Below are positions 1-64,000 of a stretch of DNA of 64,000 bases, piece by piece. The stretch lies in the IMG/VR virus record IMGVR_UViG_3300025778_000009; one strand, 5' to 3'. How positions within the stretch are numbered: the stretch's first letter is position 1; every line of letters starts with the position of its first letter. The notes beneath the pieces are model-generated. The model worked only from the letters and a program-made list of their open reading frames with translations, was not told the origin of the DNA and searched no databases. This DNA is from a virus (Duplodnaviria; Heunggongvirae; Uroviricota; Caudoviricetes). The position numbers and the translations under genes were made by a program.

Positions 1-1681
1 TATCTGCAAACAAGTTATTATACATGTTAAAGATATTTGGATCGTTAACTAGAGCATCATCCCCATCAAGGAGTACTACAATACTATCCTTAGGTACATC
101 ACGTTTAATATTTACTATTTGATTGTATACTGCACCACGGTTTACTGGATTATCTACAACAGTAAAATGTTTAATTAAATTAGGATATCTACCTTTAATA
201 TATTGTACTACCAAATCTAAACTACTATCATTACTACAATCATTTATAAGATGCATATGCCAGTTATTATAGTTTTGTGATGCAACTGAATCAATACATC
301 TAATTAAATAATCAAATGCATTATAGAAAGGCGTGATTACATGGATTCGTTTTTCTTCCGGTAATTTATATGTATTCCATTCTTCTGGATTACTAAAACG
401 TCTTCCAAATACTTTATGAACACGATCATTAATGAAAGATACTTTACGATACTCTTCTACAGGTAGATACAATCCAAGCTTCTTAAAGAGGTGTTGTTTC
501 CATTGTAGTGCAACCGTATCCCATCCTGCAATCTCTTTTACAATATTACATGCAAACATTTTTTGTTGATGTAAGTAAGTATTATGATAAGCATCAAAAG
601 CCATACGAGCAAATCTATCTGCTTGTTGAGCTACATCAATATTAGGAAAAAGACCATTAGGCTCGATTGCATAATCAATATGGTAACAAGCAGACTCAAC
701 TGCTGTCTCTTCTAATGCACCAAACCTATTAGTTAAAAGAGGTGTATTATAGTATAGAGATTCTAAAGCTGAAATACCGAATGTTTCAGGGAACCCTGCA
801 GGAAAAATAAAAAATGACGCTTTCTGAAATAATTCTGCTACTTGCTTTTGAGGAATAATACCAGTAAAAGAAACATCCAATTCTTTATACTTTTTATCCT
901 GAGCCAGTTCTTCTAGCTCTTTTTGTTGTTGATCTGGTTCTGAAGTAGAACTGAATCTATAGTAACCACCAGCAACAACCAATTTAGCATCTGGAATATT
1001 ACGCTTTACTAAAGGCCATACATTTGCAAGTAAAGGTTTAAGACCCTTAGAGACTGCTGCAACATAAACAAATAAATTACGATCTTTCTGAAAAATATCT
1101 GTATTTTCAAAATACTTTACTATGCCGTTTCTTGTCTGGAATACTTTATTTTTTAATACCTCAAAATTGCGGCGATTACCACCATGCCAGCAATTAGTCA
1201 CATATGCTGTATGAAAATCTGATAAAGTAAACATCTCATTAATATGGTTATTTAACAATAACGTCTCTACATGAGGGTCACCCCATATAAAGGTATCATG
1301 CATCCATAAAACTTTATGTTTACTTACACGTCTAACTTTATCGAAAATTTGATAAGGATATTTTGTAGAATTTTCAATTTGAGACTGAAGAGGAATCGGC
1401 ACAAAAGGTGTAATACAACGTAACGATACCATAACATCATAATAATCATTACATTTTGCTAAAGTACTAATATGTCTATATTCGACTCTATCATAAACAC
1501 CAGGTTTACAGTCGATATCATTGCAATCATTATAAATAGTAACTTGAAAGCCAATTTGTGCCAGCTCTCTAGCCATAAGAGCACATGCTGACTCAGAACC
1601 ACCTAACGCTCGTTTTTTAATGGTATCTCCGTCATAAACCAAGCCAATAGAATCAATTATTACAATAGACGGATTGCTCAT
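1..1681 (-). CDS. two-domain glycosyltransferase (N-terminal GT4/GT-B-like + C-terminal GT2/GT-A-like); its 3' end runs off the window start
   Basis: Hand translation of the minus strand from the ATG at 1681 (a GAGG is 8 nt upstream) gives MSNPSIVIIDSIGLVYDGDTIKKRALGGSESACALMARELAQIGF...FPETFGISALESLYYNTPLLT, a GT4-like EX7E region. It continues ...HVITPFYNAFDYLIRCIDSVASQNYNNWHMHLINDCSNDSS...VVLLDGDDALV, a GT2 DxD region. I found no stop codon before position 1, though the translation was done by eye. The frame is absent from the ORF track, probably because it leaves the window. Confidence 0.6.
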   Translation of the reverse strand, partial: MSNPSIVIIDSIGLVYDGDTIKKRALGGSESACALMARELAQIGFQVTIYNDCNDIDCKPGVYDRVEYRHISTLAKCNDYYDVMVSLRCITPFVPIPLQSQIENSTKYPYQIFDKVRRVSKHKVLWMHDTFIWGDPHVETLLLNNHINEMFTLSDFHTAYVTNCWHGGNRRNFEVLKNKVFQTRNGIVKYFENTDIFQKDRNLFVYVAAVSKGLKPLLANVWPLVKRNIPDAKLVVAGGYYRFSSTSEPDQQQKELEELAQDKKYKELDVSFTGIIPQKQVAELFQKASFFIFPAGFPETFGISALESLYYNTPLLTNRFGALEETAVESACYHIDYAIEPNGLFPNIDVAQQADRFARMAFDAYHNTYLHQQKMFACNIVKEIAGWDTVALQWKQHLFKKLGLYLPVEEYRKVSFINDRVHKVFGRRFSNPEEWNTYKLPEEKRIHVITPFYNAFDYLIRCIDSVASQNYNNWHMHLINDCSNDSSLDLVVQYIKGRYPNLIKHFTVVDNPVNRGAVYNQIVNIKRDVPKDSIVVLLDGDDALVNDPNIFNMYNNLFAD

Positions 1682-1746
1682 ATTTTAACCTCAATAAATA
1701 CATTGTATACTACTAATATATATTATCTTAATTAATTAGGCAACAT

Positions 1747-4700
1747 ATGTCATCAGATATTTTAAATCAGCATCTAATCGGTAATGGAAGTAACACTCAA
1801 TTCACCTTATTAGAAGCTGTTGCCAATACTAGCTCTATTCTAGTAACTATCAACGGTCTAGTATCAGATCCTGACAGAGATTATACGGTTTCAGATAATT
1901 TATTATTATTTAATACCGCTCCATATAGTACTTCAGATATTGAAATTAGATATTTACCTGTAGTTCCCGTAGGATATACTGGGTCTGCAGGTGAACCTGC
2001 TGGTTACACTGGTTCTGCAGGACCAGTAGGAGCTCCTTCAGATATTCAGACTATAGTAGCTACTGGTTCATCTTATTACACTTTAACATCTACTCCTAAT
2101 TCTTCTAAAAATATATTAGTATCTGTAAATGGACTCTTACAGGTTCCAGAAGCTGATTATACTGTTTCTGGTTCTACTATTAATTTTAATACTATACCAG
2201 TAGAATTATCTGACATTGAAATAATTTATTTTGGTAATGTTGTAGGTTATAGAGGTTCTGCAGGGTTTCAAGGTTCTGTCGGATTTACAGGTTCTATTGG
2301 TTACAGTGGTAATGATGGATACACTGGTTCGATTGGTTACACAGGTTCTATAGGTGGTGCAGGTCCAGCTGGTTACACAGGTTCTGGTGGTGTAGCAGCC
2401 CCATCTGGTTTTCAAACATTTTTAACAGATAATAGAACTTCTTATCCTATTGATAGGGTAGTAGCATCATCTAAAGATATCTTAGTTTCCGTTAACGGGT
2501 TAATACAAGTACCTGACGCAGACTATATTGTTGTTGGTTCTAATATTAACTTTATAACAAAACCAAGTAATAATTCTGATGTAGAAATTTTATACTTTGA
2601 TGTTGCAGGGTTTATTGGTTCTACTGGTTATCTTGGTTCAACTGGGTTTAAAGGTTCTTCCGGTGACAACGGCTTACCAGGTTTCGTAGGATCCCAAGGT
2701 TATACAGGCTCTTCTGGTTTTGTCGGTTCTATGGGGTATGTTGGTTCTGGTGGTGTTGCCGCACCTTCAGAAATACAAACTATAGTTGCTGATGGTTCTA
2801 GTACATATACTTTAACAAGATATGTTGTTGATCCTAAACATATTTTTGTTATCGTTAACGGTCTTATTCAGATTGCAGATAGAGATTATACTGCAGCTGC
2901 AACTACCCTTACTTTCTATAATCCTCCTAATAATACTTCTGAAATTGAAATAATTTATTTTGAAGAAGCATTAGGATATCGAGGTTCTGTAGGTTATGCA
3001 GGTTCTGCAGGTACACCTGGAGGATCTACTGGTTATACTGGTTCTAGAGGAACTGACGGTTCCTTTGGATATACGGGTTCTACTGGTTATGTTGGTTCTG
3101 CTGGTGTTGGAGCTCCTTCTTCATATCAAATTTTATATGCAAATGGCTCTAATACAGTATTTACGTTAACATCTTCTGTTGATGCAGCTAAAAATATCCT
3201 TGTTTCTGTTAACGGTCTATTACAAATACCAGATACCGATTATACTGTATCCGGAACAACTATTTTATTTACTAATCCACCTAGTGATACTTCTCATATT
3301 GAAGTTTTATATTTTGATGTTTCTGGATATAGAGGTTCCACTGGTTATATGGGATCTAAAGGTGATCCTGGCGGTGATACTGGTTATACTGGCTCTATAG
3401 GTCCAAAAGGTGATATTGGTCCATTAGGTTATACTGGTTCTGTTGGATTTGGTTACACAGGTTCTGCAGGCCCTGTAGGTGCACCAACAAATTATCAAAC
3501 TATTGTTACAACATTTAATCAATCAACTTATAGTTTAAATCAAGATGTTGCACAAGCAGTAAGTATAATCGTTACTATAAACGGTCTTGTTCAAGTACCA
3601 GATCAAGACTATACCCTTCCTACTTCTAATACAATTACATTTACCAATACTCCAAATCCTAATTCTGATGTTGAAATTTTATATTTTTCTGCATCAGGAT
3701 TTACTGGATCAAGAGGTGCAGTAGGCTATCTAGGTTCAGTAGGTTATCAAGGTACTGTTGGTTTTAGCGGGTCGGCTGGTATTACTGGTTATATGGGATC
3801 TGCAGGGTCTGGGTTTACTGGCTCTATAGGTTATTCAGGATCTACAGGGTTTGCAGGATCTAGAGGAAGTTTAGGTTATACCGGCTCTATTGGTATTGGA
3901 TACACAGGTTCAGTTGGTTCTGGTTATACTGGTTCTACTGGTGCTGGGTATACCGGCTCTATCGGTTCATTAGGTTATACTGGTTCACAAGGATTTCAAG
4001 GTCTTACTGGTTATAGAGGTTCTACTGGTAGTACTGGTTTTGTAGGTTCTATTGGTTTAACAGGATCTATAGGTTATACAGGCTCTACTGGTGCCGGATT
4101 TGTTGGTTCTAGAGGTTTTGTTGGTTCTATTGGTTCACTAGGTTACACCGGATCTATTGGATTTACAGGTTCTATTGGTTATTCTGGTTCTAGAGGTGAT
4201 ATTGGTTTCTCTGGTTCAATAGGCTCGTTAGGTTATACAGGTTCTATTGGTATTGGATATACCGGTTCTACAGGAGCCCCTGGTGGTATTACGTATAACT
4301 ATAGATTCATTAATACACCTGTTGTTACTCCTGCATTTACTCAACAAGGTTATGCAGTTTTTAGTGCAACATCAAATGCTATTTACGTTACATCTGCTGA
4401 CCTAGCAGGAGCAAATACTGCATACTTTATAGAGTATGCATTAAAATCAGTTAATAATAGTATAAAAGGGTTTGTAACTTTATCAAGAGCTTCGACACCT
4501 TATGATGTTACAATATATTCAACTAACACTGCTATCTATTTCCCTTATCCTGCAGTACCTGCATTTCATAAAATATATCTTTCTTATCTGTCTGGTAATA
4601 CTACACCTTACTTAGACAATGAAATAATTAACATTTCATTTACGTTAACTGGAAGTCAAGGACCTAAAGGTGATAAGGGCGATATTGGTTATACTGGTTC

Positions 4701-7700
4701 TGCAGGTCCAGCTGGTCCTTCTGGTGCATTTGCTGGTATGGGTTATACCGGTTCTATTGGTTCATTGGGTTATTCTGGATCTATTGGATATACTGGTTCT
4801 ATAGGTATACAAGGTTCAATTGGCCCACAAGGCTACACAGGCTCTGTTGCTAACCCATCAGCTCCTGTAAGACAGAACTTTAACGGTGACGGTGTAACTA
4901 ACACATACAGTATTGATATCGGTCAAAACGTTAACGGTTATACACCTTATCAATTAGACGTTTATATTAACGGTGTAAAACTCTTTAACGGTATAGATGT
5001 CGATGTATCATCTGGTAATACCATACACTTTATTACCCCACCGAGAAAAGATGATAATATCGAAGTTGTAGGGTCATATATTTTCTCTACAAACCCAGAT
5101 AGTGCAGCATTATTTGGACCTAGAGGTTATACTGGGTCTGCTGGTCCACCTAACGGATATCAAGGATCTTTAGGTGAAACTGGCTATGTAGGTTCTAGAG
5201 GTTATACAGGTTCAACACCTAATCCTTCTGCACCTGTAAGACAAAATTTTAACGGTGATGGTACAACCAATACTTACTATATTGATATTGGTCAGAATGT
5301 AAATGGTTATACACCTTATCAGCTAGATGTTTATGTCAACGGTGTTAAGCTTTTCAATGGTATTGATGTTGATGTATCTTCTGGTAACTCTATTCATTTT
5401 ATTACACCACCTAGAATAAACGATAACATTGAAATAGTTGGATCTTATATCTTTTCAACTAATCCAGACAGTGCTGCATTGTTTGGTCCAAGAGGGTATA
5501 CTGGATCTCAAGGTCCACCAAACGGGTATCAAGGTTCTATTGGTGACATTGGTTATACTGGTTCTAGAGGCGATACTGGGTTTTCTGGTTCTGCTGGTAC
5601 TATTGGTTACTCTGGTTCTGGTGTAAGTTTTAGAAGTTACTATAATAATACTACAAATTACTATATTAATGATTTAGTAGAAGAAGATGGTGCCACTTAC
5701 ATTGCTATTGCACCTAGTATAGGAGAAGATCCTAAAACTAGCAACACATACTGGCAATTATTTGCTAGCAAAGGATATCAAGGTTCTAGAGGTTATACAG
5801 GTTCTACTCCTAACCCATCGTCTCCTGTAAGACAAAACTTTAACGGTGATGGTGTTTCTAGAACTTATTATATTGATATTGGGCAAAATGTCAATGGTTA
5901 TACTCCTTACGAGTTAGATGTATTCGTAAACGGTATTAAATTGTTTAACGGTCTTGATGTTGATGTATCATCTGGTAATGCTATTCACTTTGTAATACCG
6001 CCGAGAATAAACGATAATATCGAAGTAGTAGGGTCATATATTTTCTCTACTAATCCTGATCAAAATGCATTATTTGGGCCAAGAGGTTATACTGGTTCAG
6101 CAGGATTAAACGGGGCTGGTAATTCATTTACTAAAATTGTTGTTAGCGGTCAACCAGATTTAGTAGCATTAGAAGCAGATACTCTTCAAATAGTTGCTGG
6201 TGATAATATAGTTATATCAACTAACAATATTAATTCACCTAAAACTTTAACAATTTCTACATCACTGCCATCTGGTGCATCTGGTTATACAGGTTCGCAA
6301 GGTATAACGGGTTATATAGGTTCTATAGGAATTACCGGTTATACAGGATCAAGAGGATCTGATGGTGTTATAGGTTATAGTGGAAGTATAGGTTTCACAG
6401 GTTCTAAAGGGTCTGATGGCACTATAGGTTATACAGGATCGCAAGGTAATATAGGAAATACTGGAGATACTGGCTATACCGGATCAAGTGGAATAGACGG
6501 TGCAGTAGGTTATAATGGAAGTATAGGGTTCACAGGTTCTAAAGGGTCTGATGGTACTATAGGTTATACTGGATCTACAGGACCTGTAGCCGGATATGAT
6601 ACTCAAATTATATTTAATGATGGTAGTTATGCTAATGGTTCTTATGGATTAACTTATAATAAATCTACTCAAACATTAAACATAGGAAATAATCTTTATG
6701 TAGGTGGTAACATTTATATCACCGGCAACACTACAACTTTTGCTGCTAATAATTTAGAAATAGTAGATAATATGATCTACTTAAATTCTAATAGTGAATA
6801 TTCAAATCCCGATATTGGTTTTGCTGCAAATTATAATGACGGTGAATATCATCATACCGGTTTCTTTAGAGATCATGCAACAGGTATTTGGAAGGTATTT
6901 GAAAATTATAAACCAGAACCGCAAGCATCACAATTTATTGATCAATCTAATAATACCTTTAGAATAGCAGATTTTCAAGCAAATACTATTTTTGCTAATT
7001 CAATATATGCAAATGGTTCTTACGGTTCTTTTGGTCAAGTACTTATTTCTAATGGTTCAGGAATATTCTGGTCAACTTCTGCATTAGGGTTTAATGGTTC
7101 AACAGGGTATCAAGGTTCTTTAGGTGATACTGGCTACAAAGGTTCAATTGGTTACCAGGGTTCAGTTGGTAATCAAGGTATTTTTGGTTACCAGGGTTCT
7201 TCTGGCTACCAAGGATCAGTTGGTTATCAAGGAACTGTAGGTTTTCAAGGTTCAGCTGGCGCTACCGCCGATGCTGGTTATCAAGGAAGTGCAGGTTATC
7301 AGGGATCAGTAGGATTTCAAGGATCTTATGGATATCAAGGTACTGTAGGATTCCAAGGTTCTATAGGAGCTGTTGGATATCAAGGATCAGCAAGTGTTGG
7401 CTATAACGGTTCTACTGGATTTAATGGTTCTATAGGTAATAGAGGTCCTATAGGTTATACTGGATCAAAAGGTCAAGGATTTAATTGGAGAGGAGCTTGG
7501 GACGGAACACATAATGATTTTGGTGATTATCAAGTATACCTTCCTTATGATGTAGTACAATATGATCTAAACACATATGTTTGTATAGTATTATGTTATG
7601 GTGATTCTGGTACTCCTGCTGCAAGAACAGATTTATGGCAGATATTTGCAGAAGGTGTAGTAGGTTATGTTGGATCTAAAGGTCAAGATGGTGTACTGGG

Positions 7701-8370
7701 TTATAATGGTTCTATAGGTTATACAGGCTCAAAAGGTGATAATGGCGTTATTGGATATAACGGTTCTATAGGATATACAGGTTCTACTGGATTTGTTGGA
7801 TCTTCTGGAGCATCAGTTTATCAAGGCTATACTGGATCTACTGGTTATCAGGGTTCTAAAGGTGAAAGTTCTTATATTACCTCTGATACTGCACCTTCTA
7901 GTCCTTTAGTTGGAGATAGATGGTATAATACTACAGCTGGTATTGAACTAGTATGGACTTATGATGGTAATTCTTATCAGTGGGTAGAATTAGCTGCAAG
8001 CGGTTTCTTAGGTATGACCGGATATTCTGGTTCAATAGGAACTATAGGGTATACAGGTTCAGCTGCACAATCATTAATAAATTCAACTCAAAGTTCAATT
8101 TATGTTTTACAATCTTCGGATGATGGTAAATTAATTAATACATCTTATAGCGTTACTATACCTTCAAATGTATTTACAGCAGGTCAGACAATTACAATAT
8201 ATAACAGTAGCCAAACTAACGGTATTACAGTTACTCAAGGAAGCGGCACAACCGTATATTTGGTTAATACTACTTCTGTTGGAGACAGAACAGTAGGAGT
8301 AAATGGTATTGCAGTTATAATATGCGTGGATAATAATACTTTTGTTATTTCTGGTGGTGGTGTATCTTAA
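1747..8370 (+). CDS. giant (2207 aa) collagen-like fiber protein. It has six N-terminal ~75-aa repeated beta-domains separated by G-x-y tracts, long G-Y-T-G-S-x collagen-like tracts, three tandem ~100-aa domains, and a C-terminal globular region.
   Basis: Gly occurs at every third residue over hundreds of residues, in the pattern GYTGSIGFTGSIGYSGS. The module xQTIVAxGSxxYTLTxxxxxKNILVSVNGLLQVPDxDYTVSGxTIxFxxxPxxSDIEIxYF recurs six times. The block NPSAPVRQNFNGDG...FGPRGYTGS recurs three times. Confidence 0.8.
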   Translation: MSSDILNQHLIGNGSNTQFTLLEAVANTSSILVTINGLVSDPDRDYTVSDNLLLFNTAPYSTSDIEIRYLPVVPVGYTGSAGEPAGYTGSAGPVGAPSDIQTIVATGSSYYTLTSTPNSSKNILVSVNGLLQVPEADYTVSGSTINFNTIPVELSDIEIIYFGNVVGYRGSAGFQGSVGFTGSIGYSGNDGYTGSIGYTGSIGGAGPAGYTGSGGVAAPSGFQTFLTDNRTSYPIDRVVASSKDILVSVNGLIQVPDADYIVVGSNINFITKPSNNSDVEILYFDVAGFIGSTGYLGSTGFKGSSGDNGLPGFVGSQGYTGSSGFVGSMGYVGSGGVAAPSEIQTIVADGSSTYTLTRYVVDPKHIFVIVNGLIQIADRDYTAAATTLTFYNPPNNTSEIEIIYFEEALGYRGSVGYAGSAGTPGGSTGYTGSRGTDGSFGYTGSTGYVGSAGVGAPSSYQILYANGSNTVFTLTSSVDAAKNILVSVNGLLQIPDTDYTVSGTTILFTNPPSDTSHIEVLYFDVSGYRGSTGYMGSKGDPGGDTGYTGSIGPKGDIGPLGYTGSVGFGYTGSAGPVGAPTNYQTIVTTFNQSTYSLNQDVAQAVSIIVTINGLVQVPDQDYTLPTSNTITFTNTPNPNSDVEILYFSASGFTGSRGAVGYLGSVGYQGTVGFSGSAGITGYMGSAGSGFTGSIGYSGSTGFAGSRGSLGYTGSIGIGYTGSVGSGYTGSTGAGYTGSIGSLGYTGSQGFQGLTGYRGSTGSTGFVGSIGLTGSIGYTGSTGAGFVGSRGFVGSIGSLGYTGSIGFTGSIGYSGSRGDIGFSGSIGSLGYTGSIGIGYTGSTGAPGGITYNYRFINTPVVTPAFTQQGYAVFSATSNAIYVTSADLAGANTAYFIEYALKSVNNSIKGFVTLSRASTPYDVTIYSTNTAIYFPYPAVPAFHKIYLSYLSGNTTPYLDNEIINISFTLTGSQGPKGDKGDIGYTGSAGPAGPSGAFAGMGYTGSIGSLGYSGSIGYTGSIGIQGSIGPQGYTGSVANPSAPVRQNFNGDGVTNTYSIDIGQNVNGYTPYQLDVYINGVKLFNGIDVDVSSGNTIHFITPPRKDDNIEVVGSYIFSTNPDSAALFGPRGYTGSAGPPNGYQGSLGETGYVGSRGYTGSTPNPSAPVRQNFNGDGTTNTYYIDIGQNVNGYTPYQLDVYVNGVKLFNGIDVDVSSGNSIHFITPPRINDNIEIVGSYIFSTNPDSAALFGPRGYTGSQGPPNGYQGSIGDIGYTGSRGDTGFSGSAGTIGYSGSGVSFRSYYNNTTNYYINDLVEEDGATYIAIAPSIGEDPKTSNTYWQLFASKGYQGSRGYTGSTPNPSSPVRQNFNGDGVSRTYYIDIGQNVNGYTPYELDVFVNGIKLFNGLDVDVSSGNAIHFVIPPRINDNIEVVGSYIFSTNPDQNALFGPRGYTGSAGLNGAGNSFTKIVVSGQPDLVALEADTLQIVAGDNIVISTNNINSPKTLTISTSLPSGASGYTGSQGITGYIGSIGITGYTGSRGSDGVIGYSGSIGFTGSKGSDGTIGYTGSQGNIGNTGDTGYTGSSGIDGAVGYNGSIGFTGSKGSDGTIGYTGSTGPVAGYDTQIIFNDGSYANGSYGLTYNKSTQTLNIGNNLYVGGNIYITGNTTTFAANNLEIVDNMIYLNSNSEYSNPDIGFAANYNDGEYHHTGFFRDHATGIWKVFENYKPEPQASQFIDQSNNTFRIADFQANTIFANSIYANGSYGSFGQVLISNGSGIFWSTSALGFNGSTGYQGSLGDTGYKGSIGYQGSVGNQGIFGYQGSSGYQGSVGYQGTVGFQGSAGATADAGYQGSAGYQGSVGFQGSYGYQGTVGFQGSIGAVGYQGSASVGYNGSTGFNGSIGNRGPIGYTGSKGQGFNWRGAWDGTHNDFGDYQVYLPYDVVQYDLNTYVCIVLCYGDSGTPAARTDLWQIFAEGVVGYVGSKGQDGVLGYNGSIGYTGSKGDNGVIGYNGSIGYTGSTGFVGSSGASVYQGYTGSTGYQGSKGESSYITSDTAPSSPLVGDRWYNTTAGIELVWTYDGNSYQWVELAASGFLGMTGYSGSIGTIGYTGSAAQSLINSTQSSIYVLQSSDDGKLINTSYSVTIPSNVFTAGQTITIYNSSQTNGITVTQGSGTTVYLVNTTSVGDRTVGVNGIAVIICVDNNTFVISGGGVS

Positions 8371-9134
8371 TGAGTATTTTTAATGCTATAACTTCTATAC
8401 CCTATCAAGCTGCATATTTGCCAGCTGGAGTTTCATACGGAAGCGCGCTTCTTAACAATCTATATGTTGGTAATTCAGATAGAAGTTTAGGATCAGGGTA
8501 TCTTTATACTTCCCGTACAGGTGGATTTATTACTTCCGGCTCACTAAATGATTTTACTATAGAAGCATGGATATATCCTAAGTGGTTTAGTTATTCTGGT
8601 GGATATTATAATATGGTTATTATGAGTACCCACACTGGAAGTGGAAATCCAGGATGGGAATTTAAATTACAAGGTCCTTCTGCATCTAGATGGACTTCTT
8701 TAACTTTACGTAATCAAAGAATTTCAACAGATTATCAATTTCCTATAAATTTAGGAGGAAGTGATCTTAACAAATGGTATCATGTTGCCATAGTATATAC
8801 TTCATCTAATCATAGTTTAATTGGTTATTTAAATGGGAATGTATTATCATCTATATCTCCAGCTTATTTTTCAGATAATAATATTCTTCATGTTGGATTT
8901 AATTATACATACTTCCCTTATTGGTTTAAGGGAAACCTTACTAATTTAAGAATATCTAAAACTGCAAGATATACTAATTATTTTACACCATCTGTAGCAC
9001 ACAATATAGCAGATAGTAATGATACATTTATAATGAATATGCCAACAAGTAATTTTTTACAAGAAGATACCGGACTAACTATTTTATATTCAGGTGATCC
9101 TAGTGTAGTTTCACAAGATAATAATCACCCTTAA
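8370..9134 (+). CDS. structural protein with a ConA/LamG-like lectin-fold motif
   Basis: The motif WYHVAIVYTSSNHSLIGYLNGNV matches the LamG/ConA pattern W-H-hA-h-...-LYhNG. The start overlaps the upstream stop as TAATGA, which suggests translational coupling. Confidence 0.5.
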   Translation: MSIFNAITSIPYQAAYLPAGVSYGSALLNNLYVGNSDRSLGSGYLYTSRTGGFITSGSLNDFTIEAWIYPKWFSYSGGYYNMVIMSTHTGSGNPGWEFKLQGPSASRWTSLTLRNQRISTDYQFPINLGGSDLNKWYHVAIVYTSSNHSLIGYLNGNVLSSISPAYFSDNNILHVGFNYTYFPYWFKGNLTNLRISKTARYTNYFTPSVAHNIADSNDTFIMNMPTSNFLQEDTGLTILYSGDPSVVSQDNNHP

Positions 9135-9167
9135 TAAATATTATATAACATTAACCTATGAATAAAA

Positions 9168-11195
9168 ATGACAATTATTGATTTTCCTAATAGCCCAGCA
9201 GATGGTGATATCTATACATTTGGAAATAAATCCTGGCAATGGAATGCGTCAGGAAACTATTGGTTTGCAATATCAAAAACAATAGGCTATTCAGGCTCGA
9301 TAGGGTATACCGGATCTTCTGGTGCATCTGTATACATGGGATATACCGGGTCACAAGGATATTATGGTTCTACCGGGTTTCAAGGCTCTTTAGGCTATGA
9401 TGGTTCTATTGGATATACAGGATCTATAGGTTATACAGGTTCAACTGGATTTCAAGGATCAGCTGGGTTTGTAGGATCTCAAGGAACAAGTGGTGTTATA
9501 GGATATATTGGCTCTTCTGGTTTTACTGGTTCTACCGGGTTTAATGGTTCAGTAGGGTTTATAGGTTCTATAGGTTATTCTGGATCCATAGGTTACAACG
9601 GTTCTTTTGGTTTTACTGGTTCTACCGGGTTTAATGGGTCGGTAGGATTTACTGGATCACTAGGTTATACAGGATCTTTAGGTTACAGCGGTTCTATTGG
9701 GTATACTGGTTCTACAGGGTTTAATGGGTCGATAGGTTTTACAGGATCATTAGGTTTTACAGGATCATTAGGTTATAACGGTTCTACTGGATTTCAAGGG
9801 TCGTCAGGATTTAATGGATCTATAGGTTTTAACGGATCTATTGGATATACAGGTTCAATAGGGTATATAGGATCAGCTGGTTTTCAAGGGTCAACTGGTT
9901 TTCAAGGATCAGTAGGATTTATAGGGTCATTAGGATTTACTGGATCCCAAGGTGTTAACGGTGTAATAGGCTATAATGGATCGGTAGGATTTACAGGGTC
10001 AATTGGATATACAGGGTCTGCTTCTACTACACCGGGATATAATGGTTCTTTTGGGTATACTGGTTCGCAAGGTGCAAACAGTTTATACACACAATCTAAT
10101 ACTGCTCCTCTATATCCTAATCCAGGTGATAGATGGTTTAATACTGATATTGGAATTGAGTTAGTATACACAACAGATGCTAACGGTTCACAGTGGGTAG
10201 AAATTGCATCTAGCGGATTTTTAGGTCAAACTGGTTATAATGGGTCTCAAGGTGTTATCGGGTATACTGGATCACAAGGCATTCAAGGCATTATAGGTTA
10301 TTCTGGTTCAGTAGGATTTAACGGATCTATTGGATTTACAGGTTCAACAGGATTTACGGGCTCTACTGGTTTTAACGGATCGATTGGATTTGTAGGATCT
10401 ATAGGTTTTACAGGTTCTATTGGTACAGGGTATGTAGGTTCTAAAGGGTTTAATGGTTCAATAGGTGCAACAGGTTATGTTGGATCTACAGGATCAACAC
10501 CTACTATAACTTATACTTCACCTACTATGAACGTGTTTACATCTGGTTCTGGAACATATACAACACCAGGAAGTGTTGTGTGGATACGCGTACGAATGAT
10601 AGGCGGTGGCGGTGGCGGTGGTGGTGGTGGCACTAATAATTCAACCACATATAATTCAGTATATGCAGGAGCAAACGGAACTGCAACAACGTTTGGTGGT
10701 ACTTTACTAGTATGTAATCCTGGTCAAGGTGGTTTTGGTGCATATGATCTGCAATATGGTTTTGGAGGTACTGCTTCTATTGGTGATACTTCAAAAGCAT
10801 TTGGTATTGCATTAAACGGTGCATCTGGAGAACCAGGTTGGTCATCATCTCCTTCTACTTATGTTTCTGGTGGTTCTGGTGGTGCATCACCTTTTGGAGG
10901 TGCAGGGGCAAGAGGTTCTGGTGGTACAACCCCGGATGCAGTTTCAATTGCTGCGTCACCAAATACAGGAAGCGGCGGCGGAGGTGGTGGCAGCACTAAC
11001 GCTACTAACGCAAGAGGCGGCGGCGGTGGAGGCGCTGGAGGTTACATAGATGTTATAATAAGAATTCCAGATGCAACGTATTCATATGTAGTAGGTACTG
11101 GCGGAAGAGGTGGAGCTAACGGTACATCACAGTCTGGTTCAGGTAACACAGGTGCTTCTGGTATTATTATGATTGAAGAGCATTATGGTAGCTAA
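9168..11195 (+). CDS. collagen-like fiber protein with a conserved N-terminal adaptor module and a C-terminal Gly-rich module
   Basis: The N-terminus MTIIDFPNSPADGDIYTFGNKSWQWNASGNYW is followed by about 270 residues of G-x-y. It then carries the TAPLYPNPGDRWFNTDIGIELVYT motif, and the C-terminal ~230 aa are rich in poly-Gly, resembling the ORF at 15905. Confidence 0.75.
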   Translation: MTIIDFPNSPADGDIYTFGNKSWQWNASGNYWFAISKTIGYSGSIGYTGSSGASVYMGYTGSQGYYGSTGFQGSLGYDGSIGYTGSIGYTGSTGFQGSAGFVGSQGTSGVIGYIGSSGFTGSTGFNGSVGFIGSIGYSGSIGYNGSFGFTGSTGFNGSVGFTGSLGYTGSLGYSGSIGYTGSTGFNGSIGFTGSLGFTGSLGYNGSTGFQGSSGFNGSIGFNGSIGYTGSIGYIGSAGFQGSTGFQGSVGFIGSLGFTGSQGVNGVIGYNGSVGFTGSIGYTGSASTTPGYNGSFGYTGSQGANSLYTQSNTAPLYPNPGDRWFNTDIGIELVYTTDANGSQWVEIASSGFLGQTGYNGSQGVIGYTGSQGIQGIIGYSGSVGFNGSIGFTGSTGFTGSTGFNGSIGFVGSIGFTGSIGTGYVGSKGFNGSIGATGYVGSTGSTPTITYTSPTMNVFTSGSGTYTTPGSVVWIRVRMIGGGGGGGGGGTNNSTTYNSVYAGANGTATTFGGTLLVCNPGQGGFGAYDLQYGFGGTASIGDTSKAFGIALNGASGEPGWSSSPSTYVSGGSGGASPFGGAGARGSGGTTPDAVSIAASPNTGSGGGGGGSTNATNARGGGGGGAGGYIDVIIRIPDATYSYVVGTGGRGGANGTSQSGSGNTGASGIIMIEEHYGS

Positions 11196-11215
11196 TAAAA
11201 AGGTTTTTATTTTTA

Positions 11216-11830
11216 ATGAGTATTAATTTTCCTGCTAACCCAACACCTAATCAAGTATACACACTAGGTAGTAAAACTTGGACTTGGAATGCAGTATATG
11301 GTTACTGGCAGGCAACATCTACAACCATTGGGTATACCGGTTCACAAGGTAACCAAGGTTACTTAGGTTATACTGGTTCAACTGGGTTTCAAGGATCAGT
11401 TGGATACCAAGGATCAACTGGGTATCAAGGATCTGTAGGTTTTCAAGGATCTGCTGGGTTTCAAGGATCTGCTGGGTTTCAAGGATCTGCTGGGTTTCAA
11501 GGGTCAGCAGGATTTAATGGATCTTTCGGTTATACAGGATCTCTTGGTTATGCTGGATCTATAGGTCTTGCAAATGCTGTAGTTAGTGATACTGCTCCAG
11601 GTACTCCTGCTACTGGCCAATTATGGCTAGACTCTTCTACTGGTCTGCTAAATATATGGTATTCTCCTTCTAATGTGTGGCTTTCGGTAACATCAGTAGG
11701 CATTCAAGGACAGACCGGTTATGCTGGTTCTGTGGGAAATCCTGGACCTGCAGGAGGAGCTACTGGTTATCAAGGGTCAGCTGGCTCTCTAAGTGCAGCT
11801 ATAGGTATATCAATTATTTTTGGAATTTAA
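11216..11830 (+). CDS. short collagen-like fiber protein sharing the N-terminal adaptor module
   Basis: The N-terminus is MSINFPANPTPNQVYTLGSKTWTWNAVYGYW, followed by G-(Y/F)-Q-G-S repeats and the motif DTAPGTPATGQLWLDSSTGLLNIWY. Confidence 0.7.
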   Translation: MSINFPANPTPNQVYTLGSKTWTWNAVYGYWQATSTTIGYTGSQGNQGYLGYTGSTGFQGSVGYQGSTGYQGSVGFQGSAGFQGSAGFQGSAGFQGSAGFNGSFGYTGSLGYAGSIGLANAVVSDTAPGTPATGQLWLDSSTGLLNIWYSPSNVWLSVTSVGIQGQTGYAGSVGNPGPAGGATGYQGSAGSLSAAIGISIIFGI

Positions 11831-11841
11831 GAGAATAGCAA

Positions 11842-12195
11842 ATGGCAAACCCAAATATTTTAGCTTTATCTTCTGTAACTGGTAAATCTAATACTGCTCA
11901 GATAACTACTGGTGGTGTTACTATACTATCAGGATCAGCCGGTACTGTTCTTAAAGTAAATACATTAATGATCGGTAATATGGACGGTGTTACTGCATAT
12001 GGTGTTACTATGAACTACAATAACGGTATCACTAGTGTTACAGTAGCTAACAATATATCTGTTCCTGCACAATCTACTCTTACTATCATAGATAAAACTG
12101 CCACATTTTATATGGAAGAAAATCATACTATAGTTTTATATGCATCGCAAAATAATAAATTAAATAGTATTATTAGTTATGAGATAATGTCCTAA
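11842..12195 (+). CDS. hypothetical virion protein
   Basis: Clean ORF within the fiber operon with a Thr/Ser/Asn-rich composition. Confidence 0.45.
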   Translation: MANPNILALSSVTGKSNTAQITTGGVTILSGSAGTVLKVNTLMIGNMDGVTAYGVTMNYNNGITSVTVANNISVPAQSTLTIIDKTATFYMEENHTIVLYASQNNKLNSIISYEIMS

Positions 12196-13376
12196 TGATT
12201 ATTAACGGCGGTGTAAAAGGTATTTACAATATTCCTTCTACGGCCAGCGCGTCTGGAGTATGGTCAAGATTTGATCAAAATATAAACAAATCTTTAGGAA
12301 GATGGCCTATTGCAGCAGGAAATACAGCATCTCCTGTTATTGCATCTACAATTAGTGTATCCCCTTATGTTAAAGTAATTAATTTTTTTCCAGGCTCTGG
12401 TTTTGGTACAACGTTTTCTAATCCTGGAACATTACCTAGCGGACCGGGTAACGATATACAATTTTCTCCTGATAATAGCAGTATTGTATGGGTAGAGTTG
12501 AGCGGTGGTATAGTAAAAGTATTAAGTTGGGGTAGCACTGGTTTTGGTTCAACATTGTCTAATATAACTGTAGGCAGTACATATTATGCAAAAAGTGCTC
12601 AAATTAGTCCTTCAGGTAACTTTATTGCCATTAGATTTGTAACAAATCTTAGTGTAGGATATGTTAGTATATACAATTTTAATGCAACTACAGGAATAGG
12701 GTCTTTTCGATCATCAGCAACTGTTGGAACAGATAATATTACCTCAAATGGATATGATTTTGTTAAATGGTCACCGTTAGAAGATTCTATTATTACAACT
12801 ACCTATAATAGTCCGTCAAGTACTTTATATGGGTTTACTTTCAACTCTATTACAGGTGTAATAGGAACTGCTGTAGAATTAGAATTTGCAGCTAACTATG
12901 ACTATTATAGAGGTTCTATTCATCCTTCAGGTAAAGCTTTAGCTATAGGTGGTTCTTTTTTAAGCTTACATCTTTTTTCTTATTCATCTTCTACAGCGTC
13001 TGCTGTTTCTGCAGGCTCTGTTGGTACAGGTGGATCTGCTGCAGTAGATGCAAGTTATTCTAAAGACGGGACATTCTTATTAGCTTCAACGCCAAGTAAT
13101 ATATATATTCATTCTACTAATTCAGTTAACGGTGCTTATATATCTACTATAACCTCCTCTGCCACTGGATATACAACAGGTAGAAGTACAATATCATATA
13201 GTTCTTCTGACATCTTATATGATTTATCAAACACTACATCATATGGAATAAGAGGTTACCCAGTAACTAGAACAGGCTCTGTACCTACAGGTATAGGTAC
13301 ATCTTATTCCGCTTCTTTTACTTCAGGATCTTCTGTAACTACATATTCAATAGTAACAAACAATTATAATTATTAA
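12195..13376 (+). CDS. hypothetical virion protein, possibly with a beta-propeller-like repeat architecture
   Basis: Blade-like segments recur, such as ISPSGNFIAIRF, IHPSGKALAIGG and YSKDGTFLLAST. The start overlaps the stop of the previous gene. Confidence 0.4.
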   Translation: MIINGGVKGIYNIPSTASASGVWSRFDQNINKSLGRWPIAAGNTASPVIASTISVSPYVKVINFFPGSGFGTTFSNPGTLPSGPGNDIQFSPDNSSIVWVELSGGIVKVLSWGSTGFGSTLSNITVGSTYYAKSAQISPSGNFIAIRFVTNLSVGYVSIYNFNATTGIGSFRSSATVGTDNITSNGYDFVKWSPLEDSIITTTYNSPSSTLYGFTFNSITGVIGTAVELEFAANYDYYRGSIHPSGKALAIGGSFLSLHLFSYSSSTASAVSAGSVGTGGSAAVDASYSKDGTFLLASTPSNIYIHSTNSVNGAYISTITSSATGYTTGRSTISYSSSDILYDLSNTTSYGIRGYPVTRTGSVPTGIGTSYSASFTSGSSVTTYSIVTNNYNY

Positions 13377-13389
13377 AAGGAGTTTTATT

Positions 13390-13752
13390 ATGGATTTTTT
13401 TACTATTACAGATGCGGATAAAAAACTAACAATTGCAAGAAATATTGTTATGAGAGAACAAGAAATACATGCATACGAATTAAATGTAATAAATTATCAA
13501 GTAATTTTAGATTCTCTTCCAAAAGATGAATGGCCAGCAGTTATTAGTGCATATAAAGAAACACCTATTCAAAACGTTCCTTCAGATTATCATGATCTAG
13601 TAAATGACTATCAATTTAGAGAGCGTGTTAGACATCTTATAGCAACAGAAAAGCATGAAATGAATAAATCAGTGAAAGTATATCAAGCTTTGTTAACACA
13701 GATACCAGCAGAAGAATTGCCAGATCTATTAAAAGCAGCACAACAAGTTTAA
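13390..13752 (+). CDS. hypothetical protein
   Basis: 120-aa ORF with an RBS-like AAAGGAG upstream and a non-repetitive helical composition. Confidence 0.4.
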   Translation: MDFFTITDADKKLTIARNIVMREQEIHAYELNVINYQVILDSLPKDEWPAVISAYKETPIQNVPSDYHDLVNDYQFRERVRHLIATEKHEMNKSVKVYQALLTQIPAEELPDLLKAAQQV

Positions 13753-13758
13753 TAAAAA

Positions 13759-15903
13759 ATGTCACTAAGTTTTCCTAGTAGCCCTAGTATCGGTAATTTA
13801 TATTTTTCTGGTGGTAACACCTGGAAATGGACTGGTACCACATGGGTTATAGTAGGTAGTTCTGGCTTTCAAGGATCTATAGGGTTTCAAGGTTCTTCTG
13901 GTGCTATCGTAGCACCAGGCAGCACATCACAAGTATTATATAATGATGGTGTTTATGCTAATGCATCAGCTGGGTTAACATTTAGTAAAACTAGTAACAA
14001 TTTATTTGTTGGTAATACTTTAATTGCAAATTCTATATCTGCTAACGGATATATTGGTTCAGCAGGCCAACTTTTATATTCTAATTCTTCCGGTGGAATA
14101 TATTGGGCAAATGCTGCAGGCGGGTTTGCAAATGGTCAATCTATTGCAGTAAACGTTTTGACAGTTAATAGTTCATTAACTGCAAACGGTATAACAATTC
14201 ACAATGCTAATTTAGTCGCAAATAGTATTACTATTCATAATGCTAACGTAATATTTTCTACAACATTACCTTTAACATCACCTGCTGGTATTATAGCAAA
14301 CGGCTCTATTGGTACAGCATTTCAAACTCTATTATCTAACGGCACGGGGTTATATTGGGATAGTAATACCTATGTCTCTAACTCTTATTTTTCTACTAGT
14401 GGTGTAGGAGTATCTAATTCTTATGCATCAGCTACATATGTTACCAATAATACAATTAATTCCGCCAACATAATTTTAGGTGTTGCAAATGTTACTTTTA
14501 ATAGTAATGTAGTACATAATGCTAACATAACAATTAATGCTGTTTCTGCATATACGACATTTGCATCAAAAAATTATGTGTTTAATGCAAATACTATGGC
14601 TATTTTAACAAATAATTTTAGCACATATGCAACAACATTAAGTTCATCACAATATGTTAATATCGGTACTGGAACAACCTCAGTTTATGCTGGTAATGGT
14701 TATGGCTTTACTTCAGAATTTTTTGTTAAATTTAATACTCTTTCAACAACTTCAACATTGACACCTATGTGGTTTGATAATACAGGTGGTGGAGGTCGTC
14801 CAAATCAATATGCATTATTTGCTAATACTACTACGTTATCAGCTTCTCAAATTGGATACGGTACAATATTTACATTAACAGGATTAACAATTGCAACTGG
14901 TGTGTGGTATCATATGGCCTGGATAGGCTTTAATAATAACATGTATTTTGCAATTAATGGTACTGTTTATGATTTAAATACAGTTCCATCTAATGGAAAT
15001 TTTGCAACCGGGTATCCGTACAATTGGGGTGGTATATATAATCTTTCAAATGCTACCTATTCAAACATAAGAGTTGTTGCAAACAATAATATTTACTCCA
15101 TACATGGGTTTATTCCTCCAAACGCACCATTAAATGCACCCCCAGGCACATCCTTGTTAAATTTTCAATCTAGTACTTTTGCTGATTCTATTACAGGTAC
15201 TTTATTATCTACTACTGGAACACCCACTTTATCAACAACGACTATAAACTTATATCCCACAGCTAATAACAATTTAGTAAGTGGTACTATTAATAATGGA
15301 AATGCTATATTTCAATCTGTAACAACAAACTATATTCAAACACCTACATTGTATGTGTATGGAGCTAATGGTGCTGCTTCTACTTTATATGTTTCTAATG
15401 GTGTTTTATTAATAGGAAATACATCTGTTAACTCAGTTCATAATAGTAAATCATTATCCATTTATGATTCAATTGCAGTAAGCAATCTTACTATTAATTC
15501 TACTTCTATTGCTATATCAAATAGTACAATAACTAATGCTAAAATTTCTCCAGTTCAGACACTTACTGTTGCCTTGTCTGATGAATCAACTCAAATAACA
15601 CAAGGTATTAAAATTGTAACAAGAGCTCCTTATGCCATGACATTAGTACCTCCCTATGCAAGAATATCTTTATCAATAACAGGTACAACAACAACATCCG
15701 TAGATATTACATCTGGCGGATCTTCTATATTTTCGGCAACCCCATCATTAGCATCTGGTGTAATTTCTAATACAGGACCTGCATCTATGTCAGCAACAGG
15801 ATTAGCCACTATTGCAGATGATACACAATTACAATTTAGTGTGTCTGCTAACGGCGCTGGTGCTAGCGGGTTAAAAGCAACACTATATTATGTAAAGATC
15901 TAA
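13759..15903 (+). CDS. fiber protein with the N-terminal adaptor module, a short collagen-like tract and a LamG-like motif
   Basis: The N-terminus is MSLSFPSSPSIGNLYFSGGNTWKWTGTTW, followed by GFQGSIGFQGSSG. A LamG-like motif VWYHMAWIGFNNNMYFAINGTVY occurs later. The protein is Thr/Asn/Ser-rich. Confidence 0.65.
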   Translation: MSLSFPSSPSIGNLYFSGGNTWKWTGTTWVIVGSSGFQGSIGFQGSSGAIVAPGSTSQVLYNDGVYANASAGLTFSKTSNNLFVGNTLIANSISANGYIGSAGQLLYSNSSGGIYWANAAGGFANGQSIAVNVLTVNSSLTANGITIHNANLVANSITIHNANVIFSTTLPLTSPAGIIANGSIGTAFQTLLSNGTGLYWDSNTYVSNSYFSTSGVGVSNSYASATYVTNNTINSANIILGVANVTFNSNVVHNANITINAVSAYTTFASKNYVFNANTMAILTNNFSTYATTLSSSQYVNIGTGTTSVYAGNGYGFTSEFFVKFNTLSTTSTLTPMWFDNTGGGGRPNQYALFANTTTLSASQIGYGTIFTLTGLTIATGVWYHMAWIGFNNNMYFAINGTVYDLNTVPSNGNFATGYPYNWGGIYNLSNATYSNIRVVANNNIYSIHGFIPPNAPLNAPPGTSLLNFQSSTFADSITGTLLSTTGTPTLSTTTINLYPTANNNLVSGTINNGNAIFQSVTTNYIQTPTLYVYGANGAASTLYVSNGVLLIGNTSVNSVHNSKSLSIYDSIAVSNLTINSTSIAISNSTITNAKISPVQTLTVALSDESTQITQGIKIVTRAPYAMTLVPPYARISLSITGTTTTSVDITSGGSSIFSATPSLASGVISNTGPASMSATGLATIADDTQLQFSVSANGAGASGLKATLYYVKI

Positions 15904-15904
15904 T

Positions 15905-16843
15905 ATGAGTACCTATCTTTTAAATGAATATATAGGTGCTGGTTATAGTGATGGTCTAATAATTCCACCTGCAGCACCGTCACAAATTATTTTTACTACA
16001 GTAGGTGCATATTCATGGGCAGTACCACTAGGAGTAACTAGAATATGTGTTGTTGCAGTTGGGGGAGGTGGTGGAGGTGCAAATATAGCCAACGCTGGAG
16101 GAGGTGGCGGAGGTGGTTTAGTATATCTGAACAATTACACAGTAAAAGCTGGTGATATTGTTTCAGGAATCGTAGGAGATGGTGGTACAGCAAATACAGT
16201 AGGTGTTTCTACTACAGTACTTGTTAATGGATCTAATATAATTACTGCTCAGGGTGGAAGTGGAGGATCTGGTACTGTTGGTGGATCGGGAGGAAGTGGT
16301 ACTGGTATCTCAGGTATAGTTGCAAATTCAGGAGGAGCAGGAGGTAATTTTACTGGTTCTGGATCACCTTACGGTGCAGGTGGAGGTGGTGCTGCAGGTT
16401 ATTCAGGTGCTGGAGGACGTGGTGGATTTTCATCAGGAAACTCTGGAGGTATAGCAGCTATTGCAGGTGCAGGAGGTGGTGGCGGTGGCGGGGGAGCTGC
16501 TTACAGTACAAATAATACCGGTAGTGGTAGTGGTGCTGGAGGTGGTGGTGTTGGACTATTAGGTTCTGGTACAAATGGAACAGCTGGTACTCAAGGTTTT
16601 AGAAATACTCCTGTAAATCCTACTGGAGGCGGTGGTGGTTCAGGAGGAGCAGCTGGTACAAATGGCGGAGTTGTTAGTGCATCTGCTCCAGTTGGAGGAG
16701 CATACGGTGGTGGAGGCGGTGGTACACAGGGTGCTAACGGAAACCCTGCAGTTAACGGTAAAGGCGGGCAAGGTGCTGTAAGAATAATTTACGGTTATTC
16801 AACAGACACAAGAACATTTCCTTCTAATGCCGGGGATTTATAA
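15905..16843 (+). CDS. glycine-rich protein, homologous to the C-terminal module of the 9168..11195 protein
   Basis: YSWAVPLGVTRICVVAVGGGGGG parallels YTTPGSVVWIRVRMIGGGGGGGG in ORF 9168. Repeated GGxGG tracts run throughout. Confidence 0.55.
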   Translation: MSTYLLNEYIGAGYSDGLIIPPAAPSQIIFTTVGAYSWAVPLGVTRICVVAVGGGGGGANIANAGGGGGGGLVYLNNYTVKAGDIVSGIVGDGGTANTVGVSTTVLVNGSNIITAQGGSGGSGTVGGSGGSGTGISGIVANSGGAGGNFTGSGSPYGAGGGGAAGYSGAGGRGGFSSGNSGGIAAIAGAGGGGGGGGAAYSTNNTGSGSGAGGGGVGLLGSGTNGTAGTQGFRNTPVNPTGGGGGSGGAAGTNGGVVSASAPVGGAYGGGGGGTQGANGNPAVNGKGGQGAVRIIYGYSTDTRTFPSNAGDL

Positions 16844-16866
16844 TAAATTATCTTACCTTTGAATCT

Positions 16867-16874
16867 TATAAATA
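16867..16874 (+). promoter_or_regulatory. T4-type late promoter motif TATAAATA
   Basis: Exact TATAAATA lies about 35 nt upstream of the ATG at 16910. A gp55 homolog is encoded in this window. Confidence 0.4.
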
Positions 16875-16909
16875 CTTAAAAATACATTTACTTTTAGGAA
16901 AAATCTAAA

Positions 16910-18142
16910 ATGACCACGAAGATTTTCGTTTCCCAGATTGATAAAACTAATCCTGACGGGTATACAGGTTCTACCGGTGCCTTCTTAATCCTTGGTTCAA
17001 CTGGACCTTATTGGGCTAGTGGTGACGCTGCTGCACCTGTAGGATTTTTAGGTTCTATAGGTTTTCAAGGATCTTCTGGATTTCAAGGATCTTTTGGATA
17101 TACAGGGTATCAAGGATCACTAGGTTTTGTTGGTTATACTGGCTCAATTGGGTTTCAAGGTTCATCTGGATTTTTAGGATCATCAGGATTTCAAGGTTCT
17201 TTAGGTGATACTGGATATAAAGGATCTTTTGGTGATGTTGGTTTTAGAGGATCACAAGGTGTAATAGGTGATCAAGGTCCAGTAGGCTATCAAGGATCTA
17301 CTTCTTTTGCTGGTTCAGTAGGATTTCAAGGTTCTGTCGGCCCTCCTGGACCAATTAATATTGGATTTCAAGGGTCATTAGGTGACACAGGTTACCAAGG
17401 ATCAGCTGGTTTCCTAGGTTCTTCTGGATTTCAAGGTTCAGTAGGATTTTTAGGATCTTCAGGATTCTTAGGTTCAGCAGGATTTGCAGGTAGTGTAGGT
17501 TACGGTCTAACAGGCTATACTGGGTCAGTAGGTGCATCAGGAGGGCTAGGGCCTTTTGGTTATCAAGGATCTACTGGTTTTACTGGATCTGTACCCAATG
17601 TGAGTTTAACTGGTCTTGTTGATTTTCCTGCTTCATATACTTCTCCAAACGCATTTTTAAGAGTAAATGCTGCTGCTTCTGGTATTGTATTTGATACAAA
17701 TACTTACATTACTAATTCAATGTCTACTGGCATCAGTATGAATTATAATACATTGTTTAATCCAGTTCTTCTTGGATATGGTGAAGTAGTAAATCCAATT
17801 GGTAATGCAACAGTAACCGGTTTTGGTTTTACACCAACCGCTAATGGAAATATTGTTACTGTAACATTAACTGATTCTGTTGTTGGTGTTACAATAGGTA
17901 CTACTGGAATGGTGTCTGGTAGATTATATACCGCAACAATGTTTATTAAACAAGACGGTACAGGTAACAGAACAATAGATTGGTCTGCTTTAAATATAAA
18001 ATGGCCAACTGGTGAAAGTACGCCTCCTACAGGACCTGTTCTTTCTATACAACCAAATTATACAGATGTTATAACATTATATACTTTAAATGCAGGAACT
18101 ACATGGTATGGTATTTTAGCTATTAAAGGTTTTAACGGTTAA
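16910..18142 (+). CDS. collagen-like fiber protein with a non-collagen C-terminal domain
   Basis: About 200 aa of G-F-Q-G-S / G-Y-T-G-S repeats are followed by a Thr/Val-rich globular region. Confidence 0.7.
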   Translation: MTTKIFVSQIDKTNPDGYTGSTGAFLILGSTGPYWASGDAAAPVGFLGSIGFQGSSGFQGSFGYTGYQGSLGFVGYTGSIGFQGSSGFLGSSGFQGSLGDTGYKGSFGDVGFRGSQGVIGDQGPVGYQGSTSFAGSVGFQGSVGPPGPINIGFQGSLGDTGYQGSAGFLGSSGFQGSVGFLGSSGFLGSAGFAGSVGYGLTGYTGSVGASGGLGPFGYQGSTGFTGSVPNVSLTGLVDFPASYTSPNAFLRVNAAASGIVFDTNTYITNSMSTGISMNYNTLFNPVLLGYGEVVNPIGNATVTGFGFTPTANGNIVTVTLTDSVVGVTIGTTGMVSGRLYTATMFIKQDGTGNRTIDWSALNIKWPTGESTPPTGPVLSIQPNYTDVITLYTLNAGTTWYGILAIKGFNG

Positions 18143-18144
18143 AA

Positions 18145-19680
18145 ATGCCTGTATCAAGTACGCACTTTTCATTCTCAAGAACTTATATTCAAAAAGAAAA
18201 TGTTATAACAGTTTCGTTGCCAGATTATGCTGTACTTTTTTACTATGATAAAATAAAAAATTGGAATTCTACATATTCAGGCAATCTTAACATAGATTAC
18301 TATATAAGTCTTTCTACAAAAACTAATAATTTTAATTCTAAAACGCCTATAGATTGGCCATTAGTATATTGTGTTAATGATTACTCTGTTGATTCTGCAG
18401 TAGGTATATACTCCTCGGCTAATTTAGATGTTAGCAGTTTTACTAACAGCTCAACATTTTTAGACATAGGTGGTGCTCATAATCCTACTGTAGCAGGATT
18501 TCAAACTCAACCAACATTAGGGTTTGCATTTAATTCCGGCGATACTGCTTCTACATTAGTTACTGATGTGTATTATAATTATACTACGCCTCATAATGGT
18601 CATTATCATGAAGTGTCTGGACTTAATATAGCAAACGCATTATTAAATATTAAAAATTTATCTGCAAATGGTACATTATTACCTCAAAATATTGCTAATT
18701 TAGAAACGATAGGTATTCCACAAACTACTGTTAATATGTTATTAAAAGATCCAACTATAAAAAATGGAACTAAAATAATAACATTCTTACCTAAAAATGT
18801 AATTGTTTTTGGTAACAATTTACCTTCAGATTCTTATACACGAACAGATCCACTTTATTCAGGCTCACAGTCTGTGAATAGTAATCCAGTAAGAGGAAGT
18901 GATATATTAAGTAATACGTTTTATCTTTCTTGCTTTAATGATGCATCTGGATCTTATTTTAATTCTACTACTAATTTTAGTGTAACTTCTAATAACTCAC
19001 CATTTCACGATCATACTCCTTCTAGTGCTGGTGGTGTAAATACACCACAACGTAAATCTAATAAATCAGGTCAAACTGCTTCACTTTTTGGAGCAAGTGG
19101 AAGACACAATCATTCAGTAACTTATAATGTTAATGCATATCTAAAAGGTAAAAAGTTAAAAGCCTATTTTACTAAAAATGATCAAACTACTATTGCTAAC
19201 GGAGTTATTATAGGTTACTGTCCAAGTGCTGCATTAGGTTATACTGGTAAATCTTACTCTACTACTTTACCGCCGCATTGGCATGTATGTGATGGAAATA
19301 ATGGAACACCAGATCTTAGAGGTTTCTACATTGGAGCAAATTTCAATGACTCAGACAATAATGTTAACATTACAATATTAGAAAATAAAATGAAAATAAA
19401 CAATATTACGGTAGCTGCAAACGGTGCACATTCACATGGTGTTGTAGGAGCTGTAAATGCAGTTGGGCCTGCAGGTACTGCTAAAAATATTGGAAGTCAT
19501 TTATTAGAACCGGCAACTAACCACTCTCACTCTATTATAGCATCGGCAACATATCCAACATTTCCTACTGCTGCTACACCGCAAAAAACTAATATTAATG
19601 GAATAACATTTACTAATTTTAACTATAAGCCTGCTACATTTACAATGGCTTTCATAATGTATAACGAAAATATACCATAA
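18145..19680 (+). CDS. putative receptor-binding (short) tail fiber protein with a tail-collar-like motif and His boxes
   Basis: LPPHWHVCDGNNGTPDLRGFYIGAN resembles the phage tail collar domain (CDG...PDLRG). The HxH pairs GAHSHGVVGA and TNHSHSI recall the His boxes of T4 gp12 and gp37. Its position upstream of gp13 is equivalent to T4 gp12. Confidence 0.5.
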   Translation: MPVSSTHFSFSRTYIQKENVITVSLPDYAVLFYYDKIKNWNSTYSGNLNIDYYISLSTKTNNFNSKTPIDWPLVYCVNDYSVDSAVGIYSSANLDVSSFTNSSTFLDIGGAHNPTVAGFQTQPTLGFAFNSGDTASTLVTDVYYNYTTPHNGHYHEVSGLNIANALLNIKNLSANGTLLPQNIANLETIGIPQTTVNMLLKDPTIKNGTKIITFLPKNVIVFGNNLPSDSYTRTDPLYSGSQSVNSNPVRGSDILSNTFYLSCFNDASGSYFNSTTNFSVTSNNSPFHDHTPSSAGGVNTPQRKSNKSGQTASLFGASGRHNHSVTYNVNAYLKGKKLKAYFTKNDQTTIANGVIIGYCPSAALGYTGKSYSTTLPPHWHVCDGNNGTPDLRGFYIGANFNDSDNNVNITILENKMKINNITVAANGAHSHGVVGAVNAVGPAGTAKNIGSHLLEPATNHSHSIIASATYPTFPTAATPQKTNINGITFTNFNYKPATFTMAFIMYNENIP

Positions 19681-19690
19681 GGAGTTTAAG

Positions 19691-20305
19691 ATGATTACTG
19701 AAGAAATTATTAAATCTTGCTTTCCGCATGCAAAAGCTTCAATAGTAAAAGCGCTTGTAGAAAATGCAGAAGAATTATCAACCCATTATGAAATTAATAA
19801 TGAATTAAGATGGGCACATTTTCTTGCTCAAACCGGTCATGAATCTGGCGGGTTTACTGTTACAGAAGAAAATTTAAATTATAAAGCTGAAGGTCTAGAA
19901 AAAATATTTCCAAAGTACTTTAAAGATGTAGATGCAGAAGATTATGCTCATCAACCAGTTAAAATTGCAAATCGAGTTTATGCTAATAGAATGGGAAACG
20001 GAGATGAAGAATCAGGTGATGGCTACAAATTTAGAGGTCATGGTCTTATTCAATTAACTGGTAGAGATAATTACACCCATATGGCAAATGATTTAGATGT
20101 AAATCTAGAAGATTTAATTACACATTTAGCAACAGTTGATGGTGCTGTAGAGTCGGCTGCTTGGTTTTGGCATAAAAATGGCATTAATAAATTAGCTGAT
20201 GCAGACGATGTTACTGCTGTTACAAAAAAAGTAAATGGAGGAACTATCGGATTAGCTGAAAGACAAGAAAATACAGATAAATTAAAAGATATTTTAGGTG
20301 CGTAA
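19691..20305 (+). CDS. GH19 (chitinase-family) lysozyme-like peptidoglycan hydrolase
   Basis: HFLAQTGHESGGF and YKFRGHGLIQLTGRDNY match the two glycoside hydrolase family 19 signatures. Confidence 0.7.
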   Translation: MITEEIIKSCFPHAKASIVKALVENAEELSTHYEINNELRWAHFLAQTGHESGGFTVTEENLNYKAEGLEKIFPKYFKDVDAEDYAHQPVKIANRVYANRMGNGDEESGDGYKFRGHGLIQLTGRDNYTHMANDLDVNLEDLITHLATVDGAVESAAWFWHKNGINKLADADDVTAVTKKVNGGTIGLAERQENTDKLKDILGA

Positions 20306-20508
20306 TGATTGCCAGTACCAATATGATTGTTCAAAGAATAGGAGATTCTATAATCTCTCAAGCTAGAATACTAGGTTATAGCACTCACCTAATTATAAAC
20401 AAACAAAATAATGTAATTACGCCTATTTCTATTCTAAGACAGACTAGTAGCGGGCTTTTAAATGCATTACCTTCTTTACCAACTAATCCTCCTACATATA
20501 TTTCTTAA
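20305..20508 (+). CDS. small hypothetical protein
   Basis: 67-aa ORF overlapping the previous stop. Confidence 0.3.
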   Translation: MIASTNMIVQRIGDSIISQARILGYSTHLIINKQNNVITPISILRQTSSGLLNALPSLPTNPPTYIS

Positions 20509-20532
20509 TAAATATTATAAAAGGGTATAATA

Positions 20533-21279
20533 ATGTCATTTACTAAAATTACAAACAGAGCAGATTTTGCGTCTTATTGTTTAAGACGTTTAGGAGCACC
20601 TGTTATTGACATTAATGTTGATCCAGATCAGGTAAATGATCGTATAGATGATGCACTTAAATTTTGGTATGATTATCATTTTGAAGGTGCAGAAAAAACA
20701 TTCTACAAATATGTAATTTCTCAAACTGATATTGATAACAAATATATCCCAGTACCGGAAAATATTATAGGTGTTGTAAATATATTTGATCTTGGAGATT
20801 ATATTTCTACTAATAATATTTTTAATATTCGTTATCAAATTGCTTTAAATGATTTGTATACTTTGACATATCAATCAATGGTTCCATATTATATGGCATT
20901 CCAGCAACTTCAATTGCTAGAACAAATACTAGTTGGAAAACAACCAATCAGATATAATAGACATTTAGGTAAATTATATATTGATACAGATTGGACAAAG
21001 TTAACTGTTGGAAGTTATATAGTAGCAGAAGCATACATGGTAGTTGATCCGGACGTTTATACATCTGCATGGGATGATAGATGGTTGCAAAAATATGCAA
21101 CTGCGCTTATTAAACAGCAATGGGGTGCTAATTTAATTAAATTTACAGGCATGCAACTTCCAGGCGGTGTGCAATTTAACGGTGAAAAAATATATAATGA
21201 TGCTTCAGCTGAAATTGAAAAGATGGAACAAGAAGTAATTATTGGTTACAGTTTACCAGTTACTGATATGATTGGATAA
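20533..21279 (+). CDS. gp13: neck protein (T4 gp13-like), assigned by synteny
   Basis: This ORF is the first of the conserved gp13-gp14-gp15-gp16-gp17-gp18 order. Its length is similar to T4 gp13. Confidence 0.55.
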   Translation: MSFTKITNRADFASYCLRRLGAPVIDINVDPDQVNDRIDDALKFWYDYHFEGAEKTFYKYVISQTDIDNKYIPVPENIIGVVNIFDLGDYISTNNIFNIRYQIALNDLYTLTYQSMVPYYMAFQQLQLLEQILVGKQPIRYNRHLGKLYIDTDWTKLTVGSYIVAEAYMVVDPDVYTSAWDDRWLQKYATALIKQQWGANLIKFTGMQLPGGVQFNGEKIYNDASAEIEKMEQEVIIGYSLPVTDMIG

Positions 21280-21282
21280 TAA

Positions 21283-22005
21283 ATGCCATCCAATTTTTAT
21301 ATTAATAATTTTAATTCTAAAAATGAACAAAACCTTATTCAAGATTTAGTTGTTGAATCAATTAAATTTTACGGTATTGATCTTTATTACCTTCCTCGAG
21401 AAATTATTAATTTAAGTACTGAATTTAGAGAACAGCAAACATCAAGATACAATCAAGCTGTAACAACAGTAATGTATATTAAATCAATTGATGGCTTTGA
21501 TGGTGATGGTGAATTTCTATCTTCATTTGGTGTAGAAGTAAGAGAAGAAATTACATTTTCTGTAGCTAATTTTACTTTTGATAAAGAAGTTGGCCAGTTA
21601 ACTAGAAGAGATCGTCCTTTAGAATCTGATCTTATTTGGTTTCCATTAAATAAAGCATTATTTCAAATTAAATATGTAAATGTAAGACCTGTATTTTATC
21701 AATTTGGTGCACTACAGTTTTATGATGTTACTTGTGAATTATTTGAATATAGCAATGAAATATTTAATACTGGTGTTCCTGCTATTGATGCAGTATATAA
21801 TGCTTTTGCTACAACTACTGAGCCTTATCATTTACAATCAGAAGACAATACTGTATTAATGACTGAAGAAGGTTTTGATTTAATTGAAGAAGAATATGGT
21901 ATTGAAAATGAAACAAATCAACAAAATTCTACATTTGATCAAATAGCTGTAAATTTCTTAGATTTTACACAACAAGATCCATTTAGTGAAACAAAGAGAA
22001 TCTAA
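21283..22005 (+). CDS. gp14: neck protein (T4 gp14-like), assigned by synteny
   Basis: Lies between the gp13-like and gp15-like ORFs, and is acidic like T4 gp14. Confidence 0.55.
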   Translation: MPSNFYINNFNSKNEQNLIQDLVVESIKFYGIDLYYLPREIINLSTEFREQQTSRYNQAVTTVMYIKSIDGFDGDGEFLSSFGVEVREEITFSVANFTFDKEVGQLTRRDRPLESDLIWFPLNKALFQIKYVNVRPVFYQFGALQFYDVTCELFEYSNEIFNTGVPAIDAVYNAFATTTEPYHLQSEDNTVLMTEEGFDLIEEEYGIENETNQQNSTFDQIAVNFLDFTQQDPFSETKRI

Positions 22006-22895
22006 TGATTGGCGGCACTCCATTTTATAATTCTTTGTTTAAAAAGTACGTTGCCATATTTGGCACGCTTTTTAACAATCTTTATATTGATAGAACTGAT
22101 GATGCAGGCAACTTAATTCAAGAGATAAAGGTACCTATTGCATACGGTCCGCGCGAAAAATTCTTAGCACGTCTTCAAGATAATCCTACTGGTTCTGCTC
22201 AAGTTTCTATTACTCTACCTAGAATGGCATTTGAAATTGAAAGAATTCAATATGCTCCTAATAGAAAATTGCAGACTTTAAATAAAATCGCTTCAAAGAA
22301 AAACATTAATGGTCATAACGTATATAAGAAAGTATACTCTTCTGTTCCATATGATATAGGATTTAAATTACAAATCCTTACTAAAACTATGGAAGACGGG
22401 CTTAAAATTATTGAACAAATTCTTCCTTATTTTACTCCTGAATGGACCGTACAGGCTCATCTTTTAGGTGAAGATTTTGATATGGTAACAGATATCCCTA
22501 CTATATTAGATTCTGTATCAATTGATGATCAATATGAAGATAATTTTTTACAAAGAAGAGTATTAACATTTATTTTAAACTTTACTATGAAAGCTTATTT
22601 TTATGGGCCAATTACTGAAAGCAAAATTATTAAACTTACAGATACTAGAATATATGCTGATTTAACTGCAAATAGTGGATTTATAGAAACAACTATTCGC
22701 CCAGGATTAACAGCAAACGGTATGCCTACATCTAATCTAGCTTTATCTGTAGATATTTCTCAAATAGATGAAAATACGCATTACGGGTTTATTATTAATA
22801 CTACACAAACATATGCCGGTAATGCTAATACCACTTATAATGTAACTTCAAATACATATTTTAACGTTAATACAGGCGAGTTTGTAGGTGGCTAA
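22005..22895 (+). CDS. gp15: tail sheath stabiliser / tail completion protein
   Basis: KIIEQILPYFTPEW matches T4 gp15 QIVEQILPYFQPHF. The N-terminus FYNSLFKKYVAIFGTLFNN matches T4 YNSSFRRYATLMGDLFSN. Confidence 0.8.
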   Translation: MIGGTPFYNSLFKKYVAIFGTLFNNLYIDRTDDAGNLIQEIKVPIAYGPREKFLARLQDNPTGSAQVSITLPRMAFEIERIQYAPNRKLQTLNKIASKKNINGHNVYKKVYSSVPYDIGFKLQILTKTMEDGLKIIEQILPYFTPEWTVQAHLLGEDFDMVTDIPTILDSVSIDDQYEDNFLQRRVLTFILNFTMKAYFYGPITESKIIKLTDTRIYADLTANSGFIETTIRPGLTANGMPTSNLALSVDISQIDENTHYGFIINTTQTYAGNANTTYNVTSNTYFNVNTGEFVGG

Positions 22896-23277
22896 AGATA
22901 TTATTTCACAATCCTTAGGATTAGAACCTTTAAACGATGAGATTATAAATCAAGTAGTTGTACCACCTTCTACTATTAAAAATGATTATGATTATGCCAG
23001 AGATAATCTTTATAATATAATAGAAAAAGGTAATACTGCATTAGAAGATATTATGGATATTGCTAAACAGTCTGAGTCAGCGCGCGCATTTGAAGTAGTA
23101 ACTAATCTTATTAAAACTATGGTTGATGCTAATAAAGATCTTTTAGAACTTGCTAAAAAGAAAAAAGAATTAGATAAAACTGAGCAACCAGAACAAACTA
23201 ATGTAACAAATAATAATCTGTTTGTTGGTTCATCTGCAGAACTACTTAAAATGATTAAAGATAAAGCTAATGGCTGA
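22888..23277 (+). CDS. gp16: terminase small subunit
   Basis: Small helical protein immediately upstream of and overlapping the large terminase gene, which is the gp16 position. Confidence 0.6.
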   Translation: MAKDIISQSLGLEPLNDEIINQVVVPPSTIKNDYDYARDNLYNIIEKGNTALEDIMDIAKQSESARAFEVVTNLIKTMVDANKDLLELAKKKKELDKTEQPEQTNVTNNNLFVGSSAELLKMIKDKANG

Positions 23278-24859
23278 TATTTACCTAGGTAATAAAAATC
23301 TTAAAAATAAAGATGTAAAAATATCTTTTACTCCAGAACAAATGGCAGAATTCTGGAAATGTGCTAATGATGTTGATTATTTTTGTGAAACATATGTAAA
23401 AATTGTATCTGTAGATAAAGGTTTGGTTCCATTTAAACCATTTCAATATCAAAAGAATATGTTTAAAACTTTTAATGATAATAGATATACAATTTGTAAA
23501 ATGCCTCGTCAGGTCGGTAAGACAACTGGTGTTGTAGGTTATTTACTACATAAGATTCTTTTTAATGAAAATTATAACATAGCAGTTCTTGCTAATAAAC
23601 AAGTACAGGCTAGAGAAATTCTTTCACGAATTCAACTTGCATATGAATGGTTACCTAAATGGCTTCAACAAGGAGTAGTTGAGTGGAATAAAGGTAACAT
23701 TGAACTTGAAAATGGTTCTAAGATACTTGCATCTGCTACATCATCATCTGCTGTTCGTGGTCAATCTTATAACTTAGTTTATCTTGACGAGTTTGCTTTC
23801 GTGCCTCGTAATGTTCAAGATGCATTCTTTGCCTCAGTATTTCCTACAATATCTTCTGGTAATACATCTAAGCTTCTTATAACATCTACACCTAATGGAA
23901 TGAATTTATTCTATAAACTGTGGGTTGATTCAGAAAATGGTAACAATGATTATGCACGAGTAGATGTTCATTGGTCTGATGTTCCTGGAAGAGACCAAGC
24001 CTGGGCTGATCAAATGATCCGTAGTACATCTATAGATCAATTTAGACAAGAATTTGAATGTGAATTTTTAGGATCTGCTAACACTCTTATTCATCCTTCT
24101 GCAATGGCTAAATTAACATTTATAAATCCAATTTCTGTAAATCAAGGTGTAAAATTATTTAAACAACCAGAAAAAGATCACGTATATGTTATGATAGTAG
24201 ATGTGGCAGAAGGACTAGGTCTTGATAGTTCCGCTTTTGTAGTTGTAGATATCACTATTAATCCATACGAGGTAGTTGCAACATATCAAGATGCTAGTAT
24301 TTCTCAGTTAATGTTTCCTAATGTACTTTATAATGTAGGAAGATATTTCAATGAAGCTGCTATTTTAGTTGAAACTAATATTGGATCACAGGTTGTTAAT
24401 ATTTTACAACAAGATTTAGAATATGAAAATGTCGTAATGACTAAAACTAACGGTAGAAAAGGTACTGTTATTGGTAGCGACGGTTTATCTAAATTAGGTG
24501 TAAAAACTACTAAATCAGTTAAAAGAATAGGTTGCGCAAATCTTAAGTCTATTATAGAAAATCAAAAAATAATATTAAATGATTATGATGTAATAAATGA
24601 ACTTTCAACTTATGTAATGGATGGTTCTTCTTATAATGCAGAAGACGGGTATCACGATGATTTAGTTATGTGTATGGTGCTTTTTGCATGGTTGATAAAT
24701 CAGCCATATTTTAAAGATATTTCTAATTCTGATATTAGATTACTATTGCTAGAAGGCCAAGAAGAAAACTTTACTCCTTTTGGATTTATTGATGATGGTC
24801 AAGAAGATCTAAATAGAGTATTAAACGATTCAGAATTTGCAAATTTTCTTCTAAATTGA
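23270..24859 (+). CDS. gp17: terminase large subunit (ATPase/nuclease)
   Basis: The Walker A motif KMPRQVGKTT matches T4 gp17 SRQLGKT. The Walker B motif is LVYLDEFAF. The position is syntenic. Confidence 0.85.
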   Translation: MADIYLGNKNLKNKDVKISFTPEQMAEFWKCANDVDYFCETYVKIVSVDKGLVPFKPFQYQKNMFKTFNDNRYTICKMPRQVGKTTGVVGYLLHKILFNENYNIAVLANKQVQAREILSRIQLAYEWLPKWLQQGVVEWNKGNIELENGSKILASATSSSAVRGQSYNLVYLDEFAFVPRNVQDAFFASVFPTISSGNTSKLLITSTPNGMNLFYKLWVDSENGNNDYARVDVHWSDVPGRDQAWADQMIRSTSIDQFRQEFECEFLGSANTLIHPSAMAKLTFINPISVNQGVKLFKQPEKDHVYVMIVDVAEGLGLDSSAFVVVDITINPYEVVATYQDASISQLMFPNVLYNVGRYFNEAAILVETNIGSQVVNILQQDLEYENVVMTKTNGRKGTVIGSDGLSKLGVKTTKSVKRIGCANLKSIIENQKIILNDYDVINELSTYVMDGSSYNAEDGYHDDLVMCMVLFAWLINQPYFKDISNSDIRLLLLEGQEENFTPFGFIDDGQEDLNRVLNDSEFANFLLN

Positions 24860-24864
24860 TTTTT

Positions 24865-24872
24865 TATAAATA
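24865..24872 (+). promoter_or_regulatory. T4-type late promoter TATAAATA upstream of the sheath gene
   Basis: Exact TATAAATA lies 47 nt upstream of the gp18 ATG. Confidence 0.5.
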
Positions 24873-24918
24873 AGTAATAAAAGATCTTAAAGTTTATATT
24901 ATATTAAAGGAGAAAACC

Positions 24919-27021
24919 ATGCCATTTCAAGTAAGTCCTGGTGTAAACGTATCAGAAATTGACTTGACAACAATCGTACCTGCAGTATCTACTACAACTG
25001 GTGCGTTTGCTGGAACATTCAGATGGGGTCCTGTAGATCAGGCATTCCTAGTATCTTCTGAAGATGAACTAGTTCAATATTTCGGTAAGCCTACAGCCAA
25101 CAATTACGAAACATTTTTTACTGCAGCTAACTTCCTAGCTTACGGTAATCAATTATATATTTCTAGAGCAGCTAATACTGGAACATATAATGCTTATGCA
25201 TATACTGGCGGTACTGCTGCAAACGTAACAGTAAGAAATTCTGATGATTTTAATATTCAAAGTGGATCTTTCTCTTCTAATCAGCCATTTATTGCTAAGT
25301 ATCCAGGTGCCCTAGGTAATTCTCTAAGAATTTCTATTTGCCCTACTGCAAATGCCTATAGCAGCATGCTAACAGCTGCAAATATGGCTAATAATTCACC
25401 AAATGGTAATGCAGCTACTTATGCTGCTAATACTACTGCACAATTCATGCTAGATATTGGTTCTAGTGTAGCTAACATAGTAGTTAATTGTGCTAATACA
25501 TCTGGTTTCGGTGCATTATTTGCTAATGATTCTGCATTTAACATATATTCAAACATCAACTTAAATGATTACATTAAAGTAGGAGATGCAACTACAGGTG
25601 TACAATATATGCAAGTTGCATATTCTACAATACCAGTCGTTGATCCTTCTAACGTACAACAATATTGGTTTAATATTGGTTTTACTGATGTATTAAAAGT
25701 AAAATCTGGTATTAATATGTCTTATCTTGGTGGAAACACTGCAGTTACTAGATTCTGGGAATTTTATAATGCAGTTGATGGTGCACCTGGTGTTTCTAAT
25801 TACGTAAATCAACGCACTTCTAATAATGCAATTAGAGATCAACTTCATATTGTTGTTGTTGATAATCAAGGTGTTATTACCGGTGTGCCTAATCAAATTT
25901 TAGAAGTATGGCCTAACCTTTCTCGTGCAACTGATGCAAAAGGTGAACAAGGTGGTTCAATTTATTACCGTCGCGTATTAGATCAATCATCTAGATATGT
26001 TTGGGCAGCTACAGATTATGTTGGTTCAGGTGTTACTAATAATCAGCTACAACCTCCTAACTTTAGCGCACCACACTATATAAACTTTGTAAAAGGTACA
26101 GATGGTCCAACAGAAAGTGATATTTCAATATCTGCAGTAGCAACAGCATATGATGTATTTGCTTCAGCAGAAAGTATTGATATTTCATTAGTATTAACTG
26201 GTAAAGCTTCAATATCAGCAGGGTCTGGAGAAGTTCTTCCAAATTACCTAATTGATAATATTGCTGAATCAAGAAGAGATTGCGTAGTTTTCGTATCTCC
26301 TCCTTATGAATCTGTAGTAGGTGTACCCGGTTTTGAAGGATCTAATTTAGTTGCATTCCGTAATTTATTAAGATCCTCTTCATACTCTGTACTTGATTCT
26401 GGTTACAAATATCAATATGACAAGTATAACGATACTTACCGTTGGGTTCCACTAAATGGTGATATTGCCGGTCTATGTGTAAGAACTGATAATACACGTG
26501 ATCCATGGTACTCACCAGCTGGGTTTAACAGAGGTCAGGTAAAAAATGTTGTTAAATTAGCATTTAATCCAAATCAAGCTAACCGCGACCTTCTTTATAA
26601 GAATGGTGTTAATCCAGTTGTTACATTCCCAGGTCAAGGAACTGTATTGTATGGGGATAAGACAATGTTAGCACAACCTTCTGCATTTGATCGTATTAAC
26701 GTACGTAGATTGTTCATTGTGCTTGAAAAAGCAATTTCTACTGCTGCTAAGTTTGCTCTATTTGAATTCAATGATGATTTTACTAGAGCAGCATTCCGCA
26801 ACCTCGTTGAACCATATCTAAGAGATGTTCAAGGTCGTCGTGGTATCTATGACTTTAAGGTAGTTTGTGACGCAACAAACAATACGCCAGAAGTTATTGA
26901 CGGAAATAGATTTGTAGGAGATATTTACATTAAACCAGCACGCTCAATTAACTTCATTCAGCTTAACTTCGTTGCAGTACGCACCGGTGTTCAGTTCGAT
27001 GAAATTGTTGGTAAGTTCTAA
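24919..27021 (+). CDS. gp18: tail sheath protein
   Basis: The N-terminus MPFQVSPGVNVSEIDL...GAFAGTFRWGPVDQAFLVSSEDELVQYFGKPT resembles T4 gp18 (GAFAG/KFQWGP..FG.PT). The length is 700 aa and the gene sits between terminase and tube. Confidence 0.85.
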   Translation: MPFQVSPGVNVSEIDLTTIVPAVSTTTGAFAGTFRWGPVDQAFLVSSEDELVQYFGKPTANNYETFFTAANFLAYGNQLYISRAANTGTYNAYAYTGGTAANVTVRNSDDFNIQSGSFSSNQPFIAKYPGALGNSLRISICPTANAYSSMLTAANMANNSPNGNAATYAANTTAQFMLDIGSSVANIVVNCANTSGFGALFANDSAFNIYSNINLNDYIKVGDATTGVQYMQVAYSTIPVVDPSNVQQYWFNIGFTDVLKVKSGINMSYLGGNTAVTRFWEFYNAVDGAPGVSNYVNQRTSNNAIRDQLHIVVVDNQGVITGVPNQILEVWPNLSRATDAKGEQGGSIYYRRVLDQSSRYVWAATDYVGSGVTNNQLQPPNFSAPHYINFVKGTDGPTESDISISAVATAYDVFASAESIDISLVLTGKASISAGSGEVLPNYLIDNIAESRRDCVVFVSPPYESVVGVPGFEGSNLVAFRNLLRSSSYSVLDSGYKYQYDKYNDTYRWVPLNGDIAGLCVRTDNTRDPWYSPAGFNRGQVKNVVKLAFNPNQANRDLLYKNGVNPVVTFPGQGTVLYGDKTMLAQPSAFDRINVRRLFIVLEKAISTAAKFALFEFNDDFTRAAFRNLVEPYLRDVQGRRGIYDFKVVCDATNNTPEVIDGNRFVGDIYIKPARSINFIQLNFVAVRTGVQFDEIVGKF

Positions 27022-27035
27022 GGGAGGAATGACAA

Positions 27036-27587
27036 ATGGCATTTAATATCAACGACATTCGTGCCCAACTTACACTTGGTGGTGCGAGACCTAGTTTATT
27101 CCAGGTTATTATTAGTAACCCAGTTAATCCAATTGCAGATCTAAAGTTGCCTTTCCTATGTAAGGCAGCTCAACTTCCTGCTTCATCTTTAGGCACTATT
27201 GAAGTACCATACTTTGGTAGAAAGCTTAAGATTGCTGGAGATCGTAAATTTGATCCATGGACTGTTACTATCATCAATGATGAAGATTTCTTAGTAAGAA
27301 ATGCTATGGAAACTTGGAATAACTCAATTCAACTTTATCAACAAAATATTACTGCTCTCGGAACTTCTGCACCAGCTGTGTATAAGTCTCAAGCAACTGT
27401 AACTCAGTTTGGTAAAGACGGTACAATTCTAAGAACATATCAATTCAATGGTATCTTCCCTGATCAAATCTCAGCTATTGATTTGGCATGGAATACTACT
27501 GATGAAATTGAAGATTTCCAAGTATCATTCCAGTATGACACATTCGAAGTATTGAATAGTATTACTGGTAATGCTGGTGGCGCTTAA
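27036..27587 (+). CDS. gp19: tail tube protein
   Basis: RPSLFQVIIS and KIAGDRKFDPWTVTIINDED match T4 gp19 RPNLFQVEIS and NVAGDRTFDDWTVTVMNDE. Confidence 0.9.
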   Translation: MAFNINDIRAQLTLGGARPSLFQVIISNPVNPIADLKLPFLCKAAQLPASSLGTIEVPYFGRKLKIAGDRKFDPWTVTIINDEDFLVRNAMETWNNSIQLYQQNITALGTSAPAVYKSQATVTQFGKDGTILRTYQFNGIFPDQISAIDLAWNTTDEIEDFQVSFQYDTFEVLNSITGNAGGA

Positions 27588-27598
27588 GAAATAATTTA

Positions 27599-27631
27599 AA
27601 AGAGACCCTATAAATACAATAGGGTCTCTTT
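27599..27631 (+). terminator. perfect 13-bp stem / 7-nt loop hairpin between the tube and portal genes, with a late promoter TATAAATA (27609..27616) embedded in it
   Basis: The left arm aaagagaccctat is followed by the loop aaataca and the right arm atagggtctcttt, then actttctt. The arms are exact reverse complements. Confidence 0.55.
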
Positions 27632-27655
27632 ACTTTCTTAAGGAAAATTATTATT

Positions 27656-29248
27656 ATGGTACAATTATTTGGATTTGAAATCAACCGCAAGGTTAAAGAA
27701 CCAATAGAATCATTTGCACCTCCTGTAAATGATGATGGCGCAGTAATTGTTGCAGCCGGTGGTGCATATGGCACCTATATTGATTTAGATGGTACTGCAC
27801 GTACTGAATCAGAACTAGTTTCCAAATATCGCGAAATTGCATTAGAAGCAGATATCGAAAGAGCTGTTGACGATATTGTCAATGAAGCCATTGATACTGA
27901 TGCAGAGAAAATTGTAGAAATTAATCTTGATAAAATTAAATATAGTGAAAATGTAAAAGAAAAAATTAGAGAAGAATTTGAAATTATAATTGAACTTCTT
28001 AATTTTCATAATGAAGCATATGATCTCTTTAAAAGATGGTATATTGATGGCAGAATGTATTTCCATGCTATCATAGACGAAAAAAACCCTAGAGAAGGTA
28101 TTAAAGAGCTTCGTTATATTGATCCTAGAAAAATTCGTAAGATAAGAGAAATTAAAAAGAAAACTAAAGGTGATACTACGGTTGCTTATGCTAATCGCGA
28201 GTATTATGTATATAATGAGCGTAATTTTTTACCTGCTGGTGGTAATGCAGGTCTTCCAATGGATGCAGGCGCTGTTAATGGCGTAAAAATTGCTGCAGAC
28301 TCTATTATTCATGTTACATCTGGTTTAATGGATAAAAACAACGCATTTGTTTATTCATACCTTCAAAAAGCTATTCGCCCTCTTAATCAATTACGTACAT
28401 TAGAAGATGCAACCGTTATTTACCGCATCTCACGTGCTCCAGAGCGTCGTATTTTTTATATTGATGTTGGCAATCTTCCTAAGATTAAAGCTGAACAATA
28501 TATGAGAGACATGATGACTAAACATAAGAATCGTTTAGTCTATGATGCTACTACCGGTGAAGTTCGTGATGATCGTAAATATATGACGATGCTAGAAGAT
28601 TATTGGTTGCCAAGAAGAGAAGGTAATCGTGGTACAGAAATTACTACTCTTCCAGCAGGTCAAAATTTAGGTGAGATGGCAGACGTTACATACTTTCAAC
28701 AGAAGTTATATCAATCTCTTAACGTTCCTGTATCGCGTCTTCAATCATCTTCTGAAGTATTCAGTTTAGGAAAAGCTACTGAAATTTCTAGAGATGAAGT
28801 AAAGTTTGTTAAGTTTGTAGGACGTCTGAGAAAAAGATTCTCTCATCTTTTAATGAAATCATTAGAAAAGCAATTAATTCTTAAAGGAATAGTATCTGAA
28901 AATGATTGGAATGAATTATCTAATCAAATTAATTTTGATTTTGCAATAGATAGTCATTTTGAAGAATTTAAAGATACAGAAATATTACAAAGTAGATTAG
29001 CTAATCTAACAGAAATACAGCCTTTTATTGGTAAGTATTTTTCTGAAGAATGGGTAAGAAAAAATATACTTCATCAAACAGATAAAGACATAGAAGATAT
29101 GATGGCTCAAATAGAAGCAGAGGTATCTAATCAGCCCGAGCCAGACGTAGAAACACAACCAGCTGAACAGCCTGCTAATGCTAATAACAACATTAAAATA
29201 CATGTAACAAGTTCAGCAGTACCAACTGTAGATGGTGCTGGTAGATAA
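27656..29248 (+). CDS. gp20: portal vertex protein
   Basis: FKRWYIDGRMYFHAIIDEKNPREGIKELRYIDPRKI and VIYRISRAPERRIFYIDVGNLP...LVYDATTGEV...MTMLEDYWLPRREG align closely with T4 gp20. Confidence 0.9.
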   Translation: MVQLFGFEINRKVKEPIESFAPPVNDDGAVIVAAGGAYGTYIDLDGTARTESELVSKYREIALEADIERAVDDIVNEAIDTDAEKIVEINLDKIKYSENVKEKIREEFEIIIELLNFHNEAYDLFKRWYIDGRMYFHAIIDEKNPREGIKELRYIDPRKIRKIREIKKKTKGDTTVAYANREYYVYNERNFLPAGGNAGLPMDAGAVNGVKIAADSIIHVTSGLMDKNNAFVYSYLQKAIRPLNQLRTLEDATVIYRISRAPERRIFYIDVGNLPKIKAEQYMRDMMTKHKNRLVYDATTGEVRDDRKYMTMLEDYWLPRREGNRGTEITTLPAGQNLGEMADVTYFQQKLYQSLNVPVSRLQSSSEVFSLGKATEISRDEVKFVKFVGRLRKRFSHLLMKSLEKQLILKGIVSENDWNELSNQINFDFAIDSHFEEFKDTEILQSRLANLTEIQPFIGKYFSEEWVRKNILHQTDKDIEDMMAQIEAEVSNQPEPDVETQPAEQPANANNNIKIHVTSSAVPTVDGAGR

Positions 29249-29259
29249 TTTAATAATTT

Positions 29260-29267
29260 TATAAATA
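29260..29267 (+). promoter_or_regulatory. T4-type late promoter motif TATAAATA
   Basis: Exact TATAAATA lies 13 nt upstream of the ATG at 29280. Confidence 0.4.
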
Positions 29268-29279
29268 TATTATAGATTT

Positions 29280-29561
29280 TTGGAGGTAATTATGGCGGAT
29301 ATAGAAGATCTTTTAGTTCATGCTTGGAATAAAGATGCGGTAAATCTTAAGCCTGCATTAGATGATATTATGACAGCAAAAGTAGCAGAAAGAATGGATG
29401 ATACATTCATGGATGTTGCTGCTTCAATTTATGGTAGTACTGATGGTGATCCTAATAATGAACCTCTAGACGGCGATTCAGATTTAGATACACAAGATAA
29501 CACAGATAACGAAGGAACCCCAGAAGATGCCGATGAATTTGAAGCAAATAATCAAGAGTAA
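29280..29561 (+). CDS. small highly acidic protein, probably a prohead core protein (the T4 gp67/gp68 position)
   Basis: 93-aa ORF with an Asp/Glu-rich C-terminus DGDPNNEPLDGDSDLDTQDNTDNEGTPEDADEFE, sitting between the portal and protease genes. Confidence 0.5.
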   Translation: MEVIMADIEDLLVHAWNKDAVNLKPALDDIMTAKVAERMDDTFMDVAASIYGSTDGDPNNEPLDGDSDLDTQDNTDNEGTPEDADEFEANNQE

Positions 29562-31443
29562 GTTGTTTGAAGTAGAACAACCACAATCTCAGGGTGAGAA
29601 AAATTTCAAAGCCCTTCACAAGGCAGTTGACCATAAGAACTTGGTTCCTGGGGTTACTGATCAAGACCATGTTTTTAACGGTTCAACAAAACCATATGAC
29701 AACAAATATCTTAACTCATATAAGCCAGGCGAAGATCGTACTGCTTATGATAAGACATTAAAGTTAGACGATAAAGAAACAAATAATGGTTATGAAACTG
29801 CTAATGTAAAAGAAGCAATGGGTTCTATGATCGATAAAACACATAAAGATAGTCAACATAAAGCATCTTTTGGTTCATCAAACATTTCAGATATGATGAG
29901 AAAAGAAAAACAAAGAAAAGCTGCTGCAGAAGGCAAAAGAAATTCTTCTTTATCATCTAGAGCATCTTCAAATAGACAAGTACATTCTGAAGAAGTAGAA
30001 ACTACAGATGAAAATTATTTTAGATCAAATAATCAAACATCATTTCATAAAAGAGAAAAGATGTATAAATTAGCTTCTAACAAGCCATTTCATAGTGATA
30101 TGCAAACACATATTATACATGTTCATGCTTCTAAAGATGGCGGACCTGTAGAAGTTCATAAAGAAAAAATTCAAGCAAAAGATAAACATAAAGCAATGAC
30201 TGATGCTCAATTTAAATATTCACCTAAAAAAGGCTATAAAATTAGTGATACAAAATATAAAGGTGTAATGAAAGAAGAAATTGAGCTTCTTGACGAAGCC
30301 GCTTGGACTGAAAAGAATTTGCCTGCTGGTAATTATAATCAAGGCGGTCATACTGAAAAAGGCGACCTTCATCATATTGAAGTACATCCAGAAGTACTTA
30401 AGAAGCATGGCATTTCACATCAAGTATCACATGCCGGTGAATATGGACAGACTCATCATTTTGAGCATCCATCACATGGTAAGGTAGCAGTGTATCAATC
30501 AGATTTAAATAAAAAGACAGGCAACCCAATTATGTCAGTTAGAACTTATGGCCCACAAGGTGCTAAGCCAGTCGCTCATAAATTTGCTAAAAAATTATCT
30601 GGAAATATGATGCATTCTTATAGTGAATCAGTAAATGAAGATTATGATGATACACCAGAAGAAGTATCAATGGTAAGAACTGAACTTAGAGCAATTATTA
30701 ATGATGCACAAAGTCTTTTAGATAATATGCCATCAAACATGCACATTGAACCATGGGTACAATCTAAAATTGCAGTAGCAAAGTCTATGGTTTGTGGTGT
30801 ACATGACTATATGTTATATTCTGATGATGCAGGTGTGCCTTCTGATCAAAGAGTTGCTCCTATGCCTTCTATGTCTAATCCTTTTATGTCTAGTGAAGAA
30901 ACTACTCCTTCACAAAAGAAAAAAATGATGAAAGATGTGCCAGTAGCTGGAACTATGAGTCCTTCAGAAGGTGCTTCAGTTATTACTAAAGAAGAAACAG
31001 ATGTAGTAGATGAAAAACTTTCAGATGAGAAATTAAAGAAGTTTGCTAAACTAGCTCCTCCTTATGATAAAATTACACATGCTGATAAAATTGTAGCAGT
31101 AAAGAAAAAAGAAGCTGGACAAAAAATTCTTCCAGAAGCTTCTATGCTAGGTAAAGAATGTTCTGAATGTAATGATGGTCATTATAAAGAAGAAAAAGGT
31201 AAAATGGTTTGCGATGAATGCGGTCATATGGCTAAAAATGAAATGAAAGAAGCTTCTGTTATTAAGAGTCATGCTATGAATATGGCTAAACAGGCTCTTC
31301 ATAAATTAAAGCCAAAAATGAAGTACACTATGCATACTAAAATGAAAACACCAAAAGAACATATTAAGATGGATGAAAGTATTCTTTCTGATGAAGAAAA
31401 AGCTCGTCTTGATTCTATCATGAATACAGAAATGGGAGAATAA
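29527..31443 (+). CDS. large Lys/His/Glu-rich internal head (prohead core) protein with a C-terminal CxxC...CxxC zinc ribbon
   Basis: 638-aa ORF in the head-assembly module. His-rich tracts include HIIHVHASKDGGPVEVHKEK and HHIEVHPEVLKKHGISHQVSHAGEYGQTHHFEHPSHGK. The C-terminus carries CSECNDGHYKEEKGKMVCDECGH. Confidence 0.55.
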   Translation: MPMNLKQIIKSKLFEVEQPQSQGEKNFKALHKAVDHKNLVPGVTDQDHVFNGSTKPYDNKYLNSYKPGEDRTAYDKTLKLDDKETNNGYETANVKEAMGSMIDKTHKDSQHKASFGSSNISDMMRKEKQRKAAAEGKRNSSLSSRASSNRQVHSEEVETTDENYFRSNNQTSFHKREKMYKLASNKPFHSDMQTHIIHVHASKDGGPVEVHKEKIQAKDKHKAMTDAQFKYSPKKGYKISDTKYKGVMKEEIELLDEAAWTEKNLPAGNYNQGGHTEKGDLHHIEVHPEVLKKHGISHQVSHAGEYGQTHHFEHPSHGKVAVYQSDLNKKTGNPIMSVRTYGPQGAKPVAHKFAKKLSGNMMHSYSESVNEDYDDTPEEVSMVRTELRAIINDAQSLLDNMPSNMHIEPWVQSKIAVAKSMVCGVHDYMLYSDDAGVPSDQRVAPMPSMSNPFMSSEETTPSQKKKMMKDVPVAGTMSPSEGASVITKEETDVVDEKLSDEKLKKFAKLAPPYDKITHADKIVAVKKKEAGQKILPEASMLGKECSECNDGHYKEEKGKMVCDECGHMAKNEMKEASVIKSHAMNMAKQALHKLKPKMKYTMHTKMKTPKEHIKMDESILSDEEKARLDSIMNTEMGE

Positions 31444-31444
31444 G

Positions 31445-32491
31445 ATGGAACACAAATATCTTAATACCATTAAAGCAATTAAAGCTAAACGTAAAGAAAT
31501 GCAAAAAGAAGAAGTAGAGACTAATGAAGGTATTGTAAAAGGTACTGCTTCATTAGTTAAGCATGCTGTTGGTGTACCGGTTAAAACAGCCGGTAGAGTT
31601 GCAATGGGCGCAGTAAATGCAGTTCATTCAGTAGCTAGTGGCGTTAAAAATACAGTAAAAGATGTAAAAGATGCATCTAAAAAAGTAAAAGCTGCATATT
31701 CTGAAGAAGTAGATCTTACTGAAGTATTAAAAGCATCTGATCCTGTTGGTAAGTGGATTGACGATTTTGTTCAATCTGATAATCCTAAGTTTAAAGATAA
31801 AACTAAAGAAGAACGTCGTAAGATGGCTTTAGGGGCTTACTATGCAGCTCAAAAAGAATCTTACGAAAATTCAACCGAAGAATTAGCAGAAGGTCGTGGA
31901 CGTCCTCCTAAAGAAGGTTCTAAAGCATGGCATGCTGCACAAACTAAATCTTCTGCAGGAGAAAGCTCCGATCAAGAAGCAGATAAGAACATTGTTAACC
32001 AAATGAGAAAGAAACCTGTAGGTGACACTCATCATCTAATATTTGGTAATGGTGAAAAGAAAAACGTGCATGTAAAGCATGTCAATAAAGCACTTTCTAT
32101 GTTAGCTAATACTCCAAAACCTGCTGATAGAGAAAAACTTCAATCAAGTCTAAGTCATTCTCATAAGAGATTTATGGATACTGTTACATCTGGTAAAGCA
32201 GTAGAAGATTCAGCTCGCCCTAAAGTATCACTTGGCAAGATGAAAGCTGAAGCTGTAGAAATGTCAGATACAGGTCCAGAAAAAGCTTATATTGAGAATG
32301 GTAAATTGGTAGTAAGAAAAAAAGCAAGAAAAGATATAAAAATTGAAAATCTTGACCTAGAAATTGAAAATTCACTAAATAATTTATACTTAAATTTATC
32401 AGAAAACAATCAAGAATTGTTTTTAGATCTAATTTCTTCTGAAGATGGATTATTAGATTTAATTAATTTTGCTAAGGATCAAGGATTTTAA
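31445..32491 (+). CDS. Lys-rich internal head protein with an AT-hook-like motif
   Basis: Contains the AT-hook-like core GRGRPPKEGSK. The composition is highly basic, and the start overlaps the previous stop. Confidence 0.5.
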   Translation: MEHKYLNTIKAIKAKRKEMQKEEVETNEGIVKGTASLVKHAVGVPVKTAGRVAMGAVNAVHSVASGVKNTVKDVKDASKKVKAAYSEEVDLTEVLKASDPVGKWIDDFVQSDNPKFKDKTKEERRKMALGAYYAAQKESYENSTEELAEGRGRPPKEGSKAWHAAQTKSSAGESSDQEADKNIVNQMRKKPVGDTHHLIFGNGEKKNVHVKHVNKALSMLANTPKPADREKLQSSLSHSHKRFMDTVTSGKAVEDSARPKVSLGKMKAEAVEMSDTGPEKAYIENGKLVVRKKARKDIKIENLDLEIENSLNNLYLNLSENNQELFLDLISSEDGLLDLINFAKDQGF

Positions 32492-32492
32492 T

Positions 32493-32753
32493 ATGAGTAC
32501 TGTAATAAAGCCATTGGCAAATACTATCAATATTGATTCAACAGCCAATAATATGAATGGAGCAACTTTGTTGAAAGTTGTTAATTCATCTACAACTACA
32601 TATGCAACTTTAGTATTTAAATATGCTAATGGTACTCAATACGCAGATTTGCCAATGGCACCTCTAGAAAGTGTGATTGTACAAAAGGCAAATACTGATT
32701 TAGTTATTGGAAACAGTATGTATGCCTGCGCAATTGCTTGGCCAAAAGGATAA
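32493..32753 (+). CDS. small hypothetical head-module protein
   Basis: An ATG at 32493 lies directly after the upstream TAA. The tracked ORF 32469..32753 uses an earlier in-frame start. Confidence 0.35.
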   Translation: MSTVIKPLANTINIDSTANNMNGATLLKVVNSSTTTYATLVFKYANGTQYADLPMAPLESVIVQKANTDLVIGNSMYACAIAWPKG

Positions 32754-33436
32754 TACAAATGAAACTTATTACTGAAGTAAATGAAGAATTAAAATACATT
32801 GCTGAAGATAGCGCTGAAGGTAAAAAGAACCTTTATATTGAAGGTATATTCCTTCAAGGAGGTCTTGTAAACCGTAATGGCAGAATGTATGATCCTGAAA
32901 TTCTTGAAAAAGAAGTCAATCGCTATCATAAAGAAAATATTGATGCAGGGCGTGCTTATGGTGAACTAGGTCATCCATCAGGTCCATCTATCAATTTAGA
33001 GCGCGTTTGTATGATGATTAAGTCTCTTAGAAGAGAAGGTAATAACTTCATTGGTAAAGCTAAGATTATGGATACACCATATGGACAGATTGTAAAAAAC
33101 CTTATGTCAGAAGGTGCCAGACTAGGTGTTTCTTCTCGTGGTATGGGCTCTTTAAAAGAAGTAAATGGTGTAAATGTAGTTCAAGATGATTTTTATCTTG
33201 CTACAGCTGCAGACATTGTTGCTGATCCTTCCGCTCCAGACGCTTACGTTAATGGTGTTATGGAAGGCGTTGAGTGGGTTTGGAACAATGGTGTATTAAA
33301 GGCTGCTGCTCCTCAAAAAGCAGAAGAGCTTGTACAGGTTGCAGAAGTTCATAAAGAAGTAATTAAGAAAGCATCTAAATCTGAATTAGCTGAAGCTAAG
33401 ATTAGAGTTTTCCAACATTTTCTTTCAAAATTATAA
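32738..33436 (+). CDS. gp21: prohead core protease
   Basis: FLQGGLVNRNGRMYDPEILEKEV...GELGHPSGPSINLERVCMMIK...GVSSRGMGSL matches the T4 gp21 motifs IQGGVINANGRMYP, GELDHPS and GVSLRGLGSV. Confidence 0.85.
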   Translation: MAKRIIQMKLITEVNEELKYIAEDSAEGKKNLYIEGIFLQGGLVNRNGRMYDPEILEKEVNRYHKENIDAGRAYGELGHPSGPSINLERVCMMIKSLRREGNNFIGKAKIMDTPYGQIVKNLMSEGARLGVSSRGMGSLKEVNGVNVVQDDFYLATAADIVADPSAPDAYVNGVMEGVEWVWNNGVLKAAAPQKAEELVQVAEVHKEVIKKASKSELAEAKIRVFQHFLSKL

Positions 33437-33472
33437 TTTGCATAAATAGTTCATATAACACAGGAGATTCTA

Positions 33473-34555
33473 ATGGATAATGTAAATAATCAAGTAGATG
33501 TAAATGAAGCAGATGCTGCTTCAAATATGTCCACAATTCAAGCAAAGCCAACTGAAGTGTCACGTTCAGAGCTTATGGCAAAGATGGTAGACTATGCTGC
33601 AAAAGCAAGCAAAGAAGATCTTGCTGCCTTTATTGCTAGCATTGGCGGTGAGCCAGCTGAAAACGATCATGTACCTACTAATGATGAAATTGCTAACAAC
33701 AATAAAGGTGCAGAAAACGGTGCTGGTGATAATTCTGCTAAGAATATGGCATCAATTAAATCATCTGGTAAGCATGCAGATCCAATGCCATCAATCAAAG
33801 AAGATCTAGAAATGATTTTCGGAGATTCAGATGACCTTTCTGAAGATTTTAGAGTTAAAGTTTCTACACTATTTGAAGCAGCAGTTTCAACTAGAGTAAA
33901 CTTAGAAGTTGCTAAGATTGAAGAAAATTATGAGACACTTCAAAACAATCTATCAGAGCAATATGAACAAGCTCTTGAAGAGTCTGTAACCGAAATTAAG
34001 AATGAAATGGTAGAAAATATTGATAACTACCTAAATTATGCTGTTGCTGAATGGATGACAGAAAACAAACTAGCTATTACTAATAATATTCGCACTGAGA
34101 TGGCAGAATCATTTATTGCTAGTTTGAAGAATGTATTTGAAGATCATTATGTAAATATTCCTGAAGATAAGGTTGATGTTGTAGAAGCATTAACTTCTGA
34201 ACTAGAAGAAATTAAAGCTCGTTTGAATGAAACAACTGAAAAGAATATTGAATTATCAAAGGTTGTTAATGAAAAGAACGTAGCAGAAATTGCTAGTTCA
34301 ATGGCAGAAGGAATGACAGATACTCAGAAAGACAAGTTCTTTAAGCTTACTGAGGCTGTTAGCTATAATGATGCTGATGAATTTCGCAAAAAGATTGCTA
34401 TCATTAAAGAAACATATTTCCCAAAGGCTCAGGAAGTAAGAGTTGCTCAGGATCAGCTTCTTAGCGAAACTGTTGAAGAGCCTGTAAAGGAGCCTTCACT
34501 TGATCCTAATATGCAAAGCTATGTTTCTTCAATCTCAAGAACTCTTAAAAGATAA
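33473..34555 (+). CDS. gp22: prohead scaffolding core protein
   Basis: Acidic, coiled-coil-rich 360-aa protein between the protease and the major capsid protein. Confidence 0.7.
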   Translation: MDNVNNQVDVNEADAASNMSTIQAKPTEVSRSELMAKMVDYAAKASKEDLAAFIASIGGEPAENDHVPTNDEIANNNKGAENGAGDNSAKNMASIKSSGKHADPMPSIKEDLEMIFGDSDDLSEDFRVKVSTLFEAAVSTRVNLEVAKIEENYETLQNNLSEQYEQALEESVTEIKNEMVENIDNYLNYAVAEWMTENKLAITNNIRTEMAESFIASLKNVFEDHYVNIPEDKVDVVEALTSELEEIKARLNETTEKNIELSKVVNEKNVAEIASSMAEGMTDTQKDKFFKLTEAVSYNDADEFRKKIAIIKETYFPKAQEVRVAQDQLLSETVEEPVKEPSLDPNMQSYVSSISRTLKR

Positions 34556-34599
34556 AATTTAATAAATAAGTTAATAAACACTCTAAAGGAGAAAGACAA

Positions 34600-35982
34600 A
34601 TGAACGGTTTAAATGAAGAATTAGTTGCAAAGTGGAAGCCAGTGCTTGAGCACTCAGATCTTCCAAGAATTGCTGACGCCCACAAGCGTTCAGTAATTGC
34701 TACACTTCTAGAAAATACTGAAAAGGAAATGCGTTCTGAAGCAATGGCACGTGGTTCTTATAACGGTATTACATCTCTTAACGAAACTGGTATCAATGCT
34801 GTTGGTACTGGCGGTTATGGTTCAGCTGGCGGCTCAGGCGTTGCTGGTTACGATCCAATCCTTATCTCATTGATTCGTCGTGCAATGCCTAATCTTATTG
34901 CTTATGACGTTTGCGGTGTTCAACCAATGACTGGTCCAACTGGACTTATCTTTGCTATGCGTTCACAATATGCAAACTCAACTGCAAAAGGTTCAGAAAC
35001 ATTCTATGACGAAGTTAACACTGGTATGTCATCTGGCTTCAATGGCACTGGCGTATTTGGTCAAGGTACTGGTTCAGGCATTGGTGCTAACAACGTTGGT
35101 TCAACACCTGACAACACTGGCGGTGTTGGTTCATACAACTATCAAGCTGGTGCTCCTACATCAACAGCAGAAGCTTTTGGTACAGGTACTACATTCCCAG
35201 AAATGGCCTTCTCAATTGATAAGGTTTCTGTAACTGCAGTATCACGTGCTCTAAAGGCAGAATACACTATTGAATTGGCACAAGATCTAAAGGCTATCCA
35301 TGGATTGGATGCTGAGACTGAATTGTCAAACATTCTTCAGTCTGAAATTCTTGCTGAAATCAATCGTGAAGTTATTCGTGCTATTAACATTACTGCACGT
35401 CAAGGTGCTACAGACGGTACTACACAAGCTGGTATCTTCGATCTTGATACTGATTCAAACGGCCGCTGGTCAGTTGAAAAGTTCAAGGGTCTTATGTTCC
35501 AACTTGAAAGAGAAGCTAACAAGATCTCAAAAGACACACGTCGTGGTAAGGGTAACCTAGTTATCTGCTCTTCAGATGTTGCATCTGCTCTTCAGATGGC
35601 TGGCGTACTTGACTATACACCTGCTCTTGCTTCTAACAACCTACAAGTTGATGATACTGGCAATACATTCGCTGGTGTTCTAAACGGACGCTTCAGAGTA
35701 TATGTTGATCCATATACAACTGGTAACTATATGACTGTTGGCTATAAGGGTGCTAATGCATTCGATGCAGGTATCTTCTATTGCCCATACGTTCCACTAC
35801 AAATGGTTCGTGCAGTTGGTCAAGCAGACTTCCAACCAAAGATTGGATTTAAGACTCGTTATGGAATGGTAGCAAATCCATTTGCTCGTTCACAACAAGG
35901 TTCACCAAATCTTTCAGACGGTACACTATCTGCTTCTACTAACAGCTACTATCGTAGAACAATCATCCAAAACATCTTCTAA
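34600..35982 (+). CDS. gp23: major capsid protein
   Basis: The N-terminus LVAKWKPVLEHSDLPRIADAHKRSVIATLLENTEKEM is gp23-like. The 460-aa length is typical of cyanophage-type gp23. It follows gp22, and strong RBS and promoter-like sequence lie upstream. Confidence 0.85.
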   Translation: MNGLNEELVAKWKPVLEHSDLPRIADAHKRSVIATLLENTEKEMRSEAMARGSYNGITSLNETGINAVGTGGYGSAGGSGVAGYDPILISLIRRAMPNLIAYDVCGVQPMTGPTGLIFAMRSQYANSTAKGSETFYDEVNTGMSSGFNGTGVFGQGTGSGIGANNVGSTPDNTGGVGSYNYQAGAPTSTAEAFGTGTTFPEMAFSIDKVSVTAVSRALKAEYTIELAQDLKAIHGLDAETELSNILQSEILAEINREVIRAINITARQGATDGTTQAGIFDLDTDSNGRWSVEKFKGLMFQLEREANKISKDTRRGKGNLVICSSDVASALQMAGVLDYTPALASNNLQVDDTGNTFAGVLNGRFRVYVDPYTTGNYMTVGYKGANAFDAGIFYCPYVPLQMVRAVGQADFQPKIGFKTRYGMVANPFARSQQGSPNLSDGTLSASTNSYYRRTIIQNIF

Positions 35983-36010
35983 TAGAAGAACCGGGTTAAC
36001 CGGTCGAACT

Positions 36011-36040
36011 AAAAAAGGCCCCGAAAGGGGCCTTTTTCTT
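36011..36040. terminator. bidirectional rho-independent terminator between the convergent gp23 and minus-strand genes
   Basis: aaaaaaGGCCCCgaaaGGGGCCtttttc: a GC-rich 6-bp stem flanked by an A-tract and a T-tract. Confidence 0.8.
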
Positions 36041-36048
36041 TATTTAAA

Positions 36049-36300
36049 TTATTTTTTATAAAGCCAAGTATTAAATATATCTGCCATTTGACATACTTGT
36101 TCACTTGTCATAATAACGCCGTTCACCTCATTGCCTGGTGATGCTACAAGTTCATTAATATGCTTACACCATTCAATAGACTTATCTAAAGCCCATTGAC
36201 GATTCCAAATACGATCTGCTTTCTCGCGACGAGCAATACTTTCTGGTGTTTCTTTTGGAACTTCAAATTCTTCATTCATTCTGTTACTACCTTTCTCCAT
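36049..36300 (-). CDS. hypothetical protein
   Basis: 83-aa ORF that overlaps the upstream minus-strand gene. Confidence 0.4.
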   Translation of the reverse strand: MEKGSNRMNEEFEVPKETPESIARREKADRIWNRQWALDKSIEWCKHINELVASPGNEVNGVIMTSEQVCQMADIFNTWLYKK

Positions 36301-36587
36301 TGACCATCTTTACGTTTTAACCAAAGATCGCCATCATCACCTACTGCCATTGTTACTGCTTTATTAGGATCTGGTTGATGCATTCTCACTAATGATATTT
36401 TATATTGATCAGGATTATCAAATTGTGTCTTCTTCATTTCTGTAGTATCAACTTTAGATGCACCATTAAGAGTTATACTAAAAGCAGTATCTAAAGGTAC
36501 ACCATCTGCTGTTGCTGCTCTTGCTCCTTCAGCAACCAAAGCAAGAGGAGCTACAGGTAGGAATGCAAAGAAACTACGACGATTCAT
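36276..36587 (-). CDS. small secreted protein with a twin-arginine (Tat)-type signal peptide
   Basis: MNRRSFFAFLPVAPLALVAEGARAATA contains an RRxFF motif, a hydrophobic h-region and an AxA cleavage site. Local GC is higher than the surroundings. Confidence 0.5.
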   Translation of the reverse strand: MNRRSFFAFLPVAPLALVAEGARAATADGVPLDTAFSITLNGASKVDTTEMKKTQFDNPDQYKISLVRMHQPDPNKAVTMAVGDDGDLWLKRKDGQWRKVVTE

Positions 36588-37780
36588 TGTTTCACCTCCG
36601 GTAATGGTGCCTTAGGAGCTAATCCAATCAATGCATCAATCATTTGTGGAGTGACTACAATAGGCAATCCATGCTTATCCAAACCTGAACCAAGACCTTC
36701 TTGTACCTTAAGACCAGCAACTGCCTGAAGAATAGGAAGTGCAGAAGCAAGCTTAGTAGCAATATAACGATCGTTAACAGCTTTCTGAACTGATTGATCA
36801 AACTCAAACGTATCTGCCCATCCAATAAAGTCTAGAGTAATACCAACAGAAGCAAAGTATTCTTTTACGCTCTTTTGAATACTTTCCATCATAGGTACCA
36901 TATCTTCATTAGCCTGATCAAATGTACGTTTGCCGATTTCAGCACAAACAAGTGTCTGAACCTTCTTACGGCCTACATCATCCATAACATTAGCCAATGA
37001 ACGCCCATAATAAACAGATGTAAAGATTACTTGTGGATCATTACGATTACCTTGTTGTGGAACTACACCAAAGCGGTAAAGAAACTTAGCCGCATCAACT
37101 TCTGATACAGATGCGCCAATAGAAACACCTGCTGTAATATTCAAACCTTCCTTTGATTGACAAGGAAATGATTGATCTGAAGAAGCAGTTCCACGATTAG
37201 CAGACTTTACCCATTCACGAGAGTAGGGGGTACGATCAACAATAATCAAACGACCTGTAGGTACATAAAAGTCCCAATTCAAAAAGCCGCCTGAATTACT
37301 CAACTTAGCATGAGGAACAATAAAACGCTTTGCAGCAATCTTATTATCACTCAAATATGATTCAGAATCAAACTTGGCTTGAGTATCTTTGTTTGCACCA
37401 ACATCTGGAATCCAGAATGCTGATTCATTAGGAAGAATTGTATATGCTTCTGTCTTGTCAACAGTATCAGCATATGCAAATGCCTGTTGAGGATGTGCAA
37501 TTATCACAAGCAATAACAGCGCAGTAGATGCAGCCAGAAATTCTTGAATTTTATTCTTCCAAATAGCAAACAGAGTAACAAAAAGCACTAGCGTTGAAAT
37601 AAAATACACCGTGTTATTGATTGCAAAAACAAAACTCGTTGTAAGGTAAGTTGTTGTACTGTTATCAAATTGACTGCCTGCAACAGATCCTGTAATCAAA
37701 GTAGCCAAAGGATTAACTATACTAATTATTGTCATATAGACAAAAAAAGTAATAGCAGTTTTAATAATATTGCCGATCAT
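36584..37780 (-). CDS. integral membrane protein with three N-terminal TM helices and a large extracytoplasmic or soluble domain
   Basis: Hydrophobic segments are IIKTAITFFVYMTIISIV, FVFAINNTVYFISTLVLFVTLFAIW and AASTALLLLVIIAHP, followed by a 280-aa polar domain. Confidence 0.5.
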   Translation of the reverse strand: MIGNIIKTAITFFVYMTIISIVNPLATLITGSVAGSQFDNSTTTYLTTSFVFAINNTVYFISTLVLFVTLFAIWKNKIQEFLAASTALLLLVIIAHPQQAFAYADTVDKTEAYTILPNESAFWIPDVGANKDTQAKFDSESYLSDNKIAAKRFIVPHAKLSNSGGFLNWDFYVPTGRLIIVDRTPYSREWVKSANRGTASSDQSFPCQSKEGLNITAGVSIGASVSEVDAAKFLYRFGVVPQQGNRNDPQVIFTSVYYGRSLANVMDDVGRKKVQTLVCAEIGKRTFDQANEDMVPMMESIQKSVKEYFASVGITLDFIGWADTFEFDQSVQKAVNDRYIATKLASALPILQAVAGLKVQEGLGSGLDKHGLPIVVTPQMIDALIGLAPKAPLPEVKQ

Positions 37781-37803
37781 TATAAATGCTCCATTATAAA
37801 GCG

Positions 37804-38589
37804 TTACAGTTTAATTAAATCTTCTAGTTGATATTTCTGTGACATATAGCTAGAAACATTGTCTAAGACTGTTCTTTCTAAATCACCTTCACGTCTAGGA
37901 TATTCATTAACAGTAAAGTCTACATTATTAACTTTTTTAAAAGCTCTAATAATAGCTCTTACTGTATAACCAATACCAGTACCTAAATTTTCCAAACCAT
38001 TAGCAGGTTTGTCTATTGCTTTAATTAAAGCTTCACATATTTCGTTTACATGAACATAATCTCTAATACAAGTACCATCAGGTGTATTATAATCTGTACC
38101 GTAAAGATTAAATTCACCGGTATTTGCAGCTTTAATTAAATTATAAAGAAGACCGTCCGGGTTAGTAGGAGGAAAACCATCAGTTCCTATTACGTTATAA
38201 AATCTAAAAATAGTATAATTAAGATCTTTTTTATTGCAAACTTCTTTTACCACATCTTCACATGCACGCTTTGAAAATGCATATGGATTATTAGGGCTAG
38301 ATGCAGTCCCTGAAGAAGCAAAAATAAAATTATTATAAACAATCTTATTAAGTATATTAATTGTTCCACCAAGATTGTTATTATAATACTTAGAAGGTTC
38401 TTTAACCGATTCGTTAACCCTTACTAGTGCAGCAAGATGAATTACTGTATCTACAGAATAAAAAGTGAGTTTATCATTAATATCACCTTCATACTCTATT
38501 ACTTCATACAAGTCATTATAATGTGAAAGCATCTTTACTAAATGCTGACCAATATAACCCTTACTGCCTGTAATAATAATTTTTTTCAT
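37804..38589 (-). CDS. NAD(P)-dependent sugar epimerase/reductase (extended SDR family, GalE/RmlD-like)
   Basis: The N-terminal Rossmann motif is KIIITGSKGYIGQHL (TGxxGxxG). The catalytic YxxxK is NPYAFSKRACE. Confidence 0.7.
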   Translation of the reverse strand: MKKIIITGSKGYIGQHLVKMLSHYNDLYEVIEYEGDINDKLTFYSVDTVIHLAALVRVNESVKEPSKYYNNNLGGTINILNKIVYNNFIFASSGTASSPNNPYAFSKRACEDVVKEVCNKKDLNYTIFRFYNVIGTDGFPPTNPDGLLYNLIKAANTGEFNLYGTDYNTPDGTCIRDYVHVNEICEALIKAIDKPANGLENLGTGIGYTVRAIIRAFKKVNNVDFTVNEYPRREGDLERTVLDNVSSYMSQKYQLEDLIKL

Positions 38590-38593
38590 TTAG

Positions 38594-38788
38594 TTAACGG
38601 ATAACTTTCAAGTGATCAAAAACATAACCTGATGCTTTCAAGAATGTTTCAAATTGGCTTAACACAACATGAAGATTAGCTTCTGTAGCATCAAATGATA
38701 TTTCTACTGTCTGGTCAGGATGATCATCCATTCCGCTGTTGACCATATCCATACGGAATGTGTATGTTACACTAAAATCGTCATTCAT
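38594..38788 (-). CDS. hypothetical protein
   Basis: 64-aa ORF in the minus-strand operon. Confidence 0.35.
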   Translation of the reverse strand: MNDDFSVTYTFRMDMVNSGMDDHPDQTVEISFDATEANLHVVLSQFETFLKASGYVFDHLKVIR

Positions 38789-39198
38789 AATATAAACTCC
38801 AAATGATCTTCTACTACCTTAAAACGCACTGTTTGAGGATTGCCATTAATCTTAGTATAGTCTCTACCCCCATCAATAGCAACTTTATCGGCCGCACGAT
38901 AATCATGACGGTACCGACTATATACGACTTTCTCACCTAAAACAATACCGGTATACTCTACTTCTGTAGCTGAGATGCCATTAGCAATCATTAGATCACC
39001 ATCCATATCAAAATACAAACCAAAATAGTTAGAACCTTCTGGATGAGCTTTTTCTGTGTAGAAAATAGCACATGGAAAGTTGCCCCAGTCTCCACTCTTA
39101 AGTCTCAAACACGAATCAAAGATATAAGTAGCATTATATTTCTCTTCTATTTTTGCTATAGAATCTGGTCTAAGAAATGATGAAGTGTCTATCCACAT
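38785..39198 (-). CDS. hypothetical protein
   Basis: 137-aa ORF overlapping its neighbours by 4 nt. Confidence 0.4.
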   Translation of the reverse strand: MWIDTSSFLRPDSIAKIEEKYNATYIFDSCLRLKSGDWGNFPCAIFYTEKAHPEGSNYFGLYFDMDGDLMIANGISATEVEYTGIVLGEKVVYSRYRHDYRAADKVAIDGGRDYTKINGNPQTVRFKVVEDHLEFIL

Positions 39199-39504
39199 TT
39201 ATTTTTTCCTATAGTACATTGTATAAATTTTTTCTAACCCAACTTTGTTCGGATGCTTATGAATCCATTGTCCTGTATATGGGCTAAACTCTTTTTGGAA
39301 GTACAAATCCATTATATCGTTTTCTGTAGAAATGGCAATATTTATTTTAGATGCAAGTTCATCAAACTCAGCATCAGTCATAATAGAATCTGAATGTACT
39401 TCATAAGCATAAGCTGCTACTGATAATTTAATTCTATTTCGTCTTTCTATTTCAACCGGTGACCCCCAATTAGACTTAACTTCCATAAAGTCTTCTATAC
39501 TCAA
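39199..39504 (-). CDS. hypothetical protein
   Basis: 101-aa ORF. Confidence 0.4.
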   Translation of the reverse strand: MSIEDFMEVKSNWGSPVEIERRNRIKLSVAAYAYEVHSDSIMTDAEFDELASKINIAISTENDIMDLYFQKEFSPYTGQWIHKHPNKVGLEKIYTMYYRKK

Positions 39505-39860
39505 GACATACCTACTATATGCTTACAGTTACGACGGAACATAAAAGCCTGACAAGTACAAGACTTATAATTCTCTCCTACAGTTACAATATAAGTATCA
39601 CCTTTAGAACCTGTAACTGAAAAAGTGCGCTCTTTTACTGCTTCTGTTTTAAAAGAAGTAGCAGCACCATCCATTTCTATAATATCTTCTTTAGGTATGA
39701 TACGAAACTTAAACTTAGTATTTTCGCTTGTAGTAAGAGCAATAGCATCATACTCTACCCATTTAGGAGTAGCAACAAGCTCTCCTTCATAGGTATAGTA
39801 ATTTTGTCCCATTGTACGGTGAGAGTTTTTAACTGTAACTTTCATTGCTTTGACACACAA
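39501..39860 (-). CDS. SWIM-type zinc-finger protein
   Basis: The C-terminal SCTCQAFMFRRNCKHIVGM matches the CxCx(n)CxH SWIM signature. Confidence 0.55.
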   Translation of the reverse strand: MCVKAMKVTVKNSHRTMGQNYYTYEGELVATPKWVEYDAIALTTSENTKFKFRIIPKEDIIEMDGAATSFKTEAVKERTFSVTGSKGDTYIVTVGENYKSCTCQAFMFRRNCKHIVGMS

Positions 39861-40027
39861 GTAATATAAGGATGTAAGGAAGCAAACTCTTTTGCGATCA
39901 TTTTAGATGATACTTCACAATGAGCTTTATCTTTTACTGGTGTCTCAATAGTTACTTTAGATTTCTCTACACCAGTAAAAGATAAAGATACAATCATAAC
40001 TAGAACATAAGACATATTAACGATCAA
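39842..40027 (-). CDS. small hypothetical protein
   Basis: 61-aa ORF with a hydrophobic N-terminus. Confidence 0.3.
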   Translation of the reverse strand: MIVNMSYVLVMIVSLSFTGVEKSKVTIETPVKDKAHCEVSSKMIAKEFASLHPYITCVSKQ

Positions 40028-40202
40028 TTGCTAAATCATGATAGTAGTCAGCTGCATCTCCAAGATACTCTTGAAGGCGGTTATCAATTTCTTCTGAATT
40101 ACTACAAACTATATCATAGGCTTCAGACCAATCCATTAATGGATTTTTATCCATAAGTTCCTCGACCATCTTGTCAAGAATTTGAACCCATAGTTCTTTC
40201 AT
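40017..40202 (-). CDS. small acidic hypothetical protein
   Basis: 61-aa ORF. Confidence 0.3.
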   Translation of the reverse strand: MKELWVQILDKMVEELMDKNPLMDWSEAYDIVCSNSEEIDNRLQEYLGDAADYYHDLAIDR

Positions 40203-40205
40203 ATA

Positions 40206-40535
40206 TTACATGCTCCAGTAAGTTTCTTTCGAAGGATCACAAGCAAGAGGAGTAGAAGCAAGAATCGTAACATCCTTGCCGGTCATAAGGCTCTTAACAA
40301 CCTTAGTACGAGTTTCTTCCGTATGCTGAGCCTTTGCTTTCTTAAGATGCAGCTTAGCATTACCAATCTTCAAACCCAACTTATGGCAGAGTTCAGAAAG
40401 AATAACTTCGTCGGTATCACCCTTACGAAGCGAACCCATGATAAAATTACGAACTTCATTCCGTTTATGACGCATTTGAGTATCTCCATTTCTCATCTTA
40501 TAATTAATCATAGCGGTTTTAGGAAAATAATGCAA
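40206..40535 (-). CDS. hypothetical basic protein
   Basis: 109-aa Lys/Arg-rich ORF. Confidence 0.4.
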   Translation of the reverse strand: MHYFPKTAMINYKMRNGDTQMRHKRNEVRNFIMGSLRKGDTDEVILSELCHKLGLKIGNAKLHLKKAKAQHTEETRTKVVKSLMTGKDVTILASTPLACDPSKETYWSM

Positions 40536-40545
40536 CTGTTATTTT

Positions 40546-40917
40546 TTACCCTACCTTAACATAGCAAACTTCTTCGATATCAATAAAATCTTCCTTCACT
40601 TCATATTCATAGTTATCAGTACCGTCACCTAAAAACATTTTTTCACTATATCTCAATTCTTCCATAAACTTTTTATCAATTTTTTCTCCTACAAACTCAA
40701 CAGATACGTAACCAGAATCTTCAAACCGATACCAACCTTTTTTAGTAACTACTTCATTAATAGTATCAACATCACCACCAAAGAATTCTTCTGCCGACAT
40801 ACTACCTAATTCGAATTTATCCATAAATTCTTTTGCTAATTTGTTCATTTTCATCTCTCCATTTATCATATTATTATAATCGTATAAATCTGATATAAAA
40901 TCTACTGTTTTTTTCAT
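40546..40917 (-). CDS. hypothetical acidic protein, first gene of the minus-strand operon
   Basis: 123-aa ORF whose start abuts the inverted-repeat region. Confidence 0.4.
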   Translation of the reverse strand: MKKTVDFISDLYDYNNMINGEMKMNKLAKEFMDKFELGSMSAEEFFGGDVDTINEVVTKKGWYRFEDSGYVSVEFVGEKIDKKFMEELRYSEKMFLGDGTDNYEYEVKEDFIDIEEVCYVKVG

Positions 40918-40925
40918 AAAAACGC

Positions 40926-41012
40926 CATTGAAATCATTGAGTTTTTTTAGATCTAGCTAACTTATTGAAATCATTATACTTTTTATATCAAAAAAACTCA
41001 ATGATTTCAATG
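40926..41012. promoter_or_regulatory. 23-bp perfect inverted repeat with a 41-bp spacer that contains a third partial copy, in the divergent intergenic region
   Basis: The arm cattgaaatcattgagttttttt at 40926..40948 has its exact reverse complement aaaaaaactcaatgatttcaatg at 40990..41012. The spacer contains attgaaatcatt at 40964..40975 and an agatct palindrome. Confidence 0.6.
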
Positions 41013-41083
41013 TCGTTTTTTTATAGATTTTATTATAAAAACATGCTATATTTAATTATAAGATAAAATAAAGGAGATAAAAA

Positions 41084-41284
41084 ATGACAAAACGTATTTT
41101 CGCCACTTTTGACTTCGAGCACGAAACAGTTCTCGGCGACCTTTTAGACCTTTTATTCTGCTATCAAGGTAAAATTGAATCTTTTTTTCCTCGTGAAGAT
41201 GTATGGGTTTTGACTCTATCTTTTTCAGCAGAAAAAGAATTAAAAAGCTTTATAGAAGATTTAGGTCGTGATCCGATTTACTAG
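41084..41284 (+). CDS. small hypothetical protein (early-region type)
   Basis: 66-aa ORF with AAAGGAGAT upstream. Confidence 0.4.
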   Translation: MTKRIFATFDFEHETVLGDLLDLLFCYQGKIESFFPREDVWVLTLSFSAEKELKSFIEDLGRDPIY

Positions 41285-41339
41285 TTGCTATTATTTTCAA
41301 AATACCGTATATTAGTATTATGAGAAATGGAGAAGTGAA

Positions 41340-41555
41340 ATGAATGTCAATGAAGCAATATCATTAGCTAATCAGCTTGAACTTTTAATTACTAATTCTC
41401 TCACATACAATATGTCTCGAGAACAGCTCATACAAGGGATAGGATTTGTATCTAAGGAGCTACGTGAGTATGCGGATAAGCTAGATTCTGATATGTATAA
41501 CGAATTAGGTCATGCATACGAGAAGTATGATGATGCAATGGTTGTTGGAGGTTAA
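41340..41555 (+). CDS. small hypothetical protein
   Basis: 71-aa ORF with a GGAGAAG RBS. Confidence 0.4.
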   Translation: MNVNEAISLANQLELLITNSLTYNMSREQLIQGIGFVSKELREYADKLDSDMYNELGHAYEKYDDAMVVGG

Positions 41556-41961
41556 TATGATCCCTGTTACTTTTCCTGCTGGTCGTTATCTCATTGGTGA
41601 TCTTTGCTACCGTGATGAATATATGTGGGATGCTATGCTTAATACACCTATGGGTAAAAAAGGCAAAGTAGAGAATTCCTATGAAGGTACTGTTCATGAT
41701 TTTTGTATTTTAAGGACTAAGTGGGGTGATGGTGGTTATGATGATCAATATGGTAACGAATATTTTGTAGATTCTGGTACAATTGGAATTATGAGCTGGA
41801 ATCAAGATAAAAAAGATAGCGGTACTGGTCGCACTTTTAATTTTGCCGGTCCGTTTCAAGTATATGAAGAAAACGGTAAGTTGGTTTTTGGTAGTATCAT
41901 CATTAATACTGATCCAGTATATGAAGAAAAAGAAGAATATGAACTAGAGGAGACATTCTAA
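41512..41961 (+). CDS. hypothetical protein
   Basis: 149-aa ORF. The true start is probably the internal Met MIPVTFPAG, which follows GGAGG. Confidence 0.45.
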   Translation: MHTRSMMMQWLLEVNMIPVTFPAGRYLIGDLCYRDEYMWDAMLNTPMGKKGKVENSYEGTVHDFCILRTKWGDGGYDDQYGNEYFVDSGTIGIMSWNQDKKDSGTGRTFNFAGPFQVYEENGKLVFGSIIINTDPVYEEKEEYELEETF

Positions 41962-41963
41962 TA

Positions 41964-42143
41964 TGGATAAGCTATTAATTTTTTTAGGTGCTTTGGTTAT
42001 CATTATCATCGGACCGTTTCTTTCAATCTGGGCATTGGATACTCTTTTCCCAGTGCTTAATATCCCCTATACACTTGAAACATGGTTTGCTGCTGCAATT
42101 TTGTCAGCTGGGGTATATACTAGACCTAATAAGAAAGGTTGAT
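41964..42143 (+). CDS. small membrane protein (59 aa)
   Basis: MDKLLIFLGALVIIIIGPFLSIWALDTLFPVLNIPYTLETWFAAAILSAGVYTRPNKKG: two hydrophobic segments. It falls below the ORF-track length cutoff. Confidence 0.3.
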
Positions 42144-42324
42144 TATGTTTAACTTACAGGCTTGCTATTCTATCAATGATATACTATTCTCAGTATCATT
42201 GTTTACAATGATTTTAACAGTCATTGTTACATTTACGTATTTGATGGTTACGTTGATTAAAGATGCAGTGTTTGAAGTACAAGACATGAAATCTAAGAAA
42301 GATAGAGCCATAAATACTCAATGA
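42139..42324 (+). CDS. small membrane protein
   Basis: 61-aa hydrophobic ORF. Confidence 0.3.
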   Translation: MIMFNLQACYSINDILFSVSLFTMILTVIVTFTYLMVTLIKDAVFEVQDMKSKKDRAINTQ

Positions 42325-42334
42325 GGAGTAGTAT

Positions 42335-42865
42335 ATGGCAATTATTACAGATCAACCACAAAATATTAATTTTCTTTCACCGTTAGGGTTCAGGTTTAAA
42401 TTAGCCAGAACTCCTAATGTGAATTTTTTTGTTACTGATGTTAAACTGCCTTCTATAAGTTTAGGATTTGTAGAAGTTCCTTCACCGTTTAAAATTATTG
42501 AAATAGCTGGTAATAAATTAGATTACGGTGATTTTGAATTAACATTTAGATTAGATGAAGATTTAGAATCTTATTTTGAGATTTATAACTGGTTAACTGC
42601 TATCGGATTTCCAGAAGACTTTAAGCAATTTGCTAAATTAAAAAACTCTTCTAATGCATATGGCTCGCTTCAGACTCAATATTCAGACGGAACATTAACT
42701 ATATTAACAAATGAAATGGTTCCTAATTATGAAGTTAATTTTGTCAATATGTATCCTACAACAATTAGCGATATAAATTTTACAGTTACTGATACAGATG
42801 TAAATTATATTACGGCAACCGTTACATTTAAATACCAGATTTATCGCATTAATAAAGCCCAATAA
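42335..42865 (+). CDS. tail tube protein paralog (gp19-like fold; tube initiator/terminator candidate)
   Basis: LPSISLGFVEVPSPFKIIEIAGNKLDYGDFELTFRLDEDLESYFEIYNW aligns with the gp19 segment of this window, LPASSLGTIEVPYFGRKLKIAGDRKFDPWTVTIINDEDFLVRNAMETW. Confidence 0.55.
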   Translation: MAIITDQPQNINFLSPLGFRFKLARTPNVNFFVTDVKLPSISLGFVEVPSPFKIIEIAGNKLDYGDFELTFRLDEDLESYFEIYNWLTAIGFPEDFKQFAKLKNSSNAYGSLQTQYSDGTLTILTNEMVPNYEVNFVNMYPTTISDINFTVTDTDVNYITATVTFKYQIYRINKAQ

Positions 42866-42874
42866 AGGTTTGTT

Positions 42875-43309
42875 ATGAAACTAGATGATATTATGGAAAT
42901 GTGGTCTGAGGACTGCAATGTGAATCGACTTGAGTTGGGTGAAGAGAGTCTTAAGCTTCCTAAACTTCACAGTAAGTATCTTCGCATTTTTACAGAAGAG
43001 AGACTTTTACTCCGTAGATTAGAAGGTGAACGTAAAGAGCTTATACTTCTTAAGCACGATTATTATCGCGGTGTAATGCCAGAAGAAGATTTAAGATCAA
43101 ACGGTTGGGAGCCGTTCAGGCTTAACGTTCTTAAATCAGACATACCAATGTATATTGAAGCAGATCAAGACATCGTCAAATTAAACCTTCGTGTTGCTAT
43201 GCAGCAGGAAAAGGTAGACGCATTAGAATCAATTATCCGCTCTATAAATAATAGAGGGTACTTGATTAAGAATGCGATAGAATTTGAGAAATTTAAAGTG
43301 GGCGCGTGA
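42875..43309 (+). CDS. uvsY: recombination mediator UvsY
   Basis: The 144-aa protein carries LKHDYYRG, like T4 UvsY LKARLDYYSG. Its size and its position next to UvsW and gp55 also fit. Confidence 0.65.
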   Translation: MKLDDIMEMWSEDCNVNRLELGEESLKLPKLHSKYLRIFTEERLLLRRLEGERKELILLKHDYYRGVMPEEDLRSNGWEPFRLNVLKSDIPMYIEADQDIVKLNLRVAMQQEKVDALESIIRSINNRGYLIKNAIEFEKFKVGA

Positions 43310-44738
43310 TAAATTGAAGCTTGAAAAGGTAAATGAAGTTTACCTGAAAGTTAGCAGTGAAGCATCCGTCATCCAAGAACTTTCAGATCATCTTACTTTT
43401 GAAGTACCAGGAGCTAAATTCTCTCCTGCGTATAAAAATAAATTTTGGGATGGTAAAATAAGACTTCTTAACTCTTTAACTGGCTTGACTTATGCAGGCC
43501 TGGTTAAAGAGATTTCTGAGTTTGCTAGCGTACGTAACTATGATATAGAGGTTGATCCTGAACTACAACCTAAAGAATATATTGGAAATCCATATTCGCT
43601 TGGTATAAAAATCAATCCAAGAGATTATCAAATTAATGCTTTTAAACAAGCTGTATCCAATGAAAGAGGTATTTTTCTTTCACCTACTGCTTCAGGTAAG
43701 TCTCTTATCATATATGCATTGACAAAATATTATAATTGTGAGAACTATAAAGTATTAGTCATTGTTCCTACTGTATCTCTTGTTCTTCAGATGAAGAAAG
43801 ACTTTGAAAGTTATACTGACGAACAATTAGACATTCATAGTATTACTGCAGGTGTTGATAAAGTATCAAAAAGCCCTATTGTTATATCAACATGGCAATC
43901 TATCTATAAGATGCCTAAGGATTGGTTTAATCAATTTGGTTGTGTGATTGGGGACGAGGTCCATCTATTTAAAGCTACTTCACTTAAATCAATTATGGAA
44001 AAATTAATTAATTGTAAATACCGTTACGGGTTTACAGGTACATTAGATGGTTCCTTGACTAATAAGATTACACTTGAAGGGTTGTTTGGTCCTGTCAAGC
44101 AGGTAACGACAACAACTGAGTTGATGAGTCAAGGTCATGTTGCTAATCTTAAAATTAAAGCTATCATTTTAAAACATTCTTTAGAAGATAAAAAATTAGC
44201 TAAGAAATTTACCTATCCGGATGAAATGGATTTCTTAGTTAGACACGAAAAGAGAAATAAATTTATACGCAATTTAACTTTATCTTTAAATGGTAATTCT
44301 CTTGTTCTTTTTCAGTATGTTGATAAGCATGGTAAAACGTTATATGATATGCTAACAGCCAAAGATTCAAATCGTAAAATTTATTTTGTACATGGTGGAG
44401 TAGAAGGTGATGACAGAGAAAGAATTAGAGGAATCGTTGAGGGAGAATCCAATGCTATTATTGTGGCAAGCTATGGTACTTTCTCAACCGGTATTAATAT
44501 ACGAAACCTTCATTCTGTTGTGCTTGCTTCTCCTTCTAAGTCTCGTATTAGAATATTACAGTCCATTGGACGTGGACTACGTATTGGGGATGATAAGTTT
44601 GAAATGACTTTATATGATTTAGCTGATGATTTAAAGTCAGGCACGCATACCAACTTTACCCTACAACATTTTACTGAAAGACTAAATATTTACAATGATG
44701 AAGGCTTTGATTATAAAATTTTCAATACGGAGCTTTAA
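43284..44738 (+). CDS. uvsW: SF2 DNA helicase UvsW
   Basis: Walker A is SPTASGKS. The DExH box is IGDEVH. It carries a helicase C-terminal domain and is syntenic with UvsY. Confidence 0.7.
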   Translation: MRNLKWARDKLKLEKVNEVYLKVSSEASVIQELSDHLTFEVPGAKFSPAYKNKFWDGKIRLLNSLTGLTYAGLVKEISEFASVRNYDIEVDPELQPKEYIGNPYSLGIKINPRDYQINAFKQAVSNERGIFLSPTASGKSLIIYALTKYYNCENYKVLVIVPTVSLVLQMKKDFESYTDEQLDIHSITAGVDKVSKSPIVISTWQSIYKMPKDWFNQFGCVIGDEVHLFKATSLKSIMEKLINCKYRYGFTGTLDGSLTNKITLEGLFGPVKQVTTTTELMSQGHVANLKIKAIILKHSLEDKKLAKKFTYPDEMDFLVRHEKRNKFIRNLTLSLNGNSLVLFQYVDKHGKTLYDMLTAKDSNRKIYFVHGGVEGDDRERIRGIVEGESNAIIVASYGTFSTGINIRNLHSVVLASPSKSRIRILQSIGRGLRIGDDKFEMTLYDLADDLKSGTHTNFTLQHFTERLNIYNDEGFDYKIFNTEL

Positions 44739-45068
44739 ATGAAGATTGTATTGTTTACAATACCTGGTAGCCCACCGATTGTTGGTGGTGTATCAGATGA
44801 TCAAGATACAGATTACATGAAAGTAGAATACCCAGTAGTATTTTTAAAAGAAGAAAATTTAATTTATACAATTCCATATATGCCTTTAGCTAAACTAGGC
44901 GTTGTTCTTTTTAATAGAAATAATATTGTGAGTGTGTCTGCTGTTGACGAAGAAATTAAAAATGAATATGAAGAAGTAGTTAAAGCATTAAAACTTCAGA
45001 AGCACATATTTAAAAAACCAGATGAAGAAAAATTAAAAAAGATTATTGATAAGAAAGTCTTACATTAA
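44739..45068 (+). CDS. hypothetical protein
   Basis: 109-aa ORF. Confidence 0.4.
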   Translation: MKIVLFTIPGSPPIVGGVSDDQDTDYMKVEYPVVFLKEENLIYTIPYMPLAKLGVVLFNRNNIVSVSAVDEEIKNEYEEVVKALKLQKHIFKKPDEEKLKKIIDKKVLH

Positions 45069-45139
45069 TTAGTTGAATTATTTTAATAAATCTGTTATTA
45101 TAATAGTTATATTTACATACATTTATTTTAGGAATTATT

Positions 45140-45697
45140 ATGGCAGATCCCAAGAAGAATAAGCATTATATTGATAATAAAAGATTTTATACTGAGATTT
45201 TAAAGCATAAAGCCGACGTAGAAAAAGCAAAAGCAGATGGTTTAGATGAACCAAGAATACCACCTTATATAGGTGAGTGCCTCTTTAAAATTGCAACAAG
45301 ACTATCATTAAAACCAAATTTTGTTAGTTATACTTTCAGAGAAGAAATGATATCTGATGGATTAGAAAATTGTATAAATTATTTTCACAATTTTAATCCA
45401 GAAAAATCTGACAATCCATTTGCCTATTTCACACAGATTATTTGGTTTGCTTTTATTAGACGTATTGATAAAGAAAAAAAACATCTTTATATTAAACAAA
45501 AGACATTAGAAAATTTTTATTTTGAAGGTATGTTGGCTGAACAAGGTATTGGTGAAGACGACAGGACCGTAACTGTTAATTTAGATAACGAGTATATGAA
45601 GGGCTTAGTTGAATCTTATGATAAGAAGCAGCTAGAAAAACAAAAGAAAAATAAAGCCCGTAAGTTAGGAGTGGAGAAATTCTATGAATCAGAATAG
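45140..45697 (+). CDS. gp55: late-transcription sigma factor
   Basis: Exactly 185 aa, as in T4 gp55. HYIDNKRFYTEIL matches T4 NYVNNKELLQAII. NPFAYFTQIIWFAFIRRIDKEKK matches T4 [23 protein letters not shown]. Confidence 0.85.
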   Translation: MADPKKNKHYIDNKRFYTEILKHKADVEKAKADGLDEPRIPPYIGECLFKIATRLSLKPNFVSYTFREEMISDGLENCINYFHNFNPEKSDNPFAYFTQIIWFAFIRRIDKEKKHLYIKQKTLENFYFEGMLAEQGIGEDDRTVTVNLDNEYMKGLVESYDKKQLEKQKKNKARKLGVEKFYESE

Positions 45698-45914
45698 AAT
45701 ACATTTAGTGCCGCAGATAGTTGTTGACTGCGCAGAAAATTTAATGAATGCAAAACACGATCATATGAAAGATACGTATACTATACGTTTGGAAACAATT
45801 CGTGATTATTGCGATGCAGCTTTAAAACAAGCAGGTAGCCCAACTAGACAAGTATTTGAAAAGAAAACTAAATCACAATTAAATTATTCTCGCATTGGTA
45901 GAAACAACGTATGA
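45684..45914 (+). CDS. small hypothetical protein
   Basis: 76-aa ORF between gp55 and gp47. Confidence 0.35.
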   Translation: MNQNRIHLVPQIVVDCAENLMNAKHDHMKDTYTIRLETIRDYCDAALKQAGSPTRQVFEKKTKSQLNYSRIGRNNV

Positions 45915-55745: not shown

Positions 55746-56533
55746 AAATAGCACATGAAGCTCCTATAAGTATATTTCCTACAGTTCAGCTTATGACCGA
55801 TTATGATTATGCGCTGGTACATTTATTTGAATCTAATTTAATGTATTACCGCATGTTCAAGGATGCAGTGGTAAGCGGACGTGAAGTAATTCTTGATAAT
55901 TCTATTTTTGAATTAGGTACATCATTTGATGGTGATACTTATTTTAATTGGATTGAAAAGTTACAACCTACATGGTACATTATACCAGATGTACTAGAAG
56001 ATAAACAGGGCACTTTGGATAAAATGGATAATTGGTTATCTAAGTATAAAGTCTCTTCAAATATTAAATCTATTGGTGTTATTCAAGGTAAGACTTTTGA
56101 TGAGCTTGCTGAATGTTATTTAAAGATTGCTCCACGGGTAGATAAAATTGCAATCTCTTTTGATTACTCATACTATATAGAATCAACAAAAGATATTAAT
56201 CCTACTAGCAAATACGCTGCATGGATGTTTGGTCGTCAAGCATTGTTAGAGGATTTACTTGCTGATGGTATTATAGATACTAACAAGCCCCATCATTTAT
56301 TAGGTTGCGCTTTACCACAAGAATTCTCTGCCTATAAAGACTATAAGTGGATTGACTCTGTTGATACTTCTAATCCTGTAGTACACGGGTTAAATGGTAT
56401 ACATTATACTTCTAATGGCTTAGATAGTAAAATTTCTACTAAGCTTATTGAGTATATGAACGAACAAGTAACCGATATACAACTTGGTATGGTTAAATAT
56501 AATATTGAAAAATTTAGAGAGTTTTGTAATTGA
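55742..56533 (+). CDS. dpdA: DpdA-like (tRNA-guanine transglycosylase fold) protein lacking the zinc subdomain; candidate DNA 7-deazaguanine transglycosylase
   Basis: NKPHHLLGCALPQEF...IDSVDTSNPVVHGLNG parallels the TGT core KPRYLMGVGKPEDL...DMFDCVMPTRNARNG. ILDNSIFELG lies at the position of the DSGGFQ substrate pocket. The gene sits inside the preQ gene cluster. Confidence 0.55.
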   Translation: MKIAHEAPISIFPTVQLMTDYDYALVHLFESNLMYYRMFKDAVVSGREVILDNSIFELGTSFDGDTYFNWIEKLQPTWYIIPDVLEDKQGTLDKMDNWLSKYKVSSNIKSIGVIQGKTFDELAECYLKIAPRVDKIAISFDYSYYIESTKDINPTSKYAAWMFGRQALLEDLLADGIIDTNKPHHLLGCALPQEFSAYKDYKWIDSVDTSNPVVHGLNGIHYTSNGLDSKISTKLIEYMNEQVTDIQLGMVKYNIEKFREFCN

Positions 56534-57066
56534 GACCGTGGATAGCTCTTTTTAGTCAAACTGGAAGTGAACTCAAAAGTATTTGTGATCACTTTAACGT
56601 ATGGCCTACAAACATATATACTAACAATTATAATGAAGATCAATGGGCTCATAATATACCTGTTGATAAAGTAACCATTATGAGCCATGATGCTATTCAT
56701 AATGGATTGCGCTTTACTAAGCAAAATTGCTTTGTAACCTTGCATGGATATCTTCGTATTATACCTGCTGACGTTTGTAAAATGCATGACATTTACAACG
56801 GTCATCCTGCACCTATACATCTTTATCCAGAACTTAAAGGTAAAGACCCTCAAGAGCGTATTTGGGAAGGTAATGCCAGGTATCATACATTAGGTTCAGT
56901 TATTCACAGAGTAACAGAAGGTGTTGATGAAGGCGAAATAGTTTATAGTGTTATTGAAGATAATACTTGCATTAGTAAGGAAGAGCTTTATAATACACTT
57001 AAGGATTGCTCATATAATTCGTGGATTGAATTTTTAGAAAGTAAGATAGATGTCAGCAAAAGATAA
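56530..57066 (+). CDS. PurN/Fmt-like formyltransferase (minimal N-terminal catalytic domain)
   Basis: RPWIALFSQTGSELKSI matches PurN RIAVLISGSGSNLQAI. FVTLHGYLRIIPADVCKMHDIYNGHPAPIHLYPELKG matches PurN VVLAGYMRIL...NIHPSLLPKYPG, with catalytic N, H and D. HRVTEGVDEGEIV matches PurN HFVTDELDGGPVI. Confidence 0.7.
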   Translation: MRPWIALFSQTGSELKSICDHFNVWPTNIYTNNYNEDQWAHNIPVDKVTIMSHDAIHNGLRFTKQNCFVTLHGYLRIIPADVCKMHDIYNGHPAPIHLYPELKGKDPQERIWEGNARYHTLGSVIHRVTEGVDEGEIVYSVIEDNTCISKEELYNTLKDCSYNSWIEFLESKIDVSKR

Positions 57067-57304
57067 TAAAGATGCAATTAGACCTAATCATTATAAAGGT
57101 AAAGGTAAATACGAATGCATCGATGTAATTGAAGATCTCTGCAATACTTCTACTAATGATCGATTTACTGACTACAATAGGTTTCAAGCTTTTAAATATG
57201 TCTGGCGTGCAGGTAATAAAGATCCTGTAATTCAGGATCTTAAGAAAGCTATTACGTTTTTAGAATTTGCAATTGCATATGAGGAAAAGAAAAATGTCAA
57301 GTAA
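57050..57304 (+). CDS. small conserved phage protein (DUF3310-like)
   Basis: RPNHYKGKGKYECIDVIEDL resembles the P-x-HY...G-x-E-x-ID-x-I signature recalled for DUF3310. Confidence 0.4.
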   Translation: MSAKDNKDAIRPNHYKGKGKYECIDVIEDLCNTSTNDRFTDYNRFQAFKYVWRAGNKDPVIQDLKKAITFLEFAIAYEEKKNVK

Positions 57305-58235
57305 GATTGAAGATATTGCATCCGTACACTTAGGAAAGGCTGGAGATGGATCAGTTGTTAAGCCTTATATTACTCCCGATTTTATTGATCGTAGCCTTCT
57401 TGTGGGTATTCCTCGCATGCTTAATCGCACTGCTTACAATATTGATGAATCTGATCTACCTTTCGTTGGTTTTGATACTTGGAACTGTTATGAGTTTTCT
57501 ACCCTTACTGATAATGGGTTTCCTGTTTGTGGTGTTATTAGGATTAGTTATCCGTCTGATTCGCCTAATATTGTAGAGTCAAAGTCACTTAAACTCTATA
57601 TGAACTCATTTAACATGACTCACTGTGGTAAGACCGTTGAGGATGTTATTGCAAAAGCAGAAGAAGTTATTATTCAAGATCTTGCACCTGCATTAGGTAT
57701 TGAGTATGATGATCTCTCAGTATCATTTGTTAATGAGTTTTCAGATACAGTAACACCAATCAAGAATTATTTTGCTCTTCTTGAAACTACAGTAGATGTA
57801 GAAAATATTTCGTTTGACCATTTTAACGAAGATCCAGATATCTTACAAATTGTAGATTATACTGGTATGAATCAAAATGGTATGCAAGTACGTTCTGCAG
57901 TTCTTCGTTCTAACTGCCGTGTTACTAATCAGCCAGACTGGGGTGATGTATATATTTCATTCAGAGGTGAAAAAGGTGTAACACCTGAATCACTACTACA
58001 GTATATTGTTTCTATGCGTAAAGAAAATCACTTTCATGAAGAGATTTGTGAGTGCATTTATAAGCGACTTCATGATATGCTACAACCAGAAGATCTTTTT
58101 GTAGCATGTCTGTATACACGTCGTGGTGGTATTGATATTAATCCAGCACGCGCTTCTAGCTATGAGCTATTAATGACTTATGCAGATAATCTAAGCAAGA
58201 CTCATAAATTGAACAATAAGACATTGAGGCAGTAA
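57294..58235 (+). CDS. queF: NADPH-dependent 7-cyano-7-deazaguanine reductase, bimodular (YqcD-type) QueF
   Basis: The first half carries the QueF motif VESKSLKLYMNSFN. The second half carries the catalytic Cys context NCRVTNQPDWGDVYISF and HFHEE. The ATG at 57294 follows GAGGAAAAG. The tracked ORF starts at 57267. Confidence 0.75.
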   Translation: MSSKIEDIASVHLGKAGDGSVVKPYITPDFIDRSLLVGIPRMLNRTAYNIDESDLPFVGFDTWNCYEFSTLTDNGFPVCGVIRISYPSDSPNIVESKSLKLYMNSFNMTHCGKTVEDVIAKAEEVIIQDLAPALGIEYDDLSVSFVNEFSDTVTPIKNYFALLETTVDVENISFDHFNEDPDILQIVDYTGMNQNGMQVRSAVLRSNCRVTNQPDWGDVYISFRGEKGVTPESLLQYIVSMRKENHFHEEICECIYKRLHDMLQPEDLFVACLYTRRGGIDINPARASSYELLMTYADNLSKTHKLNNKTLRQ

Positions 58236-58981
58236 TGAACTTACAAGAAGCATTAGCAGCATTACCTGATACAGATGATAATGTAGTATCCGTTCTTTCT
58301 GGTGGAATGGATTCTACTATCATGACTTACATCCTTGTTGCAAAGTATGGCAAGGAAAGAGTTTTTGCTTTATCATATAACTATGGTCAAAAGCAAAAGA
58401 AAGAACTTGAGATGGCTGCCAAGACATGTGAATATCTTGGCATTGCTCATAAAGTATTGGATCTTGGAATTCTTGGTGATATTGTAAAGGATGTCAGTGC
58501 AAATATCGGCGGCACTGACGTGGCTATGCCAACCATCAAAGATGTTCTTGGAGATCCACAACCTAAAACTTATGTACCATTCCGCAATATGATCTTAAAT
58601 GCATTAGCATTTTCATTTGCTGAATCTAATAAAGCTTCTCATGTATTTACCGGTTTACAAGTACATGACGAGTATGGCTACTGGGATACTTCTCAGAAAT
58701 TTGTTGATAATATGAATGCAGTTGCTGGTCTTAATCGCACCCACAAGGTTAAGCTTGAAGCGCCTTTTAGTCAATTAGCAAAGTGGGAAGAGATCAAGAT
58801 TGCAGAGGAGCTTGGTAATGTTAAACTTGAATACACTCTTACTTGTTATGATCCTGATGATGATGGAAGGTCATGTGGTGTTTGCCCCAGCTGTTCGGAG
58901 CGTATACAGAATTTTATTAGAGCTAATGTTCGTGATCCTATTGCTTACGTACACGGTATCGATTGGGATAGATTTATATAA
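58235..58981 (+). CDS. queC: 7-cyano-7-deazaguanine synthase
   Basis: VVSVLSGGMDSTIM is the PP-loop. The C-terminal zinc ligands are CYDPDDDGRSCGVCPSCSERI, a QueC-type CxxC...C cluster. Confidence 0.8.
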   Translation: MNLQEALAALPDTDDNVVSVLSGGMDSTIMTYILVAKYGKERVFALSYNYGQKQKKELEMAAKTCEYLGIAHKVLDLGILGDIVKDVSANIGGTDVAMPTIKDVLGDPQPKTYVPFRNMILNALAFSFAESNKASHVFTGLQVHDEYGYWDTSQKFVDNMNAVAGLNRTHKVKLEAPFSQLAKWEEIKIAEELGNVKLEYTLTCYDPDDDGRSCGVCPSCSERIQNFIRANVRDPIAYVHGIDWDRFI

Positions 58982-59610
58982 TGTGCAGTATCATTGGTTC
59001 TTTCAGTAAAGATAAAATTGCTGACCTCGTAAAGCTAAACCTTTATAGAGGTCAGCATTCATATTCTTATTCTTACTATAACCTTGAAGATAATACAATC
59101 CAAGTAAACAGAGGCTTAGGTGAGATACCTCTTGATGCTATTAACATACCCGATAGGTGCTATTGTATTGCTCATATGCAGGCGCCTACAACAGAAAATA
59201 AAGATATAAATTCTGTTCACCCTGCTTATAGTGGTAATGCTTTACTATGGCATAACGGTATAGTAAAGGCAAAATGGATTAACGAACGTAAGCAACAATA
59301 TGAAGGTGACCGTTATAATACTTGGGATACTTATTTGATTTTAAAGCAGTATGCTGAGGAAGGTCACCTAAATAATATTGATGGTACTTTTTCCTGTGTG
59401 TACTACAGTCCTATGGAAGGATTGCAGTTGTTTCGCAATCTCATTTCACCATTGTTCATAGATGATGATCATAATATCTCATCTACAAAATTTGAAAATT
59501 CTCAACCATTACCTGCAAATATTATCTGGAGTTTTAATCCAGGTGAAGGTATTATAAGAGATGGTATTTTTAATACAGTTGAAAACCCTTATTATGGATT
59601 AGATTTATGA
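58981..59610 (+). CDS. class-II (Ntn, AsnB-type) glutamine amidotransferase domain protein; effectively a split Gat-QueC in reversed order
   Basis: The N-terminus MCSIIGSF provides the catalytic Cys2 after Met removal. YRGQHSYS, HNGIVKAKW and GTFSCVYYS parallel AsnB MCSIFGVF, HRGPDWSG, NGEIYN and GMFAFALYD. The start ATG overlaps the queC stop as TAATG. Confidence 0.65.
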   Translation: MCSIIGSFSKDKIADLVKLNLYRGQHSYSYSYYNLEDNTIQVNRGLGEIPLDAINIPDRCYCIAHMQAPTTENKDINSVHPAYSGNALLWHNGIVKAKWINERKQQYEGDRYNTWDTYLILKQYAEEGHLNNIDGTFSCVYYSPMEGLQLFRNLISPLFIDDDHNISSTKFENSQPLPANIIWSFNPGEGIIRDGIFNTVENPYYGLDL

Positions 59611-60122
59611 GTATGTTACATATTGCTTCAAAGAAAACCAAATCAAGTTTAACCAATATGTTGGATGAAGATATCCAACCTAATGCCGTTGATCTTCGTC
59701 TTGATAAAATTTTTATTATTCATCCTGCTCTCTTTACTCTTGGTACTGATGATACTGGTAAAGAAATCAAAAAGCATAGAGGATCAGTAGAGATATATCC
59801 TGATAGTGAAGGTTACTTTTATTTGCATCCAGGTAATGCATACGAAGTTATTATGGAAAATGTTATTGAGGTAGGTGATGGTGAAGCAGGTTGGGTTATT
59901 ACCAGAAGTACTCTTAATCGTAATGGTTTGTATATTACTTCCGGTTTATATGACTCTGGCTATCATGGAGTTATGGCTGGTGCTCTACATGTAAAAAATG
60001 GTCCAGCAAAAATTAAAAAAGGTAGCCGTATTGGCCAGTTTTTACTTTTTAAGTCTGAGTCACTAAAGAAGTATGATGGTGATTATGGTCTCGGTAAAGA
60101 GCATGATAAAAAATATACTTGA
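59607..60122 (+). CDS. dUTPase / dCTP deaminase-family protein (T4 gp56-sized, 171 aa)
   Basis: NAVDLRLDKIFII...ITSGLYDSGYHGVMAGAL contains the GxxDxGYxG motif of the all-beta dUTPase/Dcd superfamily. Confidence 0.6.
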   Translation: MSMLHIASKKTKSSLTNMLDEDIQPNAVDLRLDKIFIIHPALFTLGTDDTGKEIKKHRGSVEIYPDSEGYFYLHPGNAYEVIMENVIEVGDGEAGWVITRSTLNRNGLYITSGLYDSGYHGVMAGALHVKNGPAKIKKGSRIGQFLLFKSESLKKYDGDYGLGKEHDKKYT

Positions 60123-60294
60123 ATATATTAAATGGTCTAACTTATTAATAAAATTTAGATTAAACCCATTTCGGTGGCATATATCCTATAGTTGGTATAC
60201 TCATAGTGATATGGATCCTGGAATGTTAATAAATGCGCATTTAGAATTTGGTCCATTAGAAATTGCATTATGGATTGATGATGGTAGTTGGTAA
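60073..60294 (+). CDS. small hypothetical ORF
   Basis: 73-aa ORF filling the 60123..60314 gap. The call is weak. Confidence 0.2.
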   Translation: MMVIMVSVKSMIKNILEYIKWSNLLIKFRLNPFRWHISYSWYTHSDMDPGMLINAHLEFGPLEIALWIDDGSW

Positions 60295-60314
60295 AAAACA
60301 AGGAAAAATAAAAA

Positions 60315-61388
60315 ATGGAAATTAAAATTGATTTAGAATTATTGCGCTCTAAGAAAATTTTCTTAGCTACACCAATGTATGGTGGTAATTGTAACGGCAT
60401 GTATACCCGTTCATTGTGTGACTTGACCGCTATGTGTGTTAAGTATGGTATTGAACTTCGTTCTTACTTTCTTTTCAACGAGTCCTTGATTACACGTGCT
60501 CGTAACTATTGTGTTGACGAGTTTATGCGTTCAGGTGCAGATCACCTTCTATTCATTGACTCTGACATTGGATTTAATCCACAAGACGTTATTGCTATGA
60601 TGGCATTGCAAGCAGCAGAACCAGAGAAGTATAATGTTATTGGTGGTCCATATCCTAAGAAGTGTATTACATGGGAAAAGATTCTTGCTGCTGTTAATAA
60701 AGGTGTAGCAGATCAAAATCCTAATCAGTTAGAAGATTTCGTCGGTGATTTTGTTTTTAATCCAGTTATTACAGGTGAGCAGACTTCTATTCGTCTTGAT
60801 GAGCCAGCTGAAGTTCTTGAGATCGGTACAGGCTTTATGATGGTAACACGTGATACTTTCTTGACATTTGAAAAAGAGTATCCACAGTATTCCTATAAAC
60901 CAGATCATGTTCGCACCGAAGCCTTTGATGGTTCACGTGAAATTATGATGTACTTCCAGGCTGAAAAAGATGGTTTAGATTATGGCAAGTTCTATGCTGA
61001 CGGTATGCAGAAAATTGCCGCTATGCGTCTCAACGATCCTGATCTAGTACAAGCAGAAATTGAAAAGTTAATGGCAACTGCTATTGAAATGGATTCAAGA
61101 ACTTCTAAGCGTTATCTCTCAGAGGATTATTGGTTCTGTCAATTAGTTCGCCGTATTGGATTGAAGGTCTGGTTGTGCCCTTGGATGCACTTACAGCATG
61201 CTGGTACATATGTGTTTGCTGGTAAGCTACCTGCATTAGCTTCAATTGGTGCATCTGCAACTGCTGATGCTGCTCTTCTTAATAAATTTAAGAACGGCGG
61301 TGTAGCTAAACCAGCAATCGCACCTTCAAAGTCTACACCGGTCATTGCTAATGATCCTGCTCTTCTTAGCAAGTTTAAGAAGATTTAA
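60315..61388 (+). CDS. putative GT-A-fold (DxD) glycosyltransferase with a C-terminal duplicated Lys-Phe-Lys tail
   Basis: IFLATPMYGGNCNG...ITRARNYCVDEFMRSGADHLLFIDSDIGF resembles the GT2 pattern of an N-terminal Rossmann strand followed by R-N-x6-G-x3-L-F-h-D-x-D. The tail carries AALLNKFKNGG and PALLSKFKKI. Confidence 0.4.
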   Translation: MEIKIDLELLRSKKIFLATPMYGGNCNGMYTRSLCDLTAMCVKYGIELRSYFLFNESLITRARNYCVDEFMRSGADHLLFIDSDIGFNPQDVIAMMALQAAEPEKYNVIGGPYPKKCITWEKILAAVNKGVADQNPNQLEDFVGDFVFNPVITGEQTSIRLDEPAEVLEIGTGFMMVTRDTFLTFEKEYPQYSYKPDHVRTEAFDGSREIMMYFQAEKDGLDYGKFYADGMQKIAAMRLNDPDLVQAEIEKLMATAIEMDSRTSKRYLSEDYWFCQLVRRIGLKVWLCPWMHLQHAGTYVFAGKLPALASIGASATADAALLNKFKNGGVAKPAIAPSKSTPVIANDPALLSKFKKI

Positions 61389-61405
61389 CAGAAAGTTAAT
61401 ATATT

Positions 61406-62071
61406 ATGAAATTAAGTGAACATACAGTTAACATTCTTAAGAATTTCTCTAATATTAATCCAATGTTGTTAGTGAACCCTGGTAGTTCACTAACAACTAT
61501 GAATATTAATAGATCTATATTTGCTTCAGCAAACGTAGAAGAGAATTTCCCTAGTCAGTTTGCTATCTTTGAACTACCTAAATTTTTAGGTGTACTTTCT
61601 CTGTTTAAAGAACCAGAGTTAGAGTTTGGTAGCAAGCAAGTTAAAATTGCTTCTGGTCGTCAATCAGTAAATTATACATTTGCAGATCCTTCTATGGTTG
61701 TTGCACCAGATCCAAATAAAAATATTAATTTTCCGGCTGCTGATATTGAGTTCTCCATTTCTCAAGAAGAATTGCAACGTGTAGTGAGAGCCACTGCAGT
61801 TCTTCAGTTGCCGGATATTGCAGTGATAGGTGATGGTGAAAACATCTCTATCACTGCTACCAATTCTAAGAATCCTACTACAGATGGTTTTAGTATTGTT
61901 GTAGGTAACACTAATAAGTCATTTTCAATGTTTTTTGAAGTGGCTGACATTATTAAGTTGATTTCTTCTGATTATAATGTTAAGATATCATCTAAAGGTC
62001 TTTCACAATGGAAGTCTGATAATGTTCTTTATTATGTGGCTGTAAAGGCTAATAGTTCTTTTACAAATTGA
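61406..62071 (+). CDS. gp45: DNA polymerase sliding clamp
   Basis: MKLSEHTVNILKNFSNINPMLLVNPG...FAIFELPKFLGVLSLF aligns with T4 gp45 MKLSKDTTALLKNFATINSGIMLKSG...VAIYDLNGFLGILSLV. Confidence 0.9.
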   Translation: MKLSEHTVNILKNFSNINPMLLVNPGSSLTTMNINRSIFASANVEENFPSQFAIFELPKFLGVLSLFKEPELEFGSKQVKIASGRQSVNYTFADPSMVVAPDPNKNINFPAADIEFSISQEELQRVVRATAVLQLPDIAVIGDGENISITATNSKNPTTDGFSIVVGNTNKSFSMFFEVADIIKLISSDYNVKISSKGLSQWKSDNVLYYVAVKANSSFTN

Positions 62072-62080
62072 GGTGATAAA

Positions 62081-63016
62081 ATGAATGAGTTCTTATGGGT
62101 AGAAAAGTATCGCCCTAAGACCATTAATGACTGCATTCTGCCGGAGGGTCTTAAACAGACCTTTCGGCAATTTGTTGTTAATGGTGAAATACCTAACTTA
62201 TTACTGACAGGTGGTCCTGGTATTGGTAAGACAACAGTAGCGCGTGCTATTTTAGAACAAATTGGTTGTGATTATATTATTATTAACGGGAGTATGAATG
62301 GAAACATCGACACACTTCGTAACGACATCCAACAGTTTGCTTCCTCAGTATCTTTCACTGGAGGTCGTAAGTATGTTATTCTTGACGAAGCTGACTATCT
62401 TAATGCCAATAGCACTCAGCCTGCTTTGCGTAACTTCATGGAAGAGTTCTCACGGAATTGCGGTTTCATTCTTACATGTAACTTTCGCAATCGTATTATT
62501 GATCCTCTCCATTCTCGTTGTTCTGTCGTAGAATTTAAAATAAATAAAAGTGACTATCCGAAGCTGGCTGCACAGTTCTATAAGAGAACTTGTAGGATCC
62601 TGGAGGGCGAGAATGTTACATATGATAAAGCCGTTGTTGCTGATCTTGTTTCTAAGCATATGCCTGACTGGCGTCGTGTGCTTAATGAATTACAAAGATA
62701 CTCTGTAAATGGAACAATTGACACCGGCATATTTGTTAATCTATCTGATGATTCTTTTAAATCTCTTGTAGGATTAGTTAAAGCAAAAAACTTTGCAGAT
62801 ATGCGCAAATGGGTAGGTGAAAACTCAGATTCAGATTCTACTGGATTATTCCGTAAATTTTATGATCAGGCCTATCAATATATTAAGCCTCAATCAATAC
62901 CTGAACTTGTTATGATTATTAGTAAGTATCAGTATCAGGATGCTTTTGTTGCTGATAAGGAAATCAACCTTACTGCGTTTCTTACAGAAACAATGATGAA
63001 TATTGAATTCCTATGA
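62081..63016 (+). CDS. gp44: clamp loader large subunit (AAA+)
   Basis: WVEKYRPKTINDCILPEG...LLLTGGPGIGKTT is a Walker A in the gp44/RFC arrangement. It follows gp45. Confidence 0.9.
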   Translation: MNEFLWVEKYRPKTINDCILPEGLKQTFRQFVVNGEIPNLLLTGGPGIGKTTVARAILEQIGCDYIIINGSMNGNIDTLRNDIQQFASSVSFTGGRKYVILDEADYLNANSTQPALRNFMEEFSRNCGFILTCNFRNRIIDPLHSRCSVVEFKINKSDYPKLAAQFYKRTCRILEGENVTYDKAVVADLVSKHMPDWRRVLNELQRYSVNGTIDTGIFVNLSDDSFKSLVGLVKAKNFADMRKWVGENSDSDSTGLFRKFYDQAYQYIKPQSIPELVMIISKYQYQDAFVADKEINLTAFLTETMMNIEFL

Positions 63017-63444
63017 ACCCATTTGATTTTGTAACTAATATTAATGGAGCTAAAAAAGATCTGATTAGAGATTCAGATAATCCTGATCTTATGGAGAAGT
63101 CTTATAACCCCTTTCTAGTAAATAGGGCTTTATCCTATTTTATAGACACAATCATGTATGCTAATGAGATAAATCAAGCAAAACATATAGATTCTATACT
63201 TCAAAACGATTATTACCTAAATAGTGTACGTTCAGGTAAAAGATTTTCAAAATGGGCTAAACCCATTGAAAACTCCGATATTGAGAGTATACAAGAATAT
63301 TATAAAGTAAGTTACATGAAGGCTTTGGATATTATAAAGGTATTATCCAGAGAACAGATTGACCTTATAAAAACAAAAATAATAAAAGGTGGTAATCATG
63401 TTCAACATCAATCAGCTAGTGGAAGTGAGACTAAAGAACGCTGA
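63013..63444 (+). CDS. gp62: clamp loader small subunit
   Basis: SGKRFSKWAKPIENSDIE matches T4 gp62 RGKRYGKWAKLVEDSTE. The ORF overlaps the gp44 stop. Confidence 0.75.
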   Translation: MNPFDFVTNINGAKKDLIRDSDNPDLMEKSYNPFLVNRALSYFIDTIMYANEINQAKHIDSILQNDYYLNSVRSGKRFSKWAKPIENSDIESIQEYYKVSYMKALDIIKVLSREQIDLIKTKIIKGGNHVQHQSASGSETKER

Positions 63445-63793
63445 AGATTTTTTGAAAGTAAGAGAGACTCTTTCCAGAATAGGTCTAGCTTCTAAAAAAG
63501 ATAATACTCTATATCAATCTTGCCATATTTTACATAAGCAAGGTAAATACTACATCGTACATTTTAAAGAATTATTTTTATTAGACGGTAAAGATTCTAC
63601 TATATCAGATGGTGATATAGCACGTAGAAACCGTATCATTCATTTATTAGATGAATGGGAATTAATAGAAGTAGCTGATTATAAGAAGATTGAAGAGCCA
63701 ATCTCCCCTCTTAGTCAGATAAAGATTATTCCATTTAAGGATAAAAATAAATGGAATCTAGTTACAAAATATACGATAGGGTCAAAATATTAA
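63389..63793 (+). CDS. regA: translational repressor RegA
   Basis: AEDFLKVRETLSRIGLASKKDNTLYQSCHILHKQGKYYIVHFKELF matches T4 RegA PEDFLKVKETLTRMGIANNKDKVLYQSCHILQKKGLYYIVHFKEM. Confidence 0.9.
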   Translation: MVIMFNINQLVEVRLKNAEDFLKVRETLSRIGLASKKDNTLYQSCHILHKQGKYYIVHFKELFLLDGKDSTISDGDIARRNRIIHLLDEWELIEVADYKKIEEPISPLSQIKIIPFKDKNKWNLVTKYTIGSKY

Positions 63794-63794
63794 T

Positions 63795-64000
63795 ATGTTA
63801 TCTTTTAATCAATTTATAACAGAATCATCCACACTTCATGTATTTGATGTGGATGATACTCTTGTTCATTCAAATGCAAAAGTGCATGTAAAAAACTCAG
63901 ATGGCAAAACAGTTCAAAAATTAAATACATCTGAGTATAATCATCATAAATTGCCTGCCGGTCATCATTATGACTATCATGAATTTAATAGTGCAGACGT
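63795..64000 (+). CDS. N-terminal fragment of a HAD-superfamily (DxDxT) hydrolase-like protein, truncated at the window end
   Basis: The ATG at 63795 follows the regA stop. LHVFDVDDTLVHS is HAD motif I. Confidence 0.4.
   Translation, partial: MLSFNQFITESSTLHVFDVDDTLVHSNAKVHVKNSDGKTVQKLNTSEYNHHKLPAGHHYDYHEFNSAD

What the first reader, a model, noticed from the sequence alone, without database searches (positions are those of the whole stretch)
19691..20305. GH19 chitinase-family lysin encoded in the fiber-neck junction (the position of fibritin/wac in T4)
Both GH19 signatures are clear. In T4 this locus encodes wac and the lysozymes lie elsewhere. A GH19 enzyme in a virion structural operon could be a virion-associated cell-wall hydrolase used at entry, or the endolysin. 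GH19 lysins are frequent in phages of Gram-negative hosts but unusual in T4-like structural modules.
Basis: partly seen in the sequence, partly recalled or inferred. Interest (0 to 1): 0.5.

Follow-up and report, generated by a model that had tools for sequence, protein, structure and literature searches.

The report
GH19 cell-wall lysin beside phage neck genes
An uncultured freshwater T4-like phage encodes an ordinary-looking GH19 peptidoglycan-cutting enzyme, most likely its lysis enzyme, at the end of a tail-fibre operon; in most sister phages the next gene encodes the tail-spike tip protein, so a role at cell entry is not excluded.

Summary
The ORF at 19691-20305 (+) is real. It encodes a 204-aa single-domain GH19 lysin: PHROG_181 endolysin E=1.4e-74, AlphaFold pLDDT 95, TM 0.84-0.86 to solved GH19 endolysins. 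Every active-site residue of the biochemically proven muramidase PaGH19Lys is conserved.

It lies between tail-fibre genes and gp13/gp14/gp15, the slot wac occupies in T4. No wac homologue is present, and cultured relatives use this slot for other genes.

The placement is inherited, not accidental. All 15 sampled lineages of an uncultured T4-like clade keep the gene just upstream of gp13. Its divergence tracks that of the neck and terminase proteins.

The gene has no signal peptide, TM segment or extra domain, and no late promoter of its own. No holin, spanin or second lysin was found in the 64 kb window.

Best reading: the phage's soluble, holin-dependent endolysin (about 0.6).

Live rival: a virion- or spike-associated lysin (about 0.3). 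In 10 of 15 lineages a PAAR spike-tip gene starts 0-5 nt after the GH19 stop. A 44%-identical XacN1 homologue was reported in virions. The same fold is a VgrG-carried T6SS effector domain. In this window, however, that slot holds an unrelated 67-aa ORF.

Verdict: a new member of a known kind, of modest interest.

The parts
19691..20305 (+). GH19-family muramidase gene (204 aa). Catalytic E51 is the codon at 19841-19843 and E60 the codon at 19868-19870.
   Evidence: ORF. PHROG_181 endolysin E=1.4e-74. PDB 9eoi 1.4e-37. AF2 pLDDT 95 and TM 0.85 to 9eoi. E51, E60 and T123 are invariant.
19680..19684 (+). AGGAG ribosome-binding site, overlapping the stop of the upstream fibre gene. There is only a 10-nt gap and no promoter-like site before GH19.
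   Evidence: Sequence. The same tight junction occurs in all sister loci.
20305..20508 (+). Conserved 67-aa ORF (s67) of unknown function. Its start overlaps the GH19 stop (TAATG). It occupies the slot that holds a PAAR gene in sister lineages.
   Evidence: 17 homologues at 65-100% identity. No PAAR similarity: hhalign probability 0.3%, HMM score 2.5 bits, within the shuffled range. AF2 pLDDT 61, all-beta.
18145..19680 (+). 511-aa fibre-like protein directly upstream, with six HxH motifs and a tail-collar-like PPHWHVCDGNNGTPDLRG motif. It is conserved next to GH19 in sister lineages.
   Evidence: Sequence. PDB 6ov6 E=4e-4 on the collar motif. Homologues lie upstream of GH19 in L007, L009, L010, L012, L101, L103 and L104.
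16910..18142 (+). Collagen-repeat tail-fibre gene, the first gene of the inferred late transcription unit that ends with GH19 and s67.
   Evidence: Pfam Collagen 3.4e-23 and PHROG tail fibre.
16867..16874 (+). TATAAATA, a T4-type late-promoter-like site. It is the nearest one upstream of GH19.
   Evidence: All six exact sites are on the + strand; five lie 19-53 nt upstream of a gene start and one lies 215 nt upstream.
20507..20514 (+). AATAAATA late-promoter-like site 25 nt upstream of gp13. It separates the GH19/s67 unit from the neck genes.
   Evidence: The same arrangement occurs in sister loci.
20533..21279 (+). gp13 neck protein (head-tail adaptor).
   Evidence: PHROG_211 5.2e-40. PF26809 Phage_T4_gp13.
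21283..22005 (+). gp14 neck protein.
   Evidence: PF11649 5.8e-33.
22005..22895 (+). gp15 tail sheath stabiliser.
   Evidence: PF16724 1.3e-68.
45140..45697 (+). gp55-type late sigma factor. Its presence supports reading (N)ATAAATA sites as late promoters.
   Evidence: PHROG_234 5.5e-58.
41963..42324 (+). Two adjacent small membrane-protein ORFs (59 and 61 aa) upstream of gp3. They are among the few small TM-protein ORFs in the window (others at 39842-40027 and 48990-49163) and are weak holin candidates. No family was assigned.
   Evidence: Hydropathy scan. No PHROG or Pfam hit.

Best explanation
The gene encodes the phage's endolysin, a soluble 23-kDa GH19-type N-acetylmuramidase. It is transcribed late, as the next-to-last gene of a gp55-dependent tail-fibre operon: late promoter at 16867, then collagen fibre, HxH fibre, GH19 and s67. 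The enzyme accumulates in the cytoplasm because it has no signal or SAR sequence. It reaches the murein only when a holin encoded elsewhere opens the inner membrane. There it hydrolyses the MurNAc-beta-1,4-GlcNAc bond, with E51 and E60 as the catalytic pair, and the cell lyses.

Shown here: family, fold, conserved active site, absence of export signals and extra domains, operon position, and vertical inheritance at this locus.

Inferred: muramidase specificity (by 40% identity to PaGH19Lys), late timing (from promoter-like motifs plus gp55), holin dependence, and the role in lysis.

The position next to gp13 is read as a lineage-specific insertion into the variable fibre/neck junction of T4-like phages, which scatter their lysis genes. 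It is not read as a structural role.
For: Family and fold: PHROG_181 endolysin 1.4e-74. Full-length alignment (residues 2-193) to PaGH19Lys 9eoi, and hits to endolysins KTN6 gp46 and SPN1S. AF2 pLDDT 95 with TM 0.84-0.86 to these structures, against about 0.6 to true chitinases.

Active site: PaGH19Lys residues H50, E51, E60, Y103, Q127, T129, N188 and R197 (PMC12329726) correspond to H50, E51, E60, Y97, Q121, T123, N182 and R191 here. All are invariant in 20 relatives. PaGH19Lys was shown to be a muramidase, and its E60Q variant lost observable activity at 1 nM.

No hydrophobic segment was found, and the whole length is the catalytic fold.

Context in distant relatives: of 82 loci classified (78 IMG/VR loci at 65% identity or less, plus the window and three metagenome loci), 36 have the GH19 flanked by small TM proteins, the pattern of holin/spanin cassettes. 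The metagenome scan gave the same picture. RSP15 has the GH19 next to an Rz-like spanin among structural genes.

No other lysin, holin or spanin family was found among the window ORFs scanned with PHROG or Pfam; a few small ORFs were not scanned. The closest cultured relative, Melnitz, has just one free-standing lysin, of a different fold and at a different locus (PMC9004378). This shows non-orthologous replacement and free placement of the lysin in this group. Another T4-like group and Cr30 carry the GH19 beside the DNA polymerase gene.
Against: No holin or spanin is adjacent, and none was identified in the window. The gene is embedded in a late virion-gene block, and this position is conserved in all 15 sampled lineages. 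In 10 of these a PAAR spike-tip gene is translationally coupled to it. XacN1 ORF272, 43.7% identical over its full length, was reported in purified virions. Only 64 kb of a roughly 229 kb genome was examined, so another endolysin may exist elsewhere.
Confidence: 0.6

Rival explanations
1. The enzyme is a virion-associated (spike- or baseplate-associated) lysin, possibly with a dual role. GH19 would be incorporated into the tail tip through a non-covalent contact with the central spike or PAAR complex, or with s67 in this lineage. It would open the murein locally during tail contraction. This would be the job of the T4 gp5 lysozyme domain, supplied here in trans, much as T6SS spikes carry GH19-like effectors. 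It might also serve as the lysis enzyme, as phi6 P5 and PRD1 P15 do (own knowledge).
For: The position inside the late fibre/neck block is conserved in 15 of 15 lineages, and GH19 divergence tracks gp13, gp14, gp15 and TerL. In 10 of 15 lineages a PAAR gene (Pfam 34-51 bits against a gathering score of 27 for the three scanned; clade PAAR HMM E=1e-7 to 1e-56 for all ten) starts 0-5 nt after the GH19 stop. PAAR was found nowhere else in about 170 GH19 loci. The XacN1 homologue was found packed in virions by LC-MS/MS (PMC5852040; identity confirmed). TseP-C (8xcl; E=5.6e-27, TM 0.79) is a lysozyme domain that binds VgrG2 and is secreted by a T6SS. COG3179 domains occur in A. baumannii T6SS effectors. 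The gene is co-transcribed with fibre genes and has no promoter of its own.
Against: This window has no PAAR gene next to GH19. The 67-aa ORF in that slot shows no PAAR similarity. Three lineages have neither. The protein has no extra domain or extension that could anchor it. Known virion lysins are usually domains of large structural proteins (own knowledge). Detection of an abundant late soluble enzyme in a virion preparation can be carry-over. Gene adjacency in a densely packed late region is weak evidence of interaction. Whether this phage's gp5 has a lysozyme domain could not be checked.
Confidence: 0.3
2. The enzyme is a true chitinase, or an auxiliary glycanase acting on chitin or another host or environmental polysaccharide rather than on murein.
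For: Sources name relatives 'putative chitinase' or COG3179. There is a weak Pfam PF00182 'Chitinase class I' hit. A dual function was discussed for flavophage GH19s (PMC8776804).
Against: There is no signal peptide. Structural similarity to chitinases is much lower (TM about 0.6, 15-18% identity) than to muramidase endolysins (TM 0.85, 31-40% identity). The active site is identical to that of a proven muramidase. The PROSITE chitinase signatures are absent.
Confidence: 0.04
3. The gene is a decaying or non-functional remnant carried passively in the operon.
For: None specific. It has no promoter of its own.
Against: The ORF is intact at 203-207 aa in more than 100 clusters (two listed are 186 and 198 aa), with 55 invariant columns that include all catalytic residues. 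The exact protein is seen on 21 contigs from several samples.
Confidence: 0.01

Closest known systems
PaGH19Lys (PA0629 / Lys of the P. aeruginosa R/F-pyocin cluster; PDB 9EOI) and phage GH19 endolysins SPN1S (4OK7) and KTN6 gp46 (8P8E)
   Same: Same length class (about 205-220 aa), single globular alpha-helical GH19 domain, 31-40% identity, TM 0.84-0.86, identical catalytic and substrate-cleft residues, and no signal peptide.
   Different: Those genes sit in holin/endolysin/spanin cassettes. This one sits at the 3' end of a tail-fibre operon just upstream of gp13 in a T4-like genome, with no membrane-protein genes nearby.
Xanthomonas jumbo phage XacN1 ORF272 'chitinase'
   Same: 43.7% identity over 99% of the length, a free single-domain protein, encoded among structural genes (two genes downstream of the major capsid protein gene).
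   Different: XacN1 is a jumbo myovirus, not T4-like. Its protein was reported in virions by MS, whereas no proteome exists for this clade.
T4 gp5 lysozyme domain plus gp5.4 (PAAR-like spike tip)
   Same: A muramidase gene and a spike-tip gene lie close together in a T4-like genome. This holds for the sister lineages. T4 gene order is from own knowledge.
   Different: T4's enzyme is a GH24 domain fused inside the hub protein gp5. Here the enzyme is a separate GH19 protein. It lies at the neck junction rather than in the baseplate cluster, and this window lacks the PAAR neighbour.
T6SS effector TseP C-domain (8XCL) and COG3179-containing A. baumannii T6SS effectors
   Same: Same GH19-like lysozyme fold (E=5.6e-27, TM 0.79). 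TseP-C is delivered by a contractile spike through direct VgrG binding.
   Different: Those are domains of large multi-domain effectors with cognate immunity proteins in bacteria. Here the enzyme is a stand-alone phage protein, and no carrier interaction has been shown.
T4 fibritin (wac)
   Same: Only the map position between the short-fibre-like gene and gp13.
   Different: There is no sequence or fold relation. The GH19 is a globular enzyme, not a coiled-coil fibre. No wac homologue was detected in the window.

Membership tests
GH19 endolysin subfamily (phage muramidases; PHROG_181 / COG3179) | Significant match to the family profile over the whole domain | tested here: met
   PHROG_181 E=1.4e-74, residues 1-203. 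phmmer to 9eoi 1.4e-37, residues 2-193.
GH19 endolysin subfamily (phage muramidases; PHROG_181 / COG3179) | Bilobal all-alpha GH19/lysozyme-like fold | tested here: met
   AF2 pLDDT 95, pTM 0.88. Foldseek TM 0.85, 0.86 and 0.84 to 9eoi, 8p8e and 4ok7.
GH19 endolysin subfamily (phage muramidases; PHROG_181 / COG3179) | Catalytic Glu pair and cleft residues (PaGH19Lys H50, E51, E60, Y103, Q127, T129, N188, R197) | tested here: met
   H50, E51, E60, Y97, Q121, T123, N182 and R191 are aligned and invariant in 20 relatives. Residue list from PMC12329726.
GH19 endolysin subfamily (phage muramidases; PHROG_181 / COG3179) | Hydrolysis of the MurNAc-GlcNAc bond of peptidoglycan | not testable with these tools
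   Inferred from 40% identity to PaGH19Lys, whose products were analysed.
Pfam PF00182 / PROSITE 'chitinase family 19' (classical plant/bacterial chitinases) | Score above the Pfam gathering threshold, and PROSITE signatures PS00773 and PS00774 | tested here: not met
   PF00182 scores 22.4 bits against a cut-off of 25.5. Neither PROSITE pattern, recalled from memory, matches by regex. TM to chitinases is only about 0.6.
Canonical lysis cassette endolysin (holin-endolysin-spanin) | Adjacent genes for small membrane proteins (holin, spanin) | tested here: not met
   No TM-containing ORF lies within the fibre/neck block. This feature is not required of T4-type phages, whose lysis genes are dispersed (own knowledge).
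Canonical lysis cassette endolysin (holin-endolysin-spanin) | Absence of export signal (holin-dependent soluble type) | tested here: met
   The hydropathy scan finds no hydrophobic segment. The N-terminus is part of the helical fold.
Virion-associated peptidoglycan hydrolase | Physical presence in the virion | not testable with these tools
   There is no cultured member of the clade. The only evidence is a 44%-identical homologue in XacN1 virions.
Virion-associated peptidoglycan hydrolase | Lytic domain fused to, or carrying, a structural or anchoring module | tested here: not met
   The protein is 204 aa, and the whole length equals the catalytic fold of free endolysins.
Virion-associated peptidoglycan hydrolase | Encoded within and co-transcribed with virion structural genes | tested here: met
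   The gene lies between fibre genes and gp13. The nearest late-promoter-like site is at 16867. The position is conserved in 15 lineages.
Spike-cargo lysin (T4 gp5/gp5.4-like or T6SS VgrG/PAAR-linked effector) | Genetic linkage to a PAAR or VgrG-type spike gene | tested here: not met
   In this window the downstream ORF is not PAAR. Linkage is met in 10 of 15 sister lineages.
T4 fibritin (wac) | Homology to fibritin, or a coiled-coil fibre with foldon | tested here: not met
   The protein is a globular enzyme. No fibritin family hit was found for any ORF in 8-22 kb.

The most novel reading that the evidence does not exclude
In this uncultured T4-like clade the free GH19 muramidase is a detachable cargo of the tail spike. 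It would be encoded with, and translationally coupled to, the PAAR tip protein, which is replaced by a 67-aa beta-protein in this window's lineage. It would ride on the spike as T6SS effectors ride on VgrG/PAAR and replace the fused lysozyme domain of T4 gp5. That would be a phage example of the T6SS-style 'spike plus cargo enzyme' arrangement, possibly doubling as the endolysin.
Probability: 0.2. Interest if true: 0.6.

Novelty: new member of a known kind. Interest (0 to 1): 0.3.

Why it matters
As an endolysin, the gene adds a well-conserved, cold-freshwater GH19 muramidase lineage to a family already mined for enzybiotics. It also shows that T4-like phages swap lysin type and location freely: GH24 'e' in T4, a SagA-like lysin in Melnitz, GH19 here and in Cr30. 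The more interesting point is the recurrent GH19-PAAR gene pair. If it reflects a physical association, it would link phage entry enzymes to the cargo-loading logic of T6SS spikes. It would also explain how T4-like phages that lack a fused hub lysozyme breach the murein. That idea is directly testable with complex prediction, pull-downs or virion proteomics.

Tried and rejected
(1) Is the 67-aa ORF after GH19 a degenerate PAAR? I saw loose motif resemblance by eye. BLASTP gave E=2 and Pfam gave nothing. hhalign of the two families gave probability 0.3%. A clade-specific PAAR HMM scored 2.5 bits, within the range of 500 shuffles. The AF2 model was poor (pLDDT 61) and Foldseek gave nothing below E=0.5. 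Rejected as unsupported.

(2) PROSITE GH19 signatures: no match.

(3) NCBIfam: no family for GH19, s67 or gp13.

(4) DNA-level identification of the phage: megablast of 11 kb found nothing in 50,697 phage records. TerL is only about 54% identical to Pelagibacter, Methylophilales and Synechococcus myophages.

(5) Finding gp5 of the same genome, to see whether it keeps a lysozyme domain: the look-up upstream of the window returned only 22-25 kb contigs that end in more fibre genes and a glycosyltransferase. Locus proteins cannot be used to walk further.

(6) Locating PAAR in cultured Kyanoviridae by tblastn: only 11 unrelated phages hit.

(7) Holin search: no PHROG or Pfam lysis family was found among the window ORFs scanned. 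A few small TM ORFs remain unassigned, including 41963-42324.

(8) The 'big neighbour' context of some distant GH19s proved heterogeneous. In L014 the neighbour is a T4-type DNA polymerase; others are unknown.

(9) sigma-70 promoter and terminator scans around the gene were at background level.

Full report
**Observation.**
The ORF at 19691-20305 (+) is real. It has an ATG start and a TAA stop, encodes 204 aa, and is preceded by an AGGAG ribosome-binding site that overlaps the stop codon of the upstream gene. Its GC content (32.8%) matches that of the window (34.4%).

It matches PHROG_181 'endolysin' at E=1.4e-74 over residues 1-203. The Pfam PF00182 hit (22.4 bits) is below the gathering score of 25.5. 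Neither PROSITE GH19 pattern, as I recall them, matches. What is clear is the endolysin-type GH19 motif set.

Against solved structures, the best sequence hits are free GH19 endolysins:
- PaGH19Lys 9eoi, 1.4e-37, aligned over residues 2-193
- KTN6 gp46 8p8e
- a soil metagenome endolysin, 9ms6
- SPN1S 4ok7

An AlphaFold model built on 20 relatives has pLDDT 95. It superposes on those endolysins with TM 0.84-0.86, against about 0.6 for genuine chitinases.

The active-site residues listed for PaGH19Lys are H50, E51, E60, Y103, Q127, T129, N188 and R197 (PMC12329726). They correspond to H50, E51, E60, Y97, Q121, T123, N182 and R191 here, and all are invariant across 20 relatives. PaGH19Lys was shown to cleave the MurNAc-GlcNAc bond, and its E60Q variant showed no observable activity at 1 nM. 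The protein has no hydrophobic segment and no domain beyond the catalytic fold.

**Genomic setting.**
The window comes from an uncultured T4-like myovirus. TerL is about 54% identical to that of Pelagibacter, Methylophilales and Synechococcus myophages, and there is no DNA-level match to any deposited phage. The exact protein occurs on 21 metagenomic contigs from freshwater bog samples, the longest 229 kb.

- Upstream lie eight fibre-like genes. They include collagen-repeat proteins, among them a 2207-aa giant; a Laminin_G_3 protein; a Gly-rich protein; and a 511-aa protein with six HxH motifs and a tail-collar-like motif.
- Downstream lie a 67-aa ORF, then gp13, gp14, gp15, TerS, TerL, sheath, tube, portal, protease and MCP.

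This is the map position of wac in T4 (own knowledge of T4 gene order). No fibritin homologue is present. In HTVC008M and Melnitz the same junction carries oxygenase genes or fibres, so it is a variable slot.

**Transcription.**
(N)ATAAATA motifs are rarer than chance overall: 6 exact TATAAATA against 15.7 expected. Of the 16 ATAAATA cores, 14 are on the + strand, and 11 of those lie 19-53 nt upstream of the next gene start, mostly structural genes. A gp55-type late sigma factor is encoded at 45140-45697.

The nearest such site upstream of GH19 is at 16867, before the collagen fibre gene. The next is at 20507, before gp13. There is none in the 10-nt gap before GH19. The same layout holds in ten sister loci. 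I infer late expression as part of a fibre operon that ends with GH19 and the 67-aa ORF. sigma-70-like promoter and terminator scans were at background.

**Conservation of the position.**
The large protein search returned over 100 clusters at 57-100% identity, nearly all 203-207 aa. I sampled these and the IMG/VR and JGI scans. All 15 distinct lineages at 57% identity or more carry the gene immediately upstream of the gp13-gp15 neck module.

In a neighbour-joining tree they form one clade, separate from GH19s in other contexts (no bootstrap was run). GH19 divergence tracks the neighbouring core proteins. Against L007, identity is 75% for GH19, 77% for gp14 and 71% for gp15. Against L099, it is 61% for GH19 and 56% for TerL. 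The gene has therefore been inherited vertically at this locus.

More distant relatives (55% identity or less) are mostly flanked by small membrane proteins, the look of holin/spanin cassettes: 36 of 82 loci classified (similar). Others sit beside a T4-type DNA polymerase, as in Caulobacter phage Cr30. In Ralstonia phage RSP15 the gene lies next to an Rz-like spanin among structural genes.

**The PAAR neighbour.**
In 10 of the 15 lineages the gene that follows GH19 encodes a PAAR-motif protein, the spike-tip protein of contractile injection systems and the counterpart of T4 gp5.4. It often shares a TAATG stop/start overlap with GH19. Support comes from Pfam scores of 34-51 bits against a gathering score of 27 for the three PAAR proteins scanned, and from a clade HMM at E=1e-7 to 1e-56 for all ten. 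PAAR was found nowhere else in about 170 GH19 loci.

Three lineages go straight from GH19 to gp13. Two lineages, this window and L007, have a conserved 67-68 aa ORF in the same slot with the same overlap. That ORF is a real gene, with 17 homologues. It shows no PAAR similarity by BLASTP, Pfam, hhalign or HMM. Its predicted structure is too uncertain to use.

**Other lysis genes.**
PHROG and Pfam scans of nearly all remaining window ORFs found no second lysin, holin or spanin. A few small membrane-protein ORFs remain unassigned. Two adjacent ones at 41963-42324 are weak holin candidates. Only 64 kb of about 229 kb could be examined. An attempt to reach the baseplate and gp5 region upstream failed.

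**Interpretation.**
The most likely function is that of the phage's soluble, holin-dependent endolysin (about 0.6).
- The protein is indistinguishable in architecture and active site from characterised endolysins.
- It has nothing that could anchor it in a virion.
- The family's wider context is lysis cassettes.
- T4-like phages scatter their lysis genes and swap lysin types. Melnitz has a single SagA-like lysin elsewhere (PMC9004378).

The rival, a virion-associated and possibly dual-function lysin (about 0.3), is not idle.
- The locus is conserved inside the late virion block.
- The gene is tightly coupled to the spike-tip gene in most sister lineages.
- XacN1 ORF272 (43.7% identical, full length) was reported packed in virions (PMC5852040).

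Against the rival: this window lacks the PAAR neighbour, adjacency in a packed late region is weak evidence, and soluble late proteins contaminate virion preparations. A true chitinase role is unlikely, at about 0.04.

**Novelty.**
This is a new member of a known kind, a GH19 endolysin-type muramidase, in an uncultured T4-like clade where its placement next to gp13 is the rule. The conserved GH19-PAAR gene pair is the one feature worth following up.

Noticed in passing
L008:8617-8892, L009:8615-8962, L010:8630-8992, L012:7216-7584, L098:7624-7986, L100:7615-7953; also L011, L101, L103, L104: In 10 of 15 sister lineages a PAAR-motif (spike-tip) gene starts 0-5 nt after the GH19 stop, often as a TAATG overlap. 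These PAAR proteins carry a 30-50 aa C-terminal extension; a shared 'APLES' motif was noted by eye in four or five of the six aligned sequences.
   Followed up: partly
window 20305-20508 (+): A conserved 67-aa ORF (17 homologues, predicted all-beta, Pro-rich C-terminus LPSLPTNPPTYI) occupies the PAAR slot and overlaps the GH19 stop. It has no detectable family or fold.
   Followed up: yes
window 1694, 9134, 16867, 20507, 24865, 27609, 29260, 33442, 34562, 42310, 43243 (+): (N)ATAAATA T4-type late-promoter-like motifs sit 19-53 nt upstream of genes on the + strand, mostly structural, although the motif is under-represented overall. A gp55 late sigma factor is encoded at 45140-45697.
   Followed up: partly
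window 51568-58981 (+): A 7-deazaguanine/queuosine-type biosynthesis cluster: QueE 51568-52458, QueD 52712-53233, GTP cyclohydrolases 53946-54677 and 57267-58235, and QueC 58235-58981. An HNH endonuclease (54977-55330) lies among these genes. The cluster suggests DNA hypermodification.
   Followed up: no
window 1747-8370 (+) and 8370-19680: A 2207-aa fibre protein with 16 collagen-repeat stretches is followed by seven more fibre-like genes (collagen, Laminin_G_3, Gly_rich_2). This is an unusually large and varied fibre arsenal. A 927-aa multi-domain glycosyltransferase lies on the minus strand just before the window start (L096).
   Followed up: partly
window 18145-19680 (+): A 511-aa protein has six HxH motifs (HYH, HDH, HNH, HWH, HSH, HSH) and a tail-collar-like PPHWHVCDGNNGTPDLRG motif. 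This is reminiscent of the metal-binding fibre tips of T4 gp12 and gp37 (own knowledge). It is conserved next to GH19 in many sister lineages.
   Followed up: partly
window 36584-37780 (-): A 398-aa protein with three N-terminal TM segments and an SPFH/Band-7 domain (Pfam 1.9e-06; PHROG_200 'lipoprotein') sits in a minus-strand block next to a nucleotide-sugar epimerase (37804-38589).
   Followed up: no
window 41963-42142 and 42139-42324 (+): Two overlapping small membrane-protein ORFs (59 and 61 aa) lie just upstream of gp3, with no family hit. They are possible holin-type proteins.
   Followed up: partly
window 50879-51358 (+): A peptide deformylase gene (PHROG_2890, 2.8e-40), an auxiliary gene also annotated in Microcystis phage Mel-JY01 next to its GH19.
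   Followed up: no
L014:2187-4658 and similar loci (L017, L019, L020, L107, L114); Cr30 L094: A different set of GH19 genes (about 55% identical) sits beside a T4-type DNA polymerase gene, as in Caulobacter phage Cr30. T4-like phages have therefore placed this lysin at two or more unrelated loci.
   Followed up: partly
L141 (Ga0007822_1000574): One contig carries two GH19 genes (208 and 266 aa) separated by two small TM-protein genes.
   Followed up: no

Follow-up and report, generated by a model that had tools for sequence, protein, structure and literature searches.

A hairpin enclosing a late promoter motif between the tail tube and portal genes of an uncultured T4-like phage

We found that the spacer between the tail tube and portal genes of an uncultured T4-like myovirus contains a 33-nt element in which a perfect hairpin encloses TATAAATA, the -10 element of the late promoters of T4-type phages. 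The stem of the hairpin covaries among relatives, the core of the motif (ATAAATA) does not vary, and the phage encodes a homologue of the late sigma factor gp55. The explanation that we favour, with a little better than even confidence, is that the hairpin acts as a terminator or attenuator of transcription in which a late promoter is nested; we rank it above a hairpin with a post-transcriptional role that is combined with the same promoter. The design is not new in kind: it is a compact late-promoter form of one that is known in T4-type phages.

The window, i.e. the whole stretch of DNA that was analysed (IMGVR_UViG_3300025778_000009, 64 kb, G+C 34%), is part of the genome of this phage. The genes are ordered as tail fibres, gp13/14/15-like genes, the small and large subunits of the terminase, sheath, tube and portal, followed by two unknown genes, the prohead protease, the scaffold and the major capsid protein (34600-35982), and further downstream by a gp3-like gene, UvsY, UvsW, gp55, gp47 and gp46. 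A megablast of the region against the GenBank phages returned no match, which means that there is no close cultured relative at the DNA level, and relatives were therefore sought at the protein level. The best identity of a GenBank phage portal to that of the window was at most 57%, the nearest portals being those of Stenotrophomonas DLP6, cyanophages, Sinorhizobium phiM12 and Pelagibacter phage Mosig. Some auxiliary-type genes were also present, encoding a peptide deformylase, a QueE-like radical SAM protein and a nucleotide-sugar epimerase (50879-51358, 51568-52458 and 37804-38589, respectively). The features to which we refer below are (in window coordinates):

24919-27021: sheath gene
27036-27587, + strand: tail tube gene, gp19-like (PHROG 45 tail tube, E=2.5e-56)
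27583-27591, + strand: 5' strand of the outer helix, CUUAAGAAA, overlapping the tube stop codon (MFE fold)
27599-27611, + strand: left (ascending) arm of the hairpin, AAAGAGACCCTAT (sequence; covariation across 18 sequences)
27609-27616, + strand: TATAAATA, putative T4-type late promoter -10 element, -13 to -6 (exact match; positional enrichment; invariance)
27612-27618, + strand: hairpin loop, AAATACA (sequence, RNA fold)
27619-27631, + strand: right (descending) arm of the hairpin, ATAGGGTCTCTTT (sequence; covariation)
27622, + strand: predicted start (+1) of the portal late transcript, G27622 (from the T4 -13/-6 rule)
27629-27639, + strand: U-rich tract TTTACTTTCTT after the G/C-containing stem core (tail score 3.28)
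27634-27642, + strand: 3' strand of the outer helix, UUUCUUAAG, covering the first 3 nt of the portal Shine-Dalgarno sequence (MFE fold)
27640-27644, + strand: portal Shine-Dalgarno sequence (SD), AAGGA (read from the sequence)
27656-29248, + strand: portal gene, gp20-like (PHROG 213, E=8e-202; Pfam Portal_T4, E=8e-175)
45140-45697, + strand: gp55-like late sigma factor, 185 aa (PHROG 234, E=5.5e-58; T4 gp55, PDB 7D7C chain F, E=1.8e-15)

The tube-portal spacer (68 nt) reads TAA-gaaataattta-AAAGAGACCCTAT-AAATACA-ATAGGGTCTCTTT-actttcttAAGGAaaattattatt-ATG, in which TAA is the tube stop codon (27585-27587). The earlier note had described a perfect 13-bp hairpin between the tube and portal genes, and it is indeed there: the inverted repeat (27599-27631, 33 nt) consists of a perfect 13-bp stem (27599-27611 paired with 27619-27631) and a 7-nt loop, and the identity of both flanking genes was confirmed with PHROG and Pfam, the match of the tube gene to Pfam Phage_T4_gp19 (E=1.8e-5) being under the curated cutoff. 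The stem begins 11 nt past the tube stop codon and ends 24 nt before the portal ATG. It includes five G-C pairs and its core has a folding energy of -14.7 kcal/mol. The RNA of 27580-27660 folds with -24.7 kcal/mol (z=-5.4), a stability that was reached by none of 200 shuffled sequences. Perfect stems of at least 13 bp with loops of 3-10 nt did not occur in any of 30 Markov shuffles of the window, and those of at least 10 bp occurred on average 1.2 times per shuffle. Between the first tail-fibre promoter and the terminator that follows the capsid gene, the element is the sole perfect stem of at least 10 bp before that terminator (36012-36037), which is the only other such stem in the 34-kb late cluster. 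In a sliding 60-nt MFE scan the hairpin does not stand out, as the G+C-richer collagen-like tail-fibre repeats fold equally well, and its uniqueness is for that reason restricted to perfect stems and intergenic spacers. These repeats, which have the lowest local folding energies of the late region, are found in several tail-fibre-like genes (1747-8370, 9168-11195, 11216-11830 and 16910-18142), one of which encodes a protein of 2207 aa.

A second copy of the hairpin arms was not present in the 64-kb window, where only chance 9-12-mers were found, inside coding sequence. A search of Rfam yielded no family at the gathering threshold, and near the site only sub-threshold generic hairpins (e.g. Thr_leader, with 24 bits against a cutoff of 55). 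Two further inverted repeats in the window are both long and perfect. That of 14 bp (AGGTTCTTTTCAGT-TGATTTTTT-ACTGAAAAGAACCT, 54690-54726) lies in the spacer after an ORF that ends at 54677 and has no U-tract, and that of 13 bp (GTTGTTAGTGAAC-CCTGGTA-GTTCACTAACAAC, 61465-61497) lies within the ORF 61406-62071.

The hairpin is conserved in relatives. A scan of IMG/VR by portal returned 80 loci, among which 17 distinct relatives (L001, L047, L019, L002, L003, L004, L006, L007, L009, L010, L011, L012, L013, L014, L018, L020 and L034) were aligned with the window, giving an alignment of 18 sequences with portal identities of 94-59%. Every relative down to ~59% portal identity has kept a hairpin of 9-15 bp with ATAAATA in the loop or at the top of the left arm. 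The motif is invariant in the alignment, while the remaining loop bases vary and the loop measures 5-11 nt; the stem sequences differ widely (e.g. GAGACCC, GAGTCCC, GAAGCTC, GGGCCGTC, GAGAGTCATC and GCGGGCTATC). RNAalifold predicted ten consensus pairs, nine of which show compensatory double changes. In this structure 98.3% of the cells are paired, as compared to 39-58% when the partners are slid by 1-3 columns, and the covariation score (0.73) was not reached by any of 500 shuffles (0.28±0.03). The covariation of the stem and the invariance of ATAAATA together indicate that selection acts on both the base pairing and the motif. Counted over the alignment, the stem pairs comprise 222 Watson-Crick pairs, six G.U pairs and two doubtful A.C pairs. 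The surplus of G.U over A.C leans weakly towards pairing in the sense-strand RNA, although structure at the RNA level and at the DNA level is not strictly separable because the stems are almost purely Watson-Crick.

The motif behaves as a T4-type late promoter, for which the computational support is strong. T4 late promoters have a -10 element, TATAAATA or NATAAATA, located at -13 to -6 relative to the start and without need of a -35 element, and the first T of the motif is poorly conserved in other T4-like phages (PMC1524935). The spacer contains an exact TATAAATA (27609-27616) that ends 39 nt before the portal ATG, i.e. a short distance upstream of a late gene on the coding strand; its first 3 nt belong to the left arm and the other 5 nt to the loop. 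In the 64 kb the octamer is found only six times, always on the + strand, where 15.7 occurrences are expected, so its position within a 33-nt hairpin is not an effect of composition. The ATAAATA core likewise shows avoidance and strand bias, with 14 copies on the + strand and two on the - strand; it is depleted relative to shuffles, and 20 permuted 7-mers have on average 25 copies on the + strand. In 11 of its 14 + strand copies the core ends 10-50 nt before the start of a + strand ORF, against 11% for the permuted 7-mers (binomial P=8e-9). The ORFs concerned encode tail fibres, gp13, sheath, portal, the product of an ORF at 29292, scaffold, capsid, the gp3-like protein and UvsW. Positional enrichment, depletion, strand bias, the presence of a gp55 homologue and invariance within a variable loop thus all point to a T4-type late promoter. 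The gp55-like protein would be the expected trans-acting factor for reading TATAAATA; for gp33 and gp45 no candidate was recognised in those ORFs of the window that were scanned, and their genes may lie outside it. As for sigma70-like promoters, only one weak site (9/12, 27629-27657) was found near the spacer, and such sites are not enriched.

According to the T4 rule, the portal transcript would start at G27622, the fourth base of the descending arm, and since this start lies inside the arm the transcript cannot form the hairpin; its leader would have a structure of only -2.6 kcal/mol. The proposal of the earlier note that a gp55-dependent late promoter for the portal gene lies in the hairpin is thus well supported computationally by the position statistics, the gp55 homologue and the invariance of ATAAATA. 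Its suggestion that the new transcript carries half of the stem holds by the T4 rule, with 10 of the 13 nt of the right arm kept, but the start would lie 6 nt after the motif and not about 10.

A hairpin is not a general part of the late promoters of this phage, and that possibility was discarded: eight of the 11 putative late promoter regions in the window are unstructured. Three sit in hairpins, namely the one at 27599-27631 and two others, at 42307-42339 and 43219-43276. The earlier note had not listed these two, nor had it mentioned the outer helix described below or the existing descriptions of the design. The hairpin at 42307-42339 (-14.7 kcal/mol, z=-4.1) is of the classical type of T4 e and soc and lies upstream of the gp3-like tail-tube paralogue (ATG 42335). 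Its left arm GCCATA is part of CATAAATA (42309-42316), its right arm TATGGC holds the start codon, and the end of the SD (GAGGAG) is taken up in an inner stem (TACTC/GAGTA); the predicted late transcript would start between the arms and would hence be unmasked. At 43219-43276 there is a hairpin that is long but imperfect (-19.8 kcal/mol, z=-4.9), with TATAAATA (43243-43250) in its loop and left arm; it lies within the 3' end of uvsY and just upstream of uvsW, for which TTG 43284 or a later codon is the candidate start. A promoter at 43243-43250 would be in keeping with T4, in which uvsW is transcribed from a late promoter. An AT-only inverted repeat, GATTTTTTAT / ATAAAAGATC (24855-24895), also flanks the sheath promoter TATAAATA (24865). 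Its 10 bp include one U.G pair in the window but are all perfect in L047 (~1120-1150), and the repeat is also found in L003 (~1235-1265). With -5.9 kcal/mol (z=-0.4) this repeat is very weak, and it may be an effect of composition.

The MFE fold contains, outside the main hairpin, a second helix of 9 bp between the flanks. The flank-flank duplex has an energy of -9.1 kcal/mol (z=-2.6 relative to shuffled flanks); in the closest relatives it is stronger (z -3.4 to -4.1) and spans the whole SD, and the signal is absent in five of the 18 sequences. The main stem touches neither SD nor AUG, its end being 8 nt away from the SD. The outer helix covers three of the five nucleotides of the SD in the window and all five in L001, L047 and L019; in these three relatives the SD is unpaired with a probability of ~0.05. 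As a measure for comparing transcripts this probability proved misleading, because the pyrimidine-rich late leader also pairs with the SD, if very weakly (-2.6 kcal/mol), and it was replaced by opening energies. Opening of the SD in the window is predicted to cost 4.2 kcal/mol on read-through RNA versus 2.6 kcal/mol on the late transcript; the means over the 18 sequences are 3.7 and 2.1 kcal/mol, respectively (p=0.0013). The folding energies thus suggest a partial masking of the SD on read-through RNA that is real but modest.

With respect to termination, the element ranked as the top terminator-like site in our scan. It provides a stable, G+C-containing stem-loop (13 bp, five G-C pairs) right after a stop codon, and its tail score of 3.28 corresponds to about the 98th-99th percentile of the 15-mers of the window (95th percentile 2.5, 99th percentile 3.4). 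The terminator after the capsid gene (36012-36037) scores 4.93; it is canonical and looks bidirectional (AAAAAGGCCCC-GAAA-GGGGCCTTTTT followed by CTTTATTT), and is located between the capsid gene on the + strand and convergent genes on the minus strand. In an intrinsic terminator the stem is followed at once by a U-tract of about 7-9 nt without interruptions; the tract that follows the hairpin is interrupted (UUUACUUUCUU), which, like the small number of G-C pairs in the stem (only five), counts against termination. Among the relatives that keep hairpin and motif the tail scores range from 0.47 (L009 and L013) to 4.35 (L002): the window phage and its nearest relatives have U-rich tails (2.6-4.4), other hairpin keepers have poor ones (0.5-1.5), and L009, L013, L003 and L011 are essentially devoid of a U-tract. 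The hairpin that T4 itself has between genes 19 and 20 also has no U-tract (tail score 0.8). In a separate clade, a textbook terminator (GGGAGCTTCGGCTCCCTTTTTTGTTTTT) is found upstream of the portal gene, with TATAAATA following ~10 nt later. Since the U-tract is not conserved among hairpin-keeping relatives, intrinsic termination may not be what the hairpin has been conserved for. The terminator or attenuator role that the earlier note proposed therefore stands only as plausible: the U-rich tail (3.3) speaks for it in this phage, where the hairpin looks like a moderate intrinsic terminator, and the variation of the tract in relatives speaks against it.

The association between a hairpin and a late promoter motif at this junction extends well beyond the close relatives. 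We classified 67 distinct portal-upstream spacers (from IMG/VR, T4 and ten cultured phages) by an automated and somewhat lenient procedure, with the following result:

Motif inside hairpin: 24 of 67 spacers
Hairpin, then motif within 25 nt: 11 of 67 spacers
Motif, then hairpin: 2 of 67 spacers
Hairpin without nearby motif: 29 of 67 spacers

T4 was placed in the last class because its TATAAATA lies ~30 nt further on; at the same genomic position as here, it has GGGGAGAAATCCCC and then TATAAATA ~30 nt downstream. The motif is clearly inside a hairpin in the Synechococcus phages S-MbCM7 (GTGTTTCTAGTT-CCATAAAT-AACTAGAAGCAC) and Bellamy, and less so in Pelagibacter phage Mosig. In S-ShM2, TATAAATA appears by eye in the loop of a weak 6-bp stem, although the classifier chose another hairpin and called the spacer 'hairpin then motif'. 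CTAAATA immediately follows the hairpin in S-SSM4 and ACG-2014d, the motif overlaps the start of the hairpin in S-CREM1, and the T4 18-19 spacer has two hairpins that each abut ATATAAATA. Hairpin and motif are thus separate or abutting in T4 and several other phages, whereas in the clade of the window they are fully nested within 33 nt. As it is seen across the 67 spacers, including those of T4 and cultured phages, the pairing of a hairpin with a late promoter at the tube-portal junction is, judged from these sequences, ancient and widespread, full nesting being one register of it. The T4 19-20 hairpin (L081, 3131-3144; GGGGA-GAAA-TCCCC) is also the core of GGGTGGGGA-GAAA-TCCCCACCC, found at the same junction in four uncultured phages (L060, L071, L072 and L075) with only ~56% portal identity, and this could reflect either conservation or convergence on a hairpin with a G-run and a GNRA loop.

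Two known groups of elements resemble the one described here. The PeSLs (promoter-early stem-loops) of the T4-type phages RB49/phi1, PST and nt-1 are composite promoter/terminator cassettes in which the stem-loop is mostly positioned between -35 and -10 or overlaps the -10 box, and which have been proposed to stop upstream transcription from accumulating and so to avoid over-expression of downstream genes (PMC2839356, PMC4122927). Experiments with lacZ fusions demonstrated that PeSLs terminate or attenuate transcription from upstream (Arbiol et al. 2010, PMC2839356; Comeau et al. 2014, PMC4122927), a precedent in T4-type phages for terminators that overlap a -10 box. In both cases a stem-loop overlaps a promoter between an upstream stop codon and a downstream SD, and the register of stem-loop and promoter varies, between copies for the PeSLs and between phage lineages here. 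PeSLs, however, have sigma70-like early promoters (-35, -10 and an AT-rich upstream region) and are sequence-conserved repeats that are scattered in hyperplastic regions and mediate recombination, whereas the present element has a gp55-type late motif, is not repeated in the window and lies between two core structural genes. Membership of the PeSLs was discarded on the basis of the late, not sigma70-like, promoter and the single copy in the 64-kb window.

The other group consists of late promoters within hairpins that sequester a ribosome-binding site, known for T4 e (lysozyme), soc, I-TevI/II/III and segB, for Aeh1 mobE and likewise, with sequestration of the SD, for homing-endonuclease loci of marine metagenomes; in the devices of the e/soc type TATAAATA lies in the 5' half of the hairpin and only late transcripts are translated (PMC3014915, PMC2988022, PMC2677866). 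The element shares with T4 e, soc, I-TevI and mobE the position of TATAAATA in the 5' strand or loop, such that RNA started upstream folds and late RNA escapes. It differs in that their 3' strand holds the SD and/or AUG, while here only the weaker outer helix reaches the SD, in that theirs separates early/middle from late RNA, while here both neighbouring genes are late, and in its terminator-like U-rich tail. The element thus shares the logic of the PeSLs and of the T4 e/soc-type hairpins but belongs to neither class, because it has a late promoter, occurs in a single copy and has a main stem that leaves the SD unsequestered. In the literature searched we found no account that treats the tube-portal spacer as a terminator with a late promoter nested in it, and the corresponding spacers of T4 and of cultured Kyanoviridae do not appear to have been analysed as units there either.

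We propose that two late transcription units are separated here by the 33-nt element, which would be a composite and self-insulating boundary. As DNA, TATAAATA (27609-27616) would serve as a gp55-type -10 that starts the portal/head transcript at about G27622. As RNA, the complete inverted repeat would be found only on transcripts entering from the sheath-tube unit upstream; on these the 13-bp hairpin, followed by UUUACUUUCUU, would in this phage probably terminate or attenuate a large share, and on the RNA that reads through the 9-bp outer helix would also mask part of the portal SD. Transcripts from the embedded promoter do not contain the ascending arm and would be neither terminated nor masked, and because they cannot fold, any effect of the hairpin on RNA would be limited to upstream-initiated RNA. 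The likely purpose would be to reset, ahead of the low-copy portal gene, the transcript flux to which five late promoters upstream have contributed, so that this gene is expressed from a promoter of its own. The portal is made up of 12 copies. Sheath and tube are present in 138 copies each in the T4 virion (PMC3004832), and from this difference we infer a stoichiometric rationale for the boundary.

A possible, but clearly less probable, alternative is that the promoter is the same and the hairpin is not a terminator but has a post-transcriptional role on the sheath-tube RNA, either as 3'-end protection or a processing stop that stabilises the abundant tail mRNAs, or, with the outer helix, as a translational mask of the portal gene. 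This would agree with a hairpin that covaries while the U-tract varies (tail scores down to 0.47) and with the T4 19-20 hairpin that has no U-tract. The outer helix does reach the SD, which is fully covered in L001, L047 and L019, two other late promoters of the window sit in hairpins, of which the one at 42307-42339 is of the SD/AUG-sequestering type, and there is precedent in T4 e, soc, I-TevI and Aeh1 mobE (PMC3014915, PMC2988022, PMC2677866). Yet the main stem misses SD and AUG, the masking is weak (~1.5-4 kcal/mol) and absent in five of the 18 sequences, and with upstream genes that are late too there is no discrimination between early and late RNA to make; moreover, the tail is U-rich in the window phage and its nearest relatives (2.6-4.4). 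Termination may also have been added in some lineages, including the window phage, to a conserved role in 3'-end protection, processing or masking.

The remaining explanations concern the DNA itself or chance. The repeat might act at the DNA level, as a cruciform or single-strand hairpin that shows the -10 in its loop, or as the operator of a dimeric regulator over the promoter, in analogy to the hairpin promoters of the phage N4 virion RNA polymerase and to I-TevI at its own late promoter, respectively. Stems that are nearly all Watson-Crick, and thus symmetrical on both strands, would suit such a role, as would a motif that within the clade of the window is always in or at the loop, and operators that overlap T4 late promoters are known (PMC2988022). 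We nevertheless consider a DNA-level role very unlikely, because eight of the 11 putative late promoters of the window have no hairpin, because the hairpin lies before, after or around the motif in other lineages so that the register is not essential for the promoter, and because the arms differ completely and the loop varies from 5 to 11 nt, which fits base pairing and not protein half-sites at a fixed spacing; the non-Watson-Crick pairs, too, are mostly sense-strand G.U (six versus two doubtful A.C). Least credible of all is a coincidental overlap, in which the TAT...ATA at the two ends of the motif would have seeded a palindrome and either the hairpin or the promoter would be non-functional. 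TATAAATA is partly self-complementary and short AT-only stems are found around the motif elsewhere (e.g. at 24866), but such a coincidence would account neither for compensatory changes at nine of ten stem pairs, with a score that none of 500 shuffles reached, nor for an ATAAATA that is invariant in a variable loop, nor for a perfect 13-bp stem that is unexpected by chance. A further step, which we regard as unlikely, would be that the nesting itself is functional and that hairpin and promoter are one mechanistic unit. If this unit served to clear the promoter, polymerases from the tail genes would come off the DNA no more than 10-20 nt into the portal unit, occlusion would be prevented, and portal output would be strictly independent of upstream flux; if it served DNA extrusion, replicating or supercoiled DNA would offer the -10 as a single-stranded loop to the gp55 polymerase, which would be a new coupling of late transcription to the state of the DNA.

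Under the preferred explanation, the spacer would contain a covariation-supported, self-insulating promoter/terminator in 33 nt, of which the terminator would hit only RNA that has not begun at its own promoter, and this suggests how T4-like phages could uncouple the abundant tail proteins from the 12-copy portal. It would carry the concept of composite promoter/stem-loop cassettes, known for early genes from the PeSLs, over to late genes and to the large uncultured and marine branch of the T4-like phages. The element overturns nothing that is known and is a tidy example rather than a surprise; it could be of use for the annotation of late transcription units in metagenomic phages and as a compact part for synthetic phage or bacterial circuits.

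We also observed a variant of the junction in another IMG/VR phage, L005 (IMGVR_UViG_3300008113_001435), where a 205-aa ORF with a NUMOD3 motif (1502-2175) lies between the hairpin/promoter/SD cassette and the portal gene, the ATG of the latter being within 2 nt of the stop codon of this ORF. The ORF probably encodes a free-standing homing endonuclease, which, judged from this arrangement, has taken over a pre-existing hairpin/promoter/SD cassette. Capture of this type may be the source of some of the published regulatory hairpins of endonuclease genes that contain TATAAATA.

Follow-up and report, generated by a model that had tools for sequence, protein, structure and literature searches.

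What is encoded by the two large open reading frames (ORFs), orf638 and orf348, that lie between the portal and prohead protease genes of an uncultured T4-like phage? The stretch of DNA analyzed here (64,000 nucleotides, "the window") comes from an AT-rich genome (33% G+C), and the first-pass annotation read the two genes as separate, basic DNA-binding proteins of the head interior that could be packaged and ejected with the genome. Comparison with relatives favors a modified form of this idea, to which we assign a probability of roughly 0.6: orf638 and orf348 would constitute a capsid-targeted polyprotein that is cut by the head protease. Both gene products are probably packaged in the head and processed to small fragments, one of which would carry a conserved AT-hook.

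Gene order and transcription signals of the head gene block

The two genes, orf638 (positions 29527 to 31443, 638 amino acids [aa]) and orf348 (31445 to 32491, 348 aa), were identified by ORF calling and, like all features given below, lie on the plus strand. They are real genes, as previously annotated: both were also called on independent metagenome contigs, and the 348-aa protein is identical on 17 contigs. They form part of a T4-type block with the order portal, orf89, orf638, orf348, orf86 (86 aa), gp21-type protease, scaffold, and major capsid protein (MCP), and the genes flanking the pair gave profile matches to Portal_T4 (8e-175), T4_CASP (scaffold), and Gp23 (MCP). A T4-type late-promoter core, TATAAATA (29260 to 29267), stands 24 nucleotides before the ATG of orf89, with a GGAGG ribosome-binding site after it. 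This core is scarce, with 6 occurrences in the window versus 15.7 expected, and 3 of them stand directly 5' of the sheath gene, the portal gene, and the orf89 operon. The product of orf89 (29292 to 29561), which overlaps the start of orf638 by 35 nucleotides, has a pI of about 4 and is an analog of T4 gp67 by position and composition, the two being alike in size, helical N-terminal half, and acidic tail; its match to a PHROG "prohead" profile is weak (E = 0.027). A small ORF of this type also stands 5' of the big gene in loci L001 to L007, L009, and L013. In the scheme that we propose, late transcription would cover orf638 and orf348 along with the gp67-like ORF and the protease gene.

The protease gene (32759 to 33436), 270 nucleotides downstream of orf348, encodes a gp21-family enzyme (Pfam Peptidase_S77, 2.8e-38; PHROG head maturation protease, 2.8e-82) with 40% identity to T4 gp21, and it is the enzyme proposed to process orf638 and orf348. 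Its own N-terminus, MKLITE↓V, has an I-x-E site (arrows mark actual or putative cut positions). The MCP of the window has the sequence L-N-E↓T about 31 aa before its RRAMPNLIA motif, which matches L-T-E65↓A of T4 gp23, and in the T4 sequence gp24 likewise has L-R-E10 at its N-terminus; a gp21-type cut rule is therefore plausible for the window protease.

The slot between portal and protease holds the big gene or genes in loci L001 to L007, L009, L012, and L013. It had been likened to a site of internal protein (IP) genes in T4, which is incorrect: only genes 67 and 68 lie between T4 genes 20 and 21, with ipII, ipIII, and ipI 28 to 36 kb away (at 65.4 to 66.4 and 73.6 kb) and alt at 123.5 kb.

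One gene split in two

As judged from the sequences of relatives, orf638 and orf348 are two halves of one shuffled multimodule gene rather than genes for independent proteins. The orf348 ATG lies 1 nucleotide after the orf638 stop and has its own GGGAG ribosome-binding site. A BLAST module map showed that most relatives are single proteins of 620 to 760 aa that contain modules of both ORFs, two of them (P0010 and P0016) being direct fusions of orf638-like and orf348-like sequence, and that a fused form (808 aa, locus L012) and a split form (534 plus 302 aa, L013) share one slot. This combination, which is new, argues for a single-gene origin, the split polyprotein having its N-terminal half in orf638 and its C-terminal half in orf348. 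Family precursors range from 348 to 1,188 aa, and among close relatives the zinc ribbon and the His-rich domain described below come and go as whole blocks; relatives also have additional modules, for example, EF-hand/dockerin-like motifs. Such block-wise gain and loss would be consistent with cargo-like behavior.

The carriers of this family are uncultured T4-like (Kyanoviridae-like) phages from aquatic habitats, which form a clade. Neither protein matched any of 50,697 phage records including T4 in tblastn searches (E ≤ 1e-3), which means that no homology to the mature parts of IPI, IPII, or IPIII was found at that threshold, and the conserved domain at the orf638 N-terminus (the N-domain) is absent from the cultured phages searched.

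The description of both proteins as highly charged holds, with 13.2% and 13.5% Lys in orf638 and orf348, respectively, and about 15% Asp plus Glu in each. They are Lys-rich, but as whole proteins they are nearly neutral rather than basic (pI 8.2 and 9.0; net charge +3 and +6). Clearly basic character is limited to some predicted fragments, such as aa 150 to 308 of orf348 (17.5 kDa, pI 9.7, net charge +9).

Candidate capsid-targeting leaders and conserved termini

The first 15 residues of orf638, MPMNLKQIIKSKLFE (29527 to 29571), are predicted to form an amphipathic helix (aa 5 to 13 in the AlphaFold2 [AF2] model) ending in L-F-E (aa 13 to 15), and they are a candidate capsid-targeting sequence (CTS) and candidate first cleavage site. 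In alignments this leader pairs with leaders of the form MKTFKxLIxE in relatives, and 39 of 44 aligned homologs have [LI]xE at the column where it ends. The sequence itself has diverged from the MKTF type, to which it is tied only through the alignment of the N-domain that follows. Across the family, a leader ending in [LIVM]xE immediately precedes V.(E/Q)P in 95 of 113 proteins with an N-domain, the modal leader length being exactly 10 aa, and a strict pattern derived from the T4 CTS fits 25 proteins; in a control scan of 113 kb of T4 sequence, this pattern matched IPII and IPIII alone. Family leaders of about 10 aa ending in [LI]xE, such as MKTFKELMAE↓V and MKTFNEIIAE↓I, can be compared with those read from the T4 genome for IPII and IPIII (MKTYQEFIAE↓A), IPI (MKTFKEF...ITE↓A), and Alt (MELITELFDE↓). 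The T4 CTS sequence has been confirmed (PMC8442874), and its residues 4, 7, 8, and 10, which matter for function (PMC9026906), are all kept in the MKTF-type leaders. The family thus has a T4-type CTS leader, of which the leader in the window would be a diverged copy.

A secondary leader, MEHKYLNTIKAIKAKRKEMQKEEVETNE (aa 1 to 28; 31445 to 31528), opens orf348 and is predicted to be helical (AF2 helix at aa 4 to 27). It ends in a degenerate T-N-E where relatives P0094, P0097, and P0098 (...KEEV(E/R)LDE) end in L-D-E, so that the first canonical site of orf348 is L-T-E at aa 91 to 93.

Behind the orf638 leader lies the N-domain (aa 16 to 96; 29572 to 29814), with the consensus V.QP.SQGEKNFKALH..HKNLVPGVTDQDHVFNG...AYDK and 19 invariant columns. 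No other part of the family is as well conserved, and the domain is invariably N-terminal: among 1.84 billion proteins it was found in 57 cluster representatives, 55 of which have it at residues 1 to 21, the remaining 2 weak matches being spurious internal repeats. AF2 confidence for this domain is low (about 50). It may dock to the prohead core. A 10-aa CTS is enough in T4, and the polyprotein reading gives no reason for the strong conservation of some 80 aa beyond the putative cut site, which speaks against it. At the other end of the polyprotein, the C-module of orf348 (aa 305 to 348; 32357 to 32488; LNNLY..LSE.N..LF..L...E.G...L..FA..QGF) is predicted to be a three-helix bundle (pLDDT about 90) with a weak likeness to designed armadillo repeats. 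It always stands at the extreme C-terminus, 75 proteins ending in it, and is a candidate second anchoring element.

An alternative is that both proteins assemble externally, as head, neck, or decoration components on the capsid surface or around the portal. The only arguments for this are the adjacency of the portal and MCP genes and the conserved terminal domains, which might in principle act as attachment points. We consider such a location highly improbable, since no likeness to Hoc, Soc, neck, or whisker proteins was found in Pfam, PHROGs, or the PDB, disorder prevails in both proteins, which contain acidic linkers, and the leader at the N-terminus resembles that of internal proteins.

Acidic linkers and the modules of orf638

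Under the polyprotein reading, the leader would be the first of several places to be cut. The folded modules of both proteins are separated by acidic linkers with the consensus K-E-E-V-E-(E/Q)-[LVI]-D-E↓A, which fit the gp21 cut rule and in the window lie where the AF2 pLDDT drops below 50. In orf638 these are EEIELLDE (aa 250 to 257; 30274 to 30297), with a candidate cut after E257 and a position that coincides with the BLAST breakpoints at aa 245 to 259, and EETDVVDE (aa 489 to 496; 30991 to 31014), with a candidate cut after E496 in a region predicted to be disordered (aa 480 to 516). The motif occurs twice in orf638 and once in orf348 versus about 0.01 expected from shuffles, once elsewhere in the window in 21,185 ORF residues, and 372 times in 200 family proteins versus 4.3 expected from shuffles. 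Plain [LI]xE is not above chance (3 in each ORF versus 4.6 and 3.4 expected in orf638 and orf348, respectively), so that the case for cleavage depends on where the sites lie and how well they are conserved rather than on how many there are. The acidic linkers could be mere flexible spacers. Even so, the anatomy points to several small modules being cut out rather than to two large intact proteins.

The dense His clusters noted previously in orf638 are present and conserved. The protein has 35 His residues (5.5%, versus 0.3 to 1.7% in adjacent structural proteins), 11 of them within aa 271 to 320, and 10 or 11 of the clustered residues are kept in 15 or 16 of 17 close relatives. A His-rich alpha/beta module (aa 275 to 368; 30349 to 30630), with 10 or 11 conserved His, occurs in close relatives only and is modeled by AF2 as a beta-sheet domain (pLDDT 73 to 84). 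It is a candidate metal-binding cargo domain, with no PDB match by Foldseek at E ≤ 0.001. Next to it lies M2 (aa 371 to 431; 30637 to 30819), a predicted helical hairpin containing EPWVQSKIA (pLDDT about 90), which is widespread and is also found in small hypothetical proteins of the cultured cyanophages S-WAM2, S-H9-1, and S-SM2; 29 of 60 IMG/VR loci that have only M2 also have it in the portal-protease slot.

Further downstream is a predicted zinc ribbon, CSEC-x13-CDEC (aa 545 to 565; 31159 to 31221), preceded by a candidate cut site at I-L-P-E (aa 534 to 537). All 13 close relatives with this module keep C545, C548, C562, and C565 unchanged, and P0008, P0009, and P0015 lack the module as a block. 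AF2 places the four Cys on two beta-hairpins (strands at aa 553 to 556 and 559 to 562; pLDDT 71 to 81), as expected of a zinc ribbon, and metal binding is predicted accordingly from sequence and model; Pfam matches are marginal (Ephrin_rec_like, 23.4 bits versus a cutoff of 23.1; Zn_ribbon_RRN7, E = 0.013). The ribbon had been described as a terminal CxxC-x15-CxxC. Its four Cys are real and conserved, but the spacing is x13, and the motif is not terminal, as it ends 73 residues from the orf638 C-terminus.

AT-hook and predicted basic fragment of orf348

The linker EEVDLTE of orf348 (aa 87 to 93) leads into M3 (aa 94 to 141; 31703 to 31867 with the linker), which reads VLKASDPVGKWIDDFV.SDNPKF..K.KEERRKMALGAYYA and has a pLDDT of about 90 and no Pfam match. 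M3 is found in about 120 proteins, nearly always with ...[LIV]xE before it and (N/K)EEVE..[LIV]xE after it. The next site, L-A-E↓G-R-G-R-P-P-K (aa 147 to 156; 31883 to 31912), places an AT-hook core directly after a cleavage-type linker, in a segment of pLDDT below 50 (aa 141 to 151). GRGRPPK, at aa 150 to 156, is present as first annotated, and RGRP is a conserved motif, seen in 66 of 200 family proteins, usually within LDEA(K/R)RGRPRK and with the general form (K/R)RGRP(R/P)K; [LI]xE occupies the column before the hook in 41 of 50 sequences. As in eukaryotic HMGA-type AT-hooks (PF02178), there is an R-G-R-P core with K/R flanks, here in an AT-rich genome, and minor-groove binding is predicted. 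The hook differs from the HMGA type in being single copy and in standing directly after a putative protease site, and matches to the Pfam AT_hook model (about 13 residues) are weak, comprising 2 of 19 members of the M4 segment (best E = 0.017), the window's copy not among them.

M4 (aa 180 to 255; 31982 to 32209), a beta-hairpin plus three helices with a pLDDT of 90 to 97, forms the core of the basic fragment that begins at the hook, and Foldseek found no PDB match for it. The M4 profile matches the actinobacterial nucleoid protein sIHF (4itq; E = 6.4e-4) over residues 14 to 58 only, that is, the N-terminal helix and the next one. [quoted passage not shown]

The AT-hook, zinc ribbon, and sIHF-like module raise the question of whether orf638 and orf348 are late nonvirion proteins, perhaps nucleoid associated, that bind replicating or packaging DNA and are merely encoded in the head operon. 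Conservation of the hook and ribbon, the sIHF match, and the occurrence of M2 and M3 also in genes outside the structural block would all suit such a role. However, N-domain loci in IMG/VR are strictly between portal and protease (19 of 19), the matched sIHF helices make no DNA contact, and the T4-CTS-like leader and conserved protease-type sites would be left unaccounted for, so that we regard this role as quite improbable.

Comparison with known head proteins

Packaged T4 proteins provide the closest parallels to the proposed polyprotein. Like the T4 IPs, the family has leaders of about 10 to 19 aa ending in L/I-x-E, a gp21-family protease in the same genome, variable cargo behind a conserved leader, and some predicted mature pieces that are basic. 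The T4 IPs differ in being small (95 to 193 aa), cut once, strongly basic, and encoded far from the slot, whereas the proteins described here are large as encoded and near neutral overall, contain several internal cleavage-type linkers, and have conserved modules at both ends (the 80-aa N-domain and the C-module). T4 Alt, a 682-aa ADP-ribosyltransferase, is likewise a large packaged protein with an N-terminal leader and is also processed C-terminally (PMC9026906); it is thus a precedent for signals at both termini, comparable to the N-domain and C-module. Alt is an enzyme of known fold rather than a string of modules, is encoded at another locus, and has no homology to orf638 or orf348. In phiKZ, 201phi2-1, and SPN3US, a diverged gp21 homolog processes many proteins of the head interior, cutting behind Glu in short motifs; the propeptides of these proteins have multiple redundant sites, and some products are DNA associated (PMC9026906). 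The motif in these giant phages is S/A-x-E, in contrast to L/I/V-x-E here; lineage, genome size, and genes differ, and no sequence similarity to giant-phage inner-body or ejection proteins was found.

The comparison with gp67 and gp68 bears on another explanation, in which orf638 and orf348 are accessory parts of the prohead core or scaffold, like gp67, gp68, and gp22, that are degraded at the L/I/V-x-E linkers and expelled before packaging, leaving nothing functional in the virion or to be ejected. The genes occupy the slot of T4 genes 67 and 68, the many cleavage-type linkers resemble those of gp22, disorder is extensive (306 of 638 orf638 residues with pLDDT below 50), and gp22, gp67, and gp68 are broken down to small peptides in T4 (PMC9958956), where gp21 degrades the latter two, just as a gp21-type protease is proposed to act on orf638 and orf348. 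Yet it is the retained T4 IPs whose CTS the leader matches, not gp67 or gp68, and the folded, conserved M2, M3, M4, zinc ribbon, and AT-hook would be odd in discarded material. The two proteins are also 2.5 to 4.5 times larger than gp68, to which no homology was found with hhalign (probability of 0.1%, E of about 0.5) or, at a significant level, with BLASTP. Their module content is highly variable among close relatives, unlike that of an essential size-determining scaffold. On balance, a purely scaffolding role appears unlikely.

Proposed pathway and implications

The idea of packaged head-internal proteins has thus gained real but indirect support from the operon position and late-promoter core, the T4-CTS-like leader with L/I-x-E in homologs, the gp21-family protease, and the conserved AT-hook and zinc ribbon, whereas the first-pass picture of two intact, independent, basic proteins has not. 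In the pathway that we propose, orf638 would enter the prohead core via its leader and/or N-domain, and orf348 via its secondary leader and/or C-module. The gp21-type protease would then cut after Glu in [L/I/V]-x-E, at the leader end and within the disordered KEEVExLDE linkers, releasing small modules that would include the His-rich module with the M2 hairpin, the zinc ribbon, M3, and the 17.5-kDa basic fragment starting at the AT-hook. Basic or DNA-binding pieces, their DNA binding being predicted from motifs, may remain with the AT-rich genome in the head and exit with it at infection. Ejection with the DNA is plausible, and the protection against defense systems suggested earlier is speculation.

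A wider and more doubtful reading, which we offer only tentatively, is that the T4 CTS leader, kept over a very large evolutionary distance, loads a shuffled polyprotein into the head, where the protease would dice it into a cocktail of modules (an AT-hook binder, a zinc ribbon, and a His-rich metal-binding domain, with Ca-binding and other modules in relatives). These modules might condense or mark the AT-rich genome and be coinjected as early effectors, the leader tagging unrelated proteins of these phages as well, such as a nucleotidyltransferase-like protein in Melnitz. If this were true, uncultured myophages of marine and fresh waters would have an "injectome" that could be predicted.

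Genomic context and late transcription

Gene calls and searches of Pfam and PHROGs showed that the + strand of the window carries T4-type structural genes in one block between 23.2 and 36 kb. This block consists of the large terminase (23270-24859), the tail sheath (24919-27021), the tail tube (27036-27587), the portal (27656-29248; Pfam Portal_T4, 8e-175), a small acidic ORF (orf89, 29292-29561), the two charged-protein genes orf638 (29527-31443) and orf348 (31445-32491), an 86-aa beta-rich ORF (32493-32753), the prohead protease (32759-33436; Peptidase_S77, 2.8e-38), the scaffold (33473-34555; T4_CASP, 6.6e-66) and the major capsid protein (34600-35982; Gp23, 6e-143). Among cultured phages, Pelagibacter phage Mosig is the closest, with 60% identity in the protease. 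The 86-aa ORF, whose PHROG matches are weak and of unknown function, is present in the related loci L001-L007 and absent from L012 and L013, and Mosig has similar small beta-rich ORFs between portal and protease.

The octamer TATAAATA, which forms the core of late promoters in T4, is underrepresented in the window (6 copies versus 15.7 expected), and all copies (1531, 16867, 24865, 27609, 29260 and 43243) are on the + strand. Three of the six lie immediately 5' of the sheath, the portal and orf89, a placement that fits late promoters of the T4 type. The copy at 29260-29267 is followed by GGAGG and then by the ATG of orf89, and orf638 and orf348 are therefore part of a late head-gene transcription unit.

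The window has other features of note. Directly after the major capsid protein gene, the opposite strand encodes a 398-aa protein (36584-37780, -), which has hydrophobic segments near its N terminus and matches Band_7/SPFH weakly, and an adjoining 261-aa NAD-dependent sugar epimerase/dehydratase (37804-38589, -), a pair that is unusual company for a head operon. Upstream of the structural block is a very long ORF (1747-8370, +; 2207 aa), and two G+C-richer islands (10001-12000 and 16001-18000; 0.42 versus about 0.33 elsewhere) fall in the tail/baseplate part.

The first-pass annotation had placed the internal-protein genes of T4 in the interval from portal to protease. This slot is occupied in T4 by genes 67 and 68; ipII, ipIII and ipI are found at 65.4-66.4 and 73.6 kb, and alt at 123.5 kb. 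With such occupants in T4, it has to be considered that orf638 and orf348 encode a core or scaffold accessory that is discarded; homology to gp68 was rejected by sequence and profile comparison, and we regard this explanation as unlikely.

A mosaic gene and its split

Of 5.8 billion proteins searched, 82 were related to orf638 and 344 to orf348, all of them unnamed and metagenomic, and a tblastn search of 50,697 phage genomes gave no match to either. Mapping of BLAST segments showed that most relatives are single proteins of 620 to 760 aa, some reaching 1188 aa, in which the modules occur in the order orf638 N-terminal region (aa 3-100), M3 of orf348 (87-140), M2 of orf638 (361-455), M4 of orf348 (151-300) and the C-terminal module of orf348 (308-348). 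Two metagenomic family members, P0010 (808 aa) and P0016 (797 aa), are simple fusions of orf638-like and orf348-like sequence. The slot between portal and protease contains one 661-aa gene in loci L005-L007, one 454-aa gene in L009, an 808-aa fusion in L012 and a split pair (534 and 302 aa) in L013. In module content, orf638 and orf348 are thus one mosaic gene that has been split. A BLASTP comparison of one with the other (E>1) showed that they are not paralogous, no further copies of their modules were found elsewhere in the window, and the idea that the orf638 C terminus is a truncated C-module was unsupported (hmmsearch E=0.095 among 18 sequences).

The split does not come from a frameshift or a sequencing error. 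The ATG of orf348 lies 1 nt past the orf638 stop and is served by its own GGGAG ribosome-binding site, and an identical 348-aa protein occurs on at least 17 public metagenome contigs on which the same two genes are called; because orf348 has its own start signals and the arrangement recurs on independent contigs, the split is real. Loci with the N-domain (the conserved aa 16-96 of orf638) lay between portal and protease in 19 of 19 cases in IMG/VR, and those with M2 only did so in 29 of 60. The big gene is missing from cultured relatives, in which the slot holds one 118-aa ORF (P-SSM7) or five small ORFs (Mosig).

Leaders resembling the T4 capsid targeting sequence

All 78 aligned N termini begin with a short leader that ends in a nearly invariant [L/I]-x-E and is followed by a conserved stretch, V.(Q/E)P.SQGEKNFKALH..HKNLVPGVTDQDHVFNG...AYDK, with 19 invariant columns. 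The motif [LIVM]xE directly precedes the N-domain in 95 of 113 N-domain proteins, and leaders most often have exactly 10 residues, frequent forms being MKTFKQLISE|V, MKTFKELMAE|V and MKTFNEIIAE|I. The T4 capsid targeting sequence (CTS) is MKTYQEFIAE (PMC8442874). Our reading of the T4 genome gave MKTYQEFIAE|A for the internal proteins IPII and IPIII, MKTFKEFTSTTTPVSTITE|A for IPI and MELITELFDE|D for Alt. Residues 4 and 7 of the CTS are reported to serve targeting and residues 8 and 10 processing (review PMC9026906); the MKTF-type family leaders have F/Y, a hydrophobic residue, I/V/L/M and E at positions 4, 7, 8 and 10, respectively. A strict pattern derived from the T4 CTS, MK[TK][FY]..[LFIMY][LIVMT].E, fits 25 family proteins, and in a control search of 113 kb of T4 in six frames it matched only IPII and IPIII. 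For proteins with leaders of this kind, a location on the outside of the head is most improbable.

The leader of orf638 itself, MPMNLKQIIKSKLFE|VEQPQ, is diverged, with 15 residues, and is predicted by AlphaFold2 (AF2) to be a helix. Its L-F-E aligns with the conserved motif, which 39 of 44 homologues show in this column. When 1.84 billion representative proteins were searched exhaustively with HMMER, the N-domain was recovered in 57 clusters, at residues 1-21 in 55 of them; the two weakest matches, P0236 and P0237, were spurious internal low-complexity repeats. At 80 aa, the N-domain is the most conserved part of the protein, although it lies C-terminal to the putative cut site, and the C-module is always terminal. 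orf348 has no N-domain, and its leader site is degenerate (T-N-E versus L-D-E in relatives). Possibly, an N-terminal and a C-terminal element anchor the protein independently, and each half would then have kept one of them after the split.

In about 1 Mb of aquatic T4-like loci, the strict pattern also matches the starts of 17 distinct ORFs; by a rough estimate, far fewer than one would be expected by chance. ORFs with fitting or similar leaders lie in L010 (11858-12151), L014 (5511-5969), L015 (4437-4829 and 4826-6778) and L016 (5662-6201) and at eleven more loci. Most of the 17 are unrelated to the orf638/orf348 family; the pattern is matched by a DUF6321 protein and by Melnitz gene 17. Similar leaders just outside it occur in S-WAM2 gp170 (MKTFKQLREE, with an M2 module) and in Melnitz gene 18 (650 aa, nucleotidyltransferase-like; MKKFSEIIE|A). 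CTS-type leaders may mark a wider set of packaged proteins.

Composition and predicted modules

The two proteins had been described as large, basic and apparently DNA binding. Their lysine content is 13.2% (orf638) and 13.5% (orf348), but "basic" was too strong, as pI values of 8.2 and 9.0 and net charges of +3 and +6 make them only mildly so. The His-rich character of orf638 was borne out, with 5.5% His versus 0.3 to 1.7% in neighboring structural proteins and 11 His within aa 271-320; 10 or 11 of these are kept in 15 or 16 of 17 close homologues. Its zinc ribbon has the four cysteines (545, 548, 562 and 565), in the form CSEC-x13-CDEC; the spacer is 13 residues and not 15, and the ribbon is not terminal, ending 73 residues before the C terminus. 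The AT-hook motif GRGRPPK is indeed present, at aa 150-156 of orf348. Pfam and PHROGs returned only marginal Cys-pattern matches for orf638 and none for orf348. With an AT-hook and a zinc ribbon, the pair might be DNA-binding proteins that are not part of the virion; we consider this improbable.

AF2 models were built with family alignments. The orf348 model (mean pLDDT 70.8) is confident for three domains: the helical M3 (aa 95-140), M4, which has a beta-hairpin and three helices (aa 180-255, pLDDT 90-97), and the C-module, a three-helix bundle (aa 305-346). In the orf638 model (mean pLDDT 56.6; 306 of 638 residues below 50), the folded elements are a His-rich beta-domain (aa 275-368), M2 (aa 377-431, a helical hairpin, pLDDT about 90) and the zinc ribbon. 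Foldseek against the PDB gave nothing at E<=0.001 for either model; PDB sequence profiles gave none for the orf638-type profile and, for the orf348-type profile, only weak matches of the C-module to designed armadillo repeats. Matches in BFVD were only uncharacterized or "EF-hand" proteins from uncultured phages and cyanophages. M4 gave a profile match (E=6.4e-4) to the actinobacterial nucleoid protein sIHF that covers only N-terminal helices without DNA contact, and it was kept as a lead only. One cyanophage match of M3 is annotated DUF6321, but Pfam on six M3 segments found only DUF3008 at E=0.035, and neither assignment was adopted.

The zinc ribbon is present or missing as a whole block among close relatives, the His domain occurs only in the closest ones, and more distant relatives have other inserts, such as EF-hand/dockerin-like Ca-binding motifs. 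This block-wise presence and absence, with variable inserts, is cargo-like behavior. Three of the larger relatives, P0224 (1188 aa), P0041 and P0054, have up to about 11 acidic linkers, tandem "LDELSKKT..." modules and the EF-hand/dockerin-like motif KIDANKNGKID.DFKIL; relatives are labeled "EF-hand domain-containing protein" in BFVD. P0128 (499 aa; L014 6001-7500) combines M3 with a HicA-toxin-like domain (Pfam 7.4e-7), neighbors PhoH, DsbA and ferritin genes away from the slot between portal and protease and lacks a leader of the CTS type.

Acidic linkers and the prohead protease

An acidic linker with the consensus K-E-E-V-E-(E/Q)-[L/V/I]-D-E, mostly followed by Ala, recurs between modules and was counted 372 times in 200 family proteins versus 4.3 in composition-preserving shuffles. 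It precedes M3 in about 120 proteins and also follows it. Another stands immediately before the AT-hook, as L-(D/A/E)-E|(A/G)-(K/R)-R-G-R-P-(R/P)-K, where 41 of 50 sequences have [LI]xE. Within the window the acidic linker motif is nearly confined to the two genes (three of four matches in 21,185 ORF residues). Candidate sites are EEIELLDE (aa 250-257), EETDVVDE (489-496) and ILPE (534-537) in orf638 and EEVDLTE (87-93) and TEELAE (144-149) in orf348; all five lie between modules whose folds are predicted with confidence, in stretches where the AF2 pLDDT is below 50. Plain [LI]xE shows no excess over chance in orf638 and orf348, and the case for cut sites therefore rests on conservation and placement.

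The window sites fit the rule of the T4 prohead protease gp21, which cuts after Glu with Leu or Ile at P3, as in gp23 (L-T-E65|A), gp24 (L-R-E10|S) and the internal proteins (I-A-E10); propeptide lengths for gp23 and gp24 are from PMC9958956. The major capsid protein of the window has L-N-E62|T at a distance from its RRAMPNLIA motif that corresponds to T4 gp23. In the T4 CTS, an exchange of Glu for Asp at P1 blocks cleavage. The protease begins with MKLITE|V (32759-32776), like LIE-9 of T4 gp21, and this I-x-E near its own N terminus hints at self-processing. If the linkers were cut, orf348 would release a 17.5-kDa fragment (aa 150-308; pI 9.7, net charge +9) with the AT-hook at its start, and further predicted products are a 26-kDa His/M2 fragment, an 11.5-kDa ribbon fragment and a 6.5-kDa M3 peptide.

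A proposed capsid-targeted polyprotein

Loading of proteins into the phage head by capsid targeting, and their injection, is a textbook route in T4 and has become an engineering tool. To our knowledge, the system is barely charted outside the T-even phages. The literature searched contained no paper linking the CTS to aquatic T4-like phages or cyanophages, and none linking an AT-hook to internal phage proteins.

Beyond the sequence anatomy, we can only infer. The best-supported reading, to which we assign a probability of roughly 0.6, is that orf638 and orf348 encode a capsid-targeted polyprotein that is processed by the prohead protease. In the mode of working proposed here from sequence, it would resemble the T4 internal proteins with their CTS, and Alt; the proposed multi-site processing would resemble that of gp22 and of the inner-body proteins of phiKZ-like phages. 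The two proteins have no sequence membership in the internal-protein, gp67/gp68 or any Pfam or PHROG family. Packaging and ejection with the genome had been suggested from the outset. The genome has a G+C content of 33%, and it is plausible, if somewhat doubtful, that the AT-hook and zinc-ribbon pieces would stay on this AT-rich DNA and be ejected with it. That any of the pieces acts against host defense is a long shot at most.

Even if the polyprotein reading is wrong, the locus represents an uncharacterized mosaic protein family that is strictly syntenic in the head operon. Conservation of the CTS over such a distance, together with the polyprotein design, should be of interest to specialists in phage assembly and makes directly testable predictions. 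If the reading is true, the same signal and protease rule would be at work in abundant uncultured aquatic T4-like phages, and the cargo that they load would be a fast-evolving, domain-shuffled polyprotein, possibly including a phage-encoded AT-hook protein for DNA packaging or protection. A simple sequence rule, a leader plus [L/I/V]-x-E linkers, would then predict injected proteins, and the portal-protease slot would be a variable cargo locus in which to seek host-takeover or anti-defense modules.

Follow-up and report, generated by a model that had tools for sequence, protein, structure and literature searches.

A two-armed hyperplastic region between g23 and g3 of a large uncultured T4-like phage, with a repeated box upstream of its putative divergent promoters

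Hyperplastic or accessory islands are already known in T4-like phages, and T4 itself encodes Imm and Sp, which are early membrane and periplasmic exclusion proteins. Stand-alone NAD+-dependent-ligase domains Ia (Nlig-Ia), moreover, occur in 81 phages and have a predicted link to NAD+-depleting defence, in that they may sense NAD+ or protect it from NADase effectors (PMC9503650). The locus that we compare with these systems lies in a 64-kb stretch of phage DNA (the window); the assembled contig of this phage measures 229 kb, and an alphaproteobacterium is its probable host. A block of minus-strand genes in this window belongs to an accessory (hyperplastic) region between g23 and g3 of this large uncultured T4-like phage. 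Considering all evidence, we assign a probability of about 0.72 to the reading that we are dealing with a two-arm hyperplastic region that has early divergent promoters, undergoes gene turnover and carries envelope, NAD+ and takeover cargo.

The block consists of 12 tightly packed minus-strand ORFs, which either overlap or lie at most 23 nt apart. Their coordinates in the ORF list (36049–40917) are exactly those of the first-pass annotation, which saw them as interrupting a plus-strand T4 core. The rest of the 64-kb window is plus-strand, including all remaining ORFs of at least 110 aa. In a public assembly of the same phage 11 of the 12 ORFs are called as genes, most of them show dN/dS values of 0.09–0.48 when compared to relatives, and homologues are present in many contigs. 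Thus, the ORFs are real genes and not chance occurrences. The flanks are formed by gp22 and gp23 on one side and by gp3, UvsY, UvsW, gp47 and gp46 on the other. The block would represent the leftward arm of the hyperplastic region, flanked by two late genes, g23 for the head and g3 for the tail. The whole island spans 35983–42334 and has two divergent arms; it reaches 42334 because five small plus-strand ORFs make up the second one. With these ORFs the variable region extends past the limit drawn in the first-pass annotation. The arms would diverge from a control region of 100–170 bp, and the GC content is heterogeneous across the island (0.27–0.41).

Table 1. Coordinates of the island features in the window
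Feature	Position	Strand	ORF (aa)	Description
Terminator	36012..36037	both		bidirectional intrinsic terminator AAAAAGGCCCCGAAAGGGGCCTTTTT; serves g23 (+) and leftward operon (-)
o1	36049..36300	-	83	persistent gene; 76 aa in public gene call
o2	36276..36587	-	103	twin-arginine (Tat-type) signal peptide MNRRSFFAFLPVAPLALVAEGARA|A, by motif
o3	36584..37780	-	398	SPFH/Band-7 membrane scaffold (Pfam Band_7, structure)
o4	37804..38589	-	261	compact GalE-like extended-SDR nucleotide-sugar 4-epimerase (Pfam, PHROG, alignment)
o5	38594..38788	-	64	acidic, pI 4.4; phrog_935, 1.9e-5
o6	38785..39198	-	137	DUF7695 / phrog_12504 family; persistent gene
o7	39199..39504	-	101	stand-alone NAD+-dependent-ligase domain Ia (Nlig-Ia; Pfam PF22745)
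o8	39501..39860	-	119	114-119 aa; N-terminal beta-rich domain, C-terminal SWIM zinc finger CxCx8CxH (Pfam)
o9	39842..40027	-	61	57-61 aa; hydrophobic N-terminus (ORF list)
o10	40017..40202	-	61	very acidic, pI 4.1
o11	40206..40475	-	109	89 aa with start at M21; ORF open to 40535
o11 early-type promoter	40507..40535	-		TTGCAT-17 nt-TATGAT; then leader GAGAAATGGAGA, ATG at 40475
o12	40546..40917	-	123	open ORF, acidic, pI 4.4; public call also 123 aa
o12 early-type promoter	40876..40904	-		TAGATT-17 nt-GATTAT; reversed box A 22 nt upstream
Control region	40918..41020			box copies 40927+, 40964+ (degenerate), 40997-
p1 early-type promoter	41024..41052	+		TAGATT-17 nt-TATATT; reversed box C 12 nt upstream
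Rightward arm	41084..42324	+		p1-p5
p1		+	66	rightward arm
p2		+	71	rightward arm
p2 promoter	41285-41313	+		TTGCTA-17-TATATT; within rightward arm
p3		+	134-149	phrog_20074; rightward arm
p4		+	59	hydrophobic; rightward arm
p5		+	61	hydrophobic; rightward arm
g3 late promoter	42309..42316	+		CATAAATA; right end of island

The bidirectional terminator proposed earlier is present. Its 11-bp stem contains six GC pairs and is closed by a GAAA loop; A- and T-runs flank it on either side, with A5 preceding the hairpin and a T-run following it. Rfam searches at this position gave sub-threshold matches only. CATAAATA, the promoter variant found before g3, also precedes gp22. Scanning the 64-kb window for TATAAATA revealed six sites, each of them plus-strand and outside the island.

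The inverted repeat, which had been described as a 23-bp element (40926..41012) bounding the island, turned out to be different in both size and position. Its arms are 31 nt long (40918–40948 and 40990–41020) and 97% complementary, and it is found mid-island, where it consists of the boxes upstream of two putative divergent promoters. The box is ATTGAAATCATTGAG followed by T6, and the outer two copies build the inverted repeat. A scan for the box yielded nine matches versus 2.0 expected, the three exact copies being confined to the control region. This region is conserved in the relative L001; the −10 elements within the box region are not. The exact 18-mer of the box occurs in 65 IMG/VR stretches, and box arrays were found at about 30 loci, almost always at divergent gene junctions. 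Of 105 distinct box copies, 11 stand exactly 11 nt from the −35 element, with random controls being scattered, and reversed boxes lie either 12 nt (10 cases) or 22–24 nt upstream of it. Moreover, the o12-type architecture of box and promoter recurs with identical spacing in L117, L119, L110 and L096. The boxes thus appear to stand at fixed distances upstream of sigma70-like −35 hexamers, in this locus those of the two divergent promoters.

Judged from the sequence, the inverted repeat is the common control region of two outward-facing early promoters of the sigma70 type, upstream of which the box copies would sit at helical-phase-locked distances. Conserved cassettes of promoter and Shine-Dalgarno (SD) sequence precede o12, o11, p1 and p2, and similar ones are found in other phages; the 12-mer of the o11 leader has an exact second copy at 41322 and a third, with a single mismatch, at 40856. 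Host RNA polymerase would read both arms early, antisense to or independent of the NATAAATA late promoters. In the leftward unit there would be an additional internal promoter before o11, and transcription would stop at the bidirectional terminator of g23. It is the promoter type, the strand and the absence of late promoters that suggest the early timing of both arms.

The island is not universally conserved, since the gap between g23 and g3 is at most 150 bp in 37 of 62 relatives. Inserts of more than 1 kb were found in 11 relatives and measure up to 4.2 kb, compared to 6.35 kb in the window, which has the largest. Every one of the close relatives carries an island here, with contents that differ gene by gene, in line with the accessory and variable nature proposed in the first-pass annotation. 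Gene content varies among L001, L002, L003, L117, L119, L132, L147, L153, L173 and L174, L003 having an RNA ligase and a kinase at the site. The genes o1, o2, o6 and o8 are persistent, and o3, o4, o5, o7 and o9–o12 are variable; the rightward arm is missing in most relatives and varies among close ones. Nucleotide identity to L001 is 93–97% in the island centre versus 79–86% in core genes, which indicates recent exchange; dS is 0.03–0.18 for o9–o12, p1 and p3, compared to 0.58–0.74 for core genes. An extra ORF of L001 is located between direct repeats TTAATATGTCTTAT, and the arms are swapped in L147, L173 and L174. Together, these comparisons show that genes are gained, lost, arm-swapped and traded between lineages, one or a few at once. 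Part of this turnover takes place at the conserved promoter and SD cassettes and at short microhomologies of the junctions. Within the sub-clade an island at the g23–g3 site is old, and the term "moron" does not fit this T4-type hyperplastic region.

Protein families suggest roles for part of the cargo. No match to o1 was found in Pfam, PHROG or NCBIfam; it has a conserved motif, WN.QWALDKSIEWCKH, and homologues in L001, L002, L117, L173 and L174 (dN/dS 0.43–0.48). The Tat signal reported for o2 is borne out by its N-terminus, as MNRRxxF is invariant in five of five homologues that are overall about 48% identical. Its mature part of about 79 aa is predicted to be periplasmic. With about 30 cluster representatives of 95–105 aa, the o2 family is a small one, and both members that were retrieved start with MNRR; dN/dS of o2 is 0.19. 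The presumed three-TM protein o3 is indeed a membrane protein according to Pfam and structure, but its kind is SPFH/Band-7: TM helices at the N-terminus are followed by an SPFH domain and a long helix at the C-terminus. The protein scores 28.5 bits with Pfam Band_7 (cut-off 23.6), and its AF2 model (pLDDT 76) retrieves stomatin, prohibitin, HflK/C and QmcA in Foldseek (probability 1.0, E=1e-8). The positive-inside rule, applied by hand, predicts that the SPFH domain faces the periplasm. Among 976 homologues, those with 51–61% identity are in MAGs of Acetobacteraceae, Rhodospirillales and Rhizobiales, and one homologue is in a bacterial chromosomal context; o3 thus appears to be of host (alphaproteobacterial) type. 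L173 and L174 have an SPFH gene in the same place; L001, L002 and L153 lack it. The SDR epimerase o4 was correctly recognized (Pfam Epimerase 5.7e-31; phrog_540 1e-43). Compared to E. coli GalE, it retains GxxGxxG, the catalytic Ser region, YxxxK, DGTxxRDY and PRREGDL. Its activity is uncertain, however, because it has internal and terminal deletions and falls below the equivalog cut-off of TIGR01179 GalE (171.8 versus 262.3 bits). The GC content of o4 is 0.29–0.30 versus 0.39–0.41 for o3. Together, o2, o3 and o4 may be an envelope-directed set that probably alters or stabilises the envelope of the infected cell, superinfection exclusion being one option.

Further along the leftward arm, o5 has a homologue with 60% identity in L173. 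Alignment of 10 homologues of o6 shows the conserved motifs AAIFYTE.AHP.GSNYF, YSRYRHDYR and DGGRDY, and a precomputed DUF7695 match exists for the L173 homologue. The Nlig-Ia domain of o7, which the first-pass annotation had left unnamed, scores 43.2 bits (6.4e-11) and is predicted to bind NAD+. The protein has 318 homologues of 90–120 aa, shares 66–67% identity with proteins from phages DSS3_VP1 and DSS3_PM1 and contains the family-invariant residues Y32, Y34, E35, D44 and D48; in L001 it is truncated to a 56-aa ORF. A sequence search with the family profile did not reach LigA structures. Translation of o7 may be coupled to that of the SWIM protein o8, and a plausible role of o7 is to sense NAD+ or to shield it from NAD+-depleting defence. 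The zinc finger of o8 was rightly named: its Pfam SWIM score exceeds the gathering cut-off (21.8 versus 19.6 bits, 1.3e-4) and its Cys/His pattern is invariant in 12 homologues. Found in L001, L002, L003, L006, L117, L119, L132, L147, L153, L173, L174 and L088, o8 is the most persistent gene of the island. Within o9 lies a perfect 19-nt inverted repeat (39925–39943 and 39969–39987); the protein is kept in L174 (79%) and L132 (52%), the hairpin only in the window and L001. For o10, dN/dS versus L001 is 0.20 and the L174 homologue is on the opposite arm. The o11 protein, which repeatedly adjoins box arrays, consists of three helices and a beta hairpin and is basic (pI 9.8 when computed on the 109-aa open ORF). 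Its most likely start is M21, and that of o12 is probably an internal Met around 40848, giving about 100 aa, since the upstream codons (codons 1–22 in o12) are conserved promoter/SD cassette. Several of these small acidic or basic proteins probably serve host takeover.

Other readings of this cargo have to be considered. Most ORFs might counter bacterial immune systems, as the first-pass annotation had envisaged. The predicted function of solo Nlig-Ia, the RNA ligase and P-loop kinase that L003 has at this site, which as a pair are classic for RNA-repair counter-defence, the several small and very acidic ORFs (pI 4.1–4.5) and the fast turnover of island content are all consistent with this. 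However, such a dedicated anti-defence island is unlikely: a search of the island ORFs with PADLOC and known families gave no matches to any characterised anti-defence family or defence-related model, leaving o7 as the one gene with a published predicted link, and SWIM, DUF7695, o1 and o2 are conserved across long divergence rather than quickly replaced. Moreover, o2 and the two largest genes, o3 and o4, are of an envelope or metabolic type and point to the cell envelope instead. A narrower version of our preferred reading, which we hold tentatively and would not bet on, makes o1–o4 a superinfection-exclusion or envelope-remodelling module, in which an SPFH cage facing the periplasm, a periplasmic protein exported by Tat and an epimerase acting on UDP-hexose would remodel the inner membrane, the periplasm or the glycans of the surface, so that later phages are kept out or the infected cell is stabilised. 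It is adjacency that suggests this idea: o3 and o2 are neighbours in the window, L173 and L174, with a start/stop overlap in the window and L173. The SPFH fold and TM helices of o3, the conserved Tat signal, the GalE catalytic motifs and the analogy to Imm and Sp agree with it. However, although o2 and the SPFH gene co-occur in three lineages, o2 is found without an SPFH gene in L002, L117, L119 and L132, and L087, L088 and bacteria have the SPFH gene and no o2 homologue. Of the large island genes the epimerase is the one shared least widely; L173 and L174, both of which have the SPFH gene, lack it. An NfeD-type partner was not found, and the topology of o3 is hand-drawn.

Two further alternatives concern the box array and the origin of the block. 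Rather than a transcription element, the array might be a replication origin or recombination site, like T4 oriF at uvsY, around which the island accumulated. Arrays are indeed iteron-like (2–5 copies, spaced by 26–39 nt), set in AT-rich sequence and, in several relatives, located 0.6–2 kb upstream of uvsY; their surroundings are unusually alike between lineages, with arms swapped around them. T4 origins are promoters too, so the two roles are not exclusive. Nevertheless, we regard an origin as improbable, since single boxes lie at the fixed 11-nt distance from the −35 at many other promoters, including one at 54677 of the window, and there are several boxes per genome. Boxes are also found in a phage with an HK97-type portal, L174 has none at the same junction, and an initiator gene is not evident. 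That the block is a recent mobile-element insertion, with terminator and inverted repeat as its ends, is very improbable, even though its strand is opposite to that of all neighbouring genes, its GC content is heterogeneous and it is missing in most distant relatives. The island lacks integrase, transposase and homing endonuclease genes, both arms of the inverted repeat are at one end of the block rather than one at each, the two-arm island occurs throughout a sub-clade in which gp23 identity ranges from about 67% to 89%, and relatives differ gene by gene, not all-or-none.

As a two-arm hyperplastic region, the locus is thus of an ordinary kind for T4-like phages. Its promoter/SD cassettes resemble PeSL elements, yet are without the stem-loop that defines these, and its modest novelty is a single regulatory motif, the box.

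The window derives from a T4-like myophage that has not been cultured. Its sequence is also present on an ENA contig of 229,087 nt (ERZ27271955 k141_23248), of which the analysis covered about 40 kb (roughly window 8.1-69 kb), and an identical o7 protein (o1-o12 being the minus-strand ORFs that form the leftward arm of the island) is shared by 11 contigs of several samples. In the major capsid protein, identity is 66% to Stenotrophomonas phage DLP6 and 58-59% to the Melnitz and Mosig phages. A search of GenBank phage DNA returned only short matches, at the o7 and o4 motifs, and a cultured close relative is therefore absent. Across the 64 kb all ORFs of at least 110 aa lie on the plus strand, except between 36 and 41 kb. 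The twelve minus-strand ORFs found there have exactly the coordinates reported in the first-pass annotation and are packed with overlaps or with gaps of at most 23 nt. The island is flanked by core genes, namely those for gp20-gp23 including the scaffold protein upstream, and for gp3, UvsY, UvsW, gp47 and gp46 downstream. The hairpin behind g23 is flanked by an A-run and, on its opposite side, by a T-run, and can thus end transcription of g23 as well as of the minus-strand block. An Rfam scan gave only sub-threshold matches, at this hairpin, and a tRNA scan detected no tRNA.

Features of the island and of its surroundings in the window
Feature	Position	Strand	Sequence or remark
Giant ORF	1747-8370		single ORF of 2207 aa behind a late promoter
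T4-type late promoters	1531, 16867, 24865, 27609, 29260, 43243	+	TATAAATA
Island between g23 and g3	35983-42334		
Bidirectional terminator hairpin	36012-36037		GC-rich
ORFs o1-o12	36049-40917	-	leftward arm
Inverted repeat inside o9	39925-39987		19 nt, perfect; 25-nt loop
o11 start, probable	40475	-	M21
o12 start, probable	near 40848	-	
Inverted repeat arms	40918-40948 / 40990-41020		31 nt; 97% complementarity
Box A	40927	+	ATTGAAATCATTGAG, then T-run
Box, degenerate copy	40964	+	
Box C	40997	-	ATTGAAATCATTGAG, then T-run
o12 promoter		-	TAGATT-17-GATTAT; 22 nt from reversed box A
p1 promoter		+	TAGATT-17-TATATT; 12 nt from reversed box C
ORFs p1-p5	41084-42324	+	rightward arm
T4-type late promoter of g3	42309	+	CATAAATA; right end of the variable region
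Early promoter cassette outside the island	45072-45140		
Peptide deformylase	50879-51358		
7-deazaguanine gene set	51595-60122		
Early promoter cassette outside the island	54677-54760		at 54677, degenerate box exactly 11 nt before the -35

The island ORFs are genuine genes. Homologues were found in other contigs for all twelve, and comparison with relatives gives dN/dS values of 0.09-0.48 for o1, o2, o8, o10, o11, o12 and the plus-strand ORFs. For o9 the substitutions are too few for dN/dS, and its protein is 79% and 52% identical in the related contigs L174 and L132, respectively. The perfect inverted repeat inside o9 (18 nt and 94% in the related contig L001) might have been an RNA element or have spoken against coding; both readings were rejected, as L174 and L132 keep the protein without the hairpin. 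Two starts probably lie further downstream than annotated, that of o11 being placed at its M21 because eight of 14 homologues are 89 aa long. The codons upstream of the revised o11 and o12 starts overlap a conserved promoter plus Shine-Dalgarno cassette.

We fetched 80 loci through gp23, of which 62 reach g3. The spacing between g23 and g3 is at most 150 bp in 37 of these 62 loci, and 11 carry inserts of more than 1 kb. Across the 62 relatives the gap measures 79-4243 bp, compared to 6352 bp in the window; the variable region therefore takes in p1-p5 and ends at the late promoter of g3. All relatives with a gp23 identity of roughly 67-89% have an island here, of the same two-arm layout but with differing content. 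The gene order is o1, o2, o6 and the SWIM gene (o8 in the window) in L117, L119 and L132; o1, o2, the SPFH gene (o3), o6, SWIM and o9 in L174; o1, an o2-like gene, SPFH, o5, o6 and SWIM in L173; and o1, o2, two other ORFs, o6, the Nlig-Ia gene (o7) and SWIM in L002. In L153 the o2-o5 block is missing and o6 directly adjoins the junction of the o2 end and o1, in L001 a deletion runs from within o2 to within o7, and L003 has an RNA ligase, a P-loop kinase and SWIM. The window holds the fullest version, and its GalE-like gene (o4) is the least shared large gene. Conservation across the phage group is not universal, as relatives differ gene by gene, and the proposal of an accessory island therefore stands. 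The region is nevertheless old, with a persistent core of o1, o2, o6, o8 and p5.

Between the window and L001, core genes show dS values of 0.58-0.74 and 79-86% nucleotide identity, compared to 0.03-0.18 and 93-97% for o9-o12, p1 and p3. The island centre has therefore moved between lineages recently. The additional ORFs of L001 fall within this cassette-rich, recently exchanged segment, and one of them, of 78 aa, is bordered by a direct repeat, TTAATATGTCTTAT, made up of a stop codon plus the start and first codons of the gene. This start-codon microhomology is found at the sole indel junction that could be resolved; the large indels in o2-o7 are without a cassette, and alignment of the epimerase insertion with L173 revealed no clear repeat flanking the junctions. 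Genes also change arms: o11 lies across the divergent junction in L147 and L173, as does o10 in L174, and in L147 SWIM plus Nlig-Ia have moved to the opposite arm as well.

The two arms diverge from a control region in which a 15-nt box, followed by a T-run, is present in three copies. An exact 18-mer from the inverted repeat occurs in 65 IMG/VR stretches, and arrays of two to five boxes within 150 nt were seen at about 30 loci, almost always at a junction with minus-strand genes to the left and plus-strand genes to the right. The consensus of 61 distinct copies is TAAC..c-ATTGAAATCATTGAG-TTTTTT. The distance from the end of a forward box to a sigma70-like -35 hexamer is exactly 11 nt in 11 of 105 distinct copies, compared to scattered single matches for random positions. 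For reversed boxes it is 12 nt (10 cases) or 22-24 nt (10 cases). The first-pass annotation had taken the inverted repeat for a boundary of the island, which is not borne out, since these spacings mark upstream elements of divergent promoters. From the box distances of the p1 and o12 promoters it follows that the repeat is the upstream-element pair of two divergent promoters. Two candidate sigma70 promoters inside the box region (TTGAGT-17-TATAAT and TTGAAA-17-TATAAA) had been considered and were dropped in favour of the flanking cassette promoters, their -10 elements being unconserved in L001.

Cassettes of a promoter plus leader, GTTGCA/T-N17-TAT..T followed by GAGAAATGGAGA-N7-8-ATG, precede o11 and p2, and similar ones are found at 45072 and 54702 of the window and at many other loci. 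All six late promoters of the form TATAAATA lie on the plus strand and none in the island, with 15.7 expected by chance on both strands. Five of the six precede late genes; variants serve gp3 and gp22 (CATAAATA) and gp23 (AATAAATA). From these promoter sequences we infer that the island would be transcribed early, by the host RNA polymerase.

Carriers of the box are many uncultured phages, mostly T4-like, but at least one has an HK97-type portal. This locus, L098 (IMGVR_UViG_3300022707_002962), has a portal of family PF04860, is not T4-like and contains four boxes, every one of them ahead of a TTGAC-type -35 hexamer. T4-like phages are therefore not the only carriers, which hints at a host factor as reader of the box. 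Other candidates are the alpha subunit of RNA polymerase and a phage protein, for instance of the o11 type. The o11 gene repeatedly adjoins box arrays, and its model consists of three helices plus a hairpin; a fold search with it was non-specific, and boxes are more widespread than o11. At the equivalent divergent junction of L174 (6580-6760) there is neither a box nor an o11 homologue, and another inverted repeat, GCCCTTGA...TCAAGGGC, is present. A more novel reading, to which we assign a probability of about 0.3, is that ATTGAAATCATTGAG plus T6 is an undescribed, sequence-specific upstream promoter element, whose reader would be either a host factor or a small winged-helix-like phage protein of the o11 type. 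It would drive divergent early transcription and, through its inverted and direct repeats, might also be the pivot of arm swapping and cassette exchange in this island.

Three products, o2, o3 and o4, are of the envelope or sugar-modifying type. The N-terminus of o2 reads MNRRSFF, AFLPVAPLALVAEG and ARA/A, comprising the (S/T)RRxFLK-like motif, the moderately hydrophobic h-region and the c-region (basic residue and AxA cleavage site) of a canonical Tat signal, and export is predicted. MNRR..F is invariant in five o2 homologues and is also present in the two family members retrieved from a representative library. The top matches in that library, giant repeat proteins, were discarded as low-complexity artefacts; the true family is small.

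The o3 protein is, on its profile match and structural model, an SPFH protein. It scores 28.5 bits against Pfam PF01145 (cut-off 23.6), and Foldseek matches its AF2 model to stomatin, prohibitin, HflK/C and QmcA with a probability of 1.0. The model has helices at residues 2-36, 42-78 and 86-94, providing an anchor, and a long C-terminal helix at 329-370, from which oligomerisation into a cage is putative. By our own reading of the positive-inside rule, the SPFH domain is predicted to face the periplasm. Among T4-like phages, 44RR, Aeh1 and RB43 are on record as having SPFH genes (Nolan et al., 2006, PMC1524935); like these, o3 is an accessory gene of a T4-like genome. With HflK/C, QmcA and YqiK it shares the SPFH fold, the membrane anchor and the long C-terminal helix. 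However, it differs from bacterial SPFH proteins in having two to three N-terminal transmembrane helices instead of one and in lacking an NfeD- or HflC-type partner, such as many bacterial operons have: no match to an NfeD or Band_7 partner was found among the neighbouring genes in the window and the relatives examined, and in the one bacterial neighbourhood examined (L090/L091) the homologue stands alone. The family comprises almost 1000 unnamed proteins from large phages and bacteria, and the closest relatives of o3 are unnamed alphaproteobacterial and phage proteins. Its nearest genomic homologues (51-61% identity) are in Acetobacteraceae, Rhodospirillales and Rhizobiales MAGs, which suggests an alphaproteobacterial donor or host; the nearest homologue in a cultured phage, gp65 of Bacillus phage G, is only 32% identical. 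In a large phage (L087, 7701-10165), an SPFH homologue adjoins an NAD+ salvage pair, NadR-like (NMNAT plus Nudix) and NAMPT. SPFH and SWIM homologues lie two genes apart on a 493-kb jumbo-phage contig (L088, 6001-8315), echoing their proximity in the island.

Aligned to 5gy7/E. coli GalE, o4 keeps the Rossmann GxxGxxG as well as the catalytic and substrate-binding motifs (catalytic Ser, YxxxK, DGTxxRDY and PRREGDL). It is, however, shorter than GalE (261 aa compared to about 338 aa), lacking stretches of about 25 and 15 residues and ending in a reduced C-terminus, and its TIGR01179 score of 171.8 bits is below the equivalog cut-off of 262.3.

The o7 protein is a stand-alone Nlig-Ia domain (PF22745, 43.2 bits, cut-off 27). 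Among the best 120 of its 318 homologues, lengths are 86-134 aa, mostly 90-120 aa; one, P0001, is 99% identical to o7, and a record look-up for it found nothing. Y34, E35, D44 and D48 are invariant in the family, F47 is conserved in the consensus, and the spacing matches LigA by eye. In E. coli LigA the NMN-binding residues of domain Ia are Y22, H23, D32, Y35 and D36, to which the o7 residues, mapped by eye, may correspond. An HMM of the o7 family run against PDB sequences gave no LigA match. In several lineages the start of o7 overlaps the stop of o8, a SWIM protein (PF04434, 21.8 bits, cut-off 19.6) whose CxCx8CxH is invariant in 12 homologues. Solo Nlig-Ia proteins form a class known from 81 phages, for which sensing or shielding of NAD+ has been proposed (Iyer, Burroughs, Anantharaman and Aravind, 2022, PMC9503650). 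Like these, o7 is a stand-alone PF22745 protein of about 100 aa that retains the YxY(H/E)-x8-DxE(Y/F)D motif; unlike them, it shows translational coupling with a SWIM zinc-finger protein, which recurs in at least five lineages.

Of the other products, o6 is a DUF7695 protein, and the remaining ones are small acidic or basic proteins without a family match. Pfam, PHROGs, NCBIfam and PADLOC gave no anti-defence name (Acr, Ocr/ArdA, Tad, Gad, NARP and similar) for any island ORF, and in PADLOC and NCBIfam nothing besides the epimerase was informative. No anti-defence function was shown by the tests here, and the nearest support comes from o7 and from the RNA-repair genes of L003. The latter (5648-7398; gp23 76% identical) encode an RNA ligase-like protein of 407 aa and a P-loop kinase of 173 aa, both identified by motifs alone, at the site behind g23, where they adjoin a SWIM homologue and a box array.

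Elsewhere in the window, a set of genes for 7-deazaguanine (preQ0/queuosine-precursor) synthesis comprises a QueE-like radical-SAM protein, PTPS/QueD, FMN reductase, GTP cyclohydrolase I, a formyltransferase-like protein, a QueF-like protein, QueC and dCTP deaminase, which suggests modification of the phage DNA. The 2207-aa ORF, for which no Pfam match is on record, presumably encodes a giant fibre or structural protein.

The island is real and correctly located; as a region it is of an ordinary kind, and its regulatory motif is modestly novel. As a clean and well-sampled example, it illustrates how a hyperplastic region (HPR) of a T4-like phage is assembled and how its content turns over. The phage lineage is uncultured and probably alphaproteobacterial, and the island combines a small core of persistent genes with nested gains of single genes, swaps between the arms and a centre that was recently exchanged between lineages. 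The inverted repeat is to be read as promoter-upstream elements rather than as an island boundary, and the box with its exact spacing rules is a testable motif by which early promoters of this phage group could be located. The recurrent pair of SWIM and solo Nlig-Ia is a candidate for functional tests, possibly of NAD+-linked counter-defence, and the pair of SPFH and Tat proteins is another, with envelope remodelling or superinfection exclusion as possible roles.

Both the HPRs of T4-like phages and the PeSL (promoter-early stem-loop) cassettes within them have been described previously (Arbiol et al., 2010, PMC2839356; Comeau et al., 2014, PMC4122927). The region is an HPR of the T4 type: it lies between conserved core blocks, its content varies among relatives and its exchange exceeds that of the core genome. 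As in known HPRs, the site is between core modules, most ORFs are small and without annotated function, and close relatives differ by insertion, deletion and replacement of single genes. Moreover, sigma70-type promoter plus Shine-Dalgarno cassettes (N17) are repeated before unrelated genes and may be associated with indels, the promoter, Shine-Dalgarno and start arrangement of PeSLs being found before o12, o11, p1 and p2 and at 45072 and 54702. However, the short GC stem-loop of PeSLs is absent upstream of the o11 and p2 promoters, and upstream of the o12 and p1 promoters there is a box array, not a terminator hairpin. Many island-type cassettes carry instead the conserved 15-nt box with its T-tract, whose distance to the -35 is constant and which is often arrayed and in both orientations. 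The cassettes behave like PeSL elements, but with a phase-locked box in place of the stem-loop. Bacterial UP elements and class I activator sites offer the closest parallel for the box itself, since box plus T6 spans roughly -61 to -41 and its helical phase with the -35 is kept (11/12 nt or 22-24 nt). Unlike these, the box is a sequence-specific 15-mer that is exact across phages whose core proteins are about 65% identical, and its arrays hold up to five copies.
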